Program-made: the position numbers and the translations under genes
Assembly (NCBI GenBank): GCA_964531405.1
Contig: CAZHHK010000001.1
Span: 913-64,912 of the forward strand
Origin: an uncultured Spirochaetales bacterium
Lineage (GTDB): Bacteria; Spirochaetota; GWE2-31-10; JAFGQB01
Length of the DNA: 64,000 nucleotides
Direction: 5' to 3'
Shown here: positions 1 to 64,000 of the stretch, piece by piece
Layout of the letters: each line of letters opens with the position of its first letter
Position numbering within the stretch: position 1 is the stretch's first letter
Notes under the pieces: model-generated
Seen by the model: only the letters and a program-made list of their open reading frames with translations
What the model was told of the DNA's origin: nothing
The model's database searches: none

Positions 1-228
1 GACGGAGAAAGTTTAAAAATTTGAATAAATTTTTTCAATTTTCTCTCTATATTATGTTTTTACTTTAAATTTATTGGGCAATGCCCTCAAATTATTAGCA
101 AGACAGTATTACGAATAATAATATTAATTATAAACGCACTTTTATATCTAAAGGTATTTCGTTTGTAAATAATTATTAGTAAGTTGAATCTTTATCTAAA
201 CTAGCGTGAGCCTTACTTTCGGATTTAA

Positions 229-1878
229 TTATTCATACCATAATTTTCTTAGATTATTCTCATATACTCTTCTAGAAATAATTTTTGCTTTATCGTTTTT
301 AAATTTAATCTTCCTATATGAAACAGTAATCAATGTACCGAGTAAAAACAACATCAATAACCATTTAAAAAACCATCCCCATTTTCTATAAAAAGTAACA
401 TCTTCAAGAAGAGGCACCTGCCGTGCAATATAATCTTTTTTAAAAAGCTCGGATTGATATATGATATCTCCCGTGGGTAATATTATTGCAGAATAACCAG
501 TGCATGTTGCCCTTATTAATGTCTTTCTGTTTTCAATAGCTCTAAATCTAGCAAGCATTAAATGCATCTTCGGCTCGATCGTATTGCCATACCAGCTGTC
601 ATTGGTCACATTTATGATTATGTTTGATTCCTCACCTTTTATGTTAAGAGACTTTCTTACAAAATCCGGTATAATAGCTTCATAGCAGATATTCGGTACA
701 ATTTTAAAATTATTTATTTTTAAAATTTTGTTTTCTTTACCACTTGAAAATTCTTTATAGCCAAGAAAATTTAAAATACTGTTTAATCCTAACGGCATTC
801 TCTCTGCGAAAGGTAAAAGCTTGATCTTACTGTAGCTATCCACATACTTTTTATTGCTTGAAATCAGCACCAGAGAATTATACACATCATAATCTCCGTT
901 ATCTTTATAGTCAATCAAATTAATACCGGTCAACAATGAAGAGCCGCTGAATTTTTTTATCCCATCATAATTTTTGACTTTTACATCATAAATCTTTGTA
1001 ACTGCCGTCTCTGGCCATACTATAAGCACAGGTTTTTGATCAATAAGAGAAATTGATAATTCATTATAGGCATTTATCATTTCATCAGATCTAGTCTCAT
1101 CAAGCTTATCTATTCCTGAATAATTCCCTTGAACAACTCCAATTATTGATTCAGGTGAATCATTATATAAATTTTTAATATAATTACATCTTAAAATTCC
1201 ATAAATGCTTGATAAAATTATTACGCATATCACTGTCAAAAACAGTAAGGCAGATCGTTTTATATTTTTTTTATAAAGATATGCTTCAATAAGAATTATA
1301 CATGCACTGTTAGAAGAAAACACTATAAATGTAATAAGTGGAACTCCCAGCAAATCTGCTATTTGAGAAAAATGAAAAAATATATATTGGGAGTAACCTA
1401 TTTGATCGTACCACAACTTCGGGAAGAACACATCGAGTACTGTAAACACTACCGGCACATAAAAATAAAAAAGTCGTATGTTTCTCTTTGCAATATACCT
1501 CGCGATCAAGAAACCAGCAACATACATCAATCCATGATAAGAGCATATACCTATATTTATTAACCATGAAATAATTAATGACAGCGCTTTAAATATGAAA
1601 CTGTTAGAATTCATAAATAAAACCGGAGCAAGAGAAAGAGGCATCCACCAAAAATGAACCATATATGCAGTGAAACCGAATATAAGAGAGTAAATCACTC
1701 CATCTTTATAATTCTCATATTTAATCATATAAAGATAGGGTATAAATGTAAACCATGTAAGAAGAGCAAATGAATAACCGACCTGGGCAAAAGACCAGAG
1801 AGCACCGAATAAAGCATATAGCGCTATTTTGCCAAGAATATGAGTATTTTTTATTCTGTTTTCTAAATTGTTTTCCAT
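229..1878 (-). CDS. lnt: Apolipoprotein N-acyltransferase (N-terminal polytopic membrane domain + C-N hydrolase domain)
   Basis: 549-aa ORF; about 8 hydrophobic helices in the N-terminal half; C-terminal nitrilase-like domain with the WPE motif (IVWPETA) and a catalytic Cys in NICYEAIIP. Length and architecture are typical for Lnt. Confidence 0.85.
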   Translation of the reverse strand: MENNLENRIKNTHILGKIALYALFGALWSFAQVGYSFALLTWFTFIPYLYMIKYENYKDGVIYSLIFGFTAYMVHFWWMPLSLAPVLFMNSNSFIFKALSLIISWLINIGICSYHGLMYVAGFLIARYIAKRNIRLFYFYVPVVFTVLDVFFPKLWYDQIGYSQYIFFHFSQIADLLGVPLITFIVFSSNSACIILIEAYLYKKNIKRSALLFLTVICVIILSSIYGILRCNYIKNLYNDSPESIIGVVQGNYSGIDKLDETRSDEMINAYNELSISLIDQKPVLIVWPETAVTKIYDVKVKNYDGIKKFSGSSLLTGINLIDYKDNGDYDVYNSLVLISSNKKYVDSYSKIKLLPFAERMPLGLNSILNFLGYKEFSSGKENKILKINNFKIVPNICYEAIIPDFVRKSLNIKGEESNIIINVTNDSWYGNTIEPKMHLMLARFRAIENRKTLIRATCTGYSAIILPTGDIIYQSELFKKDYIARQVPLLEDVTFYRKWGWFFKWLLMLFLLGTLITVSYRKIKFKNDKAKIISRRVYENNLRKLWYE

Positions 1879-1883
1879 AAGCT

Positions 1884-3125
1884 TTAATCCAATTGATGTA
1901 TTACAAAACCTGACCTTGGTTTTGGATCAAACCATGTTGACTTGGGAGGCATAAGCAAACCTGCATCACTTACTCTTATTAATTCATCTATAGATGTTGG
2001 ATACATACTAAACATTACCTTAAATTCTCCGTTGTCAACCATTTTTTTTATTTCACCAGAAGACTTATTCCCACCAAAAAATTCGATCCTTTTATTCGTC
2101 CTTGGATTAACAATCCCCAATATTGCGTCAAGTATATATTTTTGTAAAATACTAGCATCAAGAGACAGTACAGGATCCGCTGTATTTTTAATTGTATCCT
2201 TCGGCTTCATTAAAAACCATTTGTTGCCCACATACATGCAGATTTGACCTTTTTTTAAAGGATTAAAACCTTCATCGCCATCATTGGTATTTATCTCTTC
2301 TAGATCAAAATTAGTCTTTATTTTATCTAAAAAACCTTCAACAGTATTACCGTTTAAATCTCTGATGGCTCTATTATACGGTAAAATCCTTAAAGAATCA
2401 TAAGAATAAACAATAGACATAACATAATTTGACTCATTATCTTCACTATTTATTCTTTTCTGTGCAACCTGTCTAGCAGCGCTTGCTCTATGATGCCCAT
2501 CGGCAATATAAAGGCAATCTATTTTTTCAAACTCATTAATTATATCATTAATAACTTTTTCGTTATTAATTATCCAGAATGTATGTCTGATTTTATCATC
2601 AGTTGTAAAATCATTTTCTGGTTTATTTTTCTGAATATCAAAAATTATTTTATCAAGATTCGTTTTTTTGTTGTGTATTAAAAAAACAGGGCCGGTCTGA
2701 GCATTTAATTCTTCTATATGCCGTATTCTATCATTTTCTTTTTCGGTTAATGTGTTTTCATGTTTTTTAATCCTGCCATTGACAAAATCATTAACATGAA
2801 TGACTCCTATAATACCCGTTTGCGAAAATTCTCCAAGAGTCTGTCTATATAAATACATACTTTTTTTGTCGTCTCTAACAAGGTATCCTTTTTCAATAAA
2901 TTCAAAAAAATTGTTTTTTGCTCTTTTGTAAACCTCATCGGAATAAGGATTAATATTTTCATCAAATTCTGATTCGGCTCTAGAAATTTTGTAAAAAGAC
3001 AAAGGATTTTTCTTAACTATTTCTTTTATCTCTTTTACTGACAAAACATCGTAAGGATATTCGACTATTTTTTCACAAAAATTTTTATTTGCTCTTAGCC
3101 CTCTAAAAGGTTTTATATTTATCAT
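1884..3125 (-). CDS. DUF1015 family protein (conserved hypothetical)
   Basis: 413-aa ORF, 5-nt spacing to lnt. Conserved blocks (GVIHVNDF, ADGHHRASAA, EFFGGNKSSGEI) match what I recall for DUF1015. No other recognisable catalytic motif. Confidence 0.6.
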   Translation of the reverse strand: MINIKPFRGLRANKNFCEKIVEYPYDVLSVKEIKEIVKKNPLSFYKISRAESEFDENINPYSDEVYKRAKNNFFEFIEKGYLVRDDKKSMYLYRQTLGEFSQTGIIGVIHVNDFVNGRIKKHENTLTEKENDRIRHIEELNAQTGPVFLIHNKKTNLDKIIFDIQKNKPENDFTTDDKIRHTFWIINNEKVINDIINEFEKIDCLYIADGHHRASAARQVAQKRINSEDNESNYVMSIVYSYDSLRILPYNRAIRDLNGNTVEGFLDKIKTNFDLEEINTNDGDEGFNPLKKGQICMYVGNKWFLMKPKDTIKNTADPVLSLDASILQKYILDAILGIVNPRTNKRIEFFGGNKSSGEIKKMVDNGEFKVMFSMYPTSIDELIRVSDAGLLMPPKSTWFDPKPRSGFVIHQLD

Positions 3126-3214
3126 TATTTTCTTTCTCCGGACTTATTTCAATTTTGAATTAACTTTTATATATTGATTTGTCAAGATTGTTTTTCTATT
3201 ATAATCATTGTTGC

Positions 3215-4990
3215 CTATTTTACTAAATTAGGGAGAGGGTTACCCAGATAATACCCTTGAGAATAATCTATTTTTAAATATTTTACTTTATCATAGATCT
3301 TTTTGTTTGCAACAAATTCGGCAATTGTTTTAATATTAAGCTTTCGCGTAAACATTACAATCGTCTCGGTTATTATCTGTGAATTAACATCGTTAACCAG
3401 ATTCTTTATCAATGACGAGTCTATTTTAATATAGTCAACATGCATTCGTAAAATATACTCAAAATTTGAATATCCTGCCCCAAAATCATCTATAGCAATG
3501 CTACATCCCTTTTTCTTTAGATCTTTTATAAATTTGGAAACAACATCATTGTCTTCAAGTCTATTTGTCTCCAACAGTTCGAATGTGACCCTTTTAGCAA
3601 TTTTATATTCACTTAATAATTTATAAATGAATTCAACTGTATCTTCGTCAACAATATCCTCTAGTGATATATTAAGCGAAAAATTTATATTTCTATTTTT
3701 AAAAAAATCAAATGACTTTAAAATCATTATTTTTGTAATATGTGAATAAAGTTTTGATTTTTTTGCTATGTCAAGGAAAAAGTGAGGCGTCATAAAGAAT
3801 CCATCTTTTAAAAGTCTCACAAGGCACTCATATTTATGAATTTTACCGGTTCTATTATCTACAATCGGCTGAAAAAACGGGATTATCCCATCACCTTCTA
3901 TAGCCTTTGTCAAATCTTTAACCCACGTCAAATTGTATTCATATTCATCAATAATATGCATGGACTCATCAAAAATCATAAAATCTTTACGTATTTCTTT
4001 AGCCTTTTTTAAAGCCATATCAGCGTTTGCAAGAACATCTTTTGAATTTTTAGAAACCCCCATCGTTATATTGATTATTATTTCAAGATTATTATAAATA
4101 AAACCCATAGTTAGATCTTGATGTATTTTTTTTAAGAATGAGATAAGTTCATTTTTATCATCGATTATCTTTGTAATAATTGCAAATTCATCGGCATGAA
4201 GCTTATACATATTGATTACTCTGCTGTCATTAAAAAATTTTTTCATTCTATTCGCAATTTCTTTAATCGTCATATCTCCAATTTCACTGCCATAAAAATC
4301 ATTTATTCTTTTAAAATCATCAATATTTATAAGTATCAAATGATAATTGTATGTTTTATTAGTTGATATATCCTCTATCATTTTGAATCTGTTTGGGAGA
4401 TTAGTTAAATTATTGAAATAAAATTGATTTCTGATTAATATTTCGCTTTTACTAGTTGTATCTTCGTAAAAAAAAGCCAATGTGGCAAGGCAGATGAATA
4501 TAAGCAAGAGGTTTATAAAAATCGATTTGTTATAAATCAATTTATTCAGATTAAAATAATCAAGTACTATCAAAACTATTACACATAATATGAATGCTAT
4601 TATAAAAATGATTCCCTTTAACTTCCCTTTCAAATACAGGCTTAAAAATGGAAACACTGCAATCCAGATAATTCCCATGTTTAAAAATCCGCCTACAGCT
4701 ATACCTCCAATGAATAAAAAAAGGCTAATTATTAAAACTCCAGTGCCAGCAATTTCCAGTTTTTTATGTATATAGTACAATATTAAATTTAAAACAATAG
4801 CGGTTACACTGATTAAATCGATCAATGCCATATTAGGATTTTTGTAAATATAAAACTGGATAAAATAATATGCAATCAATATGATAATGCCAAACAATGA
4901 ATAAAATATAAAAAAATTCTTTTTGCGGGTTCCCTTAAAGGATTTTTCATCAAAAAAATTTTGATTATTCTTTCTGTTGCTATCATTCAT
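3215..4990 (-). CDS. Membrane-anchored GGDEF-EAL protein (degenerate GGDEF, EAL-type c-di-GMP phosphodiesterase)
   Basis: 591-aa ORF. N-terminal about 170 aa contain 5-6 hydrophobic helices. The GGDEF-like domain carries HADEF instead of GG(D/E)EF. The EAL domain reads ECLVRL, with the catalytic Glu retained and DDFGAGYSN present. Confidence 0.75.
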   Translation of the reverse strand: MNDSNRKNNQNFFDEKSFKGTRKKNFFIFYSLFGIIILIAYYFIQFYIYKNPNMALIDLISVTAIVLNLILYYIHKKLEIAGTGVLIISLFLFIGGIAVGGFLNMGIIWIAVFPFLSLYLKGKLKGIIFIIAFILCVIVLIVLDYFNLNKLIYNKSIFINLLLIFICLATLAFFYEDTTSKSEILIRNQFYFNNLTNLPNRFKMIEDISTNKTYNYHLILINIDDFKRINDFYGSEIGDMTIKEIANRMKKFFNDSRVINMYKLHADEFAIITKIIDDKNELISFLKKIHQDLTMGFIYNNLEIIINITMGVSKNSKDVLANADMALKKAKEIRKDFMIFDESMHIIDEYEYNLTWVKDLTKAIEGDGIIPFFQPIVDNRTGKIHKYECLVRLLKDGFFMTPHFFLDIAKKSKLYSHITKIMILKSFDFFKNRNINFSLNISLEDIVDEDTVEFIYKLLSEYKIAKRVTFELLETNRLEDNDVVSKFIKDLKKKGCSIAIDDFGAGYSNFEYILRMHVDYIKIDSSLIKNLVNDVNSQIITETIVMFTRKLNIKTIAEFVANKKIYDKVKYLKIDYSQGYYLGNPLPNLVK

Positions 4991-4996
4991 ATTTTT

Positions 4997-5809
4997 TTAC
5001 GTACTTAATTCTCTGGATCTATTTGTAGCAGCTCTTACCGCTTCAATAATTCCAGATCTAAAACCCGCTTTCTCTAATACCGATAAACCTTCGATAGTTG
5101 TTCCAGCTGGTGAAGTTACCATATATTTTAAATCTTCTATGTTTTTAGTGCCATCTATCATAGAACATGAGCCGATTATAGTCTGTACGACAAGATTTTG
5201 TGCTATCTGCCTGGATAATCCGCACAATACACCTCCCTGCACCAGAGCCTCGATAAATGTAAACACATAAGCTGGTCCTGATCCGCTTAATCCGGTCACA
5301 GCATCAAGATATTTCTCTTCCATAATTTCAACTTTACCAATCGATTCAAAAATCACTTTAACTTTATTTATATCTTCTTCATTTGTTTTAGTCGATGCCG
5401 AAATTACACTCATCGCCTGTAAAACTAGAGCAGGAGTATTTGGCATAATCCTGATTATGCTTTTGTCTGTACCAAAAAATTCTTCAAGTTTTTTTATTTT
5501 AATACCGGCCATTATCGAAACAATCACAGAATTATTTCTAAGATTTTTAAACAGTTCCACCATTTTTTGATCCGCATTAAACCCGTTAAAAACTTGCGGT
5601 TTTACAGCAAGAATGATTATATCAAAATTGGATATTTTTTCTTTTTTTTGATCAAACGAATTAATACTGTATGAAGCTATAACTTTTTGTTCGGTATCCC
5701 TATTTATCTCATAGATAAAAACATCTTCATTTTTTACCACGTTTTTTTTGATTATTCCGCTAATAATAGCCTGTGCCATATTACCGGCACCGATAAACAA
5801 TATTTTCAT
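4997..5809 (-). CDS. proC: Pyrroline-5-carboxylate reductase
   Basis: 270 aa; N-terminal Rossmann motif ILFIGAGNMAQAI; C-terminal P5CR dimerisation signature (TSPAGTTIEGL). Confidence 0.85.
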   Translation of the reverse strand: MKILFIGAGNMAQAIISGIIKKNVVKNEDVFIYEINRDTEQKVIASYSINSFDQKKEKISNFDIIILAVKPQVFNGFNADQKMVELFKNLRNNSVIVSIMAGIKIKKLEEFFGTDKSIIRIMPNTPALVLQAMSVISASTKTNEEDINKVKVIFESIGKVEIMEEKYLDAVTGLSGSGPAYVFTFIEALVQGGVLCGLSRQIAQNLVVQTIIGSCSMIDGTKNIEDLKYMVTSPAGTTIEGLSVLEKAGFRSGIIEAVRAATNRSRELST

Positions 5810-5824
5810 ACAATCCTCTTTTAA

Positions 5825-6334
5825 TTAATTTTTATTAAACATAAAACATGCTTCATCATGCCTTACTTCCCAGAAACCCGTACTCATCATAAACTCCTCG
5901 ACAATTAAAGGACCCATGAATTTAAAATTATGTTTAAAAATTTTTAATACTTTATCCCTATCCGCGATCGGCAGAGTATGCATAAATTTATCAAAAGAAG
6001 AATATTCCTTAACTATCTCAATAAATTTCTTTGCATTAAATATGGTTGCATCAATCTTTCTTCTGTTTCTAATTATAGATGGATCATTCATTAATGAGTC
6101 GATTTTTTTAGTGCTATAACGTGCTATTTTATAAAAATCAAATCCATCAAAAGCTCTGTTAAAGTCTGCACGCTTTTTTAAAATAGTTTCCCAGCTTAAG
6201 CCTGCCTGAAATAATTCCAAAATCAACCTTTCGAAATAGAGTTTGTCATCATTGATTCTTAAACCGTATTCATTATCGTGATAATCCGCAAGAAATTTAT
6301 TCTTGTTTGCCCAAGAGCATCTTATTTTTCCCAT
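5825..6334 (-). CDS. tag: DNA-3-methyladenine glycosylase I
   Basis: 169 aa; N-terminal RCSWA...YHDNEYG block typical of the Tag family; HhH glycosylase fold length. Confidence 0.85.
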   Translation of the reverse strand: MGKIRCSWANKNKFLADYHDNEYGLRINDDKLYFERLILELFQAGLSWETILKKRADFNRAFDGFDFYKIARYSTKKIDSLMNDPSIIRNRRKIDATIFNAKKFIEIVKEYSSFDKFMHTLPIADRDKVLKIFKHNFKFMGPLIVEEFMMSTGFWEVRHDEACFMFNKN

Positions 6335-6393
6335 CGGTTAATATTATAATATATTTTGATTAAATATGACAGTATAAAGATAAATAAAATTTA

Positions 6394-7224
6394 TTAATTT
6401 ATATATTTAATAATTTTATTACTTTGATTCCTGGCAGTTTCCTTAAAATCTCCCAGATAATCTGAAGCATCATCAAAATACTTTATAAAATCTTTGTATT
6501 TTTTGTTTTTAATTATCCTGTAAAGTTTTTTTACAGAATTAATATAAGTTTTTAAAACTTTGGGCATATCAGGATTTTGTATTTCTATCCCTGCATATAA
6601 TTGAGGATTTTGATTTAAAATCCGTCCTGATAGCAACATCTTGAGTTTATATGCCGGATTCGAATACTCCATGCTTTCTTTAACATCAAAATTTATTGTT
6701 TTTAAAGAATCAATCATTGTCATTGATGTAAAATGTGTCAATCCCTGAACTATAGCCATCATTTGATCATGAGCTTCAGGAGTTGAAATTTTTACAATGG
6801 CTTTTGCTTTAACAAGAATCTTTTTAATCCATTCAAACCATTCCTTACCCCTTGCCGGGCAGACTACAATGATTTGATTCTTCAAATCCCTTACTCCATC
6901 TCCAAACATAGGATGCATCCCAACAACAGATGAAACCGAATTTTCAAGCATTACTTTTACTGGTTCTTTTTTTAAGGAAGTTAAATCCATCAATAAACCT
7001 GTTTTTTTTACCACAGGTCCGACTTTTTTTATTATTTCTAAGGTTTTGTCTATAGGCACAGATACAATAACCACATCACTTGTTTTAGCGCACTGCTCAA
7101 TAGATAATTTTGTCTTTCTTGAAGCGGTCAGTACTTTAAATCCTCTTTCTGTGAAAAATTTTTCAAAAATGCCACCCATTATTCCAGTGCCACCTATTAT
7201 ACCAATGACTGGATTTTTAATCAT
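6394..7224 (-). CDS. tyrA: Prephenate dehydrogenase
   Basis: 276 aa; N-terminal NAD-binding IGIIGGTGIMGG; catalytic His region (VGMHPMFG) characteristic of TyrA/arogenate dehydrogenases. Confidence 0.75.
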   Translation of the reverse strand: MIKNPVIGIIGGTGIMGGIFEKFFTERGFKVLTASRKTKLSIEQCAKTSDVVIVSVPIDKTLEIIKKVGPVVKKTGLLMDLTSLKKEPVKVMLENSVSSVVGMHPMFGDGVRDLKNQIIVVCPARGKEWFEWIKKILVKAKAIVKISTPEAHDQMMAIVQGLTHFTSMTMIDSLKTINFDVKESMEYSNPAYKLKMLLSGRILNQNPQLYAGIEIQNPDMPKVLKTYINSVKKLYRIIKNKKYKDFIKYFDDASDYLGDFKETARNQSNKIIKYIN

Positions 7225-7235
7225 AATTCATATCC

Positions 7236-7904
7236 TTAGTCCCAGCTTTTTTGACTATCGCCTGTTATAGGAATTTTATCTCCCAAAAATTTGGGTTTTG
7301 ATCTGAATATAATTTTTAAAAAAGTTTTGACTCTTGCCATCTTCTCTCTCATCTTGTACCAGCGTATTCCGACATAAGTCATCCTGTCTGCGGTAAAACC
7401 ATAAGTTTTTATTCCCAGCATCCGTCCTATGAAAACAGCCCTGTTTAAATGAAATGCCTGTGTCACAACTATCATTGAATCTATACAAAAGATACTCTTA
7501 GCCCTGTGCACACTGTCATAGGTTTCAAATCCTGCATGATCAAGAAATATGTCTTCTTTGTTAATGTTATGGGACAGCAAAAACTTTTTCATGTTGTTGA
7601 CTTCATCGTAACTTAGCCTGCCATGATCCCCACTTAAAAGAAATTTTTTTACTTTGCCAGCCCTGTAAAGATCCATTGCTCTTAGAAGCCTGTCACGCAA
7701 AACATCACTCAACGCTCCATTGTTATAAACACGGGCACCAAGCACTAAAGCAGCCTGAGTTTCCGGAAAATCATCAATGTTTTTATAAATATATTCTTTG
7801 GAAATATCGACTATAATCATATTTATAAACAACATAAGGATTAAAGCCAAAATGATTACTGACAAAAAAATTATAGAAATTCTTTTTAGTAACGATTTAT
7901 TCAT
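7236..7904 (-). CDS. SanA/YdcF (DUF218) family envelope protein
   Basis: 222 aa; N-terminal TM helix; DUF218-type core (LVLGARV..., LLSGDHG). Confidence 0.6.
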   Translation of the reverse strand: MNKSLLKRISIIFLSVIILALILMLFINMIIVDISKEYIYKNIDDFPETQAALVLGARVYNNGALSDVLRDRLLRAMDLYRAGKVKKFLLSGDHGRLSYDEVNNMKKFLLSHNINKEDIFLDHAGFETYDSVHRAKSIFCIDSMIVVTQAFHLNRAVFIGRMLGIKTYGFTADRMTYVGIRWYKMREKMARVKTFLKIIFRSKPKFLGDKIPITGDSQKSWD

Positions 7905-9351
7905 AAGATTTTTTTATCTCTTTAAAAAACTTTTTTATCTTCTGAGCATCTTTTTTGCCGGGCGAAGACTCAAGTCCTGAGCATGCATCTATCATCAAAG
8001 GTTTGTATTTTTTAATAATCTCTGCAACATTGTCTGGATTTATCCCGCCAGCAAGGTACAAATCAATATTATTGCTGACCGCATAATTTAAAAGCTCATC
8101 ATCAATCAATTTACCGGTACCGCCATAGGCTTCTTTACTGAATGCATCATATAAAATTACAGGACTGGAATATCCTGCATTAAAATCCTCTTTTGAAGAA
8201 ACTCTCACCGCTTTATACCAGTTGACATTAAAGCCCGCTGCTTTTTCATTATCAATATCCCCGTGAAACTGGACTGCATCAAAATGTCCTTTCTTTACAG
8301 CATCTACAGCAGACTCAATAAATTCATCGACAACAACAAGTACTTTTAAAACCTTTTTGCCAATCTTCGATGAAATTGCCATAGCATCGTCCAATGCTAT
8401 TTGCCTTGGGCTTTTTGCTAGAATGAATCCAATGATATCAGCGCCATTTTTAACGGCTATTTTAGCATCATTTAAATTCGTTATTCCACAAATTTTTACA
8501 ACTATTTTCTTGGCAAGATATATCGTTTTAAATATTTTATTGTAAAAATCATTATGATTTTTTATGCCGTTTATAAAACCGTTTTTAATATCTGTAATCT
8601 TTGATTTTACATCCCCACTTTTTACAATGCTTGTGCCAACGAGTACTCCTTTAAATCCACTTGAACCAGCAAAGAATGCATCAGAGTAATTTCGTATTCC
8701 TGATTCATATATTACATTTATATCTTTATCAATGATTGATCTTAATGCAAAAGGATAAGCCCTGTTAATTTTAAATGATTTTAAATCTCTAGAATTAATC
8801 CCAAGTAATTTAGGTTTTATTTTCAACACCTCTTTTATTTCTTCAAAATTATGCACCTCGATTAGCGGCAAAAGACCCATTGACTCAGCCTTATTTTTCA
8901 TGGATTTAAGTTTTTTAATCCCTTTTTTTTCATCAATCAAAACAGAAGCAATCAATAGGACAAGATCGGCACCCATCCTATATGAGATTTCAATATCATC
9001 CTCATATATCAAAAAATCCTTACGTAAAACAGCTATATGAGGAAACGCTTTTTTTACGCTCATTAAATCATTGATGCTGCCGTAAAAAAAATCCTCTTCC
9101 GTTAAAATTGATATTATACCAGCACCGCTTTTAATATAATCACCGGCAAGACTCACTGGATCATTGATGTCATTCATCCGCCCTTCCGAAGGAGAGCCTC
9201 TTTTAATCTCCGTTATAACAATCCCGCCTAAAAAATCCGGTTTAACCAGAGGTACTTCTCTCTCAGACGGAATCTTTATTCCGAATGAAATACCTTTTTC
9301 TTTTATTTTGTTTATTCGTTTATCTATAATTTTTTGAAGTATTTCTTCCAT
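7897..9351 (-). CDS. trpC: Bifunctional indole-3-glycerol-phosphate synthase / phosphoribosylanthranilate isomerase (TrpC-TrpF fusion)
   Basis: 484 aa. The N-terminal half has IGPS motifs (EIKRGSPSEG, LRKDFLI). The C-terminal half has a PRAI TIM-barrel (KICGITN...DAKIA...GADIIGFI). It overlaps the sanA-like gene by 8 nt. Confidence 0.85.
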   Translation of the reverse strand: MEEILQKIIDKRINKIKEKGISFGIKIPSEREVPLVKPDFLGGIVITEIKRGSPSEGRMNDINDPVSLAGDYIKSGAGIISILTEEDFFYGSINDLMSVKKAFPHIAVLRKDFLIYEDDIEISYRMGADLVLLIASVLIDEKKGIKKLKSMKNKAESMGLLPLIEVHNFEEIKEVLKIKPKLLGINSRDLKSFKINRAYPFALRSIIDKDINVIYESGIRNYSDAFFAGSSGFKGVLVGTSIVKSGDVKSKITDIKNGFINGIKNHNDFYNKIFKTIYLAKKIVVKICGITNLNDAKIAVKNGADIIGFILAKSPRQIALDDAMAISSKIGKKVLKVLVVVDEFIESAVDAVKKGHFDAVQFHGDIDNEKAAGFNVNWYKAVRVSSKEDFNAGYSSPVILYDAFSKEAYGGTGKLIDDELLNYAVSNNIDLYLAGGINPDNVAEIIKKYKPLMIDACSGLESSPGKKDAQKIKKFFKEIKKSYE

Positions 9352-9390
9352 GATATCTACCTAAATTTATATAAAAATGTCAGCTTTAAA

Positions 9391-9858
9391 TCATTCCTGA
9401 TCTATTGGATGTATGCACCAGTCTTTTTCCGGATAAAATACACAAATCGTATTATCGGTTTTTAATTGAACTACCTTCGTTATGTTGGCGTTTGCAATAA
9501 GGGCTTTGCACTGATTACATACAAAATTATGTCCTACAATATAAATTGTAGAATCATCCGTAGAATGTCCGTTGCGTGCAGCCAGACTTATGGCATTGGA
9601 CTCTGCATGGCTTCCGACAGCCCTACATCTTTCAAGCTGGGTACCAGATTTAATATTATGCTTATCCCTATAGCAAAAGCCTATTTCAAGACAATTTTTT
9701 TGATACTGTGGAGAGCCGTTATAACCTGTACTTATTATATCCTTATTGCGTACAATAACAGCACCTACTTTATTTCGTAAACAGCTTGATCTTTGCGCAA
9801 CAACCCTGGCAATATTTAAAAAGTATTCATCCCATGTCGGTCTATACATAGATCGCAC
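9391..9858 (-). CDS. dCMP deaminase / ComEB-type cytidine-deoxycytidylate deaminase
   Basis: 155 aa; Zn-binding HAE (HAESNAI) and PCxxC (CNQCKALI) motifs. Confidence 0.8.
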   Translation of the reverse strand: MRSMYRPTWDEYFLNIARVVAQRSSCLRNKVGAVIVRNKDIISTGYNGSPQYQKNCLEIGFCYRDKHNIKSGTQLERCRAVGSHAESNAISLAARNGHSTDDSTIYIVGHNFVCNQCKALIANANITKVVQLKTDNTICVFYPEKDWCIHPIDQE

Positions 9859-10058
9859 TCCTTAAATCGGATTTATAAATTCTGTGTTCAATAATTCTTC
9901 TATCATAATAATCTAAGGATATCAATAACTTGGTTATACCTAAAATTTACATAAAAATCCATAAATTATACAATTTGTTATGAAGATTTATCAGTTAATA
10001 ATATAATATCAATATTAACTTAAACTAATTTCGACCTAAACTACTAAGGTAAAAATCT

Positions 10059-12188
10059 ATGAAATTAAAACAAAAAACAAAAAAAAGCATTCAGGCAGGA
10101 AAATTTTATCCGCTCGGAGCAACACTTCAAAATGGAGGAGCGAATTTCGCAGTTTATTCTCAATATGCCAAAGAAATTTACCTGCTTTTATTCGATAAAG
10201 CTGACGGTGAACCCACAGACATCATAAAACTTGATAATTGCACAAAATATATTCATCATGTTTTTGTAGAAGGAATAAAAAAAGGACAATTATACGGATT
10301 CAAGGCAAGAGGTGAATATAATCCTAATTTCGGGTTGAGATTCAATGAGAATAAACTGTTGGTTGATCCGTACAGCAAGGCATTTACCGGAAAATTCATC
10401 AATAAAGACAACCTTCTTCTGGGATATGATCCAATGTCTTATCAAAAAGACATGCAGATGGACATTAGAGATAATTCGACAATCGTACCCAAATCAATTG
10501 TAATTGACGATGAATTCGACTGGCAGTCCGACAAGCCGCCTGATATCCCTTTTGAAAAACTTATTATATACGAAGTTCATGTTAAAGGTTTTACAAAACA
10601 TCCGTCCTTTAAAATTAATAATCCTGGTACTTACCTAGGCTTCATTGAACAAATCCCCTACTTAAAAGATTTAGGCATCAATGCAGTTGAATTACTTCCC
10701 GTACATGAGTATTATGTTGATGATTTTTTAATTCAAAAAAATCTTACCAATTACTGGGGGTACAACACCATAGGTTTTTTTGCACCAGAATCATCATACA
10801 GTACTGGCAAATATCCAGGTTGCCAAGTTGAAGAATTTAAAACTATGGTTAGAGAGCTTCATAAGGCTGGTATCGAGGTGATTCTAGATGTTGTATACAA
10901 TCATACAGCAGAGGGTAATGAACTTGGTCCAACGATGTGTTTTAAGGGGATTGACAATCCAACATATTACAGTTTAACAGGATCTCATTACAACCCTGGC
11001 AGATATTACATGAATTACACTGGATGTGGTAACAGTCTTAACTTTGCAAACACTCCGGTTATAAGACTCGTGATGGATTCATTGCGATACTGGGTTGAAA
11101 AAATGCATGTTGACGGTTTCAGGTTTGATCTGGCATCTGTACTTGGCCGTGAAGAAGGATATTTCTATAAATCTGCCGCTTTTTTTGACACAATTTCACA
11201 GGACCCCCTGTTAAGCAGGATAAAACTTATTGCAGAGCCATGGGATCTAGGCACATATCAGGTTGGCAACTTTCCGATTGACTGGTCTGAGTGGAATGGC
11301 AGGTTCAGGGACTGCATAAGGAAATTCGGTAAAGGTGATGGAGGGCAGATTCAAGAAATAGGATATAGGTTTACAGGCTCGGCAGATCTTTACGAAGATG
11401 ATGGAAGAAGTGCGTACAACTCTATAAATTTTATTACCTGTCATGATGGATTTACTCTCAATGATCTTGTATCATATAATTATAAACATAACGATAACAA
11501 TCTTGAAAACAACAACGACGGCACAAACGATAATAATTCATGGAACTGCGGATATGAAGGTGAAACTGAGGATAAAGAAATACTATATTTAAGAAAACAG
11601 CTGGTAAAAAATTATTTCTGTATGCTTTTTTTCTCTCAAGGTACACCTATGATGCTTGGAGGGGATGAATTTTTACGAACACAATACGGCAACAATAACG
11701 CTTACTGCCAGGATAATGAAATAAGTTATTTCAATCCTGATAGGATAAAAGCAAACAGTGACATGATTGAATTTGTAAAAAAAGCAATTGCCTTCAGAAA
11801 AGCTCACTCCATACTTCAGCGAAGAAAATATCTTAAAGGTATTGACTCGGATGGCAACAGGTTTTCCGACATCATGTGGTTCGATGACAATCTGAATAAT
11901 CCACAATGGTTTAATCCGGAATGCAAGGCCATTTCCTATATGCTTGATTGTGGAGAAGATAATATTTATGAAAAGCATATCTTTTTGTTTTTCATATACA
12001 ACATGGATTATAAAGCCCATTTTGTCAAAATTCCAACTTTATACAATAAACAGAAATGGTTTCGTAAAATCGACACGAGCCTTAAAAGCGGAGATGACTT
12101 TTTGTCCGATGGCAGGGAATTAATCATAAATCCAAGCGATTACTATATTGTCAATCCAAGAAGTACTGTAGTATTAATCGGGAAATAA
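10059..12188 (+). CDS. glgX: Glycogen debranching enzyme GlgX / isoamylase (GH13)
   Basis: 709 aa; CBM48-like N-terminus; GH13 catalytic regions (GFRFDLAS, EPWD, region IV FITCHDGFTLNDL). Confidence 0.85.
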   Translation: MKLKQKTKKSIQAGKFYPLGATLQNGGANFAVYSQYAKEIYLLLFDKADGEPTDIIKLDNCTKYIHHVFVEGIKKGQLYGFKARGEYNPNFGLRFNENKLLVDPYSKAFTGKFINKDNLLLGYDPMSYQKDMQMDIRDNSTIVPKSIVIDDEFDWQSDKPPDIPFEKLIIYEVHVKGFTKHPSFKINNPGTYLGFIEQIPYLKDLGINAVELLPVHEYYVDDFLIQKNLTNYWGYNTIGFFAPESSYSTGKYPGCQVEEFKTMVRELHKAGIEVILDVVYNHTAEGNELGPTMCFKGIDNPTYYSLTGSHYNPGRYYMNYTGCGNSLNFANTPVIRLVMDSLRYWVEKMHVDGFRFDLASVLGREEGYFYKSAAFFDTISQDPLLSRIKLIAEPWDLGTYQVGNFPIDWSEWNGRFRDCIRKFGKGDGGQIQEIGYRFTGSADLYEDDGRSAYNSINFITCHDGFTLNDLVSYNYKHNDNNLENNNDGTNDNNSWNCGYEGETEDKEILYLRKQLVKNYFCMLFFSQGTPMMLGGDEFLRTQYGNNNAYCQDNEISYFNPDRIKANSDMIEFVKKAIAFRKAHSILQRRKYLKGIDSDGNRFSDIMWFDDNLNNPQWFNPECKAISYMLDCGEDNIYEKHIFLFFIYNMDYKAHFVKIPTLYNKQKWFRKIDTSLKSGDDFLSDGRELIINPSDYYIVNPRSTVVLIGK

Positions 12189-12198
12189 AATTAAAATT

Positions 12199-14004
12199 AT
12201 GAAATTAGATAATAAAAAAATCAAAGATGATTATATAAAAGAATTAAATATAAAAACGGGAAAACTCGGATTTGTATTCAGCATCGTCGGCATACCATTA
12301 TTAATTTTATTTATTTTTCAGGATTTTTATATAATAAAAATTCATTGTTTTTTGCCTTTACGAATAGTCCCCATAGTTTCTTGTTCAATTTTTATAATTC
12401 TTCATTTTTTATTGTTTAAAAAGCATATTAAATATTCGTATATATTTCATATTATAAATTTATCATCATTGATGATCATGATCATAGGAATGAACATTAT
12501 AGTCTTTACTTTTTATTACCAACCCAAAAATTTGATCGGTGTTACTAATGCAAGTATTACAGTATTTTTAGTTATATTCCTTTTTGCGCTAAGAGCAAAA
12601 AGAATAATAGCTTTTATTTTATTGATTCCTCTCGGGGTTTTATATCTGTATCTAATTATCATTCAAAAAACCTCCATGCAGGATTTAGCTTTGCTTAGCA
12701 ACTATCTGCTGTTTGCAATTGCAATTATTATCATGTCTACAGTATTTGAAAAAACAGCCTTTAATGAATTCAAAATGAGAAGGATGGCAATTTTAAATAA
12801 GAAAATCGGCGATCTGGCAAAAAGAGAGGCAATGAATTCAAAGAAAAAAGCAATAAATGCCGAAACGGAGAACAGACAGAAAAGTGAATTTTTGGCAATC
12901 ATGGGGCATGAACTTAGAACACCCTTGAATTCAATAATAGGTTATACCAGAATTCTTTTAAACGATGAAAAAAATCAGGATAAAATCAATCAATTAAATA
13001 TTATTAATTCTCAGGGAGAATCATTGGTTAAAATAATCAATGACATTCTTGATATTTCCAGAATCGAATCCGGCAAAATAAATATTGTAAATAAGATTTT
13101 TAATCTGGAAAGCTTAATCGATGGAATTCTTGCCAGCATAAATATCGATTTAAAAAACAGAAACAATAAAATTATAATTAAAAAATCTGATAATTTATCA
13201 AAGTATATAATTACCGACCCACTACGATTGGAACAAATTTTGATAAACCTATTATCAAATGCTATAAAATTCACTGAAAATGGAATAATTATTTTTGAAA
13301 TTATTGAAGATAAAAATATCATTCATAACAAAAAAAAGTTTATCTTTAAAGTATCTGACAACGGAATAGGAATTGATAAAAAAAAGCTCAAATTCATATT
13401 TAAAAAATTTGCGCAGGTTCATGATTCAAGAATAAGAAGATACAAGGGTACAGGGTTGGGATTATTCATCGTCAAAAAGCTCGTCGGACTTTTAAACGGC
13501 AAAATTAATGTCGAAAGCAAAAAAGGAGAAGGATCAATCTTTACAGTAGAATTTAATTTTAAAATTCCAAAACAGGAGCAAATAGAAAAAACAATTGCTA
13601 AACCAATAATACAAAAAAACATCAATCAAGATTTAGGTAAAATGAAAATAATTCTCGCAGAGGATAACAAAAATAATCAGGAACTGGTAAAAAAAATGCT
13701 GGAAATAAAAAACTCTTCGGTATTCATAGCCAATAATGGTCTGGAAGTCCTTAAACTTCTTGAAAAAGAAAAATATGATTTGATTCTTATGGATATAGAG
13801 ATGCCCGAACTGGATGGTCTTGAAACGACAGCGAGAATCAGAGAATCCAAAAGAGAATATAAAAATATTCCAATAATTGCCTTAACCGCGTACGCTTCTG
13901 AAAAGGACAGGACAAATTGTTTAAAAATAGGCATAAATGACTTCATCGCAAAACCTATCCAATTTGAAAACTTTTATGAAAAAATAAACAAATTCAAAAA
14001 ATAA
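12199..14004 (+). CDS. Hybrid sensor histidine kinase (multi-TM sensor + HisKA + HATPase + C-terminal receiver)
   Basis: 601 aa. About 6 N-terminal TM helices. H-box HELRTPLNSIIGY. HATPase N/G boxes (NAIKFT, DNGIGI, GTGLGL). C-terminal REC domain with DLILMDIEMPELDG. It starts 10 nt after glgX. Confidence 0.85.
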   Translation: MKLDNKKIKDDYIKELNIKTGKLGFVFSIVGIPLLILFIFQDFYIIKIHCFLPLRIVPIVSCSIFIILHFLLFKKHIKYSYIFHIINLSSLMIMIIGMNIIVFTFYYQPKNLIGVTNASITVFLVIFLFALRAKRIIAFILLIPLGVLYLYLIIIQKTSMQDLALLSNYLLFAIAIIIMSTVFEKTAFNEFKMRRMAILNKKIGDLAKREAMNSKKKAINAETENRQKSEFLAIMGHELRTPLNSIIGYTRILLNDEKNQDKINQLNIINSQGESLVKIINDILDISRIESGKINIVNKIFNLESLIDGILASINIDLKNRNNKIIIKKSDNLSKYIITDPLRLEQILINLLSNAIKFTENGIIIFEIIEDKNIIHNKKKFIFKVSDNGIGIDKKKLKFIFKKFAQVHDSRIRRYKGTGLGLFIVKKLVGLLNGKINVESKKGEGSIFTVEFNFKIPKQEQIEKTIAKPIIQKNINQDLGKMKIILAEDNKNNQELVKKMLEIKNSSVFIANNGLEVLKLLEKEKYDLILMDIEMPELDGLETTARIRESKREYKNIPIIALTAYASEKDRTNCLKIGINDFIAKPIQFENFYEKINKFKK

Positions 14005-14132
14005 TTATTTATAAAAAAAGATATTATTTGACAAATACTTAAATATTAATCTATCTTTAATAAAAATTTTTCACTTAAAACAAGCCAGTAATTTGCCTTT
14101 AACTGGTAAATTTTAATTTTAAGGATATTAAA

Positions 14133-14684
14133 ATGTCAATCAAAATCAATGAAATTGCTCAAAGAATTAAAGGATTAAGAGAAATCAACGGTGTTTCAGA
14201 GGAAAGCCTTGCAAAAGAATTCAATCTTAAAGTAGAGGATTACAAGAAATATGAAAGCGGCGAAACGGATATACCTGTAAGTTTTTTAAGTCTTTTTGCA
14301 AACAGGTTTAATGTTGATCTGACCAGTCTTATAACTGGCAAAGAGCCAAAACTTCATACATACTGTCTTGTAAGAAAAGACAAAGGACCCACTGTAGAAA
14401 GAAGAAAGGAATATAAGTATCAAGATCTATCATATAATTTCATCAATAAAAAATGCGAGACTTTTCTTGTTACTGTAGACCCTGATAATAAAAAAGAGAT
14501 AAATTGTTACTCCCATGCAGGTCAGGAATTTAATTATGTAATAGAAGGAAGCATTAAGGTAAACATAAATGGACACGAAATAATTCTAAATGAAGGAGAC
14601 TCTCTGTATTTTGATTCTTCCAACAAGCACGGTATGGTCGCTTTGAATAATAAAAAGGCTAAATTTCTGGCTGTAATAATGTAA
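14133..14684 (+). CDS. XRE-family HTH transcriptional regulator with C-terminal cupin domain
   Basis: 183 aa; N-terminal HTH_3-like helix-turn-helix; C-terminal cupin beta-barrel (HAGQEFNYVIEG...LNEGDSLYF...HG). Paralog of the gene at 55906-56472. Confidence 0.75.
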   Translation: MSIKINEIAQRIKGLREINGVSEESLAKEFNLKVEDYKKYESGETDIPVSFLSLFANRFNVDLTSLITGKEPKLHTYCLVRKDKGPTVERRKEYKYQDLSYNFINKKCETFLVTVDPDNKKEINCYSHAGQEFNYVIEGSIKVNINGHEIILNEGDSLYFDSSNKHGMVALNNKKAKFLAVIM

Positions 14685-14707
14685 AAAAATAATTTAAGGA
14701 ATCTAAT

Positions 14708-16366
14708 ATGCTACAAAAATATATAAAAACAAATTTTAATTCTTATGAGGATTTTATATGCAATTTTAAAATCAATATACCTAAAGGGTTTAACTTTGCC
14801 TATGACGTTGTAGACGAATGGGCAAAAATAAACCCTCTTAAAACCGCACTTGTCTGGTGTAATGAAAAAGGAGAAGAGGCGAAATTCAATTTTGCTCAAT
14901 TAAAGGAGTCAAGCGACAAAACGGCAAATTTTTTAAAATCTATCGGTATAAAAAAAGGCGATCCGGTAATGCTGATTTTAAAAAGACGCTTTGAATTCTG
15001 GTTTTGTATTATTGCACTGCACAAACTCGGCGCTATAGCTATACCGGCAACACATCTGTTGACCACAAAAGACATTATCTACCGCAATAACGCCGCAAGC
15101 ATAAAGGCGATAATCTCTGTTAATGAACCCGAAGTAATCGCTCATGTTGATGAAGCCGTTAAAGATTCTCCAACCTTACAGCTTAAAATTTCATTAAACG
15201 GCAAGCATGATGGCTGGCTTAACTACACAGAAGAATTAAGCAAGGCAGATGTTAAATTCACAAGACCTGACGATTTTAAAACCGTAGGCAAAGATGATAT
15301 AATGCTTTTATATTTTACATCAGGAACAACAGGAATGCCAAAAATGGTACAGCATAATTTTGACTATCCGTTAGGACATATAGTTACTGCAAAATTCTGG
15401 CAAAACGTGGATGATGACGGCCTGCATCTTACGGTAGCAGACACAGGGTGGGCAAAAGCAGCATGGGGAAAAATTTATGGACAATGGTTATCCGGCTGTG
15501 CTGTGTTTGTTTATGATTATGATAAATTTGTCCCAAAAAACATGCTTGAAGTTATAACAAAATACGGCGTTACATCGTTTTGCTCACCCCCAACAGTTTA
15601 CAGATATCTCATAAAGGAAGATTTTACTAAATACGATTTCAGCAAGCTTAAATACTGTACAGTTGCAGGAGAGCCGTTGAACCCTGAAGTTTATAATCGA
15701 TTTTTAAAATTAACTGGCATTAAATTAATGGAGGGGTATGGTCAGACAGAATGTACAGTGATAATTGGCACATTCCCTTGGATGGATCCCAAGCCTGGCT
15801 CTATGGGTAAACCCGCTCCGGGCTATGAGGTTGATCTTTTAAATGAAAATGGTGAATCATGTGAGGTGGGGGAGGAAGGACAAATAGCAATAAGGACTAA
15901 TAAAAATAAACCTATAGGCATGTTTGTAGGCTATTATAGGGATAAAACTCTCACAAATAAGGTCTGGCATGATAATATTTATTATACCGGAGACATGGCA
16001 TGGAAGGATGAAGATGGGTTTTTCTGGTTTGTAGGAAGAAGTGATGATGTTATAAAAAGCTCTGGCTATAGGATAGGTCCATTTGAAGTAGAAAGTGCTT
16101 TGCTGGAGCACCCTGCGGTTTTAGAATGCGCTGTTACAGGAGTGCCTGATCCTGACAGAGGACAAGTAGTAAAGGCGACAATAGTACTAACAAAAAATTA
16201 TTCTGCAAGTGAAGAGTTAACAAAGGAATTACAAGAGCATGTTAAAAAGATTACAGCACCGTATAAATATCCCAGAATCATAGAATTCGTCACCGAACTC
16301 CCCAAGACAATAAGCGGTAAGATAAGAAGGGTAGAAATAAGAGAAAAATTCGGCGAAAAAAAATAA
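14708..16366 (+). CDS. AMP-forming acyl-CoA synthetase / ligase
   Basis: 552 aa; AMP-binding motif [12 protein letters not shown], motif II (YGQTE), and C-terminal [10 protein letters not shown] with the catalytic Lys. Confidence 0.8.
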
Positions 16367-16430
16367 AAACAATCTTGATTATAAAATTTCTATTTGATAT
16401 ATATTTTATATCAAATAATTAGGAGGTTAT

Positions 16431-17426
16431 ATGAAAAGTATAATTATCAGAGTTATTACATTAATAATGTTTATTTTTACAGGCAGTGTGTTCGTTTTTT
16501 CCGCCGATCAACCAGTAATCCCGGCAAATAATTCAGAAGTTTTTGTAAAATATAGTTCAGCTTGGTTTTACAATGACTCAGGTGATCTTGGAAAAGATTT
16601 TAAGAATGTGAATGCCAAAAACAAAACTTTAATGTATTTTGGAAACAAGGTTACCGTATTAGGCAACAAAAAGGTTGGAGATTCAATATATATTAATGTA
16701 TTGCTTCCTGACGGATCAAAATGCTGGGCACCTTTAGATTATCTGGTAATAAAATTCATTGTCATTACTGACAAGGATATTAAAACATTCTCGCAACCAG
16801 ATGAGAGTTATATCAACAAAGTAAAATTACAGCCATGTTTTCTGGGTTATCTTGTAAAAGAAAAAGGAAGTTTTTTAAATGTTGATTTTTACCATTATGC
16901 TCCTCCCAAAAAAGCCGGTGATAATCCTGTATGGATAGGTAATGTATGGATAAAAACAGCTTATTATACGGATAATATTATTGCGGCAAAACAAGCAAAT
17001 GCGTTAAAAATGGCTTACAATGAACTTTATGGTAAAACTCAAAACAAAGCAAATGCATTAAAATATCTAAAAGACGGATTAGATTCAACTGGTGAGGCAG
17101 AGACTCCCGTTGTTCAAGTTTTAAAAGATTTAATTGTAGAGCTTGAAAGTGAAAACTCAACACAATCCGTGTCAAGTGTTTCAAATAAACCTGATAAAAT
17201 TGTCGGTACATATTATACTCCTTCAACAGAGGGGCTAAGATTCAGGGAATCTCCATCTTTGGATGGAAAATATATTAGGACTCTTCAAAAAGGAGAGAGT
17301 TTAAAATTATTAGAAATTGGTAATCAAGAACAGATTAATGGTATAACAGGGAAATGGTGTAAATTTGAAGATTCTAATGGACAGGTGGGATGGTGTTTCG
17401 ATGCCTATATTACAGAAATGAATTAA
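16431..17426 (+). CDS. Secreted SH3b-domain protein
   Basis: 331 aa; N-terminal signal peptide (IITLIMFIFTGSVFVFSA); C-terminal bacterial SH3-like block (GKYIRTLQKGESLKLLE...GKWCKFEDSNGQVGWCFDAYI). SD AGGAGG sits 6 nt upstream. Confidence 0.6.
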   Translation: MKSIIIRVITLIMFIFTGSVFVFSADQPVIPANNSEVFVKYSSAWFYNDSGDLGKDFKNVNAKNKTLMYFGNKVTVLGNKKVGDSIYINVLLPDGSKCWAPLDYLVIKFIVITDKDIKTFSQPDESYINKVKLQPCFLGYLVKEKGSFLNVDFYHYAPPKKAGDNPVWIGNVWIKTAYYTDNIIAAKQANALKMAYNELYGKTQNKANALKYLKDGLDSTGEAETPVVQVLKDLIVELESENSTQSVSSVSNKPDKIVGTYYTPSTEGLRFRESPSLDGKYIRTLQKGESLKLLEIGNQEQINGITGKWCKFEDSNGQVGWCFDAYITEMN

Positions 17427-17440
17427 TTCAAAAAAATATA

Positions 17441-17476
17441 AAAAAAACCGCATCTTTATTGATGCGGTTTTTTTAT
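17441..17476. terminator. Bidirectional rho-independent terminator between convergent genes
   Basis: A7 + stem AACCGCATC / GATGCGGTT (9 bp, loop TTTATT) + T7. It sits 15 nt after the 16431-17426 stop and 12 nt after the stop of the convergent 17488-17898 gene. It reads as hairpin + U-run on both strands. Confidence 0.75.
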
Positions 17477-17487
17477 AACATACTAAT

Positions 17488-17898
17488 TTAATTGTTTCTA
17501 CTCATGATTGCAAACAACGATATACCTATTATTATTTCAGCTATAAGTTCAATTAACCAATTAAAAAAATCAGGAATTGATATTGTACTCCCTCTCATAA
17601 AAAAATTCCAAGCAAATTTTGTTAATACAACTCTTATACCCCAGAGTATTAAAGCAATCAACCCACCCCAAAAAACGGGCTGAGGATACCTAAAAGTAAA
17701 AAAGCCTATAAGCATCAATACGCCGCAAACTATCTCTAATAAACCAAAAAGCACTTCCAGCCATGTATAGCTGAAGCTCAGACTAAAGATACTTTCCTGA
17801 ATATTTGGGAATAATCCCGCAATTCCTATTACTATAAAAAACGCACCCAGAGCAAGTCTTAAAAGCCTTATTGAAAAGGTCACGTCTCTATAAACCAT
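17488..17898 (-). CDS. Small integral membrane protein (4 predicted TM helices)
   Basis: 136-aa ORF, almost entirely hydrophobic helices; no recognisable family. Confidence 0.45.
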   Translation of the reverse strand: MVYRDVTFSIRLLRLALGAFFIVIGIAGLFPNIQESIFSLSFSYTWLEVLFGLLEIVCGVLMLIGFFTFRYPQPVFWGGLIALILWGIRVVLTKFAWNFFMRGSTISIPDFFNWLIELIAEIIIGISLFAIMSRNN

Positions 17899-18135
17899 AA
17901 TAAACTCCTTATTTAATAATATACTATATTATACATTTTTTTGATATTTTATGTCAAATGTTGTTAGATAGATAATATGGTATATTTATTTAAACAAAAA
18001 AATATAATAGGATTTTATAGTTAAGCATAATCCTGATTTTAGGGATAATAGCCTTGTTCAAGGTTTATGATTTAGTTGCAAATAAGGAAAAAATAATGTA
18101 TTATACACAATCTTTTTTACAAGTAGGTAGTTTTA

Positions 18136-19830
18136 ATGCCGGATCATACTAATCCTCTTATTGTTCAAAGTGATTTTTCATTATTACTTGAGGTGTTTAA
18201 TGATAAATTTGAAACAGTAAGAAACGGATTAACAAAATTTGCCGAATTAATTAAATCACCTGAACATATCCACACATACAGATTAACAAGTTTGAGTTTA
18301 TGGAATGCTGCATCTATAGGTTTATCATATAATGAAATAATTGAATTTCTTAATAAGTACTCGAAATTTGAAATACCACAAAATATAATTGTTGAAATAG
18401 ATCAAATATACAAGAGATTTGGACTTGTAGAAATCCATAAATCAAACAATAAAAATACACTCGTTTTATATGTTAAAGATAATCATATCGAGCAGGAAAT
18501 ACTTTCAAATCCAAAATTAAAAAAATATCTGCTTGATAAAAAAAGTGACAGAGAATATTATTTTAATGAGCTTAACAGAGGAAATTTAAAAGTTGATTTT
18601 TTTAAATACAACATCCCGGTAAATGATATTGCTGGTTATACAAACGGAGACAGTCTCGATTTTAATATAAAATCTATCACTCTTCAAGGACGGGAATTTA
18701 AAATACGTGATTACCAAAAAATGGCAGGAGACTCATTTTATCATGCCGGCTCAAATATAGGAGGACATGGAACGATTGTTTTACCCTGCGGTTCCGGTAA
18801 AACAATTGTTGGATTATACATAATGTCCATGATCAAATCCTATACACTAATATTAACAACTAGTGTTGCCGCAGTTCATCAATGGATAAATGAATTACTC
18901 GATAAAACTACTCTGACAAAAGATCAAATCGGGGAATATACTGGTGATAAAAAAGAAATTAAACCTATCACGATATGTACCTATCAGATATTGATTTATA
19001 GAAAAAATAAAGAGAGCGATTTTTTACACTTTGAAATTTTTCATGCACAAAATTGGGGATTAATAATATATGATGAAGTCCACTTATTACCAGCACCGAT
19101 TTTTAAAATAACTGCTGGAATTCAAAGTAAAAGGAGACTAGGACTAACAGCCACTTTAGTCAGAGAAGACGGCAATGAAAAAGATGTCTTTTGTCTTATT
19201 GGTCCTAAAAAATATGACACACCATGGAAGGTTCTTGAAAAGCAAGGATGGATCGCAGAGGCAAGGTGTTTTGAAATAAAATTACCTTTACCCGAAAAAT
19301 TATTAATGGAATATCTGATTTCTGATCAAAAACTTAAATATACAATATCCTCTAAAAATCCTTATAAAAATATCGCTCTTAAAGATCTGTTATTCAAACA
19401 TCAGGGTCAATTAATTTTAATAATTGGTCATTTCCTTGATCAGTTACGTGAAGTTGCAATGCAATACAACGCTCCTTTGATAACGGGAAAATCTACAAAT
19501 AAGGAAAGAGAAAATACATATAAGAAATTCAGGGATGGAGAAATCAAAATACTTGTTGTAAGTAAAGTCGCCAATTTTTCAATTGATCTACCTGACGCCA
19601 GTGTTTTGATCCAATTAAGCGGGACTTATGGATCAAGACAGGAAGAGGCTCAGAGATTAGGAAGGATTTTACGACCCAAACAAAATAATATTTCATATTT
19701 TTACTCACTGGTAACCAAAGATACTATTGAAGAACAGTATTCGCATAAGAGACAAAGATTTTTAACAGAGCAGGGCTACAACTATGAAATAGATTTTTGG
19801 GATCCTCAGGAATTTGTATGGGAGAAATAA
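18136..19830 (+). CDS. XPB/ERCC3/Ssl2-like SF2 DNA helicase (archaeal/eukaryotic NER-type)
   Basis: 564 aa; Walker A LPCGSGKT; motif II DEVH; XPB-signature RED motif (GLTATLVREDGNEKD); motifs V/VI (QLSGTYGSRQEEAQRLGRILR); N-terminal about 150 aa DRD-like domain. Confidence 0.8.
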   Translation: MPDHTNPLIVQSDFSLLLEVFNDKFETVRNGLTKFAELIKSPEHIHTYRLTSLSLWNAASIGLSYNEIIEFLNKYSKFEIPQNIIVEIDQIYKRFGLVEIHKSNNKNTLVLYVKDNHIEQEILSNPKLKKYLLDKKSDREYYFNELNRGNLKVDFFKYNIPVNDIAGYTNGDSLDFNIKSITLQGREFKIRDYQKMAGDSFYHAGSNIGGHGTIVLPCGSGKTIVGLYIMSMIKSYTLILTTSVAAVHQWINELLDKTTLTKDQIGEYTGDKKEIKPITICTYQILIYRKNKESDFLHFEIFHAQNWGLIIYDEVHLLPAPIFKITAGIQSKRRLGLTATLVREDGNEKDVFCLIGPKKYDTPWKVLEKQGWIAEARCFEIKLPLPEKLLMEYLISDQKLKYTISSKNPYKNIALKDLLFKHQGQLILIIGHFLDQLREVAMQYNAPLITGKSTNKERENTYKKFRDGEIKILVVSKVANFSIDLPDASVLIQLSGTYGSRQEEAQRLGRILRPKQNNISYFYSLVTKDTIEEQYSHKRQRFLTEQGYNYEIDFWDPQEFVWEK

Positions 19831-21293
19831 ATTTATCTTATCTTAATGAAAATGAAATAATAAGCCTTTATGAACTTTTTTTTGGGAACGTTTTAATCAA
19901 AAAAAACGGCTTTTCATACTATGACAATCTGTCGAAAAATTTAACAAAAGAAGAAGTAATAACAAATTCCCTACAAAAATTGAATGATATTGAAAAATCA
20001 ATCTTAAAAATTCTTTCATTTACAACAATAATCCCTTATAAATTTATAAATGAAAAATTAAGCATTTTGCTGGATTTGCCAATTATATCGATTAATAAGG
20101 CAATAAATAATCTTTTGGAAAAAAAATTTATTTTTATAAGAAATGATAATTCGATTGTTATTCCAAATATCTTTTATAAAAATGAAAAACAAAACATTTA
20201 TTTTCAGAAAATAAATCCTCTAATTATAGATAAAAAAAATAATTTACTTACCGATTTTAACAACTTAATAAATATTTTTATTTCTAAGGAGATAAAATTC
20301 ACAAATAATTTCAATCTATATAAAAAAGACATTGAAACTGTAAAAGAGTACATGTCTAATTATTCAAATTTTGATGATACAAAAATTGCCCTTGTCGGTA
20401 ATTTTTTTTGCAGATATTTTTTTGATAATGAAAACAATCTGTTGTATAATTGTTTACAATCTTATTTTGAAATGGAAAATGAAAAAAAACTCTACTGCAT
20501 AATAGAAAACACATTGCCTTCTTTTTATAACCTTTTGATGAATTTTGATGAAGGATATTCAATAAAAATTGATATAGAAAATTTTAAGAAATTATATAAC
20601 AGCTCTTTCCTTATAACTGAATATAAAAACGAACCAATTGATGTAAATTTTGAGAATTTATTATTTCTTTTAAATGAATTTGAATTGATTGAATATAATA
20701 CATCACAAAACTATATAATTTTCCCGGTGAAAAGCAATAATAAAAACATAATCAATGATCAGGTTAACCTCACAACAAGTTTTAATGTTTATATAAACGC
20801 TGACACCAGGAATCCTAATTACTATCTTCTTTCATTCTTTGCCGATATTATAAAATATAATAAAATATCAGAATACGAAATTACTGAAAATTCAATCAAA
20901 AGATGCTCAAGATACAATATTACAATAGAAAACATAAGAGATTTTTTTAAGGCTTATAAAATCGAACTTCCCAAAAATGTTGAAACAACAATACAACAAT
21001 GGTTTGACAAATATGGTTCATACTATTATACGTCTGGCACAATATTTTTCTGCCAGACTACAGAAAAGGGTAAAATTATTAGTTCACTAATAGATAAAGG
21101 TTTTATTCACGCTTATCAGATTAAAAAAGATGAAATTTTTTTAATCCCTGAAGACTCAAAAAAAGAGTTTTTTGAATTTCTAGGGAAAACAGGGATTTAT
21201 TATAATTTTAAGAATCCTGTTAAATTAATGCATAAAAGTAAAATTACACCTACATCGCTAAAACAGATATTGAATTTTATAGAAAATAATTAG
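19818..21293 (+). CDS. Hypothetical protein, XPB-coupled partner (Bax1-like genomic position; family unassigned)
   Basis: The ORF track starts it at TTG 19797. An ATG at 19818 has AGGAA 5 nt upstream and overlaps the XPB stop (19828-19830) by 13 nt, which suggests translational coupling. The roughly 490-aa product is N/K/I-rich with no motif I can assign. Its 3' end overlaps the convergent GDE gene by 4 nt. Confidence 0.5.
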   Translation: MGEINLSYLNENEIISLYELFFGNVLIKKNGFSYYDNLSKNLTKEEVITNSLQKLNDIEKSILKILSFTTIIPYKFINEKLSILLDLPIISINKAINNLLEKKFIFIRNDNSIVIPNIFYKNEKQNIYFQKINPLIIDKKNNLLTDFNNLINIFISKEIKFTNNFNLYKKDIETVKEYMSNYSNFDDTKIALVGNFFCRYFFDNENNLLYNCLQSYFEMENEKKLYCIIENTLPSFYNLLMNFDEGYSIKIDIENFKKLYNSSFLITEYKNEPIDVNFENLLFLLNEFELIEYNTSQNYIIFPVKSNNKNIINDQVNLTTSFNVYINADTRNPNYYLLSFFADIIKYNKISEYEITENSIKRCSRYNITIENIRDFFKAYKIELPKNVETTIQQWFDKYGSYYYTSGTIFFCQTTEKGKIISSLIDKGFIHAYQIKKDEIFLIPEDSKKEFFEFLGKTGIYYNFKNPVKLMHKSKITPTSLKQILNFIENN

Positions 21294-23737
21294 TTTTTAG
21301 CTATATAGTTTTCTAAGAATTTATTATTTTTCATTGTTTCAAAATTGACAAATTGCTCTTCCGTAATATCGGAAGCATAATCAATACCATCGATCAATCT
21401 AGATTCATACTTAATATATCTTGTTTTGACCCCTATTATTGTACTACTCCCTATAAAATTTATTTCCCCTAACTTTATAAAACTATTCTCCTGCGACTCA
21501 AAATTAATCCTTACTACATCTTTAGCTTTTTTTAAACACAATAAAACAGAAACAATTTTAACCCGTGTTTTGTTTTTATTTAAACCAAGATCGAATTTCA
21601 AATTAATATTTATACTACTGTCAAGTTTTACTCCCTTTAATTCCATATAAGCGATAAAATTATCTTTTTTGTTCATTCTGCAATAAAACGAGATTACCTC
21701 GTCATTCTCAAATTTAATATTTGTTTTTAAAAAACCAAGCCTCACCGGTATTCTAGGATTAATAAATATTTTTCTTTTGGGTATAACGTACCTAATGCCC
21801 AAATAATCCTGATAAAAACTTCTTAATAACTCTCCAGAGCTCCATGCCTGACTGAAAGCACCTGAAATATTTATTTTATCTTTATAGTAAGTATCAATAA
21901 CCTCACTTAAAGTACCAATAGATTCGGATTCTGTAATTTGACGAATTATATTTTGGGTCTGTTTATACGAAAAGTTATTTAGTCCCAGCCTGCATGCAGT
22001 ATGAATAAACATCCCTGAAAGCCAATTCCAGATAATCCCGTTATGATAGCTTGCGTCCTTATTAAAATGTTCATCTATATGTACAGGGTGAAAGTATTTA
22101 TCGTCTTTTGATAATGTTGCAACACCATTTTTATAAATCAGCTCTTTTGAAATAAATTCAAAACATTTCAAAATTGTTAATTTGCTAAAAAGTTTAGGCA
22201 CTCTATAAATACATGTAAAATAAAAAGCAATTAGACAGTTGGGTCTTATTTGATTGCTACCTTTATATTTATCATTTAATGAATCAAAAATATAAGGTGC
22301 TTTGTCTGAAATAAAATATTTATTTATCGACGCTTTCATTTTAACTGCCTCATTCTCATAAAGAGAAATATCATCTTTAATTTTATTCAATTCTTTAATT
22401 TCTTTCTTATTCTTAAAATAATCTATAGCAAATCTCCCAAGATTAATCGCACAATACAATGCAGTATACCAGAGCGCCTGTATCTCAACAGCATAACAGC
22501 CTCTGTTACTGTAGGGATATTTGCCATCTAATTCTGTATCCATCCATGTTTCAGACGGCTGATGTTTCAATAAATTATTGCTGTCTTTTTTCTTTAAGTA
22601 CACTTCATTTATAACAAGGCTTATTGCATCCCAAAAATAAATGATTTTTTCATAATCGTTTGAATATAAAAAAGTTTCGTATATCTCTCTTATAAAAAGA
22701 CCCGAAGAATCAATAGAATTATATGAAAAATCTTTATCATTTAAGATTAAATTCGGTATTCTTCCAAAATGGTTACTGTTTTTATCTTTGCACTGAAATT
22801 TAAAAAAATTATCCAGAATCTCGAAGGCTTCTTTTATCTTGCCTTTTACCAACAAAATTCCTGGCAATGAAATGAATGTATCCCTACCCCAGTAATTATT
22901 AAACCAGGGGAATCCGGCAAAAATGCCTAGTAATCCATCCTTTTTCATAACAAAATTTTCACTCGATGCAACAATCATATTAATCGCTTTTTCAAAATCT
23001 TTTTCTTCGGTTTTAATATCTAAATCATCGATTATTTTATAACAACTCTTTTGATGCTCTTCCTTCATTTGCATAATTTCTGCAGGAGAAATATCCATCT
23101 TGCTTTTAAGATTTTTATAATCCGAATCATAAACAATATACAAATATGGGAAATTATCAGCTACATTTTGAGGCTTTAGCAAAAACTGTATAGACCTTTT
23201 ATCAATCTCGATATCATTGATATCATAATCTATATCAACAATAATGCCTACATACATTTTTTTAGGAGAAGCGCAATTATCATTCGTGTCTAAATTATAC
23301 TCAACAACAATATTGGAAATATTCTTTTCTATAATTTCAAAATCATTTTCAATATTAAAAAATAAATTGTAATCTCTAACATTGCTTGTGATAATACTTT
23401 TATTACCGATTTCAGCAAGCAATCCTTTGTCATTTTTTAACAAATATAATTGAAGGTTGACTTTCTTTATAAAATTTATCTGGATACAATCCGGAGAATA
23501 TGACTTTGATTCAATCTTATTGTTTTTTTCTTCTAAAATTATGGATTTTATTAAATTTAATCCCCTTGACCATAATCCTTCAAATTTATCATTTTGATTA
23601 ACTACAATTAAATATGTCTCATAATTATCAGAAACAACTATTTTAGAATTATTATTTTTTGATACTATTTTAAGATTACGTGAAGAAAACATGTTTTTTC
23701 CCATTAGATTGCTATATTTTGGAATATATAATATCAT
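21290..23737 (-). CDS. Amylo-alpha-1,6-glucosidase / glycogen debranching enzyme, GDE_C (GH133) type
   Basis: 815 aa; central conserved block GFPWFNNYWGRDTFISLPGILL and a downstream (alpha/alpha)6-barrel region typical of archaeal-type GDE / GH133 proteins. Confidence 0.75.
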   Translation of the reverse strand: MILYIPKYSNLMGKNMFSSRNLKIVSKNNNSKIVVSDNYETYLIVVNQNDKFEGLWSRGLNLIKSIILEEKNNKIESKSYSPDCIQINFIKKVNLQLYLLKNDKGLLAEIGNKSIITSNVRDYNLFFNIENDFEIIEKNISNIVVEYNLDTNDNCASPKKMYVGIIVDIDYDINDIEIDKRSIQFLLKPQNVADNFPYLYIVYDSDYKNLKSKMDISPAEIMQMKEEHQKSCYKIIDDLDIKTEEKDFEKAINMIVASSENFVMKKDGLLGIFAGFPWFNNYWGRDTFISLPGILLVKGKIKEAFEILDNFFKFQCKDKNSNHFGRIPNLILNDKDFSYNSIDSSGLFIREIYETFLYSNDYEKIIYFWDAISLVINEVYLKKKDSNNLLKHQPSETWMDTELDGKYPYSNRGCYAVEIQALWYTALYCAINLGRFAIDYFKNKKEIKELNKIKDDISLYENEAVKMKASINKYFISDKAPYIFDSLNDKYKGSNQIRPNCLIAFYFTCIYRVPKLFSKLTILKCFEFISKELIYKNGVATLSKDDKYFHPVHIDEHFNKDASYHNGIIWNWLSGMFIHTACRLGLNNFSYKQTQNIIRQITESESIGTLSEVIDTYYKDKINISGAFSQAWSSGELLRSFYQDYLGIRYVIPKRKIFINPRIPVRLGFLKTNIKFENDEVISFYCRMNKKDNFIAYMELKGVKLDSSININLKFDLGLNKNKTRVKIVSVLLCLKKAKDVVRINFESQENSFIKLGEINFIGSSTIIGVKTRYIKYESRLIDGIDYASDITEEQFVNFETMKNNKFLENYIAKN

Positions 23738-23777
23738 AAATAATGGGAAATTGTTAAATAATTTTAATTTTTGATTA

Positions 23778-23817
23778 ATAAAAAAAGCCCTTTCTTATAG
23801 CTATATGAAGAAAGGGC
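23778..23817 (-). terminator. Rho-independent terminator (minus strand)
   Basis: On the minus strand: GCCCTTTCTT-CATATAGCTAT-AAGAAAGGGC, a perfect 10-bp GC-containing stem followed by T7. It lies between the upstream minus-strand operon (ending at 24012) and the GDE gene start (23737). Confidence 0.7.
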
Positions 23818-24011
23818 GAAAGAAAGATTTTTGGCCTCTGGCATATAGCCTTATAAGACCTTCAGGGGGTTTTATGCTCCCTGACTTATTTATTAAATCC
23901 TGCACGATAATCATATGATGCGTTAATTTTCAAACACATCTTTTGATTTATCATAAATATAAGTTTAATCCAAAAATTCAATTTGTCAATATTAAAATTT
24001 TTATTTTTTTA

Positions 24012-24299
24012 TTAATATTCTTCAATAACAAGATTATAATCATGAAAAATTTCTGATTCATGATTTTCAAGGAAATCTATTATTTTTTGTCCTCTTGCCA
24101 CGGCATGATTATGAGTGTTAGAAATAAAGACAACCCCTATTACACTAGAATTATACAAATCCTGATCATCAACTTCTGCTATCGATGTTTTAAATCTTAC
24201 CCTAATCTTTTCTTTTATGGAATTAACAATACTGCGCTTTTCCTTTATGGATGATACTGGATGAAATCTTAATTCAATCTTTAATATTCCTACAAACAT
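24012..24299 (-). CDS. DUF503 family protein
   Basis: 95 aa; the MFVGILKIELRFH N-terminus and overall length match the DUF503 (YlxP-like) family. Confidence 0.65.
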   Translation of the reverse strand: MFVGILKIELRFHPVSSIKEKRSIVNSIKEKIRVRFKTSIAEVDDQDLYNSSVIGVVFISNTHNHAVARGQKIIDFLENHESEIFHDYNLVIEEY

Positions 24300-24308
24300 G
24301 ATGTTTTA

Positions 24309-25016
24309 TCAACTATTAATACCTGCTAAATAATCCTGAATACATTTATATGCATTTTTTGAGTACTGTTGCAACTTGACCCTTTTTAAACTCATAGCAT
24401 TTTCACTTCTCGATAAAGCCACATAACTTCTAGGTTCTTCTCTTAGTTCCAGGTTATTCAAATCGTGTGTAACCTTATCAATTTTACTAAAGAGTTCTTT
24501 TTCCTCTTCTCCTACAGTTTCAATTTCTATATATGTATCTTTTAAATCATTAAATTTTGATAATTCGATTTTAGTATTACTGTCCAATTTGAATTCATAT
24601 GTCTTTTTAATATTATAGTAAAAAATTAAAGCTGTTTCTTTAAGATAAAATACCACCCTTTTAAAAATATCAGAGTCTATATCGAATTCGTATTCAGTGT
24701 TTTGTTCAATATTATTAAGCATGGATTTGTTTTTAAAAGTAAGTATATACTTTTTTTTATCATAAATTCGCAGTCTTACATATTGAAAATCCTGGACAGG
24801 GATAGCGAATTCTCCTATATCTTTGATTACATCAACATCTTTTTTTAAAATCCTTGTTTCCTGTATATCAAGGATATTTTCACTACCGATTAGATTGCTG
24901 CAAAACCAAAATCCCGATTTATTATGAAAACTGTATTTCCCATATCTATCGATTAAATTTTTTAATGTTTCTTCAAAATTCTTGACAATGAATTTTTTTT
25001 CTACCTCAAGACTCAA
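24309..25016 (-). CDS. CYTH-domain protein (triphosphate tunnel metalloenzyme; CyaB/thiamine-triphosphatase-like)
   Basis: 235 aa; N-terminal EVEKKF (ExExK signature); RLR (YVRLRI); C-terminal ExE cluster (YIEIETVGEEE). This is the full set of CYTH tunnel signatures. Confidence 0.7.
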   Translation of the reverse strand: MSLEVEKKFIVKNFEETLKNLIDRYGKYSFHNKSGFWFCSNLIGSENILDIQETRILKKDVDVIKDIGEFAIPVQDFQYVRLRIYDKKKYILTFKNKSMLNNIEQNTEYEFDIDSDIFKRVVFYLKETALIFYYNIKKTYEFKLDSNTKIELSKFNDLKDTYIEIETVGEEEKELFSKIDKVTHDLNNLELREEPRSYVALSRSENAMSLKRVKLQQYSKNAYKCIQDYLAGINS

Positions 25017-25345
25017 AATTTGCGCACTCCTTTATTGACTTTCTTTTCTAATTTCTTCATTACGTTATCTAAAAATTTATCTTTTTTATCCATCAGATCA
25101 AAAAAATTTATTTCTTCTCTAACCTCATCTGCTGTGAATAAATCCAGTTTATAATAATATGTAGTTTCCTTGAATTTAGTTTCATTTTTAATACCTGTAA
25201 TTTTATAAGTGATACTGCGTGGATTAAGATCATTTTTATGAAAAACATTCCCATTTATGTCTACAAGGTCACCAAATTTTAAAGGATGGTCAATCTCCTG
25301 TATCTCGCCTTCAGGAAAAACCAGAAAATAATTATTAATAACCAT
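25013..25345 (-). CDS. Hypothetical small protein, translationally coupled to the CYTH gene
   Basis: 110-aa ORF; its stop overlaps the CYTH start (ATGA overlap at 25013-25016); no recognisable motif. Confidence 0.4.
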   Translation of the reverse strand: MVINNYFLVFPEGEIQEIDHPLKFGDLVDINGNVFHKNDLNPRSITYKITGIKNETKFKETTYYYKLDLFTADEVREEINFFDLMDKKDKFLDNVMKKLEKKVNKGVRKF

Positions 25346-25390
25346 GATGGAATACTATTAACTTTATTAAAAAATGTCAAGATTAACCAG

Positions 25391-26371
25391 TTAAAAATCT
25401 ATACTATCTATATTAAACATTTCAAAAATAACCTTTCTGAAATCTTCCGGGATTTTTGCCGTAAATTCATCATACTCTTTTAATTTTAATTTATAGGAAT
25501 GCAAAAAATAATGATTTATTCCATATTGTTTGCTTATTTTTCTTGAAGAGATCAAAAAATATTTTTTATCTGCCAATAAGGGATGCTCAAAAGCCTTCAT
25601 ATGAGCCCGTATCTGGTGCTTTTTACCAGTCCACAGATCGATCATTATAAGAGATGCCTCTTTAGTAAAAGCTATAGGTATTACAAGAGTTGCCGAGATT
25701 AAAGGATTTTGTTTTAAAAATTTTTGTTTTTCTGGTATTTCATTTAAGACTTTAAATTCATTGACTTCAACGATTTCTTTTTTGTCATTAATTTTGGAAA
25801 TCAGCAACAATTGTTCTTTAATTCTGCCATAAACTATTGCAATATACTTTTTAACTGTTTCCCTTTCCCTTAATTGCCTAGTTATTTCCTGCAATGTATT
25901 ATGATTTTTTGCCACTATTATTATACCGCTGGTGTTTCTGTCAAGCCTGTTACATGGAGACGGTGTAAATGCATCTAGAGGATCATATTGCCCTTTATTG
26001 TATAAATACGATCTGGATATTTCATATATACTATTTTTAAAATTTTTACCGTCAGGCTGGCTTAAAACACCTCTGGGTTTATTAATTGCAAGAATATTGT
26101 CGTCTTCAAAGACTATATCTATATTTTTTTTTACAGCTTGAAATTTATTTTTTTTACCTTTTTTTTCAAAATGTTCATTTTTTATATAAAGGATCACTCT
26201 ATCTTTCTCTTTTAACAGGTAATCAGAATTTACTTTTTTATCATTAACCGCTATAATTTTTTTTCTTATTAATTTGAAAATTTCACTGTTTTTTAATCCG
26301 GGCAATACTGCTTTAACAAAATTAAATAGTTTTTTGCCTTCATTCCTATAATCAACAACAAATTCTTTCAT
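25391..26371 (-). CDS. RluA-family 23S rRNA pseudouridine synthase (S4-like N-terminal domain)
   Basis: 326 aa; catalytic Asp motif RLDRNTSGIIIVAKN; C-terminal HQIRAHM motif; N-terminal S4-like RNA-binding region. Confidence 0.85.
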   Translation of the reverse strand: MKEFVVDYRNEGKKLFNFVKAVLPGLKNSEIFKLIRKKIIAVNDKKVNSDYLLKEKDRVILYIKNEHFEKKGKKNKFQAVKKNIDIVFEDDNILAINKPRGVLSQPDGKNFKNSIYEISRSYLYNKGQYDPLDAFTPSPCNRLDRNTSGIIIVAKNHNTLQEITRQLRERETVKKYIAIVYGRIKEQLLLISKINDKKEIVEVNEFKVLNEIPEKQKFLKQNPLISATLVIPIAFTKEASLIMIDLWTGKKHQIRAHMKAFEHPLLADKKYFLISSRKISKQYGINHYFLHSYKLKLKEYDEFTAKIPEDFRKVIFEMFNIDSIDF

Positions 26372-26378
26372 TAAAATT

Positions 26379-28889
26379 TTACACTTCCATTTCTTCTGCC
26401 AAATTAATAATCTTATGATGAATGGATTCGATTATATGCTTTTCCTTATCGTTCCAGGCTGGAATGCTGGAACTGAAAAGTTTTTCCATAGTCTCAAGTG
26501 ATGTTTCTATAGCATTAAAGAAATCCTTTTCAAGGTAAAAATTATATATATTCTCTTCGGTTGAGTTTATACATAAAAACCCTGCATAAAGCGATGTTTT
26601 TTTTGTTATTGTAGGTTTTAAAAGGAGTTTTAAATATCTATATATTGCATCCCAGTCATTAGGATATAAAAAATTCTGTCCTTTAGGATACCTATCATTC
26701 AATCCATTATCCAAATCGATTTTGTCAAAATATTTTAGCAAAGAATTCAGTTTGTCTGTAAGAATAATTTTTTCCTTAAAGACAAGCCTTGCATTAAGCT
26801 TACCAAAATCCATTTCTATGATTTCTTCCTTTTTGCTCTTCAGTTGAATTATTATATGATAAGGTACACTTACATAGACACCAGTTTTATCCTTAAGAAC
26901 ATCAAAATACTTGTCCAAGATAAATATTCGTTTTTGCTCCTCTACTTTAGTCTGCTTGTACTTTGCAGTTTCCAGAGAGACACCTTTTTTCTTCAAGAAT
27001 GACTTTTTTGTGACAGCAAGATAAACATCATGAAAATTATTCTTTAAGACTTTTTCAGGTAAAACACTAGACGACCTTATGTATGTCCTGCCAGTATTTA
27101 CAACTTCTCCTCCTATAAGCCAATCCGGAGCCTGCCCAAATAAAAATGAACCCGGATGGATTCTTATATCCGTCTCCGTTGCAGAATAATATATATTCTT
27201 TTTTTTATGATCTTTCTTACAGATATACTGCTTTAATCCAGCACATATACAGCATATTATATCATCAGCATCATAACGACTCTTTATATTGTACCCTTTC
27301 TCGAGTACCATGTCGGTTATTTGAGAATGAATATTGACGATTTCATTCATTGTACGAAGATCAAGGTAATACTTTTTGCAAAACTTCTCTTTTGCGCTAG
27401 TTTTGGTAAACATAAAAAATAGATTGATCCATGAAAAGAAGTCTCCACCCTTTACCATGAATTTTTTTTGTGCCATCCTGCTTTCTATCTCTTCTCCCAG
27501 AGGATAAAGAAAAGGAGTTTTTGCAGATAAAAATGAAATTACAATAATTACATAATCTATAACATTGGTATATTTAAGTAAAGCTTCCAACAAAATTCTA
27601 GACAACCTCGGTTCCAGTGGAAAATCAACCATCTTCTTTCCGATATCTGTCATCTTCTCATTCTCATTTAATGCCCCGATTTGAATTAAGGTCTCTATTG
27701 CAGAATAAATCGCACCCTGTTTTGGTGGTGCGATAAAGTCAAATTCCGAATAATGATTGATGCCAAGATCTGCCATTCTAAGTACAACTTCAGAGAGGTC
27801 TGTCCTGTAAATTTCCTCTTTCGTAAACAATTCTCTTTTTTCATAATCCTCTTCAGAATAAAGCCTATAAACAATGCCAGGCGCCGTTCGTCCAGCCCTT
27901 CCAGCCCTCTGATTGCATGATGCCTTTGAAATCGGTTTTGATTCGAGGAATGAAGTAAAAGTCCTGGGATTATAAAAATTTAGCTTTGATATACCTGGAT
28001 CGATTACATGTATAATCCCATCTATTGTTATTGAAGTTTCAGCAATATTAGTTGCAACAACAACCTTCCTTTTTCCTGGGAATTCGTTGAAAACTTTTTT
28101 CTGCTCTTCGGAAGAAAGTCGAGCATACAAAGGCAACACTTCAAGGCAATTTTCAAATTCCACACTCAATTCAGTCAATCTTTCACAGCATTCCTTGATC
28201 GAGTCTTCTCCTGGAAGGAATATTAAGATATCTCCATCGATTTTTTTAATAATTAAATTTTTTACTATATCAACTATCGTTATCTGTAATAAATCCCTGT
28301 CACCAGGATTTTTTAACGGCATATACCGGATATCAATCGAATAAGGTTTTGTTTCAATCGAAATAATTGGCGCATTATTAAAAAATTCGCTAAATAATTT
28401 TGCATTTATAGTAGCCGATGAAACTACTACTTTAAAATCTGGTCTCTGTTTGACTATCTGCTTTAACAGGCCAAGCACAAAATCAATATTAAGACTTCTC
28501 TCATGAGCCTCATCTACCATTATAATAGAATATTTGGAGAGTAAAAAATCGCTTCGCAATTCTTCAAGGAGAATTCCATCAGTCATTATCTTAATCTTTG
28601 TGTGCTCGCTTGTCCTGTCCTCAAACCTCATCTTGTATCCAACCAGCCTACCCAGCTCTACACCCATCTCTTCGGCAATACGAGTCGAAACGCCGAAAGC
28701 AGCAATCCTCCTTGGCTGGGTTACACCTATAGTCCCCCATTCATTTAAGCCCGCTTCAAAAAGTATTTGTGGGATCTGGGTAGTTTTACCTGATCCGGTT
28801 GGTGCTTCAACGACTACAACCTGATTCTTCATCACGGCATCGATAATTTGTGTTTTATACTGATTTACAGCTAATAGTTCTTTTTTCAT
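26379..28889 (-). CDS. ATP-dependent DEAH-box helicase, HrpB-like
   Basis: 836 aa; Walker A GSGKTTQIPQ; motif II DEAHERS; motif VI QRAGRAGR; HA2/OB-like C-terminal region; the size matches HrpB. Confidence 0.85.
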   Translation of the reverse strand: MKKELLAVNQYKTQIIDAVMKNQVVVVEAPTGSGKTTQIPQILFEAGLNEWGTIGVTQPRRIAAFGVSTRIAEEMGVELGRLVGYKMRFEDRTSEHTKIKIMTDGILLEELRSDFLLSKYSIIMVDEAHERSLNIDFVLGLLKQIVKQRPDFKVVVSSATINAKLFSEFFNNAPIISIETKPYSIDIRYMPLKNPGDRDLLQITIVDIVKNLIIKKIDGDILIFLPGEDSIKECCERLTELSVEFENCLEVLPLYARLSSEEQKKVFNEFPGKRKVVVATNIAETSITIDGIIHVIDPGISKLNFYNPRTFTSFLESKPISKASCNQRAGRAGRTAPGIVYRLYSEEDYEKRELFTKEEIYRTDLSEVVLRMADLGINHYSEFDFIAPPKQGAIYSAIETLIQIGALNENEKMTDIGKKMVDFPLEPRLSRILLEALLKYTNVIDYVIIVISFLSAKTPFLYPLGEEIESRMAQKKFMVKGGDFFSWINLFFMFTKTSAKEKFCKKYYLDLRTMNEIVNIHSQITDMVLEKGYNIKSRYDADDIICCICAGLKQYICKKDHKKKNIYYSATETDIRIHPGSFLFGQAPDWLIGGEVVNTGRTYIRSSSVLPEKVLKNNFHDVYLAVTKKSFLKKKGVSLETAKYKQTKVEEQKRIFILDKYFDVLKDKTGVYVSVPYHIIIQLKSKKEEIIEMDFGKLNARLVFKEKIILTDKLNSLLKYFDKIDLDNGLNDRYPKGQNFLYPNDWDAIYRYLKLLLKPTITKKTSLYAGFLCINSTEENIYNFYLEKDFFNAIETSLETMEKLFSSSIPAWNDKEKHIIESIHHKIINLAEEMEV

Positions 28890-29136
28890 AGATACCTTAA
28901 TATATAATTAAATGCTTAAATATCAAAGACTTTTTCAGAAATTCCTCATGTTAAAATTTTATGACTCGGTTCCCTTGGTTAAAATTTCCATAAATGTTTA
29001 CCTGTGAAAGGCATTTATTCCAAAATTTCTTATGTTTTCGTTATAAAATTAAATATTATAACAAATTACTGGTGGCAGATTAAAATAAAGAAAAAAATAA
29101 TTACATCAAAAATTTTTTAAGTTTTTTAATAAACAA

Positions 29137-29165
29137 TTGTATGTCATTATAAAAATAGGTATAAT
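29137..29165 (+). promoter_or_regulatory. Sigma70-like promoter for the PDO-like gene (TTGTAT-17 nt-TATAAT)
   Basis: -35 TTGTAT at 29137-29142; 17-nt spacer; -10 TATAAT at 29160-29165; about 90 nt upstream of the 29253 start. By-eye assignment in an AT-rich intergenic region. Confidence 0.4.
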
Positions 29166-29201
29166 AACTGAAATTCGAGTCAAGGCGTTTTTTATAAAAA
29201 A

Positions 29202-29222
29202 TTAATTCGAATTTCGAATTAA
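29202..29222. promoter_or_regulatory. 21-bp perfect palindrome (putative operator) in the 5' leader of the PDO-like gene
   Basis: TTAATTCGAA-T-TTCGAATTAA: 10-bp perfect inverted-repeat arms with a 1-nt centre, 31 nt upstream of ATG 29253 and about 35 nt downstream of the predicted -10. A half-site-like AATTCGA also occurs at 29173-29179. Confidence 0.45.
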
Positions 29223-29252
29223 TAATAAATATTTATCTTAAGGAGGATTGCC

Positions 29253-29894
29253 ATGTCAATATTCAATGATAGCATTAAAGAAAATCTTACAAAAATTCTT
29301 TCACAAATGAAAGAGAATGTAAATATAATATACTTTACTCAGGAAATCGAATGCAATACTTGTGCTGATACAAGGAAATTTTTAGAAGAAATTGCACAAT
29401 TAAATGATAAAATAAAACTCACGGTATTTAATTTTCAATTAAATCAGGACAAGGCAAAAGAATTAGTTGTAATGAAAATTCCTGCAATAATCCTTCTTGA
29501 TAAAGACAACAATGATACTGGTGTAAGATTTTATGGAATTCCCGGGGGATATGAAATAAATTCTTTTTTATCAGCAATTCTTGAAATTTCCGGTAACAGG
29601 ACAGAGCTTCCGGGGAATATATTAAATCGTATAAGAGCAATCAACAAAGATATTCACATCCAGGTTTTTGTAACTCTGGTCTGCCCCTATTGCCCCGCAT
29701 CTGTAGTGAATGCACATAAACTCGCTCTGGAAAATAAAAAAATAAAAGCCGATATGATTGAGAGCTCGACTTTCCCTCATCTGGCAATTAAGTATTCTGT
29801 TCAAGGAGTGCCTAAAACAATTATAAATGAAAAATACGAGCTTGTAGGCGCTCATCCAATAGAAAATTTACTGGATTTAATCGAAAAAATTTAA
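29253..29894 (+). CDS. Glutaredoxin-like protein disulfide oxidoreductase (PDO-type, two thioredoxin-fold units, two CxxC motifs)
   Basis: 213 aa; N-terminal unit with CNTC, C-terminal unit with CPYC. The two-domain architecture and size match PDO/glutaredoxin-like proteins of thermophiles. SD AAGGAGG upstream. Confidence 0.75.
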   Translation: MSIFNDSIKENLTKILSQMKENVNIIYFTQEIECNTCADTRKFLEEIAQLNDKIKLTVFNFQLNQDKAKELVVMKIPAIILLDKDNNDTGVRFYGIPGGYEINSFLSAILEISGNRTELPGNILNRIRAINKDIHIQVFVTLVCPYCPASVVNAHKLALENKKIKADMIESSTFPHLAIKYSVQGVPKTIINEKYELVGAHPIENLLDLIEKI

Positions 29895-31591
29895 CTATAT
29901 TTCTTCTTTAAAGAAACAATTGCAGCTTTTTGGATGTTTTTTTTATTTATGTCCTTCTCCACAAATATTTTTTTGTTAGTAAAGGGGTCAGAGCTTGTAT
30001 AATACATCAAAGTTGAGTAGGTTGAGGGAGAAGGAGTAAAAATCTGCACCTGTTCTGGATTGATCTTAAGTGCTCCTTTTATAAATGTGTTTAATTTTTT
30101 CATGCTTTCAAGGGTTGAGCCGGGATGAGCTGCGATAAAATAATAGGTAAGGTAGATTCTTTTCCCAAGACTATTGTTTATTTTTTTGAATAATTCCAGA
30201 AATCTAAGGAGTTTATTGTTAGCAGGCTTGCCCATCAGGTTTAAAATTTCATCATCACAATGCTCCGGAGCAATTTTTAACTGACCAGAGATATTGTTTT
30301 TCATTATATAGCAAAGATATTCTTCACCATATTTTTTATCATTTACAATAAGATCATAGCGAATCCCTGATGCAATGAAAATCCTACGCATCCCTGGTAT
30401 TAAACTCAATTTTTTTAACAGTTCGATTTGAATTTTATGATTTATATTAATTTTCGGGCAGTTATCAGGGAATAAGCATCTTTTATCAATACATTTTCCT
30501 TTTTCAATTTTTTTTTCACATTCAAAACCATACATGTTTGCTGTAGGTCCACCGACATCATTTATTATTCCATTAAATTTAGGATGACGTGAAATATCTT
30601 CGGCTTCTTTTAATATCGACTCAATACTCCGGGAAACAACCGTATTGCCCTGATGAACTGCTATAGAGCAAAAATTGCATTCCCCAAAACACCCCCTGTG
30701 GGTAGTTATGGAAAATCGTGCCGTATCCAGAGCTCTGACCTCGCCTAGAGACTTATAATAAGGGTGAACGTCTCTCTCATAAGAGAGATTGTAGATATAA
30801 TCAAGTAACTTTTGTGCGATTTTAGGAGCCGGCGGATTATGAATCAAATATCTATCGCCATGTTTCTGATTTAAACCTTTTGCAGTCAGGGGATCATTGT
30901 TTTTATAAAAAAGATCAAACATCTCGATGAATTTATTTTTGTCAGACGATGATTCCTCATAAGAAGGAAGATCTATAAAGTTACTATTGGGTTTTTTTGA
31001 TATATAGCAAATCCCGTTTAGTGATTGATAATCAGCACCGTTTTTAAAACAATCCGCAATTTTTAAAACCGTCTCCTCAGCCATGCCGTAGATAATCAAA
31101 TCGGCTTTTGCATCAAACAAAACCGATCGTCTTATACTGTTTGACCAGTAATCATAATGGGCAATTCTTCTTAATGAAGCTTCAATGCCACCAAGGATTA
31201 TAGGTTTTGTGTTTTTAAAATATCTTCTTATTAAATTTGTATAAGCTATAAGAGCCCTGTCTGGTCTTTTATTATTGATCCCTCCGGGCGTCAAATCATC
31301 CATTTTTCTTTTTTTCATGGACGGTGTGTAGTTAGAAATCATTGAATCAACACTGCCCGAACTTATTCCCCAGAATAAATCCGGTTCCCCGAGCCTTGAA
31401 ATATCGGTTTTACTGTTTATATCAGGCTGTGCGATTATCCCGACTCTGTAGCCTTTGTCGATCAGCAATTTTCCAATAATTGCTATTCCATTATACGAAT
31501 AATCGATATAAGTATCGCCTGACACAAGGATAATGTCGAGTTTCTCCCAGCCAAGCCTTGTTGTTTCTTCTTTTGTTGTGGGAATAAACAC
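29891..31591 (-). CDS. YgiQ-family (UPF0313) radical SAM protein
   Basis: 566 aa; radical-SAM CxxxCxxC (CFGECNFCSI); long N-terminal YgiQ-type domain; overlaps the PDO gene end by 4 nt (convergent). Confidence 0.8.
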   Translation of the reverse strand: MFIPTTKEETTRLGWEKLDIILVSGDTYIDYSYNGIAIIGKLLIDKGYRVGIIAQPDINSKTDISRLGEPDLFWGISSGSVDSMISNYTPSMKKRKMDDLTPGGINNKRPDRALIAYTNLIRRYFKNTKPIILGGIEASLRRIAHYDYWSNSIRRSVLFDAKADLIIYGMAEETVLKIADCFKNGADYQSLNGICYISKKPNSNFIDLPSYEESSSDKNKFIEMFDLFYKNNDPLTAKGLNQKHGDRYLIHNPPAPKIAQKLLDYIYNLSYERDVHPYYKSLGEVRALDTARFSITTHRGCFGECNFCSIAVHQGNTVVSRSIESILKEAEDISRHPKFNGIINDVGGPTANMYGFECEKKIEKGKCIDKRCLFPDNCPKININHKIQIELLKKLSLIPGMRRIFIASGIRYDLIVNDKKYGEEYLCYIMKNNISGQLKIAPEHCDDEILNLMGKPANNKLLRFLELFKKINNSLGKRIYLTYYFIAAHPGSTLESMKKLNTFIKGALKINPEQVQIFTPSPSTYSTLMYYTSSDPFTNKKIFVEKDINKKNIQKAAIVSLKKKYS

Positions 31592-31594
31592 CGC

Positions 31595-32368
31595 TTAAAC
31601 CTTCATCATAGTTTCCCTGAATATCCTTTCGTTATTTTTAAGGAACGAATAAGGCGTTTCATAAGCCTCTTCAAGTTTTTCCTTGACAAGCATATCTTCT
31701 GTTAAACCAAGAACTGGAGGTCTATTTTTATAGAAAAGCAATGTAAATTGAGAATATTTTTTTGAAAGTTCAAGATCATGTATGGAATAATAAATGCTTA
31801 TATTGTTTTCTTTGCTAAAATTATTAATATAATCTAATGCTTTTCTTTTCTGTTTATCTTCCATGGCAAATATCGGTTCATCCATTATAATCAACTTTGA
31901 TCCATACAATAAGCTGAAAGCAAGTATTGTCCTTTGAAGCTCTCCCTTGCTTATATTTTGTGTTTTTTTGTCAAGAATATTTTTTAATTCAAAAATGTTA
32001 ATAAGCTCGTTAATAAAACTAGATTTTTTTATTTCATAAAATCCATTTTGATAAACATATTCCAATAAGTCTCCGATTTTATCCTCGGTCTCAAATTCCA
32101 TATTTTGATAAATAAAAGAAACATATTTTTGTCTATCATGTTCATTTTTAAATTTCTTTGTATCGATATCAAACAAAAAAACTTTTCCTTTAACGGGTTT
32201 AAGTAAACCTGCCGCCAGAAGCAACAGAGTCGATTTGCCTGTGCCGTTTTGTCCTATACAAGTCAAAATGCCTTTTGGCAAATTTAGAGATAAATTTTTA
32301 AATATATTAATATTTGTTTGCGGATAATTAAAGGCAACATCATTAAATTTTACTATTGATTCACTCAT
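31595..32368 (-). CDS. ABC transporter ATP-binding protein (orphan ATPase subunit)
   Basis: 257 aa; Walker A GQNGTGKST; signature ISKGELQRT; Walker B IIMDEP; H-loop. No permease gene is adjacent. 3-nt gap to ygiQ. Confidence 0.8.
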   Translation of the reverse strand: MSESIVKFNDVAFNYPQTNINIFKNLSLNLPKGILTCIGQNGTGKSTLLLLAAGLLKPVKGKVFLFDIDTKKFKNEHDRQKYVSFIYQNMEFETEDKIGDLLEYVYQNGFYEIKKSSFINELINIFELKNILDKKTQNISKGELQRTILAFSLLYGSKLIIMDEPIFAMEDKQKRKALDYINNFSKENNISIYYSIHDLELSKKYSQFTLLFYKNRPPVLGLTEDMLVKEKLEEAYETPYSFLKNNERIFRETMMKV

Positions 32369-32525
32369 GTTTTACTTATATATTTTTTTCTAAAATATTT
32401 CAAGATTGTTTGTTTATATAAAATTTGTAATTCTAAAATCTGAAAAAATAAAAAACTTCAAGAAATATAATAACACATGCATAAAATTTTTTTTGTAGAG
32501 ATTACTTATCCATTCCTTAAAATAT

Positions 32526-32554
32526 TTGACACCGCTCTTTTTAAGAATTATAAT
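32526..32554 (+). promoter_or_regulatory. Consensus sigma70 promoter (TTGACA-17 nt-TATAAT) for the RecD-like gene
   Basis: TTGACA at 32526-32531 is the very triplet the ORF track uses as a TTG start. 17-nt spacer. TATAAT at 32549-32554. The first in-frame ATG is at 32565, 10 nt after the -10, implying a leaderless or near-leaderless mRNA. Confidence 0.5.
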
Positions 32555-32564
32555 AACAAACATT

Positions 32565-34478
32565 ATGAAAAATCAAACTATTGACAAAATGCTATTTAAA
32601 TACACAGAATTAAAAGAACAAATTTTCGAATTATTGAATTTAAATAGTATTGATTACTATACGATAATGGATTTAATCGGTTATTTAAAAAATTATGATG
32701 ACGAAACAATTAAAAGTATATTTGTCATTCTTTCATGCATGTTTGATTCTTTAAAAAATGGAAGCATCTGTCTTAATCTTAACGGAGAACAGATTACTTA
32801 TCAGTTGGAAAAAATAAATTATAATAAGAAATTTTTAGATCCTGTGATAAACAGCATTATCAATAAAAAATTTTTCCATGAAATAATCGGATATGATGAA
32901 AATGATTATAAGCCTCTGATTTTCAAAAATCTTAATAATAAACCCTTTATTTATTTTCAAAAATATTTTTTTTATGAAAAAGAATTAAGACTGTGTCTTG
33001 ATCTACTTTTGTCTAAAAAAAATAAAAATAATTTGCCTGAAAATATAATCGATGAAATAAAAAAAAGCTCACTTGATGAAAAACAAAAAGTTGCTGTTTA
33101 TTTTGGATTAATCAATAATTTTACAATAATCTCCGGCGGTCCGGGCACAGGCAAGACTTATATAATATATTTCATCTTAAGAATGCTTGCCAAACTTGGA
33201 TTAGAGCCCTCAAAGATAAAGGTTGCCGCTCCAACGGGAAGGGCCAGCCAAAGACTTACTGAATCAATAAGATGTAATCTGTTAAAAGAGAACGATATTT
33301 CAATAAAAGATATGATTGGTAAAATCGAAGGAGAAACAATCCATAAAATACTGCATTATTCAAGATTAACAGACAATTTTACTTATAATGAAAACAATAG
33401 ATTTTCAATTGATGCATTAATTGTGGATGAAGTTTCTATGGTGGACCTTGTGTTGATGGCCAAACTTTTAAGATCACTTCCCGAAAAATGCAGGGTTGTT
33501 TTTTTGGGTGATAAAAATCAAATTCCTTCGGTTGAAGCAGGAGCTGTTTTGACAGAATTAATCCCTTCTAATTTCAAAGAGTCGTTCAGTAAAGAGGTGA
33601 ATAAAGTAACAGAAAATTTAAAAGTATCGGAAAAATTAATCAAAACGACGGATAGGATTATAATTCTTGAAAAATGCTTTCGCACTGATGAAAAAATTTT
33701 AAAAGTTGCTGAAATGATAAACCAAAAGAATATATCGAGTTTGGCTATAATAAAAAAAATCAAAATAGACGAAAAAATGTTTTTGGATAGTATAAATGAT
33801 ATTTATATAATCAAACAAGACAAAAATAACAGAGAAGCATTAAATATAGTAATCACAAGGTGGATCAAAAAATATTTTATCGACAAAGGTTACATAAATT
33901 TAATTAATGATATTGCAACGATTGATTCTCAAAAATACGACAGAGAACTCCTTTTAAATTTATTTAATATCATGGGAAATAATAAAATTTTATGCATTAT
34001 TAAAGAAAGTCTATACGGTGTAAATTATATAAATTCGATAATAAAAAATTTGTTTGAAAATAAAATCATTTATAAAACTGAAAAATATTTTTCAGGAATG
34101 CCTATAATTATAAATAAAAATGATTATCGCAAAAATTTATTCAATGGTGATGCGGGGATCATCATAAGAGATATAACGGGGATTTTTAGGGCAGTATTTT
34201 TTAAAAATGACACCTTTCGTTTTTATCCTGTTGACTTCCTCCCTCCTCATGATATGGCATTTAGCATAACGGTACATAAAAGTCAGGGATCGGAATACAA
34301 TGATGTTTTGTTGATACTACCAGATAACGAATCAAACAAACTTTTAACAAAAGAGATTTTATATACTGCAATAACACGATCCAGGTCAACTGTTTACATA
34401 TATTCTGATGAGGAGATTTTAAAAAAGTGTATAATGACTCAAGTTTCAAGAGAGTCGGGGATTAATCTTTACGAATAG
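32565..34478 (+). CDS. RecD-like SF1 DNA helicase (RecD/TraA family, AAA_30 + UvrD_C_2)
   Basis: Walker A GGPGTGKT; motif II ALIVDEVSMVD; C-terminal SF1 block AFSITVHKSQGSEYNDVLLILPD...LYTAITRSRSTVYIY. The start is moved from the ORF-track TTG 32526 to ATG 32565 because 32526-32554 forms a consensus promoter. The ORF ends with TAG at 34476-34478. Confidence 0.75.
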   Translation: MKNQTIDKMLFKYTELKEQIFELLNLNSIDYYTIMDLIGYLKNYDDETIKSIFVILSCMFDSLKNGSICLNLNGEQITYQLEKINYNKKFLDPVINSIINKKFFHEIIGYDENDYKPLIFKNLNNKPFIYFQKYFFYEKELRLCLDLLLSKKNKNNLPENIIDEIKKSSLDEKQKVAVYFGLINNFTIISGGPGTGKTYIIYFILRMLAKLGLEPSKIKVAAPTGRASQRLTESIRCNLLKENDISIKDMIGKIEGETIHKILHYSRLTDNFTYNENNRFSIDALIVDEVSMVDLVLMAKLLRSLPEKCRVVFLGDKNQIPSVEAGAVLTELIPSNFKESFSKEVNKVTENLKVSEKLIKTTDRIIILEKCFRTDEKILKVAEMINQKNISSLAIIKKIKIDEKMFLDSINDIYIIKQDKNNREALNIVITRWIKKYFIDKGYINLINDIATIDSQKYDRELLLNLFNIMGNNKILCIIKESLYGVNYINSIIKNLFENKIIYKTEKYFSGMPIIINKNDYRKNLFNGDAGIIIRDITGIFRAVFFKNDTFRFYPVDFLPPHDMAFSITVHKSQGSEYNDVLLILPDNESNKLLTKEILYTAITRSRSTVYIYSDEEILKKCIMTQVSRESGINLYE

Positions 34479-34484
34479 GAGTAA

Positions 34485-37400
34485 ATTATTAAATTCATAG
34501 CAGATTTTCATATACATTCAAGTTATTCGGTTGCAACCAGCAAACATCTTAATCCCACAAATCTTGACAAATGGGCAAGAATAAAAGGCATTAATGTTAT
34601 AGGAACGGGAGATTTTACTCATCATAAGTGGACTGAAGAACTTGAAAAAAAGCTTAGCGAGTCAGGAGAGGGGTTGTATGAATTAAAAGAAGAGTTTAAG
34701 GATAAAGAATTTATTGGTAATAATAATCCTGTAAAATTTATTCTGTCCGGCGAAATAAGTTTAATCTATAAAAAAAAAGATAAAGTAAGAAAAATTCATA
34801 ATTTAGTTTTATCTTCGGATTTTGCTACGATAAGAAAAATTCAGGAAAAATTATCAAAAATCGGGAACATAACTTCTGATGGGAGACCTATACTGGGATT
34901 TGATGCAAAGAATTTTCTTGATTTGATTTTGAATATAAATGAAAATTGTCTGGTTATACCTGCTCATATCTGGACGCCATGGTTTTCAGTTTTGGGCTCC
35001 ATGTCAGGATTTGACTCAATAAAGGAATGCTATGAGGATTTAAGCAGGTATATATTTGCAATTGAAACCGGATTGTCTTCAGATCCAGCAATGAATTGGA
35101 TATGCTCTTTTCTCGATGATTACGCCGTAATATCAAATTCTGATGCGCATTCACCTGAAAATCTCGGCAGGGAAGCAAATATCTTCGATACTGATTTAAC
35201 TTATAACGGGATAATAAATGCGTTAAAATCAAACGATAAGAATAAGTTTTTATCTACAATCGAGTTTTTCCCTCAGGAAGGCAAATATCATTATGATGGA
35301 CATCGTAAATGCAATGTTGTAATTGATCCTATAAATGCATTAAAAAATAATAACATATGTTCTGTATGTGGTAAAAAATTAACTCTTGGAGTAATGCACA
35401 GAGTTGTTGAGCTTTCAGACAGAACTACTATCGATGAATGTCCTAATGTCCGTCCATACTATTCCCTGATACAGCTTAAAGAGCTGCTTTCAGAAATTTT
35501 TAATTCGTCACCCTCTTCAAAAAAAGTTGATGATAATTATTTCAATCTTATTAAAATGTTTGGATCGGAGTTTGATATACTATTAAACAAATCACTAGAA
35601 GAGTTAAAATCATCAGGCAACGAACTTTTAGTTGAGGGAATAAAAAGGATGAGAGAAGGGAATGTAATCATACAGGAAGGCTATGATGGCGAGTATGGAA
35701 GAATAAAAGTTTTTAATGAAGATGAAGTCTCATCGCTTAAATCAAAAGATTTGTTTTTTATTCCTATTGAGAAGAAAACGATAAATAAAAGAGACAAGAT
35801 TGATTTTGAGGAATTTAAAAAAATAAAGGATAATAATAAAAAGAATGAAGCCTTTAAAGAAAACGCACACACATACAGCGATGGCTTCTCCCTGAATAAT
35901 CTTCAGTATGAAGCGGTTAAAAATATTTCTGGTGCAAGTATCGTAATCGCAGGACCAGGCACTGGCAAGACCAAAACTTTAACCTATAAAATTGTGGAAT
36001 TAATTAATGCAGGCATTAAACCTGAAAACATTCTAGCAATAACTTTTACTAATAACGCGGCAAACGAGATTAAAGACCGTTTGAAAATATTACTAAAAAA
36101 TTCTAGAAACATCAATGAAATAACTGTTTCGACTTTTCATTCCCTGGGTTATAAAATCATAAATGATTTTATAACAATCGGCGATAAAACGTCGATTATA
36201 ATCGATGATGATGATAAGGAATTTATTATAAAACAAATTTCTGATTTACAAAAGACCGAAATAAAAAAAGCAGTTAAAGTTATTTCTGATTTAAAGCAAT
36301 TTATTATTAAAAATAATCAAGCAGATGACAGATTTAATGAAATATTTTCTTGCTACAATGCTTTCTTAACAAAAAATAATCTTTATGATCTGGACGATCT
36401 TATTTATTTGCCAGTAACGGTTTTAAGAGAAAATAAAGAAATATTAGATAATATCAGAAAAAAATACACTTATCTTATTGTTGATGAATATCAGGATGTA
36501 AATCCCATTCAATATGAATTAATAATGTTGATTTCGGGGAAAGTCGATGCAAATATTACGGTAATTGGAGACCCAAATCAGGCAATTTACGGATTCAGGG
36601 GATCAAATTCTATGTTTATAAAAAGATTCCTGTTAGATTTTCCTGATGCAAAAATATTCAAACTTGAAAAAAGTTACAGATGCTCAAACAGAATTCTCAA
36701 TGCAAGTTCTCAGATTTTAAACAGTAGCTTTTTGCTTAATGGCTTGGAAGATGGCATAAACATAAACATTAACGAATTTAATACAGAGGGTGAAGAAGCC
36801 GAATTTACAGCACGTAAAATCGAACAACTTGTAGGAGGCTTAAGATTTTTTTCGATGGATTCAAAAATCGTTGATAGCGGCGATGAAGGCGGTTATGCAT
36901 TATCGGATATTGCAGTATTATGCAGGACTTATGATTTAATGAATCCTTTAAAAAAAGCATTTATCGATCATTCAATCCCTTGTGAAATTATTTCGAAGAT
37001 AAGTATATACAAAAAACATCCATTTGATAAAATTATTAATATTTTAAAATTCTTTATAAACCCTGAAAATAAATTTCTTATGGACAAAGCTTTAAGGATC
37101 AATGGAATTACAAAAGACACATTAAAATATTATAATAAAAACAAACTCATTGATTCGATTAAAAATCTAATTGATATTTATTTTCCTGATGAGATAAAGT
37201 CCAATCCAGAAGATTTTAAAATATTTTTTAATGAAATTGATAACTACGAAAATAATGCAAAAGCATTTATTAACTCGGTTTTGTTAAATAACACAGAAGA
37301 ATCTTTTAATATAAAAAAGGAAGCAGTAAGTATAATGACAATGCATGCTTCAAAAGGATTAGAATTTAAATGCGTATTCATAATCGGCTGTAACGATAAA

Positions 37401-37655
37401 TACATGCCGTTAAATCTATATGAAAATCAGCAAACCGATCTCGATGAAGAAAAAAGACTGCTTTATGTTGCTATGACAAGAGCTAAATCAAATCTTTTTA
37501 TAAGTTTCTCTAAAAAAATAAAATTATTTGGCACAAACATCAATGCAAATATAAGTCCTTTTTTAAAAAAAATAAAAAAAGACTTAATCGAATATGAAAA
37601 AATTAAATCGGATGCCTTTAAAAAACCTAAAGACAAACAGTTGGAATTATTTTAA
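34485..37655 (+). CDS. Fusion protein: N-terminal PHP phosphoesterase with Zn-ribbon (EndoQ/COG1379-like) + C-terminal UvrD/PcrA-family SF1 helicase
   Basis: The ORF track starts at TTG 34674. The same frame is open back to 34485 and encodes a canonical PHP N-terminus (ADFHIHSSYS...GTGDFTHHKW). Further PHP motifs follow (PAHIWTPWF, DAHSPENLG), then a Zn-ribbon-like HYDGHRKC...CSVCGKK. The helicase part has Walker A IAGPGTGKT, motif II VDEYQDVNP, motif III GDPNQAIYGFRGS and UvrD_C (MTMHASKGLEFKCVFIIG, LLYVAMTRAK). No ATG/GTG/TTG occurs in frame between 34485 and 34674, so the start must be non-canonical (ATT 34485 or 34488, or ATA 34497). Confidence 0.75.
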   Translation: MIKFIADFHIHSSYSVATSKHLNPTNLDKWARIKGINVIGTGDFTHHKWTEELEKKLSESGEGLYELKEEFKDKEFIGNNNPVKFILSGEISLIYKKKDKVRKIHNLVLSSDFATIRKIQEKLSKIGNITSDGRPILGFDAKNFLDLILNINENCLVIPAHIWTPWFSVLGSMSGFDSIKECYEDLSRYIFAIETGLSSDPAMNWICSFLDDYAVISNSDAHSPENLGREANIFDTDLTYNGIINALKSNDKNKFLSTIEFFPQEGKYHYDGHRKCNVVIDPINALKNNNICSVCGKKLTLGVMHRVVELSDRTTIDECPNVRPYYSLIQLKELLSEIFNSSPSSKKVDDNYFNLIKMFGSEFDILLNKSLEELKSSGNELLVEGIKRMREGNVIIQEGYDGEYGRIKVFNEDEVSSLKSKDLFFIPIEKKTINKRDKIDFEEFKKIKDNNKKNEAFKENAHTYSDGFSLNNLQYEAVKNISGASIVIAGPGTGKTKTLTYKIVELINAGIKPENILAITFTNNAANEIKDRLKILLKNSRNINEITVSTFHSLGYKIINDFITIGDKTSIIIDDDDKEFIIKQISDLQKTEIKKAVKVISDLKQFIIKNNQADDRFNEIFSCYNAFLTKNNLYDLDDLIYLPVTVLRENKEILDNIRKKYTYLIVDEYQDVNPIQYELIMLISGKVDANITVIGDPNQAIYGFRGSNSMFIKRFLLDFPDAKIFKLEKSYRCSNRILNASSQILNSSFLLNGLEDGINININEFNTEGEEAEFTARKIEQLVGGLRFFSMDSKIVDSGDEGGYALSDIAVLCRTYDLMNPLKKAFIDHSIPCEIISKISIYKKHPFDKIINILKFFINPENKFLMDKALRINGITKDTLKYYNKNKLIDSIKNLIDIYFPDEIKSNPEDFKIFFNEIDNYENNAKAFINSVLLNNTEESFNIKKEAVSIMTMHASKGLEFKCVFIIGCNDKYMPLNLYENQQTDLDEEKRLLYVAMTRAKSNLFISFSKKIKLFGTNINANISPFLKKIKKDLIEYEKIKSDAFKKPKDKQLELF

Positions 37656-37686
37656 AGTTGCACCAACAGAAATAAAATAATCTCGC

Positions 37687-38508
37687 TTAAAAAACTTCAT
37701 AATTAAGGTTGCCATTTTCCACAGAAACCTTTAAGAAGCAGTCCACGCCCTTCTCCCTATTGTTTAATACGATATATTTTGTCCCCCGAATTTTTTTTTC
37801 ATCATATTTATGAAGATGACCACATATAAAAAAATCGACATTATATTTATCACAAAGGTCTATCAAAAAATATGCTTCCTCAGGATAAGTCATTGATGTT
37901 GGGGTTTCAAATTCCTGATCTGTCGGGCTGTAATGAGTAAATAAAATTTTATGTTTTGCATTAGTTTTATCAAGCCTTTCTTTTAACCAATTTTTTTGCT
38001 GCTCGCCCAGCGTACCATTTGCTGTATCAAAAAAAAGATAATAAGTATTGCCGATTGTAAAGTCATACATAGTTCTTCCGAAATATTTTTTATAATATTT
38101 AAATCCGTCATTATAAATATCATGATTTCCAATAACAGGATAAAAAGGCAGGCTTGTTTTTTTTATGTCCGCTTTAATTAAATCATAAGCTTCCTTTTTT
38201 CCGTTTTGTATAAGATCGCCTGTAACTACTATAAAAGAAATCCCCCAGTTATTCTTATGCTTCTCAATGTCTTCAAAATAGCCAAGCTGCGCATTGTAAT
38301 AATGCGTATCCGTAATTACGATAAAGCTGTAATTATTAACATCCGCTAAAGTAGGTGCATTATAGTCTTTTAAAGAATCATTCTTGTCAAATCTGTTATC
38401 AACATCCGATGATGAAAATACTCCCCCAAGATCGATATAATCACAACCGGACAATAAAAAAATAAAAGCTAGAATTAAAACAATCATATTATTTTGTTTT
38501 AAACGCAT
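37687..38508 (-). CDS. Calcineurin-like metallophosphoesterase lipoprotein
   Basis: 273 aa; signal peptide with lipobox-like LLSGC; metallophosphatase motifs (VITDTHY, VTGDLIQNG, VIGNHD, CGHLH). Confidence 0.75.
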   Translation of the reverse strand: MRLKQNNMIVLILAFIFLLSGCDYIDLGGVFSSSDVDNRFDKNDSLKDYNAPTLADVNNYSFIVITDTHYYNAQLGYFEDIEKHKNNWGISFIVVTGDLIQNGKKEAYDLIKADIKKTSLPFYPVIGNHDIYNDGFKYYKKYFGRTMYDFTIGNTYYLFFDTANGTLGEQQKNWLKERLDKTNAKHKILFTHYSPTDQEFETPTSMTYPEEAYFLIDLCDKYNVDFFICGHLHKYDEKKIRGTKYIVLNNREKGVDCFLKVSVENGNLNYEVF

Positions 38509-39271
38509 AAATAACTCCTATTCTAAACCATCCTTTGCTTATTATTCCTGCCATGGGCAGAGATCCTGCATAACCTATGCCACCATTAAAATAAATTGTA
38601 AGATTGTTCGGCAGATGTATATAATTTAAAAATTCAAGCTGCCAGTAATTAAATGAATAAATTTCGTATTCAGGGATATTGCCAAGAGAAAGTCCTGCAG
38701 AAAAAAAACACATCGGATGAACAAGCATTGTTAATTTCCATTTGAAAGAAGCGTTGAAAAGCCAGTCTTTTTTGTAAACGCTATTAGGATCTTCTATATC
38801 TATATCCACAAACCGTAAGGCAAATCCTGAATCAATACTGAATGTAAAATATTTTATGAAATTGAACATCAATAACATTTTGATTATTATATCATGCTCG
38901 GCAACTTTATAAATACTAAAATCCCTGAATTTATAATCAACATCAAATGCTAAAAATTTTATTGGTCGGTAATAAGTACCAACATCAAAAGTTTTTATTT
39001 TTGGAGTGTTTTCTCCAAGACAAAGCTTCGATGTAAAAAAAAGTGAATCACTGAAATTTAGTGAAAAATTATATTCATAAAAAAAACTGAAAGGCAGTCC
39101 TCTTGTTTTATCGAATGTATTAGAAAAATTGAAAATGATATAATCTGGAATAAATTTATGAATCTTATAAATTATTTTATCTTTTTTCTCCCAGAAAGGA
39201 TTTTCATAAGTAAAAGCAGGGAAAATAATAATAAATATGACAATTGAAACAAATAATATTTTTTTTAACAT
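38489..39271 (-). CDS. Hypothetical secreted protein (possible outer-membrane beta-barrel)
   Basis: 260 aa; N-terminal signal peptide; alternating aromatic/hydrophobic pattern, Y/F-rich; overlaps the downstream phosphoesterase gene by 20 nt; no family assignment. Confidence 0.4.
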   Translation of the reverse strand: MLKKILFVSIVIFIIIFPAFTYENPFWEKKDKIIYKIHKFIPDYIIFNFSNTFDKTRGLPFSFFYEYNFSLNFSDSLFFTSKLCLGENTPKIKTFDVGTYYRPIKFLAFDVDYKFRDFSIYKVAEHDIIIKMLLMFNFIKYFTFSIDSGFALRFVDIDIEDPNSVYKKDWLFNASFKWKLTMLVHPMCFFSAGLSLGNIPEYEIYSFNYWQLEFLNYIHLPNNLTIYFNGGIGYAGSLPMAGIISKGWFRIGVIYAFKTK

Positions 39272-39499
39272 TTTATTTCTTTAAAAAAGAATAGTTTAAG
39301 CATCCTCAATTGTCAATAAAAATAATTTTTTTAAAAAACCGAAGCATTAAACTTATAATAAATGGTTTTTGTCTTAGAAAGATAATTGGTTAAAATAATT
39401 ATCAAAATTATATTGAAAAATTTTTAAAATAATTATAAAATTTACAAAATATTTTTTATAAAAAGCATTTATATAAAAGTTTATGTAAAAAGGCTGAAA

Positions 39500-42082
39500 A
39501 TGATTGGATCCAACAATTTAAATTTAAGAGATTGGCAACAATATTATATAAAACTCGATCCTTCTTATGGCAACTTAATAGCCAGTATTTTACAGTCTAT
39601 TTTTAAAAATAAGTATTCAACGATCAATTCACTCATAAATACAATCAAAAAAAAACAAACTAAAATAGTTACCGAAGAGGGAACTATCGATTTGCTTTTT
39701 AAATTTGATGAAGTAATAAAGCTTACTCCGAGATTTCAAATAACAAATACGGTCACTGGCGAAGACAATAAAATTAAAAATTCATTATCCATAGTATGTG
39801 ACTTTATAATTACACTCAATTTTAACAATATTAAAGGCTTTAATAACGAATATATAAAAAGTGTACAAGAACTTCTAGATAAATTGACAGCAATAAATAA
39901 AAAAATATTAATCAAATATTTATTAAAGCAATTAACTAAAGGAAATTATTTTGTTTCTATGGATTTTTTGGAAAAAGAAATATTTGAATCAAAAATACCT
40001 TTTACCGATTACACCGTACAGGATATTTTCCAAAAATTTAATGTTACGAGTTATAATACTATTTATTCACTTTTAAATTTGAATAATTATGACGATAATA
40101 ACAATATAACATCAAATGTAAAAGTAATAAGCATCCCTTTTACTCCTTATCATATGGATACGTATCTTTCCAGAGAATTGCAACATGTTTATAGAATAAA
40201 ATATAATATCGGCAAAGGAGAATTAAATACAAAATTACTTTATCTTAATGCAGATTATCCTATTGAAGATAAAAAAACTATTTATGATGCACTGGTTTTA
40301 AGCATTTATAATAATTATCTACCAAATAAATTAGACAGAACTTGTAATGATGATTTCAAATTTGAAACTGATGATATGACACAACAAGAAAATAAATCAT
40401 TAGAAGACTCATCTACAACTGAAGTACAAGATATAAAAGATAAATTCGAAAGAAAAAAAATGATTTTAAAGATTTTAAAAGCCGATAAAATCCCAAAACA
40501 CGAAATAGATTTTCTGGATTCTATAGATTATGAAAAACTTCACATTAAAAACACCTTCGTCTCGGTTTTAAATTATCTTTCAAATCCTTTCCTTTCAAAA
40601 ATAATAAACACAGCTCAGTTTAGATTTTTAAAGCAGTACATAATAACTAACTATGGCCCAAGCATAAAAGAAAGCATAGATGAAGAGACTAGAGCTTTGA
40701 TTGAAAAAAAATTTATAGAATATATTCAATCTAAAAACTGTTATTTTATTGAATTTTATAATAATATTCTTCAAAATATATGCGACTTAACCGGAGAGAA
40801 AAAATTTCTAGTTGATACGATAATCAGAACATCAAGTATATTTAAAAATTTTTGTTTTACAAAATATCTTGTAAAACAAAAAAAAACATCAATAAATAAT
40901 TTTCAAACATTTTTAAAAATAATAGGAAGTGACTTTTTTGCATTCTTAAATGATGGATCTGAAGATGATATGGTTGTTGTGCCTTATTTGAAAATCAAAG
41001 AATTCCTTCTTTTTTTGATTACATCGGAAATAAACTCAACCTGGCAAAAGTTAAAGGATCTTTTTGAAGAATTATTAAAAACTGTAAAATCGATTGTTTT
41101 TACGGCAAATCAAAGCGGCGCAGATATTCGCATGGTTATGATAGACAGTACAAATTATAATATAACTGTTAAAGATAGAAGTAATGTAAAAAATTTTCAA
41201 ATTAAGACTATTGAAGATATAGAATTTATATTTCAGGATAAAGAACAGGAAAAGTTCAAGACTATAGTTAAGATGCTTTATAACCTCCATTATAAAAGTG
41301 GTTTTGGTTTTGATAACAAAAAAGATTTCAATAAGCTTATAGAGATGTACAATGCAAGATGCGATGAATACAGTCTCTATAAATTAAAGCTTGATCAATA
41401 TGAAGAGGCAACATCAAGCGCCAAGGGGTTTCTTGCTTTTTTAAAAAAACTCTTTTTTTGGATCCCTATGGCTATTAACAACCATAATTTACTCAGGATA
41501 ATGAAAAAAAATGAAATTGTTGCTAAAAAAATTAAGCTTTATTATACTCAACCTGTAGAATGCCAGAAGACAAAAGTACTAGTGGGTAATAATAGCGAAC
41601 TGGGAAACATAAAAGAGAAAATAATGGAATTCATTAATACAAAAGATGAAATCGATTTGATAAAAGCTAAAAGAAAGCAGGAAAAAGTAAAAGAAATTCA
41701 ACCAAAGAAAGAAATCAAAAAAGAAGAAGAGAAAAAAATACCATTGCCTGAATTAGACAGTGAAGAACTCAAGCTTTTTGAATTTATTAATAAATATCTT
41801 AAAGCCGATAAAGATGTCATGTTTACTAGAAGCTCAAACATGGATGAAGAAATAATTGTTATATATATCAAAGACAATAAATCTCCAACGTTGTTTTCCA
41901 ATAATTTAAAAGACTTAAATACTATCGACGAATATTCTACAAGATATTTTAATATAAAACAGCTAATTAATAAAAGGTATATAAGCCAGAAAGAATTAAT
42001 AAGAACAACAAATGATAATAAAAAAATCTGCTATCTCACCTATGCACGGCAGTATTATCAATATATGAATAAATATAGATAA
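39500..42082 (+). CDS. Large hypothetical cytoplasmic protein (860 aa, no recognisable domain)
   Basis: Long uninterrupted ORF; AAAGG SD upstream; no signal peptide; no P-loop; K/E-rich linker (KKEIKKEEEKK); followed 4 nt later by the DUF62 gene. Confidence 0.5.
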   Translation: MIGSNNLNLRDWQQYYIKLDPSYGNLIASILQSIFKNKYSTINSLINTIKKKQTKIVTEEGTIDLLFKFDEVIKLTPRFQITNTVTGEDNKIKNSLSIVCDFIITLNFNNIKGFNNEYIKSVQELLDKLTAINKKILIKYLLKQLTKGNYFVSMDFLEKEIFESKIPFTDYTVQDIFQKFNVTSYNTIYSLLNLNNYDDNNNITSNVKVISIPFTPYHMDTYLSRELQHVYRIKYNIGKGELNTKLLYLNADYPIEDKKTIYDALVLSIYNNYLPNKLDRTCNDDFKFETDDMTQQENKSLEDSSTTEVQDIKDKFERKKMILKILKADKIPKHEIDFLDSIDYEKLHIKNTFVSVLNYLSNPFLSKIINTAQFRFLKQYIITNYGPSIKESIDEETRALIEKKFIEYIQSKNCYFIEFYNNILQNICDLTGEKKFLVDTIIRTSSIFKNFCFTKYLVKQKKTSINNFQTFLKIIGSDFFAFLNDGSEDDMVVVPYLKIKEFLLFLITSEINSTWQKLKDLFEELLKTVKSIVFTANQSGADIRMVMIDSTNYNITVKDRSNVKNFQIKTIEDIEFIFQDKEQEKFKTIVKMLYNLHYKSGFGFDNKKDFNKLIEMYNARCDEYSLYKLKLDQYEEATSSAKGFLAFLKKLFFWIPMAINNHNLLRIMKKNEIVAKKIKLYYTQPVECQKTKVLVGNNSELGNIKEKIMEFINTKDEIDLIKAKRKQEKVKEIQPKKEIKKEEEKKIPLPELDSEELKLFEFINKYLKADKDVMFTRSSNMDEEIIVIYIKDNKSPTLFSNNLKDLNTIDEYSTRYFNIKQLINKRYISQKELIRTTNDNKKICYLTYARQYYQYMNKYR

Positions 42083-42086
42083 GATT

Positions 42087-42872
42087 ATGCAAACAATTGT
42101 CGCATTATTAACCGACTTTGGCAGTAAAGACAATTATGTCGGAATATTAAAAGGTGTTTTACTGGACATAAATAAAAAAATTCAATGCATTGATATTTGT
42201 CATGATGTTTATCCTTATAATATAGTCTCTGCTTCATTTTTGCTTTATTCAAGCTTTGATTATTTCCCTAAAGATACAATTTTTTTGATAGTTGTTGACC
42301 CGGGCGTAGGCTCTGCAAGAAATGAAATTGTAGGTATAATTGATGGCAAATATGTAGTCTGCCCGGATAATGGCATAATAACCTTGCTTTATAAAATGAA
42401 GAATTCCGGTGATTTTTACAAAATCGACAGAAACAAAATAATTAAAACAACTAAAAGAGAAATAAATCCAACATTTCATGGAAGGGATATTTTTGCTCCG
42501 GCATGCGGAATAATTTCAAAAAACGGATTTAAAAAAATAATTACAGACAAGATAAATCCTCTGAAAATTGATACTTTTAATAATAAAATTTTAAAAAACA
42601 AAATAATTGGCAAGATTATTCATATCGATATATATGGCAACTGCATAACCTCAATTTATAAAAACGATATAAAAAAATTTAAATCAATAAATAAAATTAA
42701 AATCAACAAAACAACGATTTTCGGCATCAATAAATATTTTAGTGAAGTACCTCCAGGAAAAATCCTGGCTTACTGGGGTAGCTCAGGGTTCTTGGAAATC
42801 GCAATCAGAGAAGACAACGTCTGCAAAAAGCTTAATATAAAACAATTAGATTCTGTTGAATTATTTCTTTAG
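42087..42872 (+). CDS. SAM hydroxide adenosyltransferase (DUF62; fluorinase/chlorinase-like SAM hydrolase family)
   Basis: 261 aa; N-terminal LTDFGSKDNYVGILKGV; VVDPGVGSAR; matches the DUF62 family. Confidence 0.8.
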   Translation: MQTIVALLTDFGSKDNYVGILKGVLLDINKKIQCIDICHDVYPYNIVSASFLLYSSFDYFPKDTIFLIVVDPGVGSARNEIVGIIDGKYVVCPDNGIITLLYKMKNSGDFYKIDRNKIIKTTKREINPTFHGRDIFAPACGIISKNGFKKIITDKINPLKIDTFNNKILKNKIIGKIIHIDIYGNCITSIYKNDIKKFKSINKIKINKTTIFGINKYFSEVPPGKILAYWGSSGFLEIAIREDNVCKKLNIKQLDSVELFL

Positions 42873-42964
42873 CCTTTTTTAAAAAGCTAAAATATTTTTC
42901 ATGGACAACCCAACTATTTTTTTCTTTAATTTAATAAAATTCTACTTCAAAAAAATAAAAAATA

Positions 42965-42993
42965 TTGACATTAGCTTAATAATTTACTATACT
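42965..42993 (+). promoter_or_regulatory. Sigma70-like promoter (TTGACA-17 nt-TATACT) of the Rrf2/sulfur operon
   Basis: -35 TTGACA at 42965-42970; 17-nt spacer; -10 TATACT at 42988-42993; 36 nt upstream of ATG 43029. Confidence 0.45.
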
Positions 42994-42995
42994 AT

Positions 42996-43014
42996 CTTTA
43001 CTAACTTAGTAAAG
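42996..43014. promoter_or_regulatory. 19-bp perfect palindrome (putative Rrf2 autoregulatory operator) overlapping the transcription start
   Basis: CTTTACTAA-C-TTAGTAAAG: 9-bp perfect inverted-repeat arms, immediately downstream of the -10 and 15 nt upstream of the Rrf2 ATG. Confidence 0.45.
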
Positions 43015-43028
43015 TATGAGAGTTAATC

Positions 43029-43442
43029 ATGATCGAATTGACAAACAAAACAATTTATTCCTTAAAGATATTACTGGAATTATCAAAAAGCTACAATAAA
43101 TCAATCATGCAGATAAATGATTTTAATAAAAAGCAAAATATACCAAAAAGCTTTTTAATACAATTGTTGAATAAATTGAAGAATCTTAAATTAATAGACA
43201 GCATCAGAGGGAATAAAGGCGGCTACAGGCTTGCAGTCAGTCCTGACAATATAATTGTTTTTGAGATTATTGACAAACTTGAAGGCGGTTTTGAGATTTT
43301 TAAAAATTATAAAGATAAGGATTATTTAAAGATGATTTTTAACAAATCAATGGATGCCTTAAAGCAAAATCTGAATATTTCCCTAAAAGAAGTCTTGTTA
43401 CAGCAAGAAAAACTGGAAAACAACGTAATGTATTTTATTTAA
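43029..43442 (+). CDS. Rrf2-family transcriptional regulator (Cys-less, CymR-like rather than IscR-like)
   Basis: 137 aa; N-terminal wHTH typical of Rrf2 (TNKTIYSLKILLELSK); it lacks the three-Cys Fe-S ligand cluster. Confidence 0.75.
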   Translation: MIELTNKTIYSLKILLELSKSYNKSIMQINDFNKKQNIPKSFLIQLLNKLKNLKLIDSIRGNKGGYRLAVSPDNIIVFEIIDKLEGGFEIFKNYKDKDYLKMIFNKSMDALKQNLNISLKEVLLQQEKLENNVMYFI

Positions 43443-43461
43443 TAAACGAGGAGAATAATTT

Positions 43462-44748
43462 ATGTCAAATTTAAAGTTTGAAACACTGGCGATTCACAGC
43501 GGTAAAACAATCGATGAAAATGCCCTGTCAATAGGATTACCTGTCCAGAGAACCTCTGCTTATTACTTTAAAAACGCTGAGCATGCGGCAAATCTTTTTG
43601 GATTAAAAGAGCTTGGCAATATTTATACAAGACTCGGCAATCCTACACAGGAAATTCTGGAAAAAAGACTCGCCAGTCTTGAAAAGGGTCAGGCTGCTTT
43701 AGCTCTTTCATCAGGAACAGCTGCAATCTATTATTCTGTAATAAATATAGCAAAAGCCGGTGATGAGATTATCTCTGCGAATAATCTCTATGGCGGTACT
43801 TTTACAATGTTTAATGATATTCTGCCGCAGTTTAATATAAAAACAAAATTTTTCAATCAGGATAATCCCGATGAAATAAAAAATCTTGTAAATGAAAAAA
43901 CGCGTCTTATTTTTATAGAAACGATAGGCAATCCTGCCCTGGATTTTACAGATATCGAAGAGGTGTCAAAAATCGCAAGGCATTATAACCTTCCTCTTAT
44001 TGTTGACTCCACGTTTACAACTCCGTATCTTTTAAATCCAATAGAACATGGCGCTGACATAGTAATTCACTCATTGACAAAATGGATCGGAGGCCATGGC
44101 ACTGGCATAGGAGGCATCGTGGTTGATTCGGGTAAATTTAACTGGAAGGACAAAAAATTTGCTCTGTACAACGAGCCTGATACAGGCTATCATAACCTTA
44201 GATTTGCTCATGACCTTCCAGAGCCGTTATTGCCTGTTGCTTTTACATGGAGAATGCGACTCGTACCTTTAAGGAACCTCGGTGCATGTATTTCTCCTGA
44301 TAACGCATGGATATTCTTGCAAGGACTAGAGACCCTTGCATTGAGGATGGAAAGACACTCTGAAAACGCAATGAAGGTTGCCGAATTTCTAAAATCCAAT
44401 CCTAAAGTAAGCTGGGTAAGATATCCAGGATTAAAAGATGATAAATCCTATAAAACAGCAAGCAAATATCTTAAAAAAGGATTCGGAGGCATGGTCGTAT
44501 TCGGTATAAAAGGCGGCATAGAGTCTGGTAGGAAATTCATCGAGAATTTAAAGCTGTTCACACATTGTGCAAACGTTGGCGATGCTAAAAGCCTTGCCAT
44601 TCATCCCGCTTCAACTACTCATTCTCAATTAAGCGATAAAGACAAACTATCCGGCGGAATAACCGATGATTTGATAAGATTATCCATTGGTATTGAAAAC
44701 ATTAATGATATACTGGACGACATAAAGCAATCAATCGATAAAATATAG
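43462..44748 (+). CDS. metY: O-acetylhomoserine sulfhydrylase / aminocarboxypropyltransferase (PLP-dependent, Cys/Met-metabolism family)
   Basis: 428 aa; PLP-Lys motif [11 protein letters not shown]; the length and N-terminal region fit MetY/OAH sulfhydrylase better than MetB/MetC. Confidence 0.8.
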
Positions 44749-44756
44749 GATGACAA

Positions 44757-44957
44757 ATGATTAACATAACAGTTAATGGTAAAAAAGAGACGATTAATAC
44801 TATATCATTAAGTGAATATCTGAATTCTAAAAATATCAACAAAAATACCGTAGTTGTTGAGATAAACGGAAATATAATTCAAAAAACCGATGTTGAAAAA
44901 ACAGAATTTAAAGAAAATGATAAGGTTGAGATCGTAAGATTTATAGGCGGCGGTTAA
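44757..44957 (+). CDS. ThiS/MoaD-like sulfur-carrier protein (C-terminal GGG)
   Basis: 66 aa beta-grasp-sized ORF ending ...IVRFIGGG-stop; its stop overlaps the ThiF-like start (TAATG). Confidence 0.65.
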   Translation: MINITVNGKKETINTISLSEYLNSKNINKNTVVVEINGNIIQKTDVEKTEFKENDKVEIVRFIGGG

Positions 44958-45520
44958 TGAAAAAAATAGGCATTGCCGGAGTCGGCGGCATTGGCAGTAA
45001 CATTGCAATGCTTTTGACAAGAGCCGGAGTTGATAACTTCAAGATAGTTGATTTTGATAAAATCGACAGATCAAATCTCAACCGCCAGTTTTATTTCCGC
45101 GATCAAATCGGCAAAACTAAAACAAAGGCTTTGGAAAAAAACTTAAAGAGGATAAACAAAGATATCTCTATAGAAAGATCCAACATCTTACTTAATGAAA
45201 GTAACATAGATTCAATTTTTGCGGATTGCGATATTATTGTCGAGGGGTTTGACAAAGCCCATGATAAATCAATGATAATAGATGCATACTCCAAAACAGG
45301 CAAGCTTATAGTATCTGCCTGCGGTGTTGCAGGTCTTGATACCAGTAATATCTCGACAAAAAGACTCCAGGATAATGTTTTTATTGTCGGTGATTTTTCA
45401 AATGATATAACGGACAAAAAACTTTTCTCGACAAAAGTGATGATAATAGCCTCAAAGATGGCTGAAATAATTTTAAAGCACTTAAATTATACAGATGCAA
45501 TATCTTTACAGGGAGATTAA
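44957..45520 (+). CDS. ThiF/MoeB/HcyF-like E1 adenylyltransferase (short form, no rhodanese domain)
   Basis: 187 aa; Rossmann nucleotide-binding [17 protein letters not shown]; ThiF-family core. Confidence 0.7.
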
Positions 45521-45522
45521 TT

Positions 45523-46440
45523 TTGAATATAGCGAGAAACATTACAGATCTAATTGGTAAAACACCTCTGGTTTATATAAATAAACTGGCTGAAAATATG
45601 AATTCAAAGATAGCGGCAAAACTCGAATTTTTTAATCCTCTATCAAATGTAAAGGACAGAATAGCCCTTGCAATGATCGAAGATGCAGAAAAAAAAGGGC
45701 TTATCGATAAGGATACAGTGATAATAGAGCCAACAAGCGGCAACACGGGTATCGGTCTTGCCTTTGTCTGTGCGGTTAAAGGCTATAAATTGATCCTTAC
45801 AATGCCCGAATCTATGAGCATTGAAAGAAGAAAGCTTTTAAAGATTTTAGGCGCAGAAATCATACTCACTCCTGAAGATAAAAGGATGGCGGGAGCGGTT
45901 TCTAAAGCGGAAGAATTATCAAGGCAATACAAAAAATCATTTATCCCGCAGCAGTTTAATAATCCGGCAAACCCTGAAGTTCACAGGAAAACCACAGCTT
46001 TAGAAATATGGAATGACACCGAAGGCAAAATAGATATATTTGTCTGCGGCATAGGTACAGGAGGCACAATCACAGGAATCGGAGAAATTTTAAAACAGAA
46101 AAACCCATCTGTAAAAATAATCGGTATAGAGCCTGCTGGTTCTGCAGTGATATCCGGCGAAAATCCCGGACCTCATGGTTTACAGGGGCTCGGAGCAGGA
46201 TTTATCCCTAAAGTTTTAAATACTGGAATCCTTGACGAAGTAATAAAAGTAAATAACAACGATGCATACGATATGACAAAACAGCTTGCAAAAAAAGAGG
46301 GAATTTTTGCAGGGATTTCATCCGGTGCCGCGCTTTATGCAAGTCTAGAAATAGCAAAAAGAGAAGATAAAAAGTTAATTGTAACGCTTTTTCCCGATAC
46401 AGGAGAAAGATACCTGTCCATGGATTTCTGGGATAAATGA
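45523..46440 (+). CDS. cysK: Cysteine synthase (O-acetylserine / O-phosphoserine sulfhydrylase, CysK/CysM family)
   Basis: 305 aa; PLP-Lys in SNVKDRIAL; [10 protein letters not shown]; glycine-rich [10 protein letters not shown] loop. Confidence 0.85.
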
Positions 46441-46444
46441 TTTT

Positions 46445-47275
46445 ATGAAACTTGAAGAAAAAATATCATTGTTAAAAAGACAATTGTCGGAATACAAAAA
46501 AATACTCATCGCATTTTCAGGCGGAGTGGATAGCTCCCTGCTTCTTAAGGTTTCAACGGATGTTCTGGGCAGTAAAAACATCATTGCTGCAACTGCTGAT
46601 TCTCCAACCTATACAAATGAAGAATTAAAGGAAGCAAAAAAACTTACAAAATCCTTAAGAGTAAAGCATATCATTTTCAAGACAAAGGAATTCAATGATG
46701 AAAATTTCATTAATAATCCGCCTCTGCGCTGTTATTACTGTAAAAAAGAGCTTTTTGGAAAGCTTGAAGCAATCAGGGAGAAATACAATTGTGATATGAT
46801 AATAGACGGTGCAAATTATGATGACAGGAATGATCACAGACCGGGCACAAAAGCCGAGAATGAATTCAAGATTCAGACACCTTTAAAGGATGCGTTTTTT
46901 ACAAAACAGGACATACGGGAATATTCCAGACAACTTAAACTAAAAACCCATGATGCACCTTCGATGGCATGCCTTGCGTCTAGAATTCCTTATGGAGAAA
47001 AAATCACCAGGCAAAAAATTAAAATGATTGATGCCGGTGAAAAATTTTTAAAAGCACTTGGCATCAGGGTTTTGCGTTTGAGAAGTACCTCAGATACCGC
47101 CAGAATTGAAGTGAATCCCGAAGACTTCAACAAAATTTTAAACAACAAAAATTCCATTATTAAAAAACTGAAAAAAATCGGCTATAAATACATAACACTC
47201 GACCTTGAAGGATTCAGAAGCGGCAGTATGAATGAAGTGTTAAAGAAATCACAAAAATTCGGAAGGGAAAAATGA
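46445..47275 (+). CDS. PP-loop ATP pyrophosphatase, LarE/TIGR00268-like sulfur transferase
   Basis: 276 aa; PP-loop AFSGGVDSS; conserved Cys pair in PPLRCYYCK; the size fits the LarE family. Confidence 0.6.
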   Translation: MKLEEKISLLKRQLSEYKKILIAFSGGVDSSLLLKVSTDVLGSKNIIAATADSPTYTNEELKEAKKLTKSLRVKHIIFKTKEFNDENFINNPPLRCYYCKKELFGKLEAIREKYNCDMIIDGANYDDRNDHRPGTKAENEFKIQTPLKDAFFTKQDIREYSRQLKLKTHDAPSMACLASRIPYGEKITRQKIKMIDAGEKFLKALGIRVLRLRSTSDTARIEVNPEDFNKILNNKNSIIKKLKKIGYKYITLDLEGFRSGSMNEVLKKSQKFGREK

Positions 47276-48345
47276 AAATAGCCATAGGCTTAAGCGGCGG
47301 GGTTGATTCTACAATGACCGCCAGTTTATTGAAGGAACAGGGACACGAAGTAATCGGTTTAACAATGAAACTCTGGGATGAAACAAACAGAGCAACTGTT
47401 ACAAAATCTGCATGTTTCGGTCCCGATGAACTAAAAGATATCGATGATTTAAAACGAATTGCCTCAAAACTTGAGATCCCCTTACACATAATAGATCTAT
47501 CAAAAGAATATTCACAGACAATCCTGTCGTATTTTCAGGAAGAATATTTATCGGGCAGAACTCCCAATCCCTGCGTACGATGCAATCAGACAATGAAATT
47601 CAATCTCCTGTTAAAAAAAGCTTACGACAGTGGGATATATTTTGATAAGTTTGCCACAGGTCATTATGCACGCATTGTCTTTGATGAGTCAAAATCACGC
47701 TATTTATTGAAAAAAGGGCTTGATCCAAAAAAAGACCAGTCGTATTTCCTTGTTCTTTTAAAACAGGAACAATTGTCAAAAATAATCTTCCCTCTTGGAG
47801 AGATGACAAAAGACAAAGTAAAATCGAAGGCAAAAGAATTAAAACTCGGTCTGCATGAAAAAAAGGAAAGTCAGGATTTTTATTCTGGTGATTACATAGA
47901 TTTGATAAGTAAAATCCCTGAAGCAGGAAAAATCATCCACAAGGACGGCAAAGTCCTTGGCACTCATAAAGGGATATGCTTTTATACCATAGGTCAGAGA
48001 AAAGGGCTTGGAGTATCATATAAAGAGCCTCTATACGTAATCAAAATCGACAAGAAAACAAACACTGTAATAGTAGGCTCTGAGAATGATCTTTTTAAAA
48101 GCGAATTGATCGTATCAAACATAAACTGGATAGCATTTGAAAAGCCTGTAAATCCCTTTAAAGCAAAAGTAAGAGTTAGATATCTTCATAAAGAAGATGA
48201 TGCAGAAATAATCCCTGACGGTAATGGCAAGGCAAGAATTATTTTTGACAAACCCCAAAGGGCGATATCCCCTGGTCAGTATGCTGCTTTTTTTGATGAC
48301 GATACCGTACTCGGTGGCGGCATCATTGACGAAGTATTAAAGTAA
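47272..48345 (+). CDS. mnmA: tRNA-specific 2-thiouridylase MnmA
   Basis: 357 aa; PP-loop GLSGGVDST; catalytic Cys motif PNPCVRCN; overlaps the LarE-like gene by 4 nt. Confidence 0.85.
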   Translation: MKIAIGLSGGVDSTMTASLLKEQGHEVIGLTMKLWDETNRATVTKSACFGPDELKDIDDLKRIASKLEIPLHIIDLSKEYSQTILSYFQEEYLSGRTPNPCVRCNQTMKFNLLLKKAYDSGIYFDKFATGHYARIVFDESKSRYLLKKGLDPKKDQSYFLVLLKQEQLSKIIFPLGEMTKDKVKSKAKELKLGLHEKKESQDFYSGDYIDLISKIPEAGKIIHKDGKVLGTHKGICFYTIGQRKGLGVSYKEPLYVIKIDKKTNTVIVGSENDLFKSELIVSNINWIAFEKPVNPFKAKVRVRYLHKEDDAEIIPDGNGKARIIFDKPQRAISPGQYAAFFDDDTVLGGGIIDEVLK

Positions 48346-48361
48346 TTAAAGTAATTAAAGA

Positions 48362-49126
48362 TTACTCCTCACCAGAAAGATATCTGCTATTTATATTACT
48401 CATGGATTTAAAAATATTATATTTAATAACATCATTCCCTTTTGTGAATACTTTTAATGACTCCCTAATTTCTTTCCTTTTTGAATTAGCTCCATATGGA
48501 CATTTGCAGGAAAGACTGTCAAAACCTGCTTCTTTTGCAAACTCGATTATAAGGCTTTCCTTTACCTCGGATAGAGGTCTAATTATGGTTAAGGGATAAT
48601 TATCAAACTGCATCACAGGAAGCATCCCTGCAATCTGTCCCTTGTAAAACATGTTCATCAACAGCGTTTCCACGATGTCATCAAGATGATGCCCAAGAGC
48701 AATCTTATTAAAACCGTTTTCCCTTGCATATTTCATAAGCTCCATCCTCCTCTGGGAAGAGCACCAGTAACAGTTCATAGTCTTGCCGTTTTTTACTCTT
48801 TTTAATATTGCAACATCAATGATTTTAAAAGGAATTCCCATTTCATTGAATTTTTCTTCGAGTTTTGAGTTCTGGCAACATGTGCAAAAATCGGATTGAA
48901 TGTGGACTGCCTCAAAATCGAATTTAATCGGAAACCTTTTTTTTCTTTCTTTAAGATCAAATAGCATTGTCATAGAGTCCTTACCACCTGAAATCGCAGC
49001 AAGAATTCTATCATTTTCTTTTATCATACCGTATTTGAAAATGGTTTTACCGATTATTTTTGAAATCTTTGATGAAATTTTACTCATTGGAATTTGTTTT
49101 ATAACATTTATCTTCAAATCGTTCAA
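48362..49126 (-). CDS. TtcA-like tRNA thiolation PP-loop ATPase
   Basis: 254 aa; PP-loop AISGGKDS; cysteine clusters (CTCCQ, CYWC) consistent with Fe-S-dependent TtcA-type enzymes. Confidence 0.7.
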   Translation of the reverse strand: MNDLKINVIKQIPMSKISSKISKIIGKTIFKYGMIKENDRILAAISGGKDSMTMLFDLKERKKRFPIKFDFEAVHIQSDFCTCCQNSKLEEKFNEMGIPFKIIDVAILKRVKNGKTMNCYWCSSQRRMELMKYARENGFNKIALGHHLDDIVETLLMNMFYKGQIAGMLPVMQFDNYPLTIIRPLSEVKESLIIEFAKEAGFDSLSCKCPYGANSKRKEIRESLKVFTKGNDVIKYNIFKSMSNINSRYLSGEE

Positions 49127-49138
49127 TATTACATGAAT

Positions 49139-49888
49139 TTACAATCCGGTAGGTATATCAAAAAAAACAGAATTGATATTTAGTTTCTCTTCTATCAATC
49201 TTCTCAATGCCTTTACACCAAAAGTCTCGGTAAAATAATGACCAGCAAATAAAACATTAATTTTATTTTCCTTTGCCTGATGATATATTACATGTTCGGC
49301 ATCGCCTGTAATAAACAAATCAAATTTGTTGTTTACCGCCTCATCGAAAGCAAAATTACCACCGCCTGAAACAACACCAATTTTCCTTATTTCCTTATTA
49401 CCGAAATCAAAATATTTAATGCTATTACTTTCAATTTTTAAATTTAATATTATTTCCTCTATGGTAAAAGGCGTATTGTTCTCGCAATACCAGCCAATCT
49501 TTACTCCTTTATAATTTGCAAATAATTCTTTTTTATCATAACCTATAGCCTTCAATATCTGGATATTATTTCCATAATCCTCATGACAGTCAAGAGGCAA
49601 ATGATATGCTATAAGTCCAATATCATTATCAAGAAACATCTTTACTCTTTCTCTAAAGTTACCAGTTATAGGGTTTATTTTTGACCAAAACAATCCGTGA
49701 TGTACGACAAGTAACTTGCAGTTGTTTTTTAGAGCCTCTTTGATAGCCTCAACCGATGCATCAACGGTAAACCCTATTTTATCAATATCGCCTATATTTT
49801 CAACCTGAATGCCATTAATCGCATAATCAGGCATCGTCATCGGATCCAGTAAATTTTTTAAGAATTTATCGATTTCTTTTATTAACAT
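49139..49888 (-). CDS. Nif3-family dinuclear metal centre protein (YqfO/GTP cyclohydrolase I type 2-like)
   Basis: 249 aa; conserved His clusters (VVHHGLFW, AYHLPLD, AGHYFTE). Confidence 0.75.
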   Translation of the reverse strand: MLIKEIDKFLKNLLDPMTMPDYAINGIQVENIGDIDKIGFTVDASVEAIKEALKNNCKLLVVHHGLFWSKINPITGNFRERVKMFLDNDIGLIAYHLPLDCHEDYGNNIQILKAIGYDKKELFANYKGVKIGWYCENNTPFTIEEIILNLKIESNSIKYFDFGNKEIRKIGVVSGGGNFAFDEAVNNKFDLFITGDAEHVIYHQAKENKINVLFAGHYFTETFGVKALRRLIEEKLNINSVFFDIPTGL

Positions 49889-49902
49889 AAGAATACCTTA
49901 AT

Positions 49903-50676
49903 TTACTTTACTAATGAAGGGTGGGAAATTTTAATAATACTGTATAATTCTTTTTCTATATATTTCTTTAGAATGCTTTTATTTTTATTAAATAAATAAT
50001 ACTTGTTAATATGATTTAAAATAATCTTATTTTGCTTTTCTTTAATATTAAACATTGAGGTTAAAAAATCAAACACCTTATCTATAAAATTTATTTCCAG
50101 AAGCAGGACTATTATTTCAAATAAAAATCCTGCAGGATTACCAAATTTATTTGAGTATTTACTGAATAATTTTTTAGCACCATTCATATTATTAAGAGCA
50201 ATAAAATCGGCACAAAGTAAATAATAAAATTCTTCGGATTTATATTTTATTATACTGTCTTCACAGATAGTTTCAGCGGTATGAAATTTTTCAGTATAAA
50301 AAGAAATAAGGGCTTTCTGATATGATAATATTTTTCCTGCTTCCCTAGAATCAACCTCATGGTCTTCAAGATATAATTCCCAACCTATATTATTAAATTT
50401 AACTGCTTCATCATATTCTCCCAATTTGATAAGACAGTCAACCTTATTTAATAAAGCCTCGATGGAAGAGCTAACTTCAAACAATTTGCCATAAAAAAAA
50501 GAAGCGAGATTTATTTTACTTGCATCTTTTAAAGCCTTAGATAAAACTAAAAATTTATTTTTCGAATTCAGTCCTTCAAAATACTTTAATGAAATACCGC
50601 AATCCCCTGCCATTTTTGTCAGATTATACCTCTTTTCATAGTACTCATAAGTTTTATCAATTTCAGTCAAATCCAT
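49903..50676 (-). CDS. Hypothetical alpha-helical protein (TPR-like)
   Basis: 257-aa ORF; helical repeat-like; no motif. Confidence 0.35.
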   Translation of the reverse strand: MDLTEIDKTYEYYEKRYNLTKMAGDCGISLKYFEGLNSKNKFLVLSKALKDASKINLASFFYGKLFEVSSSIEALLNKVDCLIKLGEYDEAVKFNNIGWELYLEDHEVDSREAGKILSYQKALISFYTEKFHTAETICEDSIIKYKSEEFYYLLCADFIALNNMNGAKKLFSKYSNKFGNPAGFLFEIIVLLLEINFIDKVFDFLTSMFNIKEKQNKIILNHINKYYLFNKNKSILKKYIEKELYSIIKISHPSLVK

Positions 50677-51048
50677 TTGTATTTTATAAGCTCCTCTTTT
50701 TATATTATACTATATAAAGCAAATTTATCAAAATTTAATGAATTTATTAAAAATTTTACAAGTTTTGTTGATATAAAATAAACTGATCCACACCAGCTAA
50801 TCAATTTTAAAAATTCTTTCTTAATTTATAGTAAATTTTACGGAATAATTTTCTTAAAAATCAAATTTTAAAGCTTGTTTTTTTTATTTTTTCCTAAGTT
50901 AATAACCACTCGTCCTTAATAATTTCGCCTTTTATACTTACAACAATAAGCTTTAAAGGATACTAACAGAATTTACAATAAAATTCTGTTTTATCGCTTA
51001 ATAAGATATGATATTATCCGTGTTATTTGTAAATATGGATAATGATTT

Positions 51049-51696
51049 GTGAAATATAAAAAATTTAATTTAGTGGAAATAAGTAAAAGTCTTATAGCTT
51101 TTGGTAAAAATTTTAATAAAATAAATTCTCAACTTGATATCAAGAGAGAAGACTTTACCCGTGAGATGGTTTTAAACATAGTAGAGTCGTATAATTTTTT
51201 GAATACTCTTCTTGAAAAAAATATAGATTTATTCTCTGCCGGAGGATTATATTCACTTTTAGAGTTAAACCATATTGTCTTATGCGGCACAGATCCTAAA
51301 AAAAGATTTGAATACCATACTTATATTATGGAGACAAGAAAAAGATTTCAAGAAAACATAAAGCCTATCTTAAAATGGTATAAAAATGAAAAAGAAAAAG
51401 CGGGTCCTTTTAAATTAGCCGCTGCTTTTTATATCCAAGCATTAAGCCAACCTCAACTGTTTATCGAAGGCAACCATAGGACAGAAAATGTAATATTAAA
51501 TTATATACTTATAACTTTTGATAAAGCTCCTTTTATAATTGGGGTTGATAATGCTCTAGAATATTTCAATTTATCCTCAAAAATTAAATTTTCCAGTAAA
51601 AACAGTTTTATAACAAATTTATCAGAATATCCTGCAATCAAAGATGGATTAAAAGAACTATTCAATAAATATAATGACTATAAGTATATTAATTGA
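51049..51696 (+). CDS. Hypothetical protein
   Basis: 215-aa ORF with GTG start; no recognisable motif. Confidence 0.35.
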   Translation: MKYKKFNLVEISKSLIAFGKNFNKINSQLDIKREDFTREMVLNIVESYNFLNTLLEKNIDLFSAGGLYSLLELNHIVLCGTDPKKRFEYHTYIMETRKRFQENIKPILKWYKNEKEKAGPFKLAAAFYIQALSQPQLFIEGNHRTENVILNYILITFDKAPFIIGVDNALEYFNLSSKIKFSSKNSFITNLSEYPAIKDGLKELFNKYNDYKYIN

Positions 51697-51850
51697 AAAA
51701 TCACAAATATCCCTTTAACTCCATAATAATAATAAAAAATAGTTTTATGTATAATCTTAAAAAGAGTTGAATAAATATCAGATTTAGTGTATATAATTTA
51801 TATTTTCCTTAACACAAACCTAACATTTTTAAAAAACTAAGGGCTTATCT

Positions 51851-53530
51851 ATGACTTTTGTCGGTAATTTCCTCTGGGGGATAGTTAAAATTGCAGGAAG
51901 TCTAGGAATATTCTTATTCGGCATGAGAGTAATGAGCGACTCCATACAAAAAACAGCCGGAGAGAAACTCCAGTCTTTATTGAATGCCATGACATATAAC
52001 AGAATAACAGGGGTAATAACAGGAATGGTAATTACCGGCATAATTCAATCATCCAGTGCAACAACCGTAATCCTTGTTAGTCTTGTAAATGCTGGTTTAA
52101 TGAATCTAACAAAAGCAATAAGTGTTATTATGGGAGCTAACATTGGTACAACATTAACTGCATGGATAGTTTCTTTAATCGGCTTTAAATTTGATATCAA
52201 TATTTTTATAATGCCTGCTATAGCAGTAGGGTTCCCTTTGATATTTAATAAACATGAAAAAGTAAGAAACACAGGAGAAATATTAATTGGCTTTGGTTTA
52301 CTTTTTTTAGGAATATGCTTTTTAAAAGAGGCAGTACCTCAGCCTAATTTGGAAAATGCCTCACTTAAAAATATCATAACAACTCTTGCTGGTTATCGAT
52401 TTTACTCTGTTATATTGTTTGTTATAATTGGATCATTGATTACAATGATAATTCAATCCTCTAGCGCTGCAATGGCAATTACAATAACCATGGGATTTAA
52501 AGGCTGGATAAATTTTGAGACTGCCGCAGCGCTCTGTCTTGGTGAAAACATAGGTACTACTATTACTGCTTTTATAGCATCTTTAGGAATGAAGCCACCA
52601 GCAAGGAGAGCTGCAAGAGCTCACATGCTTTTTAATGTCTTTGGTGTTTTATGGATATTAATGGTATTTTATCCGTTTGTAAAAATGATTTATTTAATTA
52701 TTCCCGGAGATATCCTTAATCCTAAAACATTTCCTGTTCATCTATCTCTTTTTCATACGATGTTTAATGTAGCAAACACTTTTATATTAATATGGTTTAT
52801 ACCATTATTTGCACGAATTGTTGAATTCTTGATTCCATATAAAGAAGAAGATCAGATAAAAGAATATAAATTGGACTTTATCGAGACAAGCTATCCAGAC
52901 TTTGCCGAAACTAATCTGGCTTTAGCTAAAAGAGAAATCGGCAATATATCTGTTATTGTCTATGATATGCTGATAATGTTTTTAAATGCAATAAAACAAG
53001 ATAAAAAAGAAATAACCCTTGTAGAAGAAAAAATAGAAAAAACAGATAAAAAAGTCGATGTCATGTACGAAGAAATAAGCAGATTTCTTGCAGAATGCAG
53101 AAAAAATATAATAATTGAAAAACAGTCGTTTTCTATTAATTCAATGTTAATTATTGTAAGTGAATTAAAAAGTATTAGCAATAGTTGTGAAAATTTGATC
53201 CAGTTATTAAAGAAAAAAGAAAAGAAAAAATTAAAATTTCATAAAAATGCAAAGAAAGAAATTGAAGAGTATACCGAGGAAGTTTTAGATTTTTTAAAAT
53301 ATAATTCGGATTATATAAAGCAATCGCTAAAAATACACAACATAGATTTGGCTGAAAAAATGGAAAAAGTAATTAATTCAAAAAGGGATAGATTAAGAAA
53401 AATTTCACAAAACAAGATGATGGAAGGAGCGAGCATTCAAGGAGAGCTTATCTATATGGATATAATAAAACATCTTGAGCATATAGGTGACTTCAGCATG
53501 AATATTGCTCATTCTTTGCAGGATATATAA
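51851..53530 (+). CDS. Na+/phosphate cotransporter family protein (NptA-like, with C-terminal PhoU-like domain)
   Basis: 559 aa; duplicated Na/Pi-cotransporter repeats (IQSSSATTVILVSL..., IQSSSAAMAIT...); C-terminal soluble helical domain. Confidence 0.85.
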   Translation: MTFVGNFLWGIVKIAGSLGIFLFGMRVMSDSIQKTAGEKLQSLLNAMTYNRITGVITGMVITGIIQSSSATTVILVSLVNAGLMNLTKAISVIMGANIGTTLTAWIVSLIGFKFDINIFIMPAIAVGFPLIFNKHEKVRNTGEILIGFGLLFLGICFLKEAVPQPNLENASLKNIITTLAGYRFYSVILFVIIGSLITMIIQSSSAAMAITITMGFKGWINFETAAALCLGENIGTTITAFIASLGMKPPARRAARAHMLFNVFGVLWILMVFYPFVKMIYLIIPGDILNPKTFPVHLSLFHTMFNVANTFILIWFIPLFARIVEFLIPYKEEDQIKEYKLDFIETSYPDFAETNLALAKREIGNISVIVYDMLIMFLNAIKQDKKEITLVEEKIEKTDKKVDVMYEEISRFLAECRKNIIIEKQSFSINSMLIIVSELKSISNSCENLIQLLKKKEKKKLKFHKNAKKEIEEYTEEVLDFLKYNSDYIKQSLKIHNIDLAEKMEKVINSKRDRLRKISQNKMMEGASIQGELIYMDIIKHLEHIGDFSMNIAHSLQDI

Positions 53531-53561
53531 TCAATAAAATTTGATTTATCTTAAAATAAAA

Positions 53562-53600
53562 AGAACAGATACTTTTTTTATGCAATAAAGTATCTGTTCT
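53562..53600. terminator. Strong hairpin between convergent genes; terminator for the leuCD-like operon (minus strand)
   Basis: 12-bp perfect stem AGAACAGATACT / AGTATCTGTTCT with a 15-nt loop. On the minus strand it is followed by a T-run. On the plus strand it is followed only by a weak T-tract. Confidence 0.6.
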
Positions 53601-53656
53601 TGAAAAATTATAGTTTTTTGCATATCATAATAACAGAGATTGGGACAGTGCCCTCA

Positions 53657-54181
53657 TCAATATTTTTTGTCAGCGTATTCTACCCAGCCGCCAGCTTTTA
53701 CAAGCTCATAGTCAAAAGGCTCAAGTTTAAAATCGATATTCTCTATCTTGTCATTATAATTTATCTGAATAAGCGAATTTTCAAGGAAAACCTTTACTGA
53801 GATTTCCTTGCCTTTATAATCCTTGAATAACCTGTCTATTACATTCTTTGGAAGTTCGATTGCAAGCATCCCGCAATTGTACATATTCTGCCTGAATATT
53901 CTTGCAAAGCTTTCTGCGATTACTACATTTATACCATTAACTTCAAGAGCCCATGGAGCATGCTCCCTTGAGGAGCCACAGCCAAAATTTGCTCTTGTAA
54001 TTATGCAGGCTTTGCCGGCTAAATCTGTTTTCTGATTGAAATCCTCAAGCTTTAAATCTTCCAGTAAAAAAGGTTTTAATGCTTCCTTTGTAATCTCAGT
54101 AAGATATTTTGCCGGAATAATCTCGTCAGTATTTATATCTGATCTGTCTAAAAATAATACTTTTCCTTCGAATTCTTTCAT
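53657..54181 (-). CDS. leuD: 3-isopropylmalate dehydratase small subunit (aconitase-family LeuD-like)
   Basis: 174 aa; swivel-domain motif ANFGCGSSREHAPWAL. Confidence 0.75.
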   Translation of the reverse strand: MKEFEGKVLFLDRSDINTDEIIPAKYLTEITKEALKPFLLEDLKLEDFNQKTDLAGKACIITRANFGCGSSREHAPWALEVNGINVVIAESFARIFRQNMYNCGMLAIELPKNVIDRLFKDYKGKEISVKVFLENSLIQINYNDKIENIDFKLEPFDYELVKAGGWVEYADKKY

Positions 54182-54183
54182 GA

Positions 54184-55476
54184 CTATTTGCCTCCCTTGT
54201 AAAGCTTTGAGTTTGTTATCTTCCCAGTAATTGCCGTTGCAGCTGCTGTTGCAGGACTCATTAAGTACACCATGCCACCCTTACCCATCCTGCCGTAAAA
54301 ATTACGATTGGTTGTTGATGCACATGACTCACCTTCTGCCAACACACCATTACTCATACCCAGGCATGCGCCACAGGTCGGGTTTGTAACACAGAAACCA
54401 GCATCGGCAAATATCTTCAATAAGCCGTCCTCCATCGCTCTATTATATATTAACGGTGTTGCAGGAGATACAATGGCTCTCACATTATCGCTTATCTTAT
54501 TACCTTTTATAACCTCTGCCGCGATTACAAGGTCTTCGTATCTGCCGTTTGTACATGAGCCGATGTAGATCTGATCAACCGGGGTTCCTTCCATCTCTTT
54601 AACTGTTTTTACCTCATCAGGTTTATAGCCGTAAGTTACAACAGGCTCCAGTTTGCTTAAGTCGTATTCAATAACCTTTTCGTATTTTGCATCTTTATCT
54701 GAGACCCATTTCTGGAAATCCCTTAATGCATCTTCCTTTGATTTATAATCGTTTTTTATAAAATCCCACAGGTATTCTACGGTTGTCATGTCAGGATAAC
54801 AAACTCCGCAAGTTCCACCTGCCTCGATTGCCATGTTGCATAAAGTCATTCTGGACTCCATACTCATCGTATCGACTATGGGTCCAGTGAATTCCATTAT
54901 CATATTAGTTGCACCGTTTACGCCGATTTTGGAAATAATGTAGAGTATTACATCCTTAGCATAAACACCTGCCGGCAATTTGCCGTTTAAGACAAATTTC
55001 ATGGTTTTTGGCTCTTTGAAAGCGCAGACACCTTTTAATATGCCGACTTCAAGATCCGTTGTGCCAACTCCTGCAGCAAATGCCCCAAACGCTCCGTGAG
55101 TACAGGTATGAGAATCACCCATGATTATCGTATATCCAGGTCTGACAAATCCTTTTTCAGGGAATATTGCATGGCATACGCCGTTTCGTCCAATATCAAA
55201 GAAATCTTTAATCTTGTTTCTTCTTGCCCAATCTCTTAAAATTTTACCCTGCATTGCAGTTTTGGAATCTTTTGCAGGTGTCACATGATCTATGACCGCT
55301 TTTATCTTTGACGGATCAAAAACCCTGTCCTTGCCTCTTGCAACAAGATCGTTCAATGCAACTGGTGTTGTAATTTCGTGACAGAAGACCGCATCGAGCC
55401 TTAAAACATTGATGCATTCAAAAGGCTTGTCGACTAAATGAGATTCGAATATTTTTTCTCCAATTGTTTTACCCAT
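54184..55476 (-). CDS. leuC: 3-isopropylmalate dehydratase large subunit (aconitase-family LeuC-like, short archaeal-type)
   Basis: 430 aa; Fe-S cluster Cys ligands (GSCTNGR, CGACLG); aconitase catalytic-domain blocks. 2-nt gap to leuD. Confidence 0.8.
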   Translation of the reverse strand: MGKTIGEKIFESHLVDKPFECINVLRLDAVFCHEITTPVALNDLVARGKDRVFDPSKIKAVIDHVTPAKDSKTAMQGKILRDWARRNKIKDFFDIGRNGVCHAIFPEKGFVRPGYTIIMGDSHTCTHGAFGAFAAGVGTTDLEVGILKGVCAFKEPKTMKFVLNGKLPAGVYAKDVILYIISKIGVNGATNMIMEFTGPIVDTMSMESRMTLCNMAIEAGGTCGVCYPDMTTVEYLWDFIKNDYKSKEDALRDFQKWVSDKDAKYEKVIEYDLSKLEPVVTYGYKPDEVKTVKEMEGTPVDQIYIGSCTNGRYEDLVIAAEVIKGNKISDNVRAIVSPATPLIYNRAMEDGLLKIFADAGFCVTNPTCGACLGMSNGVLAEGESCASTTNRNFYGRMGKGGMVYLMSPATAAATAITGKITNSKLYKGGK

Positions 55477-55562
55477 CTGTATGCTCCTGATTCATAATAA
55501 TATTTTATTTGCTTTTAGTAAAGGCTGTTTAAACTGCAAGTTAAACATTACCTACTAACAAA

Positions 55563-55838
55563 TTATTTTTCATTAACCATTTTATATAATTCTATAGTCC
55601 GGGGTGTCGGCACTCCAAGTCTTTCCCCGAGTCTTATAATAGTTCCTCCAAAAAGCTCTCCTTCATTTTTTCCTTTTTTTGATTCGATGTCCCTCTGGTA
55701 TGAAGTCCTTGCTTCAAATGGAAAACTTTTGGTTTTTTCTCTTATCATTTTTGTCAAACTGCCGCTCCCACAACCTGCGTCAAGTACAGACTCATTTTTC
55801 TTTATATCCCAGCAGATCAAACAATATTCCGCTTGCAT
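55563..55838 (-). pseudogene. Chimeric gene remnant: class-I SAM methyltransferase motif I fragment joined to a ketopantoate-reductase-like C-terminal fragment
   Basis: The 91-aa ORF carries VLDAGCGSGSLT (MTase motif I) but no downstream MTase motifs. It ends with ...GERLGVPTPRTIELYKMV, which resembles ApbA/PanE C-terminal sequence. It is flanked by about 85 nt and about 65 nt of non-coding sequence. Confidence 0.45.
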
Positions 55839-55905
55839 CCTTTTGTATTGATGCTATATCAGCATATTTTTTTGAAACTTCGTTAAAGTTCACAATTTCC
55901 TCCCT

Positions 55906-56472
55906 TTAGCCGAAAAACATCTTTGGTGGAGTTATTATCCAGTATGCTTTTAATTCTGTATTACCTATATTTCTTAAAACATGAGGTACATCCGATGCAA
56001 ATGAAATACTATCACCTTCGTTTAAAGTGTATGTGCTAGTGCCGATGATAAATTCTCCCTTCCCTTTTAAAATTATCCCTAGCTCCTTACCTTTATGCCC
56101 GTATTCCTTGCTACCTTTCTCACCATTTATTTTTATCTCAAGGTAATAGGCTTCAATCCCGTGCTCATCTCCATCGCCAACCGTTCTGGATAAAAGCTCA
56201 TATTTTACATCCTGCATAACAATTTTATTTCTTTCATTGTATCTTACAAGGTTTACGGTTTTGTTTTTTTTAAAATCACCAAAAATGTATTCCAGATCGA
56301 TATCAAGAATATCGATTATTTTTAAAAGAGTATCGATTGCAGGAGATATCTTGTTTGTCTCAATTTGAGAAACAAGGCTCTCGCTTACGCCTGCCTTTTC
56401 AGCAACATCTTTCAAGGTTAATTTTTTCTTTTCTCTTATTCGCCTGATTTTTTCTCCAAAATTATAATTCAT
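55906..56472 (-). CDS. XRE-family HTH regulator with C-terminal cupin domain (paralog of 14133-14684)
   Basis: 188 aa; N-terminal HTH (KLTLKDVAEKAGVSESLVSQIE); cupin motifs (HKGKELGIIL...LNEGDSISF...PHVL). Confidence 0.75.
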   Translation of the reverse strand: MNYNFGEKIRRIREKKKLTLKDVAEKAGVSESLVSQIETNKISPAIDTLLKIIDILDIDLEYIFGDFKKNKTVNLVRYNERNKIVMQDVKYELLSRTVGDGDEHGIEAYYLEIKINGEKGSKEYGHKGKELGIILKGKGEFIIGTSTYTLNEGDSISFASDVPHVLRNIGNTELKAYWIITPPKMFFG

Positions 56473-56621
56473 ACATGCTCTTTATAAATACTAAAGTAAC
56501 TTAAGTATAATTTAATAAAATGCTTTTGTCAATAATAATCTTGGCATAAATTTTTGATGCTTTTGTGATTCTCTTAAGAATTTATTAAAAAGAAGTAAAT
56601 TTTTAAGTAGCAATGATTAAT

Positions 56622-57410
56622 TTACATTAATTTTGTACTTAAAATCTGGTTTACGATAGCCAATACAACGCCGGCAAAATTAATTAGAGAATGCATCCAA
56701 ATTGTTACATTAATCGATTTATTGATCTTTCTCTGAATAGATAAAAAAATACCAATTATGAATGCATAGACAACATTTGTAAAAGAAGGAATATGAAATA
56801 AAGCAAAAAATAAACTTATGATTATTACATCTACATTTTTATATTTTATAAAGTTTTCTATAAATTCCTGTAAAAACCCTCTGAATAAAATTTCTTCATA
56901 AATCGGGGCTATTATTATTATTAAAGTTAACCATATTATAACTTTATAATCTGCTCCATCATCAATAAAATCTAAAAGCTCGACTAATGCTTTATTTGGC
57001 AATATCAGACTGTTTTTAAATTTAAAATTGTCTGGCAATAAATTTATAATTGATGTTATAAATACCAATATGACTAGAGCAATGCCAAATGCTATGATTG
57101 CTGGAATCAGTGCTTTCCCCAAGGAAATAAACCAATTTTCATTGGAAAATAATCTTTCCCTTGTTTTGAATACAAAATTTAACAAGCCATACAAAAGAAA
57201 AAATATAACATACATGGAAATAAGATAAATAATTTCTTTTTCTTCCACCAATTTTATCAAAAAAAGATTGCTACTATAAAATCCACTTATTTTGATAAGC
57301 ACATTTGTTATTAATGCTGATGTAATTATAGGAATTACTAAACAGATAAAAAAAAGAAATAATCCATTTAATCTAGAAAAATACCGATATATCGTATTAT
57401 TTATCATCAC
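56622..57410 (-). CDS. CPBP-family intramembrane metalloprotease (CAAX protease-like)
   Basis: 262 aa; polytopic; EExxxR motif (YEEILFRGFL); FxxxH (FALFH); second His near the C-terminus (WMHSLIN). Confidence 0.75.
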   Translation of the reverse strand: MMINNTIYRYFSRLNGLFLFFICLVIPIITSALITNVLIKISGFYSSNLFLIKLVEEKEIIYLISMYVIFFLLYGLLNFVFKTRERLFSNENWFISLGKALIPAIIAFGIALVILVFITSIINLLPDNFKFKNSLILPNKALVELLDFIDDGADYKVIIWLTLIIIIAPIYEEILFRGFLQEFIENFIKYKNVDVIIISLFFALFHIPSFTNVVYAFIIGIFLSIQRKINKSINVTIWMHSLINFAGVVLAIVNQILSTKLM

Positions 57411-57412
57411 TT

Positions 57413-59248
57413 TTATAATATAGAATTAATACCAGCATAAGCACCTATGGTAATAAATCTTTCCGTTACCCCAAGATCCTTAGGTCTATATCTAATAGAT
57501 AATCTGACAATCTTCTCTTTCTCCATATATTTTAAATCATAAATCGTTATAGGATCGCCTTCGTTTAAATTCAAGTCAATATTATACATGCTGTTAAAAA
57601 TTCCCTTATAAAGCTTTTTTGTAATATACTTCTTGAAAAATCCACCTTTCCCGTAATATTCAAGCCCTATCCCAAAAACAAGAGAGACTATATTGCTTTC
57701 TGTATCTCTTTTAAATACTGTTTCAACGGGTATATATGGCCTTTCCTCAAGTCTTACTACAGTTTTTATAATCTTGTCTTCTCTTTCTATATCTAGATCA
57801 ATTAAACGAGGATAACTCCTCCATGCCAGTAATGATTGGGCATCCTCAATCGTATTAACTCCTGTGCCGTCTATTTTTAATATTTTATCGCCAACCAAAA
57901 TTCCAGCTTTGCTTGCTGGTCCATCGGGAAGTACATAATAAACATTTATTTTGTTCCCTTCTTCATAAATCCCTGCTCCAATCCAGCACCTCTTTACTTC
58001 TCCTCCTTTATACAATGCGGTTATAGTTTTTCTAACCCATTCAAAAGGGATTGCAAAATTAAGATTTTGATAATTGGGAATCCCCGCAAAAACAATACCT
58101 ATAACCTGCCCGCTGTCATCTATCAGTGGTCCTCCGGAGTTTCCGGGGTTTATTGCTGCGTCCACCATGAAGCATCTACCAAGCTGGAAAGCATTTATGT
58201 CTTTATTGGAGATAATGCCCGATGTAGTTGTAAATGAAATACCGAGTGGATTCCCTATTGTAAATATCTTATCCCCCACAGAAACATCTCTTGATCTACC
58301 AAGAGTAAGATAATTTTTGTTTTTATAAGGCACTTTTAATAAAGCTATATCAAATACTTTGTCATATCCAATAACCTGTGCGACCATAGGAGGTCCTTCG
58401 GGTTTTTCTTTAGTAAATACTTTAACCGCTGTATATCCTTCATATTTAGGGTCAACATGATCTGCTATAACATGATGATTGGTTAATATATACCCATTAC
58501 TATCTATAAAAAAACCAGTCCCAAGAGATTTATCATAAAATTTGTAACCATCCTTGACATTCATTCCCTTATCAAGCACAACAACTACAACGGCTTTCAT
58601 AAGTTCATCAAAATTCAATTCTTTATAATTAATCATTTTTGCTTTTAGTGTATTTAACTCTGGATATGTTTTTAATAAATTTGGATATAAATTAGAATAT
58701 TTATCTAATTCATATAAAAAAATATTTTTGGAATTATTATCAGCCTGATACTTTAAAAGATTGTAAACAAAATCATCATCCGCTAATCCTAAATCCGCCA
58801 TTTGTTCTTTTGTGTCTATCCTGGTAAAATTATCAATTGATCCTTCTTGACTTTTTATCAATTGCTCATATATTGATTTTAACGAAATAGATGAATCTTT
58901 TCCTATAGATCTTAGACTTAATGCAAATCTTAACGCTTCTTCATATTTCTTGTTTTCCAAATTTTCATTGATTTTATTATCCATTTTTACAACAAGATCA
59001 TTAATAAAATCAGCACTCTTTTTATAATCATTTGAATCTTTATTAACTTTTTTCAGGTATTTAGATGCTTCGATATATGCCTCAAAAAGATCTATTTTAT
59101 CTTTTGCTAGATTATGTTTAATGTTCTCGATACCCGTGCTGTACTCTAAATTAGAATAATCTATCTGCTCATCTCCAGAAAAATCAAGGCTTTTGCATGA
59201 AAAAAAAACCAACAATATTAAAATAATAAAAGAGAAATATTTATTCAT
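57413..59248 (-). CDS. HtrA/DegP-like trypsin-fold serine protease with PDZ domain, lipoprotein
   Basis: 611 aa; signal/lipobox (LVFFSC); catalytic His (LTNHHV), Asp (DIALL) and Ser (GNSGGPL); PDZ (GDKILKIDGTGV); about 230-aa N-terminal extension. Confidence 0.8.
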   Translation of the reverse strand: MNKYFSFIILILLVFFSCKSLDFSGDEQIDYSNLEYSTGIENIKHNLAKDKIDLFEAYIEASKYLKKVNKDSNDYKKSADFINDLVVKMDNKINENLENKKYEEALRFALSLRSIGKDSSISLKSIYEQLIKSQEGSIDNFTRIDTKEQMADLGLADDDFVYNLLKYQADNNSKNIFLYELDKYSNLYPNLLKTYPELNTLKAKMINYKELNFDELMKAVVVVVLDKGMNVKDGYKFYDKSLGTGFFIDSNGYILTNHHVIADHVDPKYEGYTAVKVFTKEKPEGPPMVAQVIGYDKVFDIALLKVPYKNKNYLTLGRSRDVSVGDKIFTIGNPLGISFTTTSGIISNKDINAFQLGRCFMVDAAINPGNSGGPLIDDSGQVIGIVFAGIPNYQNLNFAIPFEWVRKTITALYKGGEVKRCWIGAGIYEEGNKINVYYVLPDGPASKAGILVGDKILKIDGTGVNTIEDAQSLLAWRSYPRLIDLDIEREDKIIKTVVRLEERPYIPVETVFKRDTESNIVSLVFGIGLEYYGKGGFFKKYITKKLYKGIFNSMYNIDLNLNEGDPITIYDLKYMEKEKIVRLSIRYRPKDLGVTERFITIGAYAGINSIL

Positions 59249-59270
59249 GATTGTTTACCTCATTACTTGT

Positions 59271-61238
59271 CTATTTAGTCAGGTCCAATAAGTAAGGAAT
59301 ATCATTTATAATAATTATTTTATAATTAAAAACATTGGTTTTAATTATACTGTTACTAAAAATATATTTATTACCTTGATAATAAAATATTCCAGATACA
59401 TTCCTTTTATCTTTTATAACAATATCATCCGGAAGTGGAATTTTATCATTTTCCCTCAATGAAATGATGTGCCATTTTCTATTTTTTTTACCTGCATCTT
59501 TATTATATACTTTTAATAGATTTTTTTTATTATTTTCTATTTTATACATTTTTTTTACACCATTTCTTATTTCATACATATAATCGTAAATCCTGTCATA
59601 ATCGATATCAAAATAACATTCGGTATCTTTGTTATTATACTCGTTTATTTTTACTTCATAGATGCCATCAAGATTATAATCCCAATATTTTTCCATTCTA
59701 TCATTAAAATTATACTCCATATAGTCATACAAATTATAACTATCTGTTGTTTTGTACTTTATATAATCTATTTTGCCGTCTTTATATTTTTCATACAATT
59801 CATATATACCGTTTTCATTTAAGTCTTTTAATACTTCATCTATTATCCCATTTTTATAAAATTTTCTTTCTTCAAAAATATTATTACCGTTAAAATCATA
59901 ATCTTTATAAACGATATTTGCATCTGAATACTTGGTATAAATATATACCCTGCCATATTCTTCCTTATGCGAAATAATATTCATATTTTTTTTAAGATCA
60001 AAATCCTTTAAATCTTTTGTCCTTGGAAAATATTTAGAGACAGTAACATAGTATTTATCACTTTTAATATTATTACTATAATTTTCAATAGAATTTAAAG
60101 ACTGATCATTGTAATTAAAAATGTACTTTGTGTAATTAGCATTATTTTTATAGACTATAAAGCTATCGAGCTTCCCGTCATTATAGAATGTTGTTTTATA
60201 TTCATAAATCCCGTCCTGATTTCCATCAAAAATATCACTGATCATTATTCCTTTTTCATATTCAAATTTTTGTTCCCATCTTCCGTCTTCATCATCATCC
60301 AGCATTCTTTCTCCGGAATAATCAAGAAAAGCTCCTTTTAAATTTTTATCCTGGCTTATAATATCAATCAAAGCTTTGCTTCCAAAAAAATCAATTGTAA
60401 GATAATAATTTTGAGCTATTTCGTTCCATTCTGTAAGCAAGGCTACAATCTGTTTCTTATTAAAATTTTTACCTTTAAGTAAGAGGTTATATAAAACCTT
60501 CCTTTTGTATTTAGATGAAATCTCATTAGACGCTTTCAATTTAAAATAATCATCATATACGCCAAAAAGCTCTTTCTGAGAATTATAATATAGTGATCTT
60601 AAAAACAATAATCTTTCTTTTGAGTAATAATTTGATGAGAGTGCATTGTATCCTGCAAGAAAATCTTTTATATTTATTTTACTATATAAAACACCATATA
60701 ACAGCAAATAATAATCAAAATCCAGACTAGCAAACATCTTTTTTGCATCAGCAACAGCCTGTGGAATCATTTTTATAAATTCCGCTCTTTTTGAATAAAA
60801 CAATAATTCTATATAATTATTAAAATCTTCCGCGGTTATTTTTTCTTTAAACGATGAGAGTAAATTAAAAGCTTTTACTCCCTTATCAAAGGATCTAACC
60901 GATTTATAAACCATTGCGGCGTTTTTAACCAGATAATACTTCTCGATAAAATATGAATTGCCAAGATTTTTCAAAATCTTGTCGGCATTCTGCTCTTCCA
61001 GATATCCTTCATAAACAGTTTTATCAAGAATCATGTTGTAAATATAAAATTTTTCAGGGAATATATTTGAGTACTCTGCAGACCTGTCAAGCATATCTTT
61101 CGATGTTTCCAGTTTATTATCATTAAAATAATAATAGGCTTTATCCAAATAGAATCTGGCAAGATCTTTATCTTCAGAATAAAGATTAACAAGAATAAGA
61201 TTGATTACTAAAAAAAAACAAAATTTTCTAAAATACAT
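59271..61238 (-). CDS. Secreted repeat protein (MORN-variant / YwqK-like aromatic-Asp repeats)
   Basis: 655 aa; signal peptide; many iterations of Y/W-x-DG-x-Y...Y-x-NG motifs (GIYEYKTTFYNDGKLD, DGKIDYIKYK, YKNGIIDEV). Confidence 0.45.
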   Translation of the reverse strand: MYFRKFCFFLVINLILVNLYSEDKDLARFYLDKAYYYFNDNKLETSKDMLDRSAEYSNIFPEKFYIYNMILDKTVYEGYLEEQNADKILKNLGNSYFIEKYYLVKNAAMVYKSVRSFDKGVKAFNLLSSFKEKITAEDFNNYIELLFYSKRAEFIKMIPQAVADAKKMFASLDFDYYLLLYGVLYSKINIKDFLAGYNALSSNYYSKERLLFLRSLYYNSQKELFGVYDDYFKLKASNEISSKYKRKVLYNLLLKGKNFNKKQIVALLTEWNEIAQNYYLTIDFFGSKALIDIISQDKNLKGAFLDYSGERMLDDDEDGRWEQKFEYEKGIMISDIFDGNQDGIYEYKTTFYNDGKLDSFIVYKNNANYTKYIFNYNDQSLNSIENYSNNIKSDKYYVTVSKYFPRTKDLKDFDLKKNMNIISHKEEYGRVYIYTKYSDANIVYKDYDFNGNNIFEERKFYKNGIIDEVLKDLNENGIYELYEKYKDGKIDYIKYKTTDSYNLYDYMEYNFNDRMEKYWDYNLDGIYEVKINEYNNKDTECYFDIDYDRIYDYMYEIRNGVKKMYKIENNKKNLLKVYNKDAGKKNRKWHIISLRENDKIPLPDDIVIKDKRNVSGIFYYQGNKYIFSNSIIKTNVFNYKIIIINDIPYLLDLTK

Positions 61239-61293
61239 AAACTTGTTGTATATTTATAAACACTCTTTGTCTTTATTTACGATATCATAAAAT

Positions 61294-62634
61294 TTAGACT
61301 TTACATACTCTTTTAACTTTATTTATCAAATCCAGAGCAGCTTCCTTATTTTTAGCTTCCGCAAATATTCTAATTATCGGCTCTGTGTTACTCTTTCTAA
61401 ACAATACCCATCTGTCATTAAAATCGATTCTTATACCATCCTGAGTATCGATCATCTGATCTTTAAATTCTACTATAATATTCCCAAGGATATTAGAATA
61501 TGCAATTTTTTCTGATGAAATCTTGTCCTTGATCAACACATATTTAGGAAGTTCTTCAACGATCTTTGATAATTGTTTTTTTTCTTTTGCAAGCATCTCT
61601 AATATCAAAGCTATCCCAACAAGAGCATCCCTGCATTTGTTTATGTCCCTTAAAATAACACCGCCATTACCTTCTCCACCAACCTTTGCATTTATCTTCT
61701 CCATCTTTTCGGTTACATTTATCTCTCCCGTAGGCACCCTGTGAACCTTGCATTGATGCCTTTTTGCAATATCCTCTATTATCCTTGAAGTGCTTAAATT
61801 CACAACAACATCACTCTTTTTATGCCGAGCAAGGTAATGTTGAATACATAAAGCCAAAGTTAATTCTTCAGATAAAACCTCTCCATTTTCATCTGCTATA
61901 ACAAGCCTATCGGCATCGGGATCGAGTGCAAAGCCAATATCGGCTTTATTGTTTCTAACTTCTTTTGACAGTTCTTGAAGATGCTCTGGTTTTGGCTCTG
62001 GAGGATGAGCAAACACACCTGTGGGCGCTTCGTTTATTGAAATTACCTCACAGCCGACTCTTGTTAAAAAATCAACCGTGTGTCTTCCTCCAGCCCCATT
62101 TACGCTATCAAGCACAACTTTTAATTTCAGTTTTTGGATTGAGTGTATATCAATAAATTCCATTATTTTTGCAATATGCTTAAGCGGTATATTATCATCA
62201 TTCTGTACTTTACCTATCTTTTTATGAGTAACAAATTTAAATCTTTTACTTTCATACAATTTAGATAATTCATTAAATTCATGATGAGATAAAAATTTTC
62301 CTTTGCCATTCACAAGCTTTAAAGCATTCCACTCCTCAGGATTATGACTGGCTGTTACAATGATTCCCCCTGCAAAATCTCCTTTTAATACTCCAAATAA
62401 AACAACAGGGGTTGGCACAATACCTATATCAACAACATCCCTTCCGCAAAAATTCAAGACGCCTTTTACAATATTTAAAATCATTTCGCCGGTAACCCTT
62501 GAATCTCTGCCAATAAGGATTTTACCCTCTTTTAAAATTGCTGAAAAACTTAAGACATAATCCATTATAACTTGAGGAGTCAGCGAATCGCCGATTATCC
62601 CCCTGATGCCAGAAATCGATGCTTTTAAAGACAT
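61294..62634 (-). CDS. glmM: Phosphoglucosamine mutase / phosphohexomutase (GlmM-like)
   Basis: 446 aa; active-site Ser loop TASHNP; metal-binding DPDADR; sugar-binding GEGNGG. Confidence 0.8.
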   Translation of the reverse strand: MSLKASISGIRGIIGDSLTPQVIMDYVLSFSAILKEGKILIGRDSRVTGEMILNIVKGVLNFCGRDVVDIGIVPTPVVLFGVLKGDFAGGIIVTASHNPEEWNALKLVNGKGKFLSHHEFNELSKLYESKRFKFVTHKKIGKVQNDDNIPLKHIAKIMEFIDIHSIQKLKLKVVLDSVNGAGGRHTVDFLTRVGCEVISINEAPTGVFAHPPEPKPEHLQELSKEVRNNKADIGFALDPDADRLVIADENGEVLSEELTLALCIQHYLARHKKSDVVVNLSTSRIIEDIAKRHQCKVHRVPTGEINVTEKMEKINAKVGGEGNGGVILRDINKCRDALVGIALILEMLAKEKKQLSKIVEELPKYVLIKDKISSEKIAYSNILGNIIVEFKDQMIDTQDGIRIDFNDRWVLFRKSNTEPIIRIFAEAKNKEAALDLINKVKRVCKV

Positions 62635-62649
62635 TTTTACTTCCCCTAG

Positions 62650-64000
62650 TTATTCTTCTTTTTCTTTTTTCTCCTTTAAATCCAGCAAAACATATATATC
62701 TTCGGCTTCAAGTGTTTCTTTCTCAAATAAAGTTTCTGCAAGCTTAATGAGCTTATCCTTATTTTCCAGTAAGATTTTTTTTGCTCTATCATGCTGTTCA
62801 CTGATAATCTTTTTAATTTCACTATCTATTAATTCTGCTGTTTTTTCTGAATAATCTTTATGCGTCGCAATCTCCTTGCCTATAAATATCGGCTCTTCTT
62901 TTTGTCCATAAGTTATGGTACCAAGCTTATCGGACATACCCCATTGAGTAACCATTTTTCTTGCAAGCTCTGTAGCACGGTTTATATCATTTGAAGCGCC
63001 TGTATCAATATCGTCAAAAATAATTTCTTCAGCAACCCTGCCTCCCATTAAAATACATATTTCATCTATAATCTTATTCCTTGAATAATTCAATACATCT
63101 TCATCAGGTAAAAAGCTTGTCAAACCCAGAGCCATCCCTCTTGGTATTACTGTAACCTTATGCAGAGGATCAGAGTTTTCAACCATCAAATTGATTATTG
63201 TATGCCCAGCTTCATGATAAGAGGTGAGTTTTTTTACCCTTGGAGGAATTACCCTTGATTTCCTTGCAACCCCCATTAATACCTTGTCTCTTGCCTCTTC
63301 AAAATCCTCCATAGTTACTTTCTTTTTATTTAATCTTGCAGCAAGCAGTGCCGCTTCGTTAACCATATTTGCAATATCAGCTCCAGTAAAGCCAGGGGTT
63401 GCTTTTGCGAGTTTTTTTAAATCTATTTCTTTTGATAGAACAACCTTTTTAACATGAATCTTGAATATTTCTTCCCTGCCTCTAATGTCTGGTTTATCAA
63501 CGACAACCTGTCTGTCAAATCTTCCTGGTCTCAATAATGCTGGATCCAGTACATCTGGCCTATTGGTTGCCGATATTAAAATTACCCCAATTGTAGGATC
63601 AAACCCATCCATTTCAACCAAAAGTTGATTCAATGTTTGCTCTCTTTCATCATGACCTCCGCCATATCCAGCACCTCTTGTCCTTCCTACTGCATCAAGT
63701 TCATCAATAAAAAGAATACATGGTGCATTTTTCCTGCCAATATCAAACAGGTCTCTCACCCTGGATGCCCCAACACCAACAAACATTTCTACAAAATCGG
63801 ATCCACTCATAAAATAAAAGGATGCATTGGCTTCGCCAGCAACGGCTCTTGCTAAAAGAGTTTTACCTGTTCCTGGAGGACCTACAAGTAGAATACCTTT
63901 AGGAATTTTTGCGCCTATCTGAGTAAATTTTTTTGGATCTTTTAAAAAATCGATCACTTCTTCCAGTTCAACTTTTGCTTCATCGACTCCGGCAACATCA
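62650..64000 (-). CDS. ftsH: ATP-dependent zinc metalloprotease FtsH (C-terminal about 450 aa; 5' end beyond the window)
   Basis: Walker A GPPGTGKT; Walker B ILFIDELD; SRH; HEAGH zinc site. The ORF stays open to the window edge at 64000, so the N-terminal TM region is missing. Confidence 0.9.

Follow-up and report, generated by a model that had tools for sequence, protein, structure and literature searches.

A predicted EndoQ-UvrD fusion protein with a putative sliding-clamp tether, encoded next to recD in a Spirochaetota-like bacterium

Introduction

Endonuclease Q (EndoQ) is represented by the proteins of P. furiosus (PF1551), T. kodakarensis, M. acetivorans and Bacillus pumilus, with structures available as PDB 5zb8 and 7k30-33. 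Archaeal EndoQ is bound by PCNA through a PIP box and stimulated by it, and the part of the same work considered here (PMC4858679) also remarks on beta-clamp motifs in bacterial EndoQ homologues. Its Supplementary Fig. S1 (Shiraishi et al. 2016) tabulates “bacterial EndoQ homologs” of ~950–1250 aa with a C-terminal beta-clamp motif, including those of Geobacter metallireducens (WP_004512662), Desulfovibrio vulgaris (WP_012612878), Zymomonas mobilis (WP_011241259) and Treponema azotonutricium (WP_043922803). That part of the account makes no mention of a helicase in these long homologues. A 2017 paper recognises three families of EndoQ, “based on domain organization”. In the literature, we came across no biochemical work on the long-form homologues.

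Here we describe two adjacent genes in a 64,000-nucleotide stretch of bacterial DNA (the window), the second of which encodes an EndoQ module joined to a UvrD-type helicase. Judging from its size class (the tabulated motifs lie at positions 941–1244) and its C-terminal QL[SDEK]LF, this protein almost certainly belongs to the same family as the long homologues of 2016; the Geobacter motif, QLELF, is identical to its own. It differs in coming from a clade that is Spirochaetota-like and low in GC, and in which the gene starts at ATT. A preliminary description of the window did not recognise its combination of helicase motors with a PHP nuclease as characterised, but the 2016 table of PMC4858679 already lists long homologues with the clamp motif, so the window protein adds a new member to a known family.

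Two genes in tandem behind a consensus promoter

As the preliminary description had it, recD and the endoQ-uvrD fusion gene lie in tandem on the + strand in one shared frame, and both were confirmed at the positions listed in Table 1. Its proposal of a perfect promoter also held: TTGACA-17-TATAAT matches the consensus at 12/12 positions and is the sole such match in a scan of 32300–37800, where weaker matches were no commoner than in shuffled sequence; promoter function is predicted from these letters. The recD ATG lies only 10 nt past the −10 hexamer, so the leader must be very short or absent, and no Shine-Dalgarno sequence precedes recD. TTG 32526 was rejected as an ORF start, as it is part of the −35 hexamer. 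At the junction, the Shine-Dalgarno sequence of the fusion gene overlaps the recD stop (TAG 34476-78), TAA at 34482-84 provides another stop in frame, and no terminator-like site was seen in the sequence between the two genes.

Table 1 Features of the recD and endoQ-uvrD locus (positions in the window).
Feature	Position	Strand	Remarks
Sigma-70-type promoter, TTGACA-17 nt-TATAAT	32526..32554	+	Divergent intergenic region; promoter role predicted from sequence
recD, 637-aa SF1B helicase, Walker A GGPGTGKT	32565..34478	+	ATG 32565, TAG 34478; predicted orthologue of RecBCD alpha subunit
Shine-Dalgarno AGGAG of fusion gene	34477..34481	+	Overlaps recD stop TAG 34476-78
endoQ-uvrD fusion, 1055 aa, ATT start	34488..37655	+	Stop at 37653-55
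EndoQ module, aa 1-412: PHP catalytic, Zn-binding and C-terminal helical domains	34488..35723	+	
Zn-ribbon ligands H272, C275, C291, C294 (HRKC...CSVC)	35301..35369	+	Alignment to 5zb8
Degenerate clamp-motif-like pentapeptide KDLFF, aa 420-424	35745..35759	+	Within predicted disordered linker
UvrD/PcrA/Rep-type SF1A helicase module, aa 469-1040	35892..37607	+	Pfam, PDB and Foldseek matches
Beta-clamp-binding motif QLELF, aa 1051-1055 (predicted)	37638..37652	+	Lys-rich tail before motif; matches consensus QL[SD]LF

The first gene encodes a RecBCD-type RecD

The product of the first gene matches AAA_19, AAA_30 and UvrD_C_2 in Pfam and scores 398.8 bits against TIGR01447 (recD), above the curated NCBI cut-off of 310.15 and over model positions 23–594 of 597, which bears out its initial description as a RecD-like helicase. 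Its JGI name is exodeoxyribonuclease V alpha subunit. The RecD2 model, with a cut-off of 500, gave only 262 bits. The closest homologues of this RecD with readable context stand alone or in canonical recC-recB-recD operons, the latter being the case for P0128 and P0129. Another locus, L173, is a recC-recB operon in which no recD starts after recB; its composition is the nearest to that of the window among the loci tested (GC 29.5% vs 30.7%; tetranucleotide r=0.99), making it a candidate for the recC-recB of the window's own organism. The recD product thus appears to be an ordinary RecBCD subunit that adjoins the fusion only in this lineage, and would serve as the 5′-3′ motor of RecBCD, with recC and recB located at another place in the genome.

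The fusion gene starts at ATT

The fusion frame is open from 34485 to 37655 and holds no ATG, GTG or TTG upstream of TTG 34674. Homologues begin MKFIADFHIHS, with a Met1 that aligns to ATT 34488, 6 nt past the AGGAG; the same arrangement, AGGAG followed by 6-7 nt, precedes the start in L004, L088 and L089. The ATT start codon is conserved in the low-GC, Spirochaetota-like clade of the fusion protein, and the catalytic HxH motif has therefore been lost from public annotations, in which the gene is called as 993 aa from TTG 34674. ATT is a weak initiation codon. The pairing of a weak start with a strong Shine-Dalgarno sequence suggests that expression is deliberately kept low, and in this genome ribosomes terminating at the recD stop, 10 nt upstream, may feed the fusion start.

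An intact EndoQ module joined to a UvrD-type helicase

Residues 6–412 of the fusion align end to end with residues 5–385 of 400 of P. furiosus EndoQ (PDB 5zb8/7k30; E=3e-46) and cover positions 2–374 of 374 of TIGR00375, in agreement with the earlier assignment of the N-terminal PHP and Zn-ribbon region to EndoQ. The PHP, Zn-binding and C-terminal domains are homologous over their full length, and in an AlphaFold model of the fusion this module superimposes on PfuEndoQ with a TM of 0.85–0.87 and rmsd of 3.4 Å (Foldseek). The metal ligands (H8, H10, E89, H104, H160, D219 and H221) and the residues of the uracil/hypoxanthine lesion pocket (G195 and S197) are identical to their counterparts in Pfu, H8, H10, E76, H84, H139, D193, H195, G169 and S171, the roles of which are described in PMC8307549; all are invariant among 44 homologues from many phyla. 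The four Zn-ribbon ligands are likewise invariant in alignments A1 and A2, although the first is His in the window protein and Cys in Pfu. Overall identity to EndoQ is about 31%, and the TIGR00375 score of 171 bits falls below the curated cut-off of 326.6.

The helicase module, some 590 aa that EndoQ lacks, matches UvrD-helicase (E=4e-64) and UvrD_C (E=9e-42) in Pfam over residues ~469–1040. The domain matches of both genes lie well beyond what chance would give. It has a complete set of motifs, as first described: Q (L469..Q473), I (GPGTGKT 489), Ia (TFTNNA 519), II (DEYQD 666), III (GDPNQAIYGFR 694), V (TMHASKGLEF 951) and VI (VAMTRA 994), with the Walker A, DEYQD and motif III, V and VI residues invariant in the 44 homologues. 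All motifs quoted in the preliminary description were found (HIH, PAHIWTPW, DAH, HYDGHRKC...CSVCGKK, GPGTGKT, DEYQD and GDPNQAIYGFRG). The closest solved relatives by sequence are Rep (6e-64), PcrA (4e-60) and UvrD (9e-60). In the AlphaFold model of the fusion (pLDDT 79), this region shares the four-subdomain fold, including 2B, with UvrD bound to DNA (D. radiodurans; Foldseek E=1e-39, TM 0.72–0.75), whereas AddA, AdnB and RecB fit far more poorly (TM 0.3–0.55). It is not an orthologue of PcrA, Rep or UvrD, scoring 256–321 bits against equivalog cut-offs of 911–1144. As the fusion falls below these cut-offs and that of TIGR00375, it constitutes a distinct subfamily and its specificity could differ.

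A conserved C-terminal clamp motif

In place of the C-terminal domain of UvrD/PcrA, the fusion ends in QLELF. Among 248 homologues, 222 (90%) carry Q-x-x-[LMIV]-[FLMWY] within the final 14 aa, against a background of 1.4% in internal 14-aa windows and 6.7% at RecD C-termini. The tail is disordered in the AlphaFold model. Archaeal EndoQ also has its sliding-clamp peptide at the C-terminus, there a PIP box rather than the bacterial QLxLF, and we infer that the fusion binds the beta clamp through this motif.

A widespread chromosomal gene with no conserved partner

EndoQ-domain coding was found in at least 586 stretches of GTDB species-representative genomes, and by record titles the fusion spans well over ten phyla. 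The protein has more than 8000 database matches, of which the top 120 share its architecture; at E≤1e-30 there are 996 clusters at 50% identity. The same fusion is present in 139 of 160 EndoQ-domain loci, with one case (L038) in which it is split into adjacent genes. No neighbour family occurs in more than 8 of 80 loci, giving no conserved partner gene, and the contexts in the window and sampled loci are metabolic or housekeeping. The fusion is thus a stand-alone, widespread chromosomal bacterial gene.

These data bear on the headline of the preliminary description, in which RecD (5′-3′) and the fusion (3′-5′) would form a heterodimeric two-motor helicase-nuclease that processes ends or nicks, with PHP replacing the RecB-family nuclease. 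Like RecBCD, AddAB and AdnAB, the fusion combines a UvrD-like motor with a nuclease, and a RecD motor gene lies next door in a tight operon with a 9-nt gap, one strong promoter and no terminator-like site. The headline reading fails because the gene pair is not syntenic in related genomes. No recD was found upstream in 109 loci with ≥2.5 kb of upstream sequence, and one was found downstream in 85 loci with ≥2.5 kb there. In all, recD adjoins the EndoQ-domain gene in 1/160 loci, and it is missing next to L004, L088 and L089, the three fusion homologues with context that are nearest to the window protein. The exception, L030, has a RecD1-type gene (TIGR01447, 349 bits) 34 nt downstream of the fusion, in the opposite gene order to the window, an independent adjacency for which we estimate roughly 0.03 cases by chance among about 194 neighbour slots. 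As this adjacency and the 9-nt junction slightly exceed chance, some functional link to RecD may exist. A joint machine is nevertheless highly improbable: RecD passes the cut-off for the RecBCD alpha subunit and has its nearest relatives in recC-recB-recD operons, the helicase half is closer to UvrD, PcrA and Rep than to AddA, AdnB or RecB, and the fusion is conserved as a single gene with its own putative clamp tether. It has no RecC/AddB-like partner, and Pfam and NCBIfam scans gave no match to a RecB-family (PD-(D/E)xK) nuclease in either protein. EndoQ itself is a nickase specific for lesions rather than a nuclease that resects ends (PMC4357722).

The distribution likewise leaves the suggested anti-phage helicase-nuclease without support. 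Under this reading, the fusion would detect uracil-containing, deaminated or modified DNA of invading phages or plasmids, then nick and unwind it for destruction. A possible antiviral role of Bacillus EndoQ against a uracil-DNA phage has been raised (PMC8307549), and the helicase half matches GajB (Gabija) and other UvrD-type PADLOC models with up to 269 bits. However, the best 25 of 48 PADLOC matches span the generic helicase core only (461–1038) and none the EndoQ module, and there is no defence island in the window or sampled loci. The fusion was found in 0 of 50,697 phage records and 1 of 72,556 plasmid records. EndoQ domains are 57–65% identical across phyla, with a mean column identity of 72% in a cross-phylum alignment, unlike fast-evolving defence genes, and a beta-clamp tether would point to work on the host's own replicating DNA. 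We consider a defence role extremely unlikely.

A model for incision and unwinding by one protein

The best explanation is that the fusion is a clamp-tethered, one-protein nick-and-unwind enzyme that repairs uracil, hypoxanthine and abasic sites, and that recD and the fusion are separate entities co-transcribed only in this lineage; we give these statements jointly a probability of about 0.62. A dedicated repair module had been offered earlier as an alternative, and is now favoured by the intact EndoQ and SF1A residues and the fusion's own clamp motif. The model builds on features computed directly, namely the architecture, the intact catalytic and motor residues, the conserved clamp motif, the lack of a partner and the housekeeping context. 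The specificity is suggested by the conserved pocket residues, and we infer the order of events and the identity of the displaced strand.

In one polypeptide, the enzyme would repair deaminated and abasic sites by alternative excision (nucleotide incision). The C-terminal QLELF would tether it to the beta sliding clamp, as archaeal EndoQ is tethered to PCNA; the EndoQ module would flip out dU, dI or an AP site and cut the phosphodiester 5′ of the lesion, leaving a 3′-OH and a 5′-phosphate on the lesion. The UvrD-type 3′-5′ motor would then load at the nick and peel away the lesion-bearing strand, and a 5′ exonuclease or flap nuclease, polymerase and ligase would complete repair. A helicase step following the EndoQ nick features in published archaeal models (PMC4357722; PMC8438529). 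To displace the damaged strand from a nick 5′ of the lesion, a 3′-5′ motor has to move along the intact one, a geometry that we assume by analogy with MutL-UvrD mismatch repair. The proposed logic, unwinding from a repair nick, would be alike in both, whereas the nickase is recruited in MutL-UvrD and covalently attached in the window protein. UVDE, Nfo and Xth also combine lesion-specific 5′ incision with subsequent removal of the damaged strand, but have an unrelated nuclease fold and rely on separate flap nucleases or polymerases, with no fused motor.

A different division of labour is unlikely, though less so than the two readings above: the helicase would act before or around incision instead of displacing the nicked strand, either by translocating, so that scanning of DNA or clearance of proteins brings EndoQ to lesions (on the clamp behind the fork, for instance), or by freeing EndoQ from a nicked product that it binds tightly. 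UvrD, PcrA and Rep are known to displace proteins as they translocate. EndoQ also cleaves ssDNA containing dU or dI (PMC6202378), a substrate that a motor producing or following ssDNA could supply, and efficient turnover of archaeal EndoQ needs PCNA (PMC4858679). The interdomain linker of ~55 residues, partly disordered and with a conserved helix at aa 440-455 in the model, would permit varied geometry. On the other side, unwinding that starts at a nick is the activity best documented for UvrD in mismatch and excision repair, and the published EndoQ pathway models cited above put the helicase after the nick. The present data do not discriminate between displacement and this division of labour.

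The linker also contains a degenerate clamp-motif-like pentapeptide, KDLFF, which aligns with Q-x-x-L-F in homologues and whose F424 is nearly invariant; residues 420–436 have a pLDDT below 50. A strict Q..[LMIV]F at offsets 13–16 past GxDGxxG is present in 109 of 239 homologues. The stand-alone bacterial EndoQ of locus L079 terminates in QKTLF.

Domain architecture of the fusion protein

The 1055-residue product of the second gene joins an Endonuclease Q (EndoQ) to a UvrD-type helicase. Residues 6–412 align with residues 5–385 of the 400 in P. furiosus EndoQ (PfuEndoQ; PDB 5zb8/7k30; phmmer, E = 3e-46), an end-to-end homology that takes in the PHP catalytic, Zn-binding and C-terminal helical domains, the last part being covered by a newer Pfam model, PF27218 (MJ0043_C). 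The N-terminal half spans positions 2–374 of the 374 in TIGR00375, scoring 171 bits against a curated cut-off of 326.6; a homologue from another locus, L030, likewise stays below it (162 bits). The fused bacterial EndoQ clade is, at the level of sequence, a distinct subfamily. The roles of the metal ligands and lesion-pocket residues are established for PfuEndoQ (PMC8307549): the ligands H8, H10, E76, H84, H139, D193 and H195 correspond to H8, H10, E89, H104, H160, D219 and H221 of the fusion, and G169 and S171 of the uracil/hypoxanthine pocket to G195 and S197. None of these residues varies across an alignment of 44 sequences from multiple phyla, and the same is true of the four ligands of the Zn ribbon, H272/C275/C291/C294, the first of which is Cys in PfuEndoQ. 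In an AlphaFold model of the fusion built with 44 homologues (pLDDT 79, pTM 0.62), the EndoQ part matched PfuEndoQ in Foldseek with a TM-score of 0.85–0.87 and an rmsd of 3.4 Å. Fold, ligands, pocket and a predicted C-terminal clamp peptide are held in common with Endonuclease Q.

Residues from about 469 to 1040 form a complete UvrD-type helicase, with matches to PF00580 (E = 4e-64, 217 bits) and PF13361 (E = 9e-42, 144 bits) that both exceed the gathering scores. The SF1A motifs Q, I (GPGTGKT), Ia, II (DEYQD), III, V and VI are all found, and the nearest relatives of known structure are Rep, PcrA and UvrD. In the model, the 1A/1B/2A/2B fold superimposes on D. radiodurans UvrD–DNA complexes with a TM-score of 0.72–0.75 over about 640 residues, and AddA, AdnB and RecB match far less well than UvrD. 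The PcrA, Rep and UvrD equivalog models score 321, 320 and 256–268 bits, below their cut-offs of 911, 951 and 965–1144. Both enzymatic halves of the protein look functional.

The two modules are separated by a conserved helix-forming segment, [IL]NFDLxEY[RK]xL (residues 440–455; IDFEEFKKIK in the window), which is bordered by disordered stretches. One homologue, P0037, reaches 1451 residues, an excess of about 370; its LAGLIDADG homing-endonuclease domain (PF14528) suggests an inserted intein.

With RecD identified by HMM, and EndoQ and UvrD by HMM, phmmer and AlphaFold/Foldseek analyses, the observations of the preliminary description (a RecD-like protein followed by a PHP/Zn-ribbon protein of EndoQ type with a complete UvrD/PcrA helicase, behind a consensus promoter) hold in every detail for both genes, their domains and the promoter.

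Features discussed in the text (window coordinates unless a locus is named)
Feature	Position	Strand	Remarks
XPB-type repair helicase gene	18136–19830
ORF overlapping the XPB-type helicase gene	19797–21293		498 aa
Predicted promoter TTGACA-17-TATAAT	32526–32554	+	sole 12/12 match in 32300–37800
recD	32565–34478	+	ATG to TAG; 637 aa
Shine–Dalgarno AGGAG	34477–34481	+	6 nt before ATT 34488; overlaps the recD stop codon
Shine–Dalgarno and ATT start region	34477–34499
endoQ-uvrD fusion gene	34488–37655	+	1055 aa
Linker helix	about 35805–35852
ORF downstream of the fusion	38489–39271	−	260 aa
ORF downstream of the fusion	39500–42082	+	860 aa
ORF	59271–61238	−	655 aa
Shine–Dalgarno and ATT start region, L004	9987–10010
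Shine–Dalgarno and ATT start region, L088	about 7105–7130
Shine–Dalgarno and ATT start region, L089	about 7797–7825
Stand-alone endoQ, L022	6970–8337
Stand-alone endoQ, L044	5478–6707
Stand-alone endoQ, L055	10001–11248
Stand-alone endoQ, L079	4026–5273
Adjacent endoQ and uvrD ORFs, L038	8592–11554
Fusion and recD, L030	9992–15454
recC-recB operon, L173	1984–9062		Logan assembly
Fusion, L172	11102–14277		Bacteroidota-like

A predicted sliding-clamp tether

Archaeal EndoQ uses a C-terminal PIP box to bind PCNA, and the PCNA ring stimulates it (PMC4858679). The fusion ends in KKPKDKQLELF, and its last five residues, QLELF, fit the β-clamp-binding consensus QL[SD]LF. Among 248 full-length homologues, the final 14 residues include Q-x-x-[LMIV]-[FLMWY] in 222 (90%), 149 of them having it at the very end. 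QLSLF is the most common form, mostly behind a Lys-rich stretch; the background is 1.4% of internal 14-residue windows and 6.7% of RecD C-termini. QLELF is therefore a predicted sliding-clamp-binding peptide. A second, weaker Q-x-x-L-F motif lies 15 residues past the end of the EndoQ fold, with the strict form at that offset in 109 of 239 homologues; the window has KDLFF, whose Phe is nearly invariant in the family. It is probably a relic of an ancestral C-terminal clamp motif, since stand-alone bacterial EndoQ proteins terminate at the same position (for example ...QKTLF in locus L079). Both clamp-like motifs fall in disordered segments of the predicted structure.

A large bacterial family

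The fusion has more than 8000 database matches, the best 120 of which all share its architecture and come from many phyla. EndoQ is encoded in at least 586 stretches of GTDB species-representative genomes. Clustering at 50% identity gave 3657, 2308 and 996 clusters at E-value limits of 1e-3, 1e-10 and 1e-30, and the best 150 are almost all 1000–1250 residues long. Between phyla the EndoQ domains are 57–65% identical. Using an EndoQ-domain alignment, we retrieved 160 loci, 80 each from metagenomes and from GTDB species-representative genomes: the UvrD module is fused directly downstream of EndoQ in 139 of the 160, the two are adjacent overlapping ORFs in a single locus (L038), and apparent stand-alone EndoQ genes occur in eight. 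The stand-alone bacterial genes of L022, L044, L055 and L079 encode 409–455 residues at 55–59% identity to the fused domain, and that of L022 retains the linker without the helicase.

This picture of a large, strongly conserved bacterial family that combines EndoQ, a UvrD-type motor and a predicted β-clamp tether runs contrary to the rarity implied in the literature, where EndoQ is presented as a mostly archaeal enzyme that only "some" or "a limited number of" bacteria also have (PMC4357722; Miyazono et al. 2018). The fusions themselves will be no surprise to the specialists who tabulated long bacterial EndoQ homologues in 2016. Shiraishi et al. (PMC4858679) reported β-clamp motifs in bacterial homologues at positions 401–464 in short and 941–1244 in long forms (Suppl. 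Fig. S1), the long forms including Geobacter metallireducens (QLELF), Desulfovibrio vulgaris, Zymomonas mobilis, Rhodothermus marinus, Treponema azotonutricium, Spirochaeta thermophila and Brachyspira sp. Miyazono et al. 2018 recount that Shiraishi 2017 sorted EndoQ proteins, "based on the domain organization", into three families, of which two are bacterial. A full-text search of the accessible literature returned no mention of the UvrD domain of the long form and no experiment on it. One family of the 2017 classification is probably the helicase-fused form. The suggestion that the combination was unrecorded is thus overtaken by the 2016 table.

The window comes from an uncultured, low-GC bacterium whose closest relatives are Spirochaetota MAGs, and the fusion gene is a new member, from a low-GC Spirochaetota-like clade, of a known family.

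The fusion gene starts at a conserved ATT codon

The second reading frame opens after the TAA at 34482–34484, ends at 37655 and contains no ATG, GTG or TTG before 34674. Homologues begin MKFIADFHIHS, and ATT 34488 lines up with their initiator Met. Among homologues whose DNA context is available, the three closest (L004, L088 and L089; 26–27% GC) have the same arrangement, AGGAG followed after 6–7 nt by ATT AAA TT[CT] AT[ACT] GC. Over the full set of loci, Met1 corresponds to ATG in 137, TTG in 11, GTG in five and ATT in three, these three being exactly L004, L088 and L089; the rest of the family uses ATG, TTG or GTG.

All public gene calls of the clade (P0001/P0121, 993 residues; P0011, P0012, P0032 and P0064) begin at a downstream TTG or ATG. 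Given the alignment of the homologues' Met with ATT 34488 and the conserved Shine–Dalgarno–ATT arrangement, these calls have, on comparative evidence, lost their N-terminus and with it the catalytic HxH region (D6/H8/H10); the catalytic N-terminus is missing from the annotations because the start codon is ATT. We considered and rejected a genuine truncation, which would remove the invariant D6, H8 and H10 and leaves the retention of Shine–Dalgarno, ATT and KFIADFHIH in four genomes of the clade unaccounted for. An exact look-up of the public 993-residue product returned no record. Read-through or frameshifting from recD into the fusion was rejected too: two in-frame stops (TAG and TAA) separate the genes, and the first residue of the homologues is precisely the Met that aligns with ATT. 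A weak ATT start behind a strong Shine–Dalgarno sequence suggests low expression of the fusion, and translation of recD, which terminates 10 nt upstream of the fusion start, may couple the two genes.

RecD is probably an incidental neighbour

Both genes lie on the + strand downstream of a divergent intergenic region. The TTG at 32526, listed as an ORF start, was rejected since it is part of the promoter −35 hexamer. The recD mRNA would be leaderless or nearly so, because the ATG stands 10 nt past the −10 hexamer with no Shine–Dalgarno sequence in 32526–32567. A terminator scan of 32300–37800 found none.

The gene 1 product scores 398.8 bits against TIGR01447 (recD, RecBCD α subunit; curated cut-off 310.15), matching model positions 23–594 of 597, so that the full-length protein, N-terminal domain included, exceeds the equivalog cut-off; the RecD2 model gives 262 bits, below its cut-off of 500. 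JGI names an identical protein exodeoxyribonuclease V alpha subunit.

The preliminary description had proposed that RecD and the PHP–UvrD protein are a candidate new two-helicase nuclease machine, to be checked by the conserved co-occurrence of the two genes. The neighbourhoods point elsewhere. RecD flanks EndoQ in one of the 160 loci (L030, where it lies immediately downstream of the fusion), and recD is upstream of the fusion in none of the 109 loci whose sequence reaches 2.5 kb or more upstream, nor in the 10 kb upstream of the L004 fusion. In L088 and L089, like L004 among the closest fusion homologues with context, the fusion stands between TatD/Dus and RDD-family genes, without recD. All-against-all ORF clustering of 80 loci revealed no conserved neighbour, no family exceeding eight loci. 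Of the features that would mark a RecBCD/AddAB/AdnAB-type machine (conserved co-occurrence or an operon of the two motors, a RecB-family nuclease and a RecC/AddB-type partner), none is seen here: Pfam and NCBIfam searches of both gene products gave no RecB-family (PD-(D/E)xK) nuclease match, recB and recC are absent from the 64-kb window, tblastn over the window and loci L001–L085 located neither RecC nor full-length RecB, and a later tblastn no RecC in the 160 EndoQ loci.

Searched alone against metagenomes, the RecD protein gave 264 pattern matches with no relative among them, and its context was then surveyed on the contigs that carry RecD homologues. Of those with context, the closest (43–44% identity) are encoded either in third position in canonical recC-recB-recD operons (L086, L087) or by solitary genes (L084, L085). 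With RecC of L086 as query we recovered P0396 (41% identity), encoded in the recC-recB operon of L173. There, the 43 nt left after recB contain no recD start, whereas in L086 and L087 the recD start overlaps the recB end. Of the loci tested, L173 is closest to the window in composition (GC 29.5% against 30.7%; tetranucleotide r = 0.99), and relative to L086 its RecC (41%) and the window's RecD (43%) show the expected level of divergence. L173 fits a lineage whose recD has left the recCB operon, and may be the recCB of the source lineage.

From the survey, taken from the fusion and the RecD side, we conclude that the gene 1 product is probably a RecBCD subunit and its adjacency to the fusion a local rearrangement. 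In L030 the order is reversed, a RecD1-type gene (TIGR01447, 349 bits) following the fusion after 34 nt, with no recB or recC within 10 kb of the pair. Because two independent adjacencies slightly exceed the chance expectation, we assign a low residual probability to a functional link: RecD recruited from a recCB operon to a clamp-tethered EndoQ–UvrD, here and independently in L030, would give bipolar (3′–5′ plus 5′–3′) unwinding from a lesion-specific nick, a nick-initiated, PHP-nuclease counterpart of RecBCD. We regard this as very improbable. The finding that the pairing is probably incidental removes a tempting, unsupported claim of a new machine. What stands of the earlier interpretation is its domain calls and its alternative of a nick-and-unwind repair module; the two-helicase machine does not.

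A proposed nick-and-unwind repair mechanism

In mismatch repair, UvrD unwinds from a 5′ nick. The fusion has, as read from its sequence, an intact EndoQ site and lesion pocket, an intact 3′–5′ SF1A motor and a clamp peptide, in a single-gene unit. The clamp would hold the enzyme on (newly replicated) DNA and the EndoQ module would cut 5′ of dU, dI or an AP site. Loading at this nick, the motor would, by analogy with UvrD, track the intact strand 3′–5′ and displace the strand whose 5′ end bears the lesion; repair would be completed by degradation, resynthesis and ligation. Alternatively, the motor could scan for lesions or drive product release.

Models of archaeal repair place a helicase after the EndoQ nick (PMC4357722, PMC8438529), and the fusion lends this step genomic "Rosetta-stone" support. 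It bears on the proposal that a helicase acts at the EndoQ nick with the sliding clamp coordinating, and offers a single polypeptide for dissecting incision, unwinding and clamp coupling. Confirmation of the mechanism would mean that many anaerobic and uncultured bacteria have a glycosylase-independent removal of uracil, hypoxanthine and AP sites. The breadth of the family, the clamp tether and the EndoQ–helicase link merit experiments.

Genomic context

An anti-phage role had also been considered. The window is chromosomal and housekeeping in character, not a defence island: neighbours encode GlgX, a hybrid histidine kinase, an acyl-CoA synthetase, an XPB-type helicase, an amylo-alpha-1,6-glucosidase (GDE_C) family protein, a pseudouridine synthase, an HrpA-like helicase, a thioredoxin, a radical-SAM protein, an ABC ATPase and a metallophosphoesterase, and distant fusion homologues adjoin LptFG, trehalose synthase and similar genes. 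The EndoQ domain was found in none of 50,697 phage records and in one of 72,556 plasmid records, on a 733-kb Brevibacillus replicon. PADLOC returned, among the best 25 of 48 matches, only generic GajB/RecD-type helicase-core hits, leaving residues 1–460 unmatched. Since the context is housekeeping, phage and plasmid carriage is nil and one respectively, and the PADLOC matches are generic, the evidence argues against a defence system.

Rfam and tRNA scans over the whole window found nothing. Three ORFs, of 860, 260 and 655 residues, have no Pfam or NCBIfam match; the first two, both at most 2 kb downstream of the fusion gene, have no PADLOC match either. The XPB-type repair helicase scores 804.8 bits against NF045503 (cut-off 610), and the 498-residue ORF that overlaps its gene, with a weak, just sub-threshold Helicase_C_3 match, could be a Bax1-like partner nuclease. 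In another locus, L172, the fusion lies 2–5 kb upstream of genes for a Peptidase_S24 (LexA/UmuD-like) protein, a PDDEXK_3 protein, a Y-family polymerase and SRAP (an AP-site sensor), which suggests a DNA-damage neighbourhood.

Follow-up and report, generated by a model that had tools for sequence, protein, structure and literature searches.

The rare codon ATT, and not ATG, as the most probable start of a DNA-repair gene downstream of recD

How can the start of a gene be located when its conserved N-terminus lies upstream of every canonical start codon in its frame? The question is raised by a gene directly downstream of recD in the window, by which we mean the whole 64,000-nucleotide stretch of DNA that was analyzed. 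The frame of this gene, here called endoQ-uvrD, is open from 34485, where it translates as I-I-K-F-I-A-D-F-H-I-H-S-S-Y-S followed further on by G-T-G-D-F-T-H. No in-frame ATG, GTG or TTG occurs between the stop codon TAA at 34482 and the annotated start TTG 34674, 63 codons from where the frame opens. We propose that this repair gene most probably starts at ATT 34488. The features that bear on the question are the following.

32526-32554, + strand: putative promoter of the recD / endoQ-uvrD operon, a perfect match to the sigma-70 consensus TTGACA-N17-TATAAT
32565-34478, + strand: recD, an exodeoxyribonuclease V alpha-like SF1B helicase (TIGR01447), 637 aa, ending in TAG
34476-34478, + strand: recD stop codon TAG, overlapping the Shine-Dalgarno (SD) motif, the presumed ribosome-binding site, of the next gene
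34477-34481, + strand: SD motif AGGAG, separated by 6 nt from ATT 34488 (its GGAG part is 34478-81)
34482-34484, + strand: second in-frame stop, TAA, which closes the recD frame again and bounds the open frame of endoQ-uvrD on its upstream side
34485-34487, + strand: ATT, an alternative and less likely start, 3 nt from the SD motif, codon unconserved
34488-34490, + strand: ATT, the likeliest initiation codon (initiator tRNA would read it as AUU), by alignment to the family Met1
34497-34499, + strand: ATA, a third and unlikely candidate, 15 nt from the SD motif, coding for the conserved Ile4
34488-34673, + strand: the N-terminal 62 codons missing from existing gene calls, with His8, His10 and the GTGDFTH motif
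34664-34676, + strand: internal SD-like AGGAGAGGGG (codons for Ser-Gly-Glu-Gly) and then TTG 34674, the gene-caller start of a 993-aa product
34488-37655, + strand: endoQ-uvrD coding sequence, full and as proposed, 1055 aa plus stop, with an intact ORF

The upstream protein scores 398.5 bits against TIGR01447 (cutoff 310), and an identical 637-aa RecD (P0121) is recorded in NCBI, JGI and Logan. Judged by its sequence, the downstream gene encodes a full-length fusion of endonuclease Q and a UvrD-type SF1A helicase. EndoQ is a PHP-fold, Zn-dependent nuclease for deaminated bases. The match to TIGR00375/EndoQ extends over residues 6-407 and the two UvrD helicase domains, PF00580 (217 bits) and PF13361 (144 bits), over residues 470-1010, all counted from ATT 34485 and so one higher than from ATT 34488; the Walker A motif GPGTGKT and the DExx motif DEYQD are present. 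The TIGR00375 score of 171 bits is under the equivalog cutoff of 326.6, and we therefore take the protein to be a member of the family and not an equivalog. PF27218 is assigned to the homologues and to the called 993-aa product, and the fusion is common in bacterial MAGs, with PF27218 and PF00580 together in 120/120 of the best matches listed.

One of the closest known counterparts is the EndoQ of Pyrococcus furiosus (PDB 5zb8, 7k30). The EndoQ domain matches 5zb8 in phmmer with E = 9.8e-47, and residues 5-425 align with residues 5-397 of PfuEndoQ. Both proteins belong to the same fold family with identical N-terminal numbering, and H8, H10, E76, H84, H139, D193 and the CxxC of the Cys cluster, which belongs to a Cys-rich Zn-binding domain, are identical in the alignment, those six residues being the Zn ligands of EndoQ (PMC5961232). 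The archaeal EndoQ is a stand-alone protein of some 400 aa, whereas the window protein has a UvrD/PcrA-type helicase at its C-terminus.

The anatomy of the junction, which the first-pass annotation had described as a same-frame TAG-GAG-TAA, stands on re-reading. The recD stop TAG (34476-34478) is followed by GAG (34479-81) and TAA (34482-84), each of them in frame with the downstream ORF, and the in-frame candidates ahead of TTG 34674 are the three non-canonical codons listed then, ATT 34485, ATT 34488 and ATA 34497. One coordinate had to be corrected: GGAG had been placed at 34476-34479 and is at 34478-81. In endoQ-uvrD, and in no other of the window's 47 long ORFs, the first canonical start is preceded by more than 33 codons. 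As an in-window control, the ATG gene starting at 38508 on the minus strand has gaatAGGAGttatttATG, to be compared with gaatAGGAGtaaattATT at ATT 34488, and the layout is the same.

The alignment of the junction with related loci, which had been suggested at the outset, identifies the start of the family. The codon aligned with ATT 34488 is canonical in 151 of 159 related loci (ATG in 134, GTG in 10, TTG in 7), and in 7 further loci of the 159 a canonical start is found 1-7 codons upstream of the aligned position. The view that the conserved N-terminus can be reached solely from a non-AUG start is supported and can be made more precise: among the three candidates, ATT 34488 agrees with the family Met1, with the SD spacing and with the relatives. 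We infer the use of AUU 34488 and, from E. coli data on such codons, also a lowered expression and a sensitivity to IF3, and we consider it likely that endoQ-uvrD has an SD-driven start at AUU 34488 with low, potentially IF3-responsive translation, the 993-aa annotation probably being a truncation artefact.

Could another of the near-cognate codons be used instead? ATT 34485 and ATA 34497 are both in frame, and the tandem ATT ATT could permit initiation at either of its codons. However, the spacing from AGGAG is 3 nt for ATT 34485 and 15 nt for ATA 34497, as opposed to 6 nt for ATT 34488 and 5-10 nt for the AGGAG/GGAGG-type motifs of other window genes. The codon equivalent to 34485 is AGA, CCA, ACT, ACA or TTT in the relatives, none of them start-like, and the position of 34497 is a conserved Ile4. 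Being so close to the SD motif and unconserved, ATT 34485 is the less likely start; ATA 34497 is made unlikely by its distance from the motif and by the conserved residue that it encodes. We regard initiation at either one in place of ATT 34488 as unlikely.

The closest relatives share the peculiarity of ATT 34488. In a neighbor-joining (NJ) tree (unbootstrapped, about 300 columns), the nine closest homologues form a clade consisting of the window, L165/L029, L161, L166, L167-L170 and L001, whose lineage is probably Spirochaetota as indicated by the nearest relatives L001 and L029/L165. The aligned codon is near-cognate in eight of the nine: ATT in six (the window and L166-L170), ATC in L165 and CTG in L161. 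All eight are backed by an SD motif, either AGGAG, AAGGAG or G-rich; the AGGAG-type motifs of L161 and L167-L170 lie 6-7 nt upstream of the aligned codon, and L165 and L166 have G-rich variants. Seven of the eight loci offer no canonical start ahead of the catalytic HxH motif; L161 has an in-frame ATG 24 codons upstream, which has been taken by a gene caller. Outside the clade, near-cognate codons occur in 0 of ~154 loci (Fisher p ~1e-12, uncorrected, and an overstatement of significance because the eight loci are not phylogenetically independent). In E. coli, ATT, ATC and CTG are all among the four best non-canonical initiators, with AUU, AUC and CUG reaching 1-2% of AUG on one plasmid and 0.02-3% on another (10.1101/063800).

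We find it unlikely that translation begins instead at the annotated TTG 34674, right behind AGGAGAGGGG, to give a 993-aa protein without the first 62 residues, the upstream stretch being a relic. The choice was made alike by gene callers in NCBI, JGI and Logan (the 993-aa product is P0241 in NCBI and Logan), and TTG is a canonical codon with, in this case, an SD-like motif 5 nt upstream. On the other hand, that motif consists of Ser-Gly-Glu-Gly codons, and the 62 codons that would be skipped are free of stops in a genome of 30% GC (p ~0.007 for the 63 codons of the open stretch, from base composition) and 65% identical to homologues (40/62 residues for homologue P0004). They also carry the GTGD motif and two of the six Zn ligands, His8 and His10, as had been anticipated in the objection that a start at 34674 deletes metal ligands. 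Since the PfuEndoQ mutants H8A and H10A retain about half of the activity (PMC5961232), the loss of both ligands is not by itself proof of inactivity, but 62 residues of the fold would be lost as well. Moreover, the first downstream canonical codon is at a different place in each clade member (20, 25, 31, 37, 62, 65 or 70 codons in), so that there is no conserved internal start, while the ATT and the SD motif are conserved. Some internal initiation at TTG 34674 may still occur, given its own SD-like AGGAGAGGGG.

The preferred start at ATT 34488 would yield the N-terminal peptide MKFIADFHIHSSYSVATSK. No record of the full 1055-aa product was found in the NCBI, JGI and Logan gene calls. Annotation pipelines, probably because of the rare ATT start, cut about 60 residues from the protein, two metal-binding histidines included. 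The same happens in the relatives: gene callers truncated six of the eight near-cognate clade loci, by 20-65 residues, and extended one by 24 residues.

Could the gene be a recently inactivated pseudogene, in which the start has been lost and functional protein is not made? A single G-to-T change is enough to make ATT out of the family ATG, and at 30% GC a mutational bias towards AT is plausible, yet 24 loci outside the clade are equally AT-rich and retain canonical starts. The near-cognate start is common to eight clade members whose EndoQ domains are just 61-90% identical to each other, strong SD motifs are kept, and the long ORFs among them conserve the catalytic and helicase motifs. At least five clade loci have intact ORFs: there are 1055 codons in the window, L167-L170 have products called at 1009-1047 aa from downstream starts (about 1072-1077 aa once the omitted N-termini are added), and the frame of L029 stays open for 952 codons, counted from residue 104. 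We consider inactivation very unlikely.

How much does the start depend on recD? The first-pass annotation had raised the prospect that relatives encode a RecD-PHP-UvrD fusion, and this did not hold: a continuous RecD-EndoQ-UvrD ORF was found in no relative. Open codons ahead of the start position number no more than 34 in L001-L080, and no more than 31 in any of the non-ATG loci among the 159. A recD gene is adjacent in only one other genome, L165, but in another frame (TAA-A-ATC), and the gap to endoQ is 1 nt there, compared to 9 nt in the window; no recD precedes the gene in six further clade members that share the rare start. Stop-codon readthrough or suppression in the window, producing a RecD-EndoQ-UvrD mega-fusion, is thus of negligible probability even though the two ORFs share a frame with only TAG GAG TAA between them. 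It would have to pass two stops, one of them the main stop of the genome (stop usage in the window is standard, with TAA 34, TAG 7 and TGA 6); related loci have at most those 34 open codons upstream, the one other adjacent recD is out of frame, and the Met1 of the homologues falls exactly at 34488.

Coupling of termination and reinitiation, also proposed at first, fares differently. It is possible in this genome, and it does not explain the rare start: in L167-L170 the ATT comes after an intergenic region of roughly 230-320 nt that follows a divergently transcribed TatD-family gene. An upstream cistron is lacking in these four, so that de novo initiation there makes use of the rare start or at least tolerates it. 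As for a sequencing or assembly error masking a canonical ATG, we found no evidence in its favor at the junction, and the suspicion can be set aside as extremely improbable, since three assemblies from different samples (JGI 3300029799, SRR8165485, SRR16606022) are 100% identical over 11.9-14.6 kb, ATT ATT included, and a near-cognate codon occupies this position in seven other lineages.

The mechanism that we propose for ATT 34488 is simple. The AGGAG 6 nt upstream would position the 30S subunit on an initiation region that is AU-rich and predicted to be unstructured (initiation regions have no more structure than shuffled controls). The initiator fMet-tRNA would then read the near-cognate AUU, and the protein would start Met-Lys-Phe-Ile-Ala-Asp-Phe-His-Ile-His. 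The efficiency of AUU is a few percent of that of AUG, and IF3 discriminates against it; with a start so weak and disfavored, translation of endoQ-uvrD would be low and potentially IF3-responsive, as for infC, pcnB and ebpA. In the presumed two-gene operon, with endoQ-uvrD 9 nt behind recD, ribosomes that end at the SD-overlapping TAG may also reinitiate.

The analogy with infC, drawn already in the earlier reading, is an apt one. The E. coli thrS-infC junction reads UAA GGU AUU, with the infC AUU 3 nt after the thrS stop (PMC3592434). Both infC and endoQ-uvrD have an AUU a few nucleotides behind an upstream stop and with an SD motif, in both the rare start is conserved across relatives, and AUU is of the codon class that IF3 discriminates against. 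The difference is that the product of infC is IF3 itself, so that AUU closes an autoregulatory loop, whereas endoQ-uvrD encodes a DNA-repair nuclease-helicase, for which any sensitivity to IF3 would be an input and not feedback. Other parallels are E. coli pcnB, with an AUU start (10.1101/063800), and Enterococcus faecalis ebpA, for which databases annotate a downstream canonical codon and comparison of homologues indicates an upstream ATT (PMC4447247), just as in endoQ-uvrD. In pcnB and ebpA a weak start holds down a potentially costly protein, to which we liken endoQ-uvrD; their starts are proven by mutagenesis and reporter fusions, while that of endoQ-uvrD comes from comparative evidence. 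In Deinococcus, dnaA (ATC) and rpsL (CTG) have clade-conserved non-canonical starts identified by N-terminal proteomics (PMC2830850). There too a near-cognate start is conserved in one lineage, and the N-termini were mis-annotated before homologues were aligned; the lineage and the genes are different, and the evidence is proteomic where ours is comparative.

A wider reading is that the weak start is an adaptive, conserved control and not tolerated drift, by which the clade (probably Spirochaetota) keeps EndoQ-UvrD at very low copy through an AUU, AUC or CUG codon that follows a strong SD motif. In this genome and in L165, where the gene would form an operon with recD, the RecD / EndoQ-UvrD module would then go up when IF3 activity per ribosome falls, with stress, cold and immature 30S subunits as possible occasions. 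We offer this reading as a speculative one, and think it doubtful.

The proposed start would correct a systematic annotation error, in which the NCBI, JGI and Logan calls are probably wrong for endoQ-uvrD and six relatives, and more generally it illustrates how gene finders limited to ATG, GTG and TTG can strip catalytic residues from enzymes. Truncation of this kind matters for the cloning of MAG-derived EndoQ enzymes, which are tools in deaminase assays. The ATT start would also add a DNA-repair nuclease-helicase to the very short list of bacterial genes with a lineage-conserved near-cognate start (infC, pcnB, ebpA, and Deinococcus dnaA and rpsL), and the relatives with ATT, ATC, CTG and ATG form a comparative series in which one could test what a weak start costs and what it gains.

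Finally, we mention an observation on the upstream gene and a further possibility. The perfect TTGACA-N17-TATAAT site, a promoter by its match to the consensus, is the single one in the window, where 0.08 are expected. Its -10 element ends 10 nt ahead of the recD ATG, with no SD motif between the two, and L165 (Spirochaetota bacterium Bin_88) has the same promoter layout before recD. In these two genomes the recD mRNA appears to be leaderless or nearly so, with 10-11 nt from the end of the perfect consensus promoter to the ATG. IF3 disfavors leaderless and near-cognate initiation alike, and the response of the whole module in the wider reading above builds on this. The further possibility concerns the proteins, as RecD (SF1B) and EndoQ-UvrD (a nuclease plus SF1A) could possibly act jointly as a two-motor helicase-nuclease similar to RecBCD/AddAB.

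The junction between recD and the gene that follows it, endoQ-uvrD, reads ...CTT TAC GAA TAG GAG TAA ATT ATT AAA TTC ATA GCA GAT TTT CAT ATA CAT TCA... in the window, with these features:

32565-34478, recD (TIGR01447 in a profile search, 398 bits, cutoff 310)
34476-34478, TAG, stop of the recD ORF
34477-34481, AGGAG, Shine-Dalgarno (SD) motif overlapping the recD stop, 6 nt ahead of ATT 34488
34482-34484, TAA in the recD frame, after the GAG that directly follows TAG
34485 and 34497, ATT and ATA, further candidate starts
34488-37655 (+), proposed endoQ-uvrD coding sequence, 1055 aa
34674, TTG, annotated start, 993-aa product

The coordinates of the first-pass annotation hold except for its SD motif, here corrected to AGGAG 34477-34481. 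The endoQ-uvrD frame runs without interruption between ATT 34485 and its stop at 37655, and its earliest in-frame ATG, GTG or TTG is TTG 34674, 63 codons in. The probability of 63 codons in a row free of stops, estimated from base composition, is ~0.007. No other of the 47 long ORFs in the window has more than 33 open codons ahead of a canonical start.

It is very probable that the ATT start is genuine. When 159 related loci from genome and metagenome scans are aligned, the codon at the position of ATT 34488 is ATG in 134, GTG in 10 and TTG in 7, and in 7 further loci a canonical start lies 1-7 codons upstream. Because ATT 34488 aligns with the family start codons, the I-K-F-I-A-D-F-H-I-H of the window corresponds to the M-K-F-I-A-D-F-H-I-H of the family, with the isoleucine codon at the place of Met1. 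At the positions of ATT 34485 and ATA 34497 the codons of the relatives are not start-like. SD spacing also favours ATT 34488: other window genes have AGGAG/GGAGG-type motifs 5-10 nt from the start, and the spacing is poorer for ATT 34485 (3 nt) and ATA 34497 (15 nt). The gene starting at 38508 has a nearly identical start context, but with ATG (gaatAGGAGttatttATG). The N-terminal peptide from ATT 34488 would be (f)MKFIADFHIHSSYSVATSK.

The protein itself probably needs the upstream segment. Its N-terminal ~440 residues are an EndoQ (endonuclease Q) domain matching TIGR00375, with PF27218 assigned to homologues, and residues ~470-1010 are a UvrD/PcrA helicase. With Pyrococcus furiosus EndoQ (PDB 5zb8), phmmer reports E = 1e-46 and pairs residues 5-425 with 5-397 under identical N-terminal numbering. 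All six Zn ligands of that enzyme (His8, His10, Glu76, His84, His139 and Asp193; PMC5961232) align with identical residues in the window protein. A start at TTG 34674 would cost His8, His10 and the GTGD motif, and the 62 residues ahead of it are 65% identical to a homologue. With the full-length query, PF27218 and PF00580 are both present in 120/120 of the best matches listed, most of them 1035-1122 aa long, and to judge from these domains the EndoQ-UvrD fusion is common. A literature search on EndoQ-UvrD fusions and their start codons found no paper. As side observations, one EndoQ-UvrD homologue (P0277, 1451 aa) has a LAGLIDADG domain (PF14528) and exceeds its relatives in length by ~370 aa, which suggests an intein within the helicase, and two EndoQ homologues (P0001 and P0067) have internally duplicated blocks of ~100-130 residues, which probably reflect chimeric assembly or recent tandem duplication.

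The 993-aa TTG product is the call of all pipelines, and a protein database look-up has the 1055-aa product, Met-first version included, nowhere on record. Directly ahead of TTG 34674, at 34664-34676, lies AGGAGAGGGG in the coding frame (codons Ser-Gly-Glu-Gly), and therefore gene finders chose that TTG. Systematic mis-annotation of the ATT start is very probable. Internal initiation at TTG 34674 may still yield a minor product.

A close orthologue was not found in the genome and metagenome scans (best identity ≤65%). The informative relatives were traced through N-terminally truncated protein calls and through the recD neighbour.

Related loci with near-cognate starts (locus; source; start region; gene call or other feature)
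L165; Spirochaetota bacterium Bin_88, GCA_046703745.1; recD TAA, 1 nt, then ATC AAA ATA ATA GCT GAT TTT CAT, behind GGGGAGGG; RecD 54% identical to that of the window
L166; ERZ23498480; GGGGGGTGAaga ATT; 406 aa, truncated
L167; GCA_964646595.1; AAGGAG + 7 nt + ATT; 1047 aa, truncated
L168; SRR27370447; AAGGAG + 7 nt + ATT; 1046 aa, truncated
L169; GCA_040961665.1; AAGGAG + 7 nt + ATT; 1039 aa, truncated
L170; ERZ23486237; TAGGAG + 6 nt + ATT; 1009 aa, truncated
L161; SRR2636951; AAGGAG + 6 nt + CTG; 442 aa, extended from an ATG 24 codons upstream

In Bin_88 a canonical start is absent after the in-frame stop; the contig ends within the gene, and the remainder is on L029 (71% identity across residues 105-400), where the frame stays open for 952 codons. 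In a neighbor-joining tree of the EndoQ domain, the tabulated loci, the window and L001 form one clade of nine, L001 having an ATG four codons upstream of the aligned position. A canonical start is missing in none of the ~154 loci outside the clade. Across the clade a near-cognate codon and a strong SD motif are retained, and at least five of the clade loci have intact ORFs; codons 3-7 differ at synonymous positions between members while ATT and the SD motif are kept. By this comparison the rare start is a clade-conserved feature. In E. coli, ATT, ATC and CTG rank among the four best non-canonical initiators, at ~1-2% of AUG (10.1101/063800). AT-richness as the only cause is ruled out by 24 of the ~154 outside loci, which are equally AT-rich and have canonical starts.

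In the window genome, ribosomes that terminate at the end of recD may also reinitiate and add to translation. In E. coli reporters whose stop and start codons lie close together, among them the infC junction UAA GGU AUU, de novo initiation and reinitiation have similar shares (PMC3592434). In L167-L170, the upstream gene is of the TatD family and divergently transcribed, and ~230-320 nt of AT-rich intergenic DNA precede the ATT; the rare start is therefore independent of coupling. At 80-140 in L166, upstream of the ATT-start EndoQ gene, a GC-rich hairpin (GTGGGG...CCCCAC) precedes a run of T. It resembles a terminator that belongs to the gene before, and thus the L166 ATT start would not be translationally coupled.

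We reject a sequence error at the junction as very unlikely: three assemblies from other samples (JGI 3300029799, SRR8165485 and SRR16606022) match the window at 100% identity across 11.9-14.6 kb, ATT ATT included. Several contigs have a recorded RecD protein identical to that of the window. Apart from fragments, the 90% cluster around the 993-aa protein consists of M-first and L-first copies of one sequence, and no strain variant with ATG at the start codon is recorded.

The same-frame junction had suggested that relatives might encode a RecD-PHP-UvrD fusion. We reject this reading, as no relative is fused: at most 34 codons are open upstream of the start position in L001-L080, and at most 31 in every non-ATG locus among the 159. 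recD adjoins endoQ-uvrD in one relative only, Bin_88, in another frame, and tblastn of RecD against 161 loci gives a sole match, L063, where recD is downstream. From these loci, recD synteny is not a family feature, and the same-frame TAG-GAG-TAA layout is incidental. An alternative genetic code is ruled out, with all three stop codons in use and ORFs intact under table 11.

For the ATT 34488 start, we infer that fMet-tRNA would initiate at AUU, with low expression and sensitivity to IF3, by analogy with the AUU-class starts of infC, pcnB and ebpA (PMC4447247, PMC2830850). The junction RNA folds at a minimum free energy of -10 kcal/mol (z = -1.4) with the SD motif in a loop, and initiation regions of relatives have z of +0.4 to +1.5; folding of the window and its relatives gives no support for a regulatory hairpin. 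Between recD and endoQ-uvrD there is no terminator or significant RNA structure, and no terminator-like site lies between 32300 and 37800. No tRNA, tmRNA or Rfam family was found in the window.

Internal promoter matches in 32300-37800 are at background level, except for a perfect TTGACA-N17-TATAAT at 32526-32554, ending 10 nt before the recD ATG (the window has one site of this kind, with 0.08 expected). Bin_88 has the same perfect consensus (within L165 714-756), 11 nt before its recD ATG. Between the 32526 promoter and the recD ATG there is no SD motif, and the recD mRNA would probably be leaderless, or nearly so, when translated.

At 32565-37655, the SF1B helicase gene recD and endoQ-uvrD, which encodes a nuclease joined to an SF1A helicase, make up a two-gene operon, also present in Bin_88 and missing from other relatives. 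The pair is reminiscent of RecBCD/AddAB, with its two-motor helicase-nuclease design; recB and recC were not found among the ~30 window ORFs scanned. Next to the operon lie a 260-aa ORF (38492-39271, -), with no significant NCBIfam match and no Pfam family recorded for its gene call, and an 860-aa ORF (39500-42079, +), with no significant match in NCBIfam or Pfam. Elsewhere in the window, at 18136-21290, an XPB/ERCC3-like helicase gene (PF16203, PF13625) overlaps the 498-aa ORF after it, which has no Pfam match, and the two may be a bacterial XPB and partner-nuclease pair.

Follow-up and report, generated by a model that had tools for sequence, protein, structure and literature searches.

A protein-thiocarboxylate pathway to homocysteine, formed by HcyS, HcyF, HcyD and MetY, was reportedly described in Wolinella succinogenes by Krishnamoorthy and Begley in 2011, and Burns et al. 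are said to have described, in 2005, a cysteine pathway of Mycobacterium tuberculosis that uses CysO, MoeZ, Mec+ and CysM. In both characterised systems a JAMM hydrolase cleaves the carrier adduct to free the amino acid. For Bacillus subtilis, regulation by CymR and CysK and the arrangement of the adjacent genes cymR-yrvO-mnmA are said to come from Even in 2006, Tanous in 2008, and Black and Dos Santos in 2015. Passages of PMC8191291 and PMC6225789 cite the Wolinella pathway, the precedent for a carrier-dependent MetY; the latter also cites the mycobacterial pathway, and PMC6522883 partly confirms the Bacillus regulation, in which CysK is the known co-repressor of CymR. [quoted passage not shown] The operon found in the 64 kb stretch of DNA analysed here (the window), which comes from an uncultured spirochaete-like bacterium, is a lineage-specific variant of such already known sulfur-carrier systems.

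Layout and control of the operon

Gene families were called with Pfam and NCBIfam models, and bit scores were compared with the model cutoffs. The operon is composed of seven tightly packed genes on the plus strand, encoding Rrf2, MetY, ThiS, a short-form ThiF, CysK, LarE and MnmA; these identities, the operon structure and a convergent TtcA-like gene, all put forward in an earlier sequence-only reading, agree with the ORF coordinates and the models. Read directly from the sequence, the ThiS/ThiF junction is a TAATG overlap and the LarE/MnmA junction an ATGA overlap; the remaining intergenic gaps are 2-19 bp, and no internal terminator was found within the operon. The same locus is present on 14 metagenome contigs. 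As predicted from this layout, the operon is a single transcription unit under a strong sigma-70-type promoter.

The promoter, TTGACA-17 nt-TATACT (42965..42993, plus strand), matches at 11 of 12 positions and is the top-scoring site across 42000-50000. An identical -35/-10 pair precedes the orthologous Rrf2 gene in locus L089 and MetY in L006. Spanning the predicted transcription start is a perfect 9-1-9 palindrome with arms of 9 nt, CTTTACTAA-C-TTAGTAAAG (42996..43014), a candidate Rrf2 operator; a search for further copies in the window left this one as the only copy. Palindromes of such size are not rare (7 distinct in the window versus approximately 5 expected), and what lends this one weight is that it immediately follows the -10 and is conserved in L089, not its size. 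There, TTTACTAA-T-TAAGTAAA occupies the corresponding place after TATACT, upstream of an Rrf2 that is 53% identical to that of the window, and a related palindrome, TTACTAT-T-ATAGTAA, lies 47 bp upstream of a separately placed MnmA. This recurrence upstream of an orthologous regulator bears out the promoter/operator architecture that had been proposed.

The regulator (43029..43442, plus strand; 137 aa) matches PF02082 and TIGR00738. It had rightly been called Cys-less and CymR-like: the translation contains no Cys, CymR is its best specific model and B. subtilis CymR (2y75) its best PDB match. As in B. subtilis, a Cys-less Rrf2 heads the operon, mnmA comes last and CysK is present. Unlike in B. 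subtilis, however, no YrvO cysteine desulfurase separates the regulator from mnmA in the window. The regulator also falls far short of the CymR cutoff (75.6 versus 195), and the operator candidate is the 9-1-9 palindrome; a search for the pattern of the B. subtilis CymR box found none near the operon. Rrf2 probably binds at the candidate operator over the predicted transcription start and represses the operon of which it is the first product.

The ThiS/ThiF pair and its neighbourhoods

ThiS (44757..44957, plus strand) is a sulfur-carrier protein of 66 aa with the C-terminus FIGGG (TIGR01683, 63.8 versus a cutoff of 37.45). The short-form ThiF (thiF_fam2; 44957..45520, plus strand) is an E1-like adenylyltransferase for ThiS (NF006395, 215.7 versus 159; TIGR02354 is also above cutoff), and its match is restricted to the adenylation domain (PF00899 profile positions 22-149 of 238). 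Both proteins exceed the NCBI equivalog cutoffs for thiamine proteins, the window ThiF clusters with those of L006, L007 and L014 inside the thiazole-type ThiFs, and, judged from such comparisons, the two are orthologous to the ThiS/ThiF pair of thiazole (thiamine) synthesis. They share 45-58% ThiF identity and the FVGGG tail with the thiS-thiG-thiH-thiF(-thiE) operons of anaerobes that have a short ThiF (TIGR02354/PRK08644). The GGG end, which had been pointed out as a departure from GG, is thus no anomaly: almost every ThiS that accompanies a ThiF of this subfamily ends in F[VI]GGG, also in ordinary thiS-thiG-thiH-thiF operons. As the terminal GG is already exposed, a maturation protease is unnecessary.

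Most of the related ThiF loci (n=80) are thiS-thiG-thiH-thiF(-thiE) operons. Unlike these, the window pair has no adjacent thiG, thiH or thiE and no TPP riboswitch, and stands in a Met/Cys operon under an Rrf2 promoter/operator. Eight distinct genomes of a Brevinematia-like clade (the window, L006, L014, L061, L089, L090, L091 and L100) keep MetY, ThiS and ThiF side by side as an invariant triplet, with short intergenic gaps and ThiF identities of 48% to 69%. Neither thiG nor thiH occurs near any of the eight triplet loci. The TPP riboswitch was found in seven of the eight thiazole-type loci tested, and in neither the window nor eight clade loci, seven of them MetY-linked. Rrf2 usually comes first in the clade loci, and CysK is found on either side of the triplet; because it switches sides while staying linked, the linkage has been kept through rearrangement. 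The conserved functional core, as defined by synteny, is MetY-ThiS-ThiF plus CysK.

Gene order in the clade is otherwise fluid: the position of CysK varies, L006 and L090 lack Rrf2, and a nucleotidyltransferase gene separates ThiS from ThiF in L007. This fluidity would suit a rearrangement that put ThiS/ThiF beside MetY with no functional or regulatory meaning. We consider such chance adjacency very improbable, however, since the triplet is kept in eight genomes at ThiF identity down to 48% with short gaps, and overlapping genes in the window imply that these are translated or transcribed together. The carrier pair probably descends from the thiazole ThiS/ThiF, having parted from the thiG/thiH operon and from TPP riboswitch control in the Brevinematia-like lineage and come under sulfur amino-acid control at the new location. 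[quoted passage not shown] There, a Ub-like domain is fused to ThiF, whereas the window has a standalone ThiS and an Rrf2 in the operon, and its arrangement defines a whole spirochaete-like clade.

MetY, CysK and a possible carrier route to homocysteine

The best reading of the operon, held tentatively and at slightly less than an even chance, is carrier-assisted homocysteine synthesis. We infer that ThiF would adenylate the exposed C-terminal Gly of ThiS, that the adenylate would react with sulfide or persulfide to give ThiS-thiocarboxylate, and that this would be the sulfur nucleophile of MetY on O-acetylhomoserine, yielding homocysteine; CysK may likewise use it, on O-acetylserine. The thiocarboxylate route is plausible because the triplet is invariant in eight genomes and comes without thiG/thiH or a TPP riboswitch, and it is also favoured by the packing of the genes, the conserved promoter and palindrome and the Wolinella precedent. 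The window and Wolinella alike group the gene for a ThiS-fold carrier with those for an E1-like adenylating enzyme that lacks a rhodanese domain and for an O-acetylhomoserine sulfhydrylase.

The comparison also reveals differences. MetY (43462..44748, plus strand) is an O-acetylhomoserine sulfhydrylase (TIGR01326, 599.6 bits versus a cutoff of 495) whose closest structures are 8sf5 and Thermotoga maritima MetY 7kb0, with the Wolinella enzyme 3ri6 far more distant; it scores 478 bits against the sulfide-using T. maritima MetY and 263 bits against the carrier-dependent Wolinella MetY. Unlike in Wolinella, the carrier and E1 are thiazole-type (ThiS/thiF_fam2), the carrier has no C-terminal extension, and sulfate/sulfite reduction genes and SirA are absent from the window system. 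It also has no JAMM protease: as had been noted for its vicinity, no Pfam-labelled gene in the 64 kb window or in the related neighbourhoods checked encodes a JAB/JAMM hydrolase, and homocysteine would have to be released without one. The M. tuberculosis CysO system resembles the window in having a thiocarboxylate carrier gene beside a PALP-family cysteine synthase. Yet the window has no Mec+ and its E1 no rhodanese domain, and the suggested CysO/CysM analogy fails, since the enzyme (45523..46440, plus strand; TTG start) is a cysteine synthase A, CysK (TIGR01139, 448 versus 351), with both CysM models below cutoff. The missing JAMM hydrolase, the likeness of MetY to sulfide-using enzymes and the CysK type of the synthase argue against a route of the Wolinella or Mycobacterium kind. 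Counting also against carrier-assisted synthesis are the thiamine equivalog scores of ThiS/ThiF and an orthologous MetY in L102 (70% identity), where carrier genes are absent within 18 kb.

Alternatively, sulfur could be mobilised in reverse, with MetY and/or CysK acting as homocysteine/cysteine desulfhydrases whose local sulfide would charge ThiS-AMP, in place of cysteine desulfurase, in a scavenger of sulfur amino acids. The Cys_Met_Meta_PP and PALP families include enzymes capable of desulfhydrase side reactions. The 64 kb window contains no cysteine desulfurase (Aminotran_5 family), metX, metA and cysE are absent from both operon and window, and cysteine has been proposed as the ThiS donor in such clusters (Iyer et al., PMC1779556). 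Nevertheless, this explanation is improbable: MetY passes the OAH/OAS sulfhydrylase model and is below cutoff for the methionine gamma-lyase models, CysK passes the biosynthetic cysK equivalog, and in the Omnitrophota locus L038 an Rrf2-MetY-CysK set is followed by MetX-MetW, a biosynthetic context.

PP-loop enzymes and sulfur relay

LarE (46445..47275, plus strand; TIGR00268, 324.7 versus 150) is a PP-loop sulfur insertase with a CxxC-C motif, as described in PMC9283937, and is predicted to be of the [4Fe-4S] type. Aligned to L. plantarum LarE, it has C96 and C99 in place of W and A and a third Cys (C176) one residue off its counterpart, while S179, R211 and R213, which bind phosphate, are retained. 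MnmA (47272..48345, plus strand; NF001138, 393 versus 284), the tRNA U34 2-thiolase, is a CxxC subtype without the canonical second catalytic Cys and, like LarE, a predicted Fe-S type. Both are sulfur-consuming enzymes that the window organism would have added to the operon. Outside it, the convergent TtcA-like PP-loop tRNA thiolase (48362..49126, minus strand; PF01171) scores 190 with the TtcA model, under its cutoff of 272, and has the [4Fe-4S] TtuA PH0300 as best PDB match.

These neighbours bear on the main rival, a general sulfur relay, which we regard as a serious possibility without expecting it to prove right. MetY and CysK would assimilate free sulfide as such enzymes normally do, and the ThiS/ThiF thiocarboxylate would serve the thiolation of cofactors and RNA. 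It would supply thiazole formation by a ThiG or Thi4 whose gene lies elsewhere and, possibly, LarE, MnmA and the TtcA-like enzyme, all of Fe-S type, much as TtuB supplies TtuA. The genes would stand together because all respond to sulfur/cysteine status through the Rrf2 repressor. Consistent with this are the orthology of ThiS/ThiF to the thiazole pair above equivalog cutoffs, the identical GGG tail, the ordinary sulfide-using types of MetY and CysK, the absent JAMM hydrolase and the three flanking PP-loop sulfur insertases with Fe-S-type Cys motifs. The P. propionicus cluster was so read by Iyer et al. 2006 (PMC1779556), Thi4 neighbourhoods combining ThiS, ThiF, CysK, LarE and MnmA are presented as sulfur-relay clusters in a preprint (bioRxiv 10.1101/2025.09.23.678117), and TtuB-COSH is the sulfur source of TtuA (PMC6225789). 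As in Thermus thermophilus TtuB/TtuC/TtuA, a ThiS-like thiocarboxylate carrier and an E1 adjoin PP-loop thiolases of [4Fe-4S] type (here predicted), but the window has no TtuA orthologue, its neighbour being TtcA-like.

Against the relay, the partners conserved in the eight genomes are MetY and CysK and no thiolation enzyme, and the loci no longer have TPP control or adjacent thiG/thiH. LarE is linked in the window only and MnmA sporadically, in some relatives; the wiring to tRNA thiolation that had been suggested would be largely specific to the window, and the linkage to thiolases is not conserved in relatives. The MnmA subtype without the second Cys also occurs without ThiS/ThiF nearby (L101 and L095). 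In alignments with 2hma, 9hln and relatives, a short deletion, of 3-7 residues according to the alignment used, removes the second-Cys site of the window MnmA, and the canonical second Cys is missing in 119 of the 120 closest homologues.

Organisation and promoter region of the operon

The operon is composed of seven genes on the + strand and extends, with its promoter, from 42965 to 48345. Gene families were assigned with Pfam and NCBIfam profiles, and bit scores are given against the cutoff of each model. The genes encode, in order, an Rrf2 regulator (43029-43442; PF02082), the O-acetylhomoserine sulfhydrylase MetY (43462-44748; TIGR01326, 599.6 vs 495), ThiS (44757-44957; TIGR01683, 63.8 vs 37.45; PF02597), a short ThiF (44957-45520; NF006395, 215.7 vs 159; TIGR02354, 159 vs 152), CysK (45523-46440; TIGR01139, 448 vs 351), LarE (46445-47275; TIGR00268, 324.7 vs 150) and MnmA (47272-48345; NF001138, 393 vs 284; three domains, PF03054, PF20259 and PF20258). 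The positions and families of all seven ORFs agree with a sequence-only reading of this DNA, so that the operon itself is confirmed; the interpretation proposed there is partly supported. The stop codon of ThiS overlaps the start of ThiF as TAATG, the LarE/MnmA junction is ATGA, and the remaining gaps are 2-19 bp, with no terminator-like site found in these short intergenic gaps by a consensus scan. A PP-loop gene resembling TtcA lies convergent to the operon (48362-49126), scoring 190 with the TtcA model, under the cutoff of 272.

An identical ThiF is encoded on 14 metagenome contigs, and the locus was the same in all five contigs retrieved. The nearest named relatives of ThiF, with 57-69% identity, belong to Spirochaetota and Brevinematales/Brevinematia MAGs; the Brevinematia-like lineage of the window is called the clade below. 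Directly upstream of the operon, at 42087-42872, there is a gene of the SAM hydroxide adenosyltransferase/(R)-SAM hydrolase family (PF01887 and PF20257), preceded at 39500-42082 by an ORF of 860 aa, rich in Lys, Asn and Ile, with no Pfam domain.

The proposed promoter, TTGACA-17-TATACT (42965-42993), proved to be the top promoter match within 42000-50000, with 11 of 12 positions matching. The palindrome said to follow it, CTTTACTAA-C-TTAGTAAAG (42996-43014), has perfect 9-nt arms and occurs once in the window. Distinct palindromes of this size are not rare in a window of 31% G+C (seven observed, about five expected), and the weight of this one therefore comes from its position and conservation rather than its mere existence. 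In L089, a related metagenome contig whose Rrf2 orthologue has 53% identity to that of the window, the same layout is found upstream of Rrf2: TTGACA-17-TATACT, three bases, and then TTTACTAA-T-TAAGTAAA. More distant relatives have differing palindromes at the same place after the -10 box, several of them with a TACTA core; in L038, an Omnitrophota MAG, the palindrome is TTACTAAGGTTAGTC. We infer, with support short of demonstration, that Rrf2 represses its own operon at the transcription start. L089 also has a palindrome resembling the Rrf2 operator (TTACTAT-T-ATAGTAA, 11251-11267), 47 bp before a separately transcribed mnmA, which hints at a small regulon that may include this mnmA. The search for more operator copies in the window gave no convincing copy; a site at 50891-50905, with two mismatches, was rejected as being within chance expectation. 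Another of the window's seven palindromes with arms of at least 9 nt, the perfect TAATTCGAA-T-TTCGAATTA at 29203-29221, is located some 30 bp before the start of a gene for a thioredoxin-like protein (29253-29894).

Translation confirmed that the Rrf2 protein has no cysteine. Its description as CymR-like stands in part: CymR (NF047409) is the best specific Rrf2 subfamily, but the score (75.6 bits against 195) is not at the equivalog level. The closest PDB match is Bacillus subtilis CymR (2y75), and the CymR of that species is known to work with CysK (PMC6522883). A scan with a pattern for the B. subtilis CymR box gave no site near the operon. Among the eight genomes carrying adjacent MetY, ThiS and ThiF genes (the triplet), six have an operon with metY and cysK headed by Rrf2.

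The conserved triplet and its thiazole relatives

The MetY-ThiS-ThiF triplet is invariant in these eight distinct genomes, and in the clade the ThiS/ThiF pair never adjoins thiG or thiH. The order is Rrf2-MetY-ThiS-ThiF-CysK-LarE-MnmA in the window, MetY-ThiS-ThiF-CysK in a Spirochaetota MAG (L006) and Rrf2-MetY-ThiS-ThiF-CysK in L089, where MnmA is found 1.8 kb beyond. CysK is instead placed before the triplet, as Rrf2-CysK-MetY-ThiS-ThiF, in three Brevinematales/Brevinematia loci (L014, L100 and L061) and in a metagenome assembly (L091, GCA_900174565.1), and as CysK-MetY-ThiS-ThiF in the metagenome contig L090. That CysK may stand on either side and yet is still linked argues for selection on the linkage, and the idea that these genes are adjacent by chance seems to us very improbable. 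Among the clade loci compared, LarE is present in the window only. Linkage of MnmA is seen in the window, in L089 and L038, and in the related locus L102 (MetY-MnmA only); in another, L101, MnmA is on its own.

To place ThiS and ThiF, 80 genome loci around ThiF relatives were compared, with neighbour genes mapped by tblastn. The majority have the order thiS-thiG-thiH-thiF, mostly followed by thiE, and are canonical anaerobic thiazole operons. In a neighbour-joining tree, the window ThiF groups with those of L006, L007 (a Brevinematales MAG) and L014 inside this thiazole-type family, and both ThiS (TIGR01683) and the short ThiF (NF006395, TIGR02354) are members of thiamine equivalog families, scoring above every cutoff. 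The carrier has the ThiS/MoaD fold and a C-terminal Gly-Gly, ending in FIGGG. The sequence-only reading took the GGG end as a peculiarity; however, F[VI]GGG ends nearly every ThiS of the subfamily, including those of the thiazole operons. As the terminal Gly-Gly is already exposed, a maturation protease is unnecessary.

Regarding thiamine control, Rfam searches identified a TPP riboswitch in seven of eight thiazole-type loci and none in the window or in eight clade loci (L007 and seven MetY-linked ones). The window and the same eight loci also have no SAM riboswitch by Rfam, and no thiG or thiH. In the clade, ThiS and ThiF have therefore escaped from thiamine control and been placed behind the promoter and operator of a sulfur amino-acid operon. 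A ThiG query from a related thiazole operon was also compared with 5.8 billion proteins, the target being the ThiG of Brevinematia or of a 221 kb contig; the best 120 matches carried no lineage signal, ThiG being too conserved.

Some related loci have unusual arrangements. In L038 (3459-13690), a TPP riboswitch and thiE-thiS-thiG-thiH-thiF directly abut Rrf2-MetY-CysK-MetX-MetW, followed by a PP-loop protein (ThiI-like with an NFACT-R_2 domain) and then MnmA. Another phylum thus has a thiazole operon right next to a CymR-like operon for Met, Cys and tRNA thiolation. In L007 (4167-6259), a small nucleotidyltransferase gene (Polbeta/NTP_transf_2) is found between ThiS and ThiF and a PIN-domain gene after them; these insertions are toxin-antitoxin-like genes. 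The L007 contig, of 6.3 kb, has no MetY, CysK, ThiG or ThiH. The end of ThiF in L061 (Brevinematales bacterium NS) is overlapped by a gene (10506-11402) for an intramembrane protease of the Rce1-like (CPBP) kind, and a separate Rce1-like gene is present in the window (56622-57410); neither locus gave evidence that such a protease acts on the carrier.

Source of sulfur for MetY and CysK

Because the conserved triplet mirrors the HcyS-HcyF-MetY idea from Wolinella, we rank carrier-assisted homocysteine synthesis first, as a tentative reading that is plausible from gene order and analogy. In Wolinella, the sulfur of MetY comes from the carrier thiocarboxylate, not from bisulfide (PMC8191291; PMC6225789). 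Several observations weigh against this reading. MetY is far closer to the sulfide-using enzyme of Thermotoga maritima, at 478 bits, than to its Wolinella counterpart, at 263 bits, and L102 has an orthologous MetY with no carrier genes nearby. The cysteine synthase, for which a CysM-like role had been considered, is by profile scores of the CysK type and not the CysM type. Among the genes with a Pfam label, neither the 64 kb window nor the related neighbourhoods contain a JAB/JAMM hydrolase (JAB or Prok-JAB), as the sequence-only reading had noticed for the nearby genes.

Protein-thiocarboxylate routes to methionine or cysteine are known in few organisms, and both characterised ones are JAMM-dependent. 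In the primary work on Wolinella and Mycobacterium, the hydrolases HcyD and Mec+ are reportedly required to free the amino acid by hydrolysing its adduct with the carrier. As candidates for the missing hydrolase, the unannotated proteins encoded after ThiF in L014 and L100 (515 aa) and in L091 (376 aa) were rejected, having no homologue in the window. They have signal-peptide-like N-termini and, by sequence, resemble an outer-membrane protein and a lipoprotein-like one.

In the main rival explanation, which we regard as possible but doubtful, MetY and CysK would use free sulfide, and ThiS/ThiF would be a relay serving thiazole and thiolation enzymes, co-regulated with them by sulfur status. 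[quoted passage not shown] 2006 (PMC1779556), and a 2025 preprint describes in similar terms Thi4 neighbourhoods with ThiS, ThiF, CysK, LarE and MnmA (bioRxiv 10.1101/2025.09.23.678117). The locus would then be an ordinary co-regulated sulfur operon. That MetY and CysK run in reverse, mobilising sulfide, appears improbable.

Carrier-assisted synthesis may also be put in a stronger form. In Brevinematia-like spirochaetes, ThiS-COSH would have been recruited to MetY for homocysteine, giving a protein-thiocarboxylate route without JAMM; in the window organism, it may also supply the Fe-S-type PP-loop insertases LarE, MnmA without Cys199, and TtcA. Taken whole, with a thiazole ThiS/ThiF as the JAMM-independent sulfur donor of an ordinary sulfide-type MetY and perhaps of these thiolation enzymes, we consider this proposal unlikely. 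If true, the sulfur economy here would not depend on a cysteine desulfurase and would be governed by a single CymR-like repressor.

The locus represents a form of the known sulfur-carrier systems that is specific to its lineage, and similar clusters have been on record since 2006 (PMC1779556). The arrangement, with a thiazole-type carrier pair, no JAMM gene nearby and thiamine-riboswitch control lost, extends across the clade. It is a clean test case for the re-use of sulfur carriers between cofactor and amino-acid synthesis, and for whether an ordinary MetY can accept carrier sulfur. As annotation pipelines call these genes thiamine ThiS and ThiF, metabolic reconstructions may go wrong on whether Brevinematia and related MAGs are prototrophic for thiamine and methionine. 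We know of no such cluster of ThiF with MetY and CysK that has been characterised.

PP-loop enzymes and other genes of the window

LarE contains the PP-loop motif SGGVDS and a CxxC-C motif (C96, C99 and C176). In the alignment, its third cysteine is displaced by one residue from the sacrificial Cys176 of Lactobacillus plantarum LarE, and the phosphate ligands of P2CMN are kept (S179, R211 and R213, corresponding to S180, R212 and R214 of L. plantarum). The CxxC-C motif of the [4Fe-4S], catalytic LarE was defined for T. maritima (PMC9283937), and judged by its motif the window LarE is of this type. No larA, larB or larC partner was identified in the 64 kb window, in which the AIRC, DUF111 and LarA families are absent. 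The TtcA-like neighbour resembles [4Fe-4S] TtuA and TtcA enzymes.

The first catalytic site of MnmA is CxxC (C101 and C104). The second of the two catalytic cysteines (C102 and C199 in Escherichia coli) is missing because of a short deletion, which left the motif ESQDFYSGDY. The same lack is found in L089 and five other related loci (L082, L095, L099, L101 and L102). Of the 120 closest database homologues, which come from Spirochaetota, Omnitrophota and Bacteroidales, 119 lack the canonical second cysteine; each of these 119 retains Cys47, Cys101 and Cys104. From these alignments, the second-Cys-less MnmA is a widespread subtype and not a local oddity. We rejected it as a signature of ThiS/ThiF dependence, because the subtype is so widespread and occurs alone in L101. 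A metagenome scan seeded with MnmA gave seven loci, which contributed little besides L089 but include a second-Cys-less MnmA with no ThiF nearby. In this subtype a persulfide relay via C199 is impossible, and our guess is that an Fe-S site could use Cys47.

Across the 64 kb window, no tRNA genes were found, and none of the Rfam families reached its gathering score. The window has a DUF1015 gene at 1884-3125. According to a proposal in a 2026 GapMind preprint, DUF1015 (SerBK) can take the place of phosphoserine phosphatase in making serine, from which the CysK substrate is derived. In a related contig (L088), dnaA and dnaN are located just past the high-coordinate end of the window.
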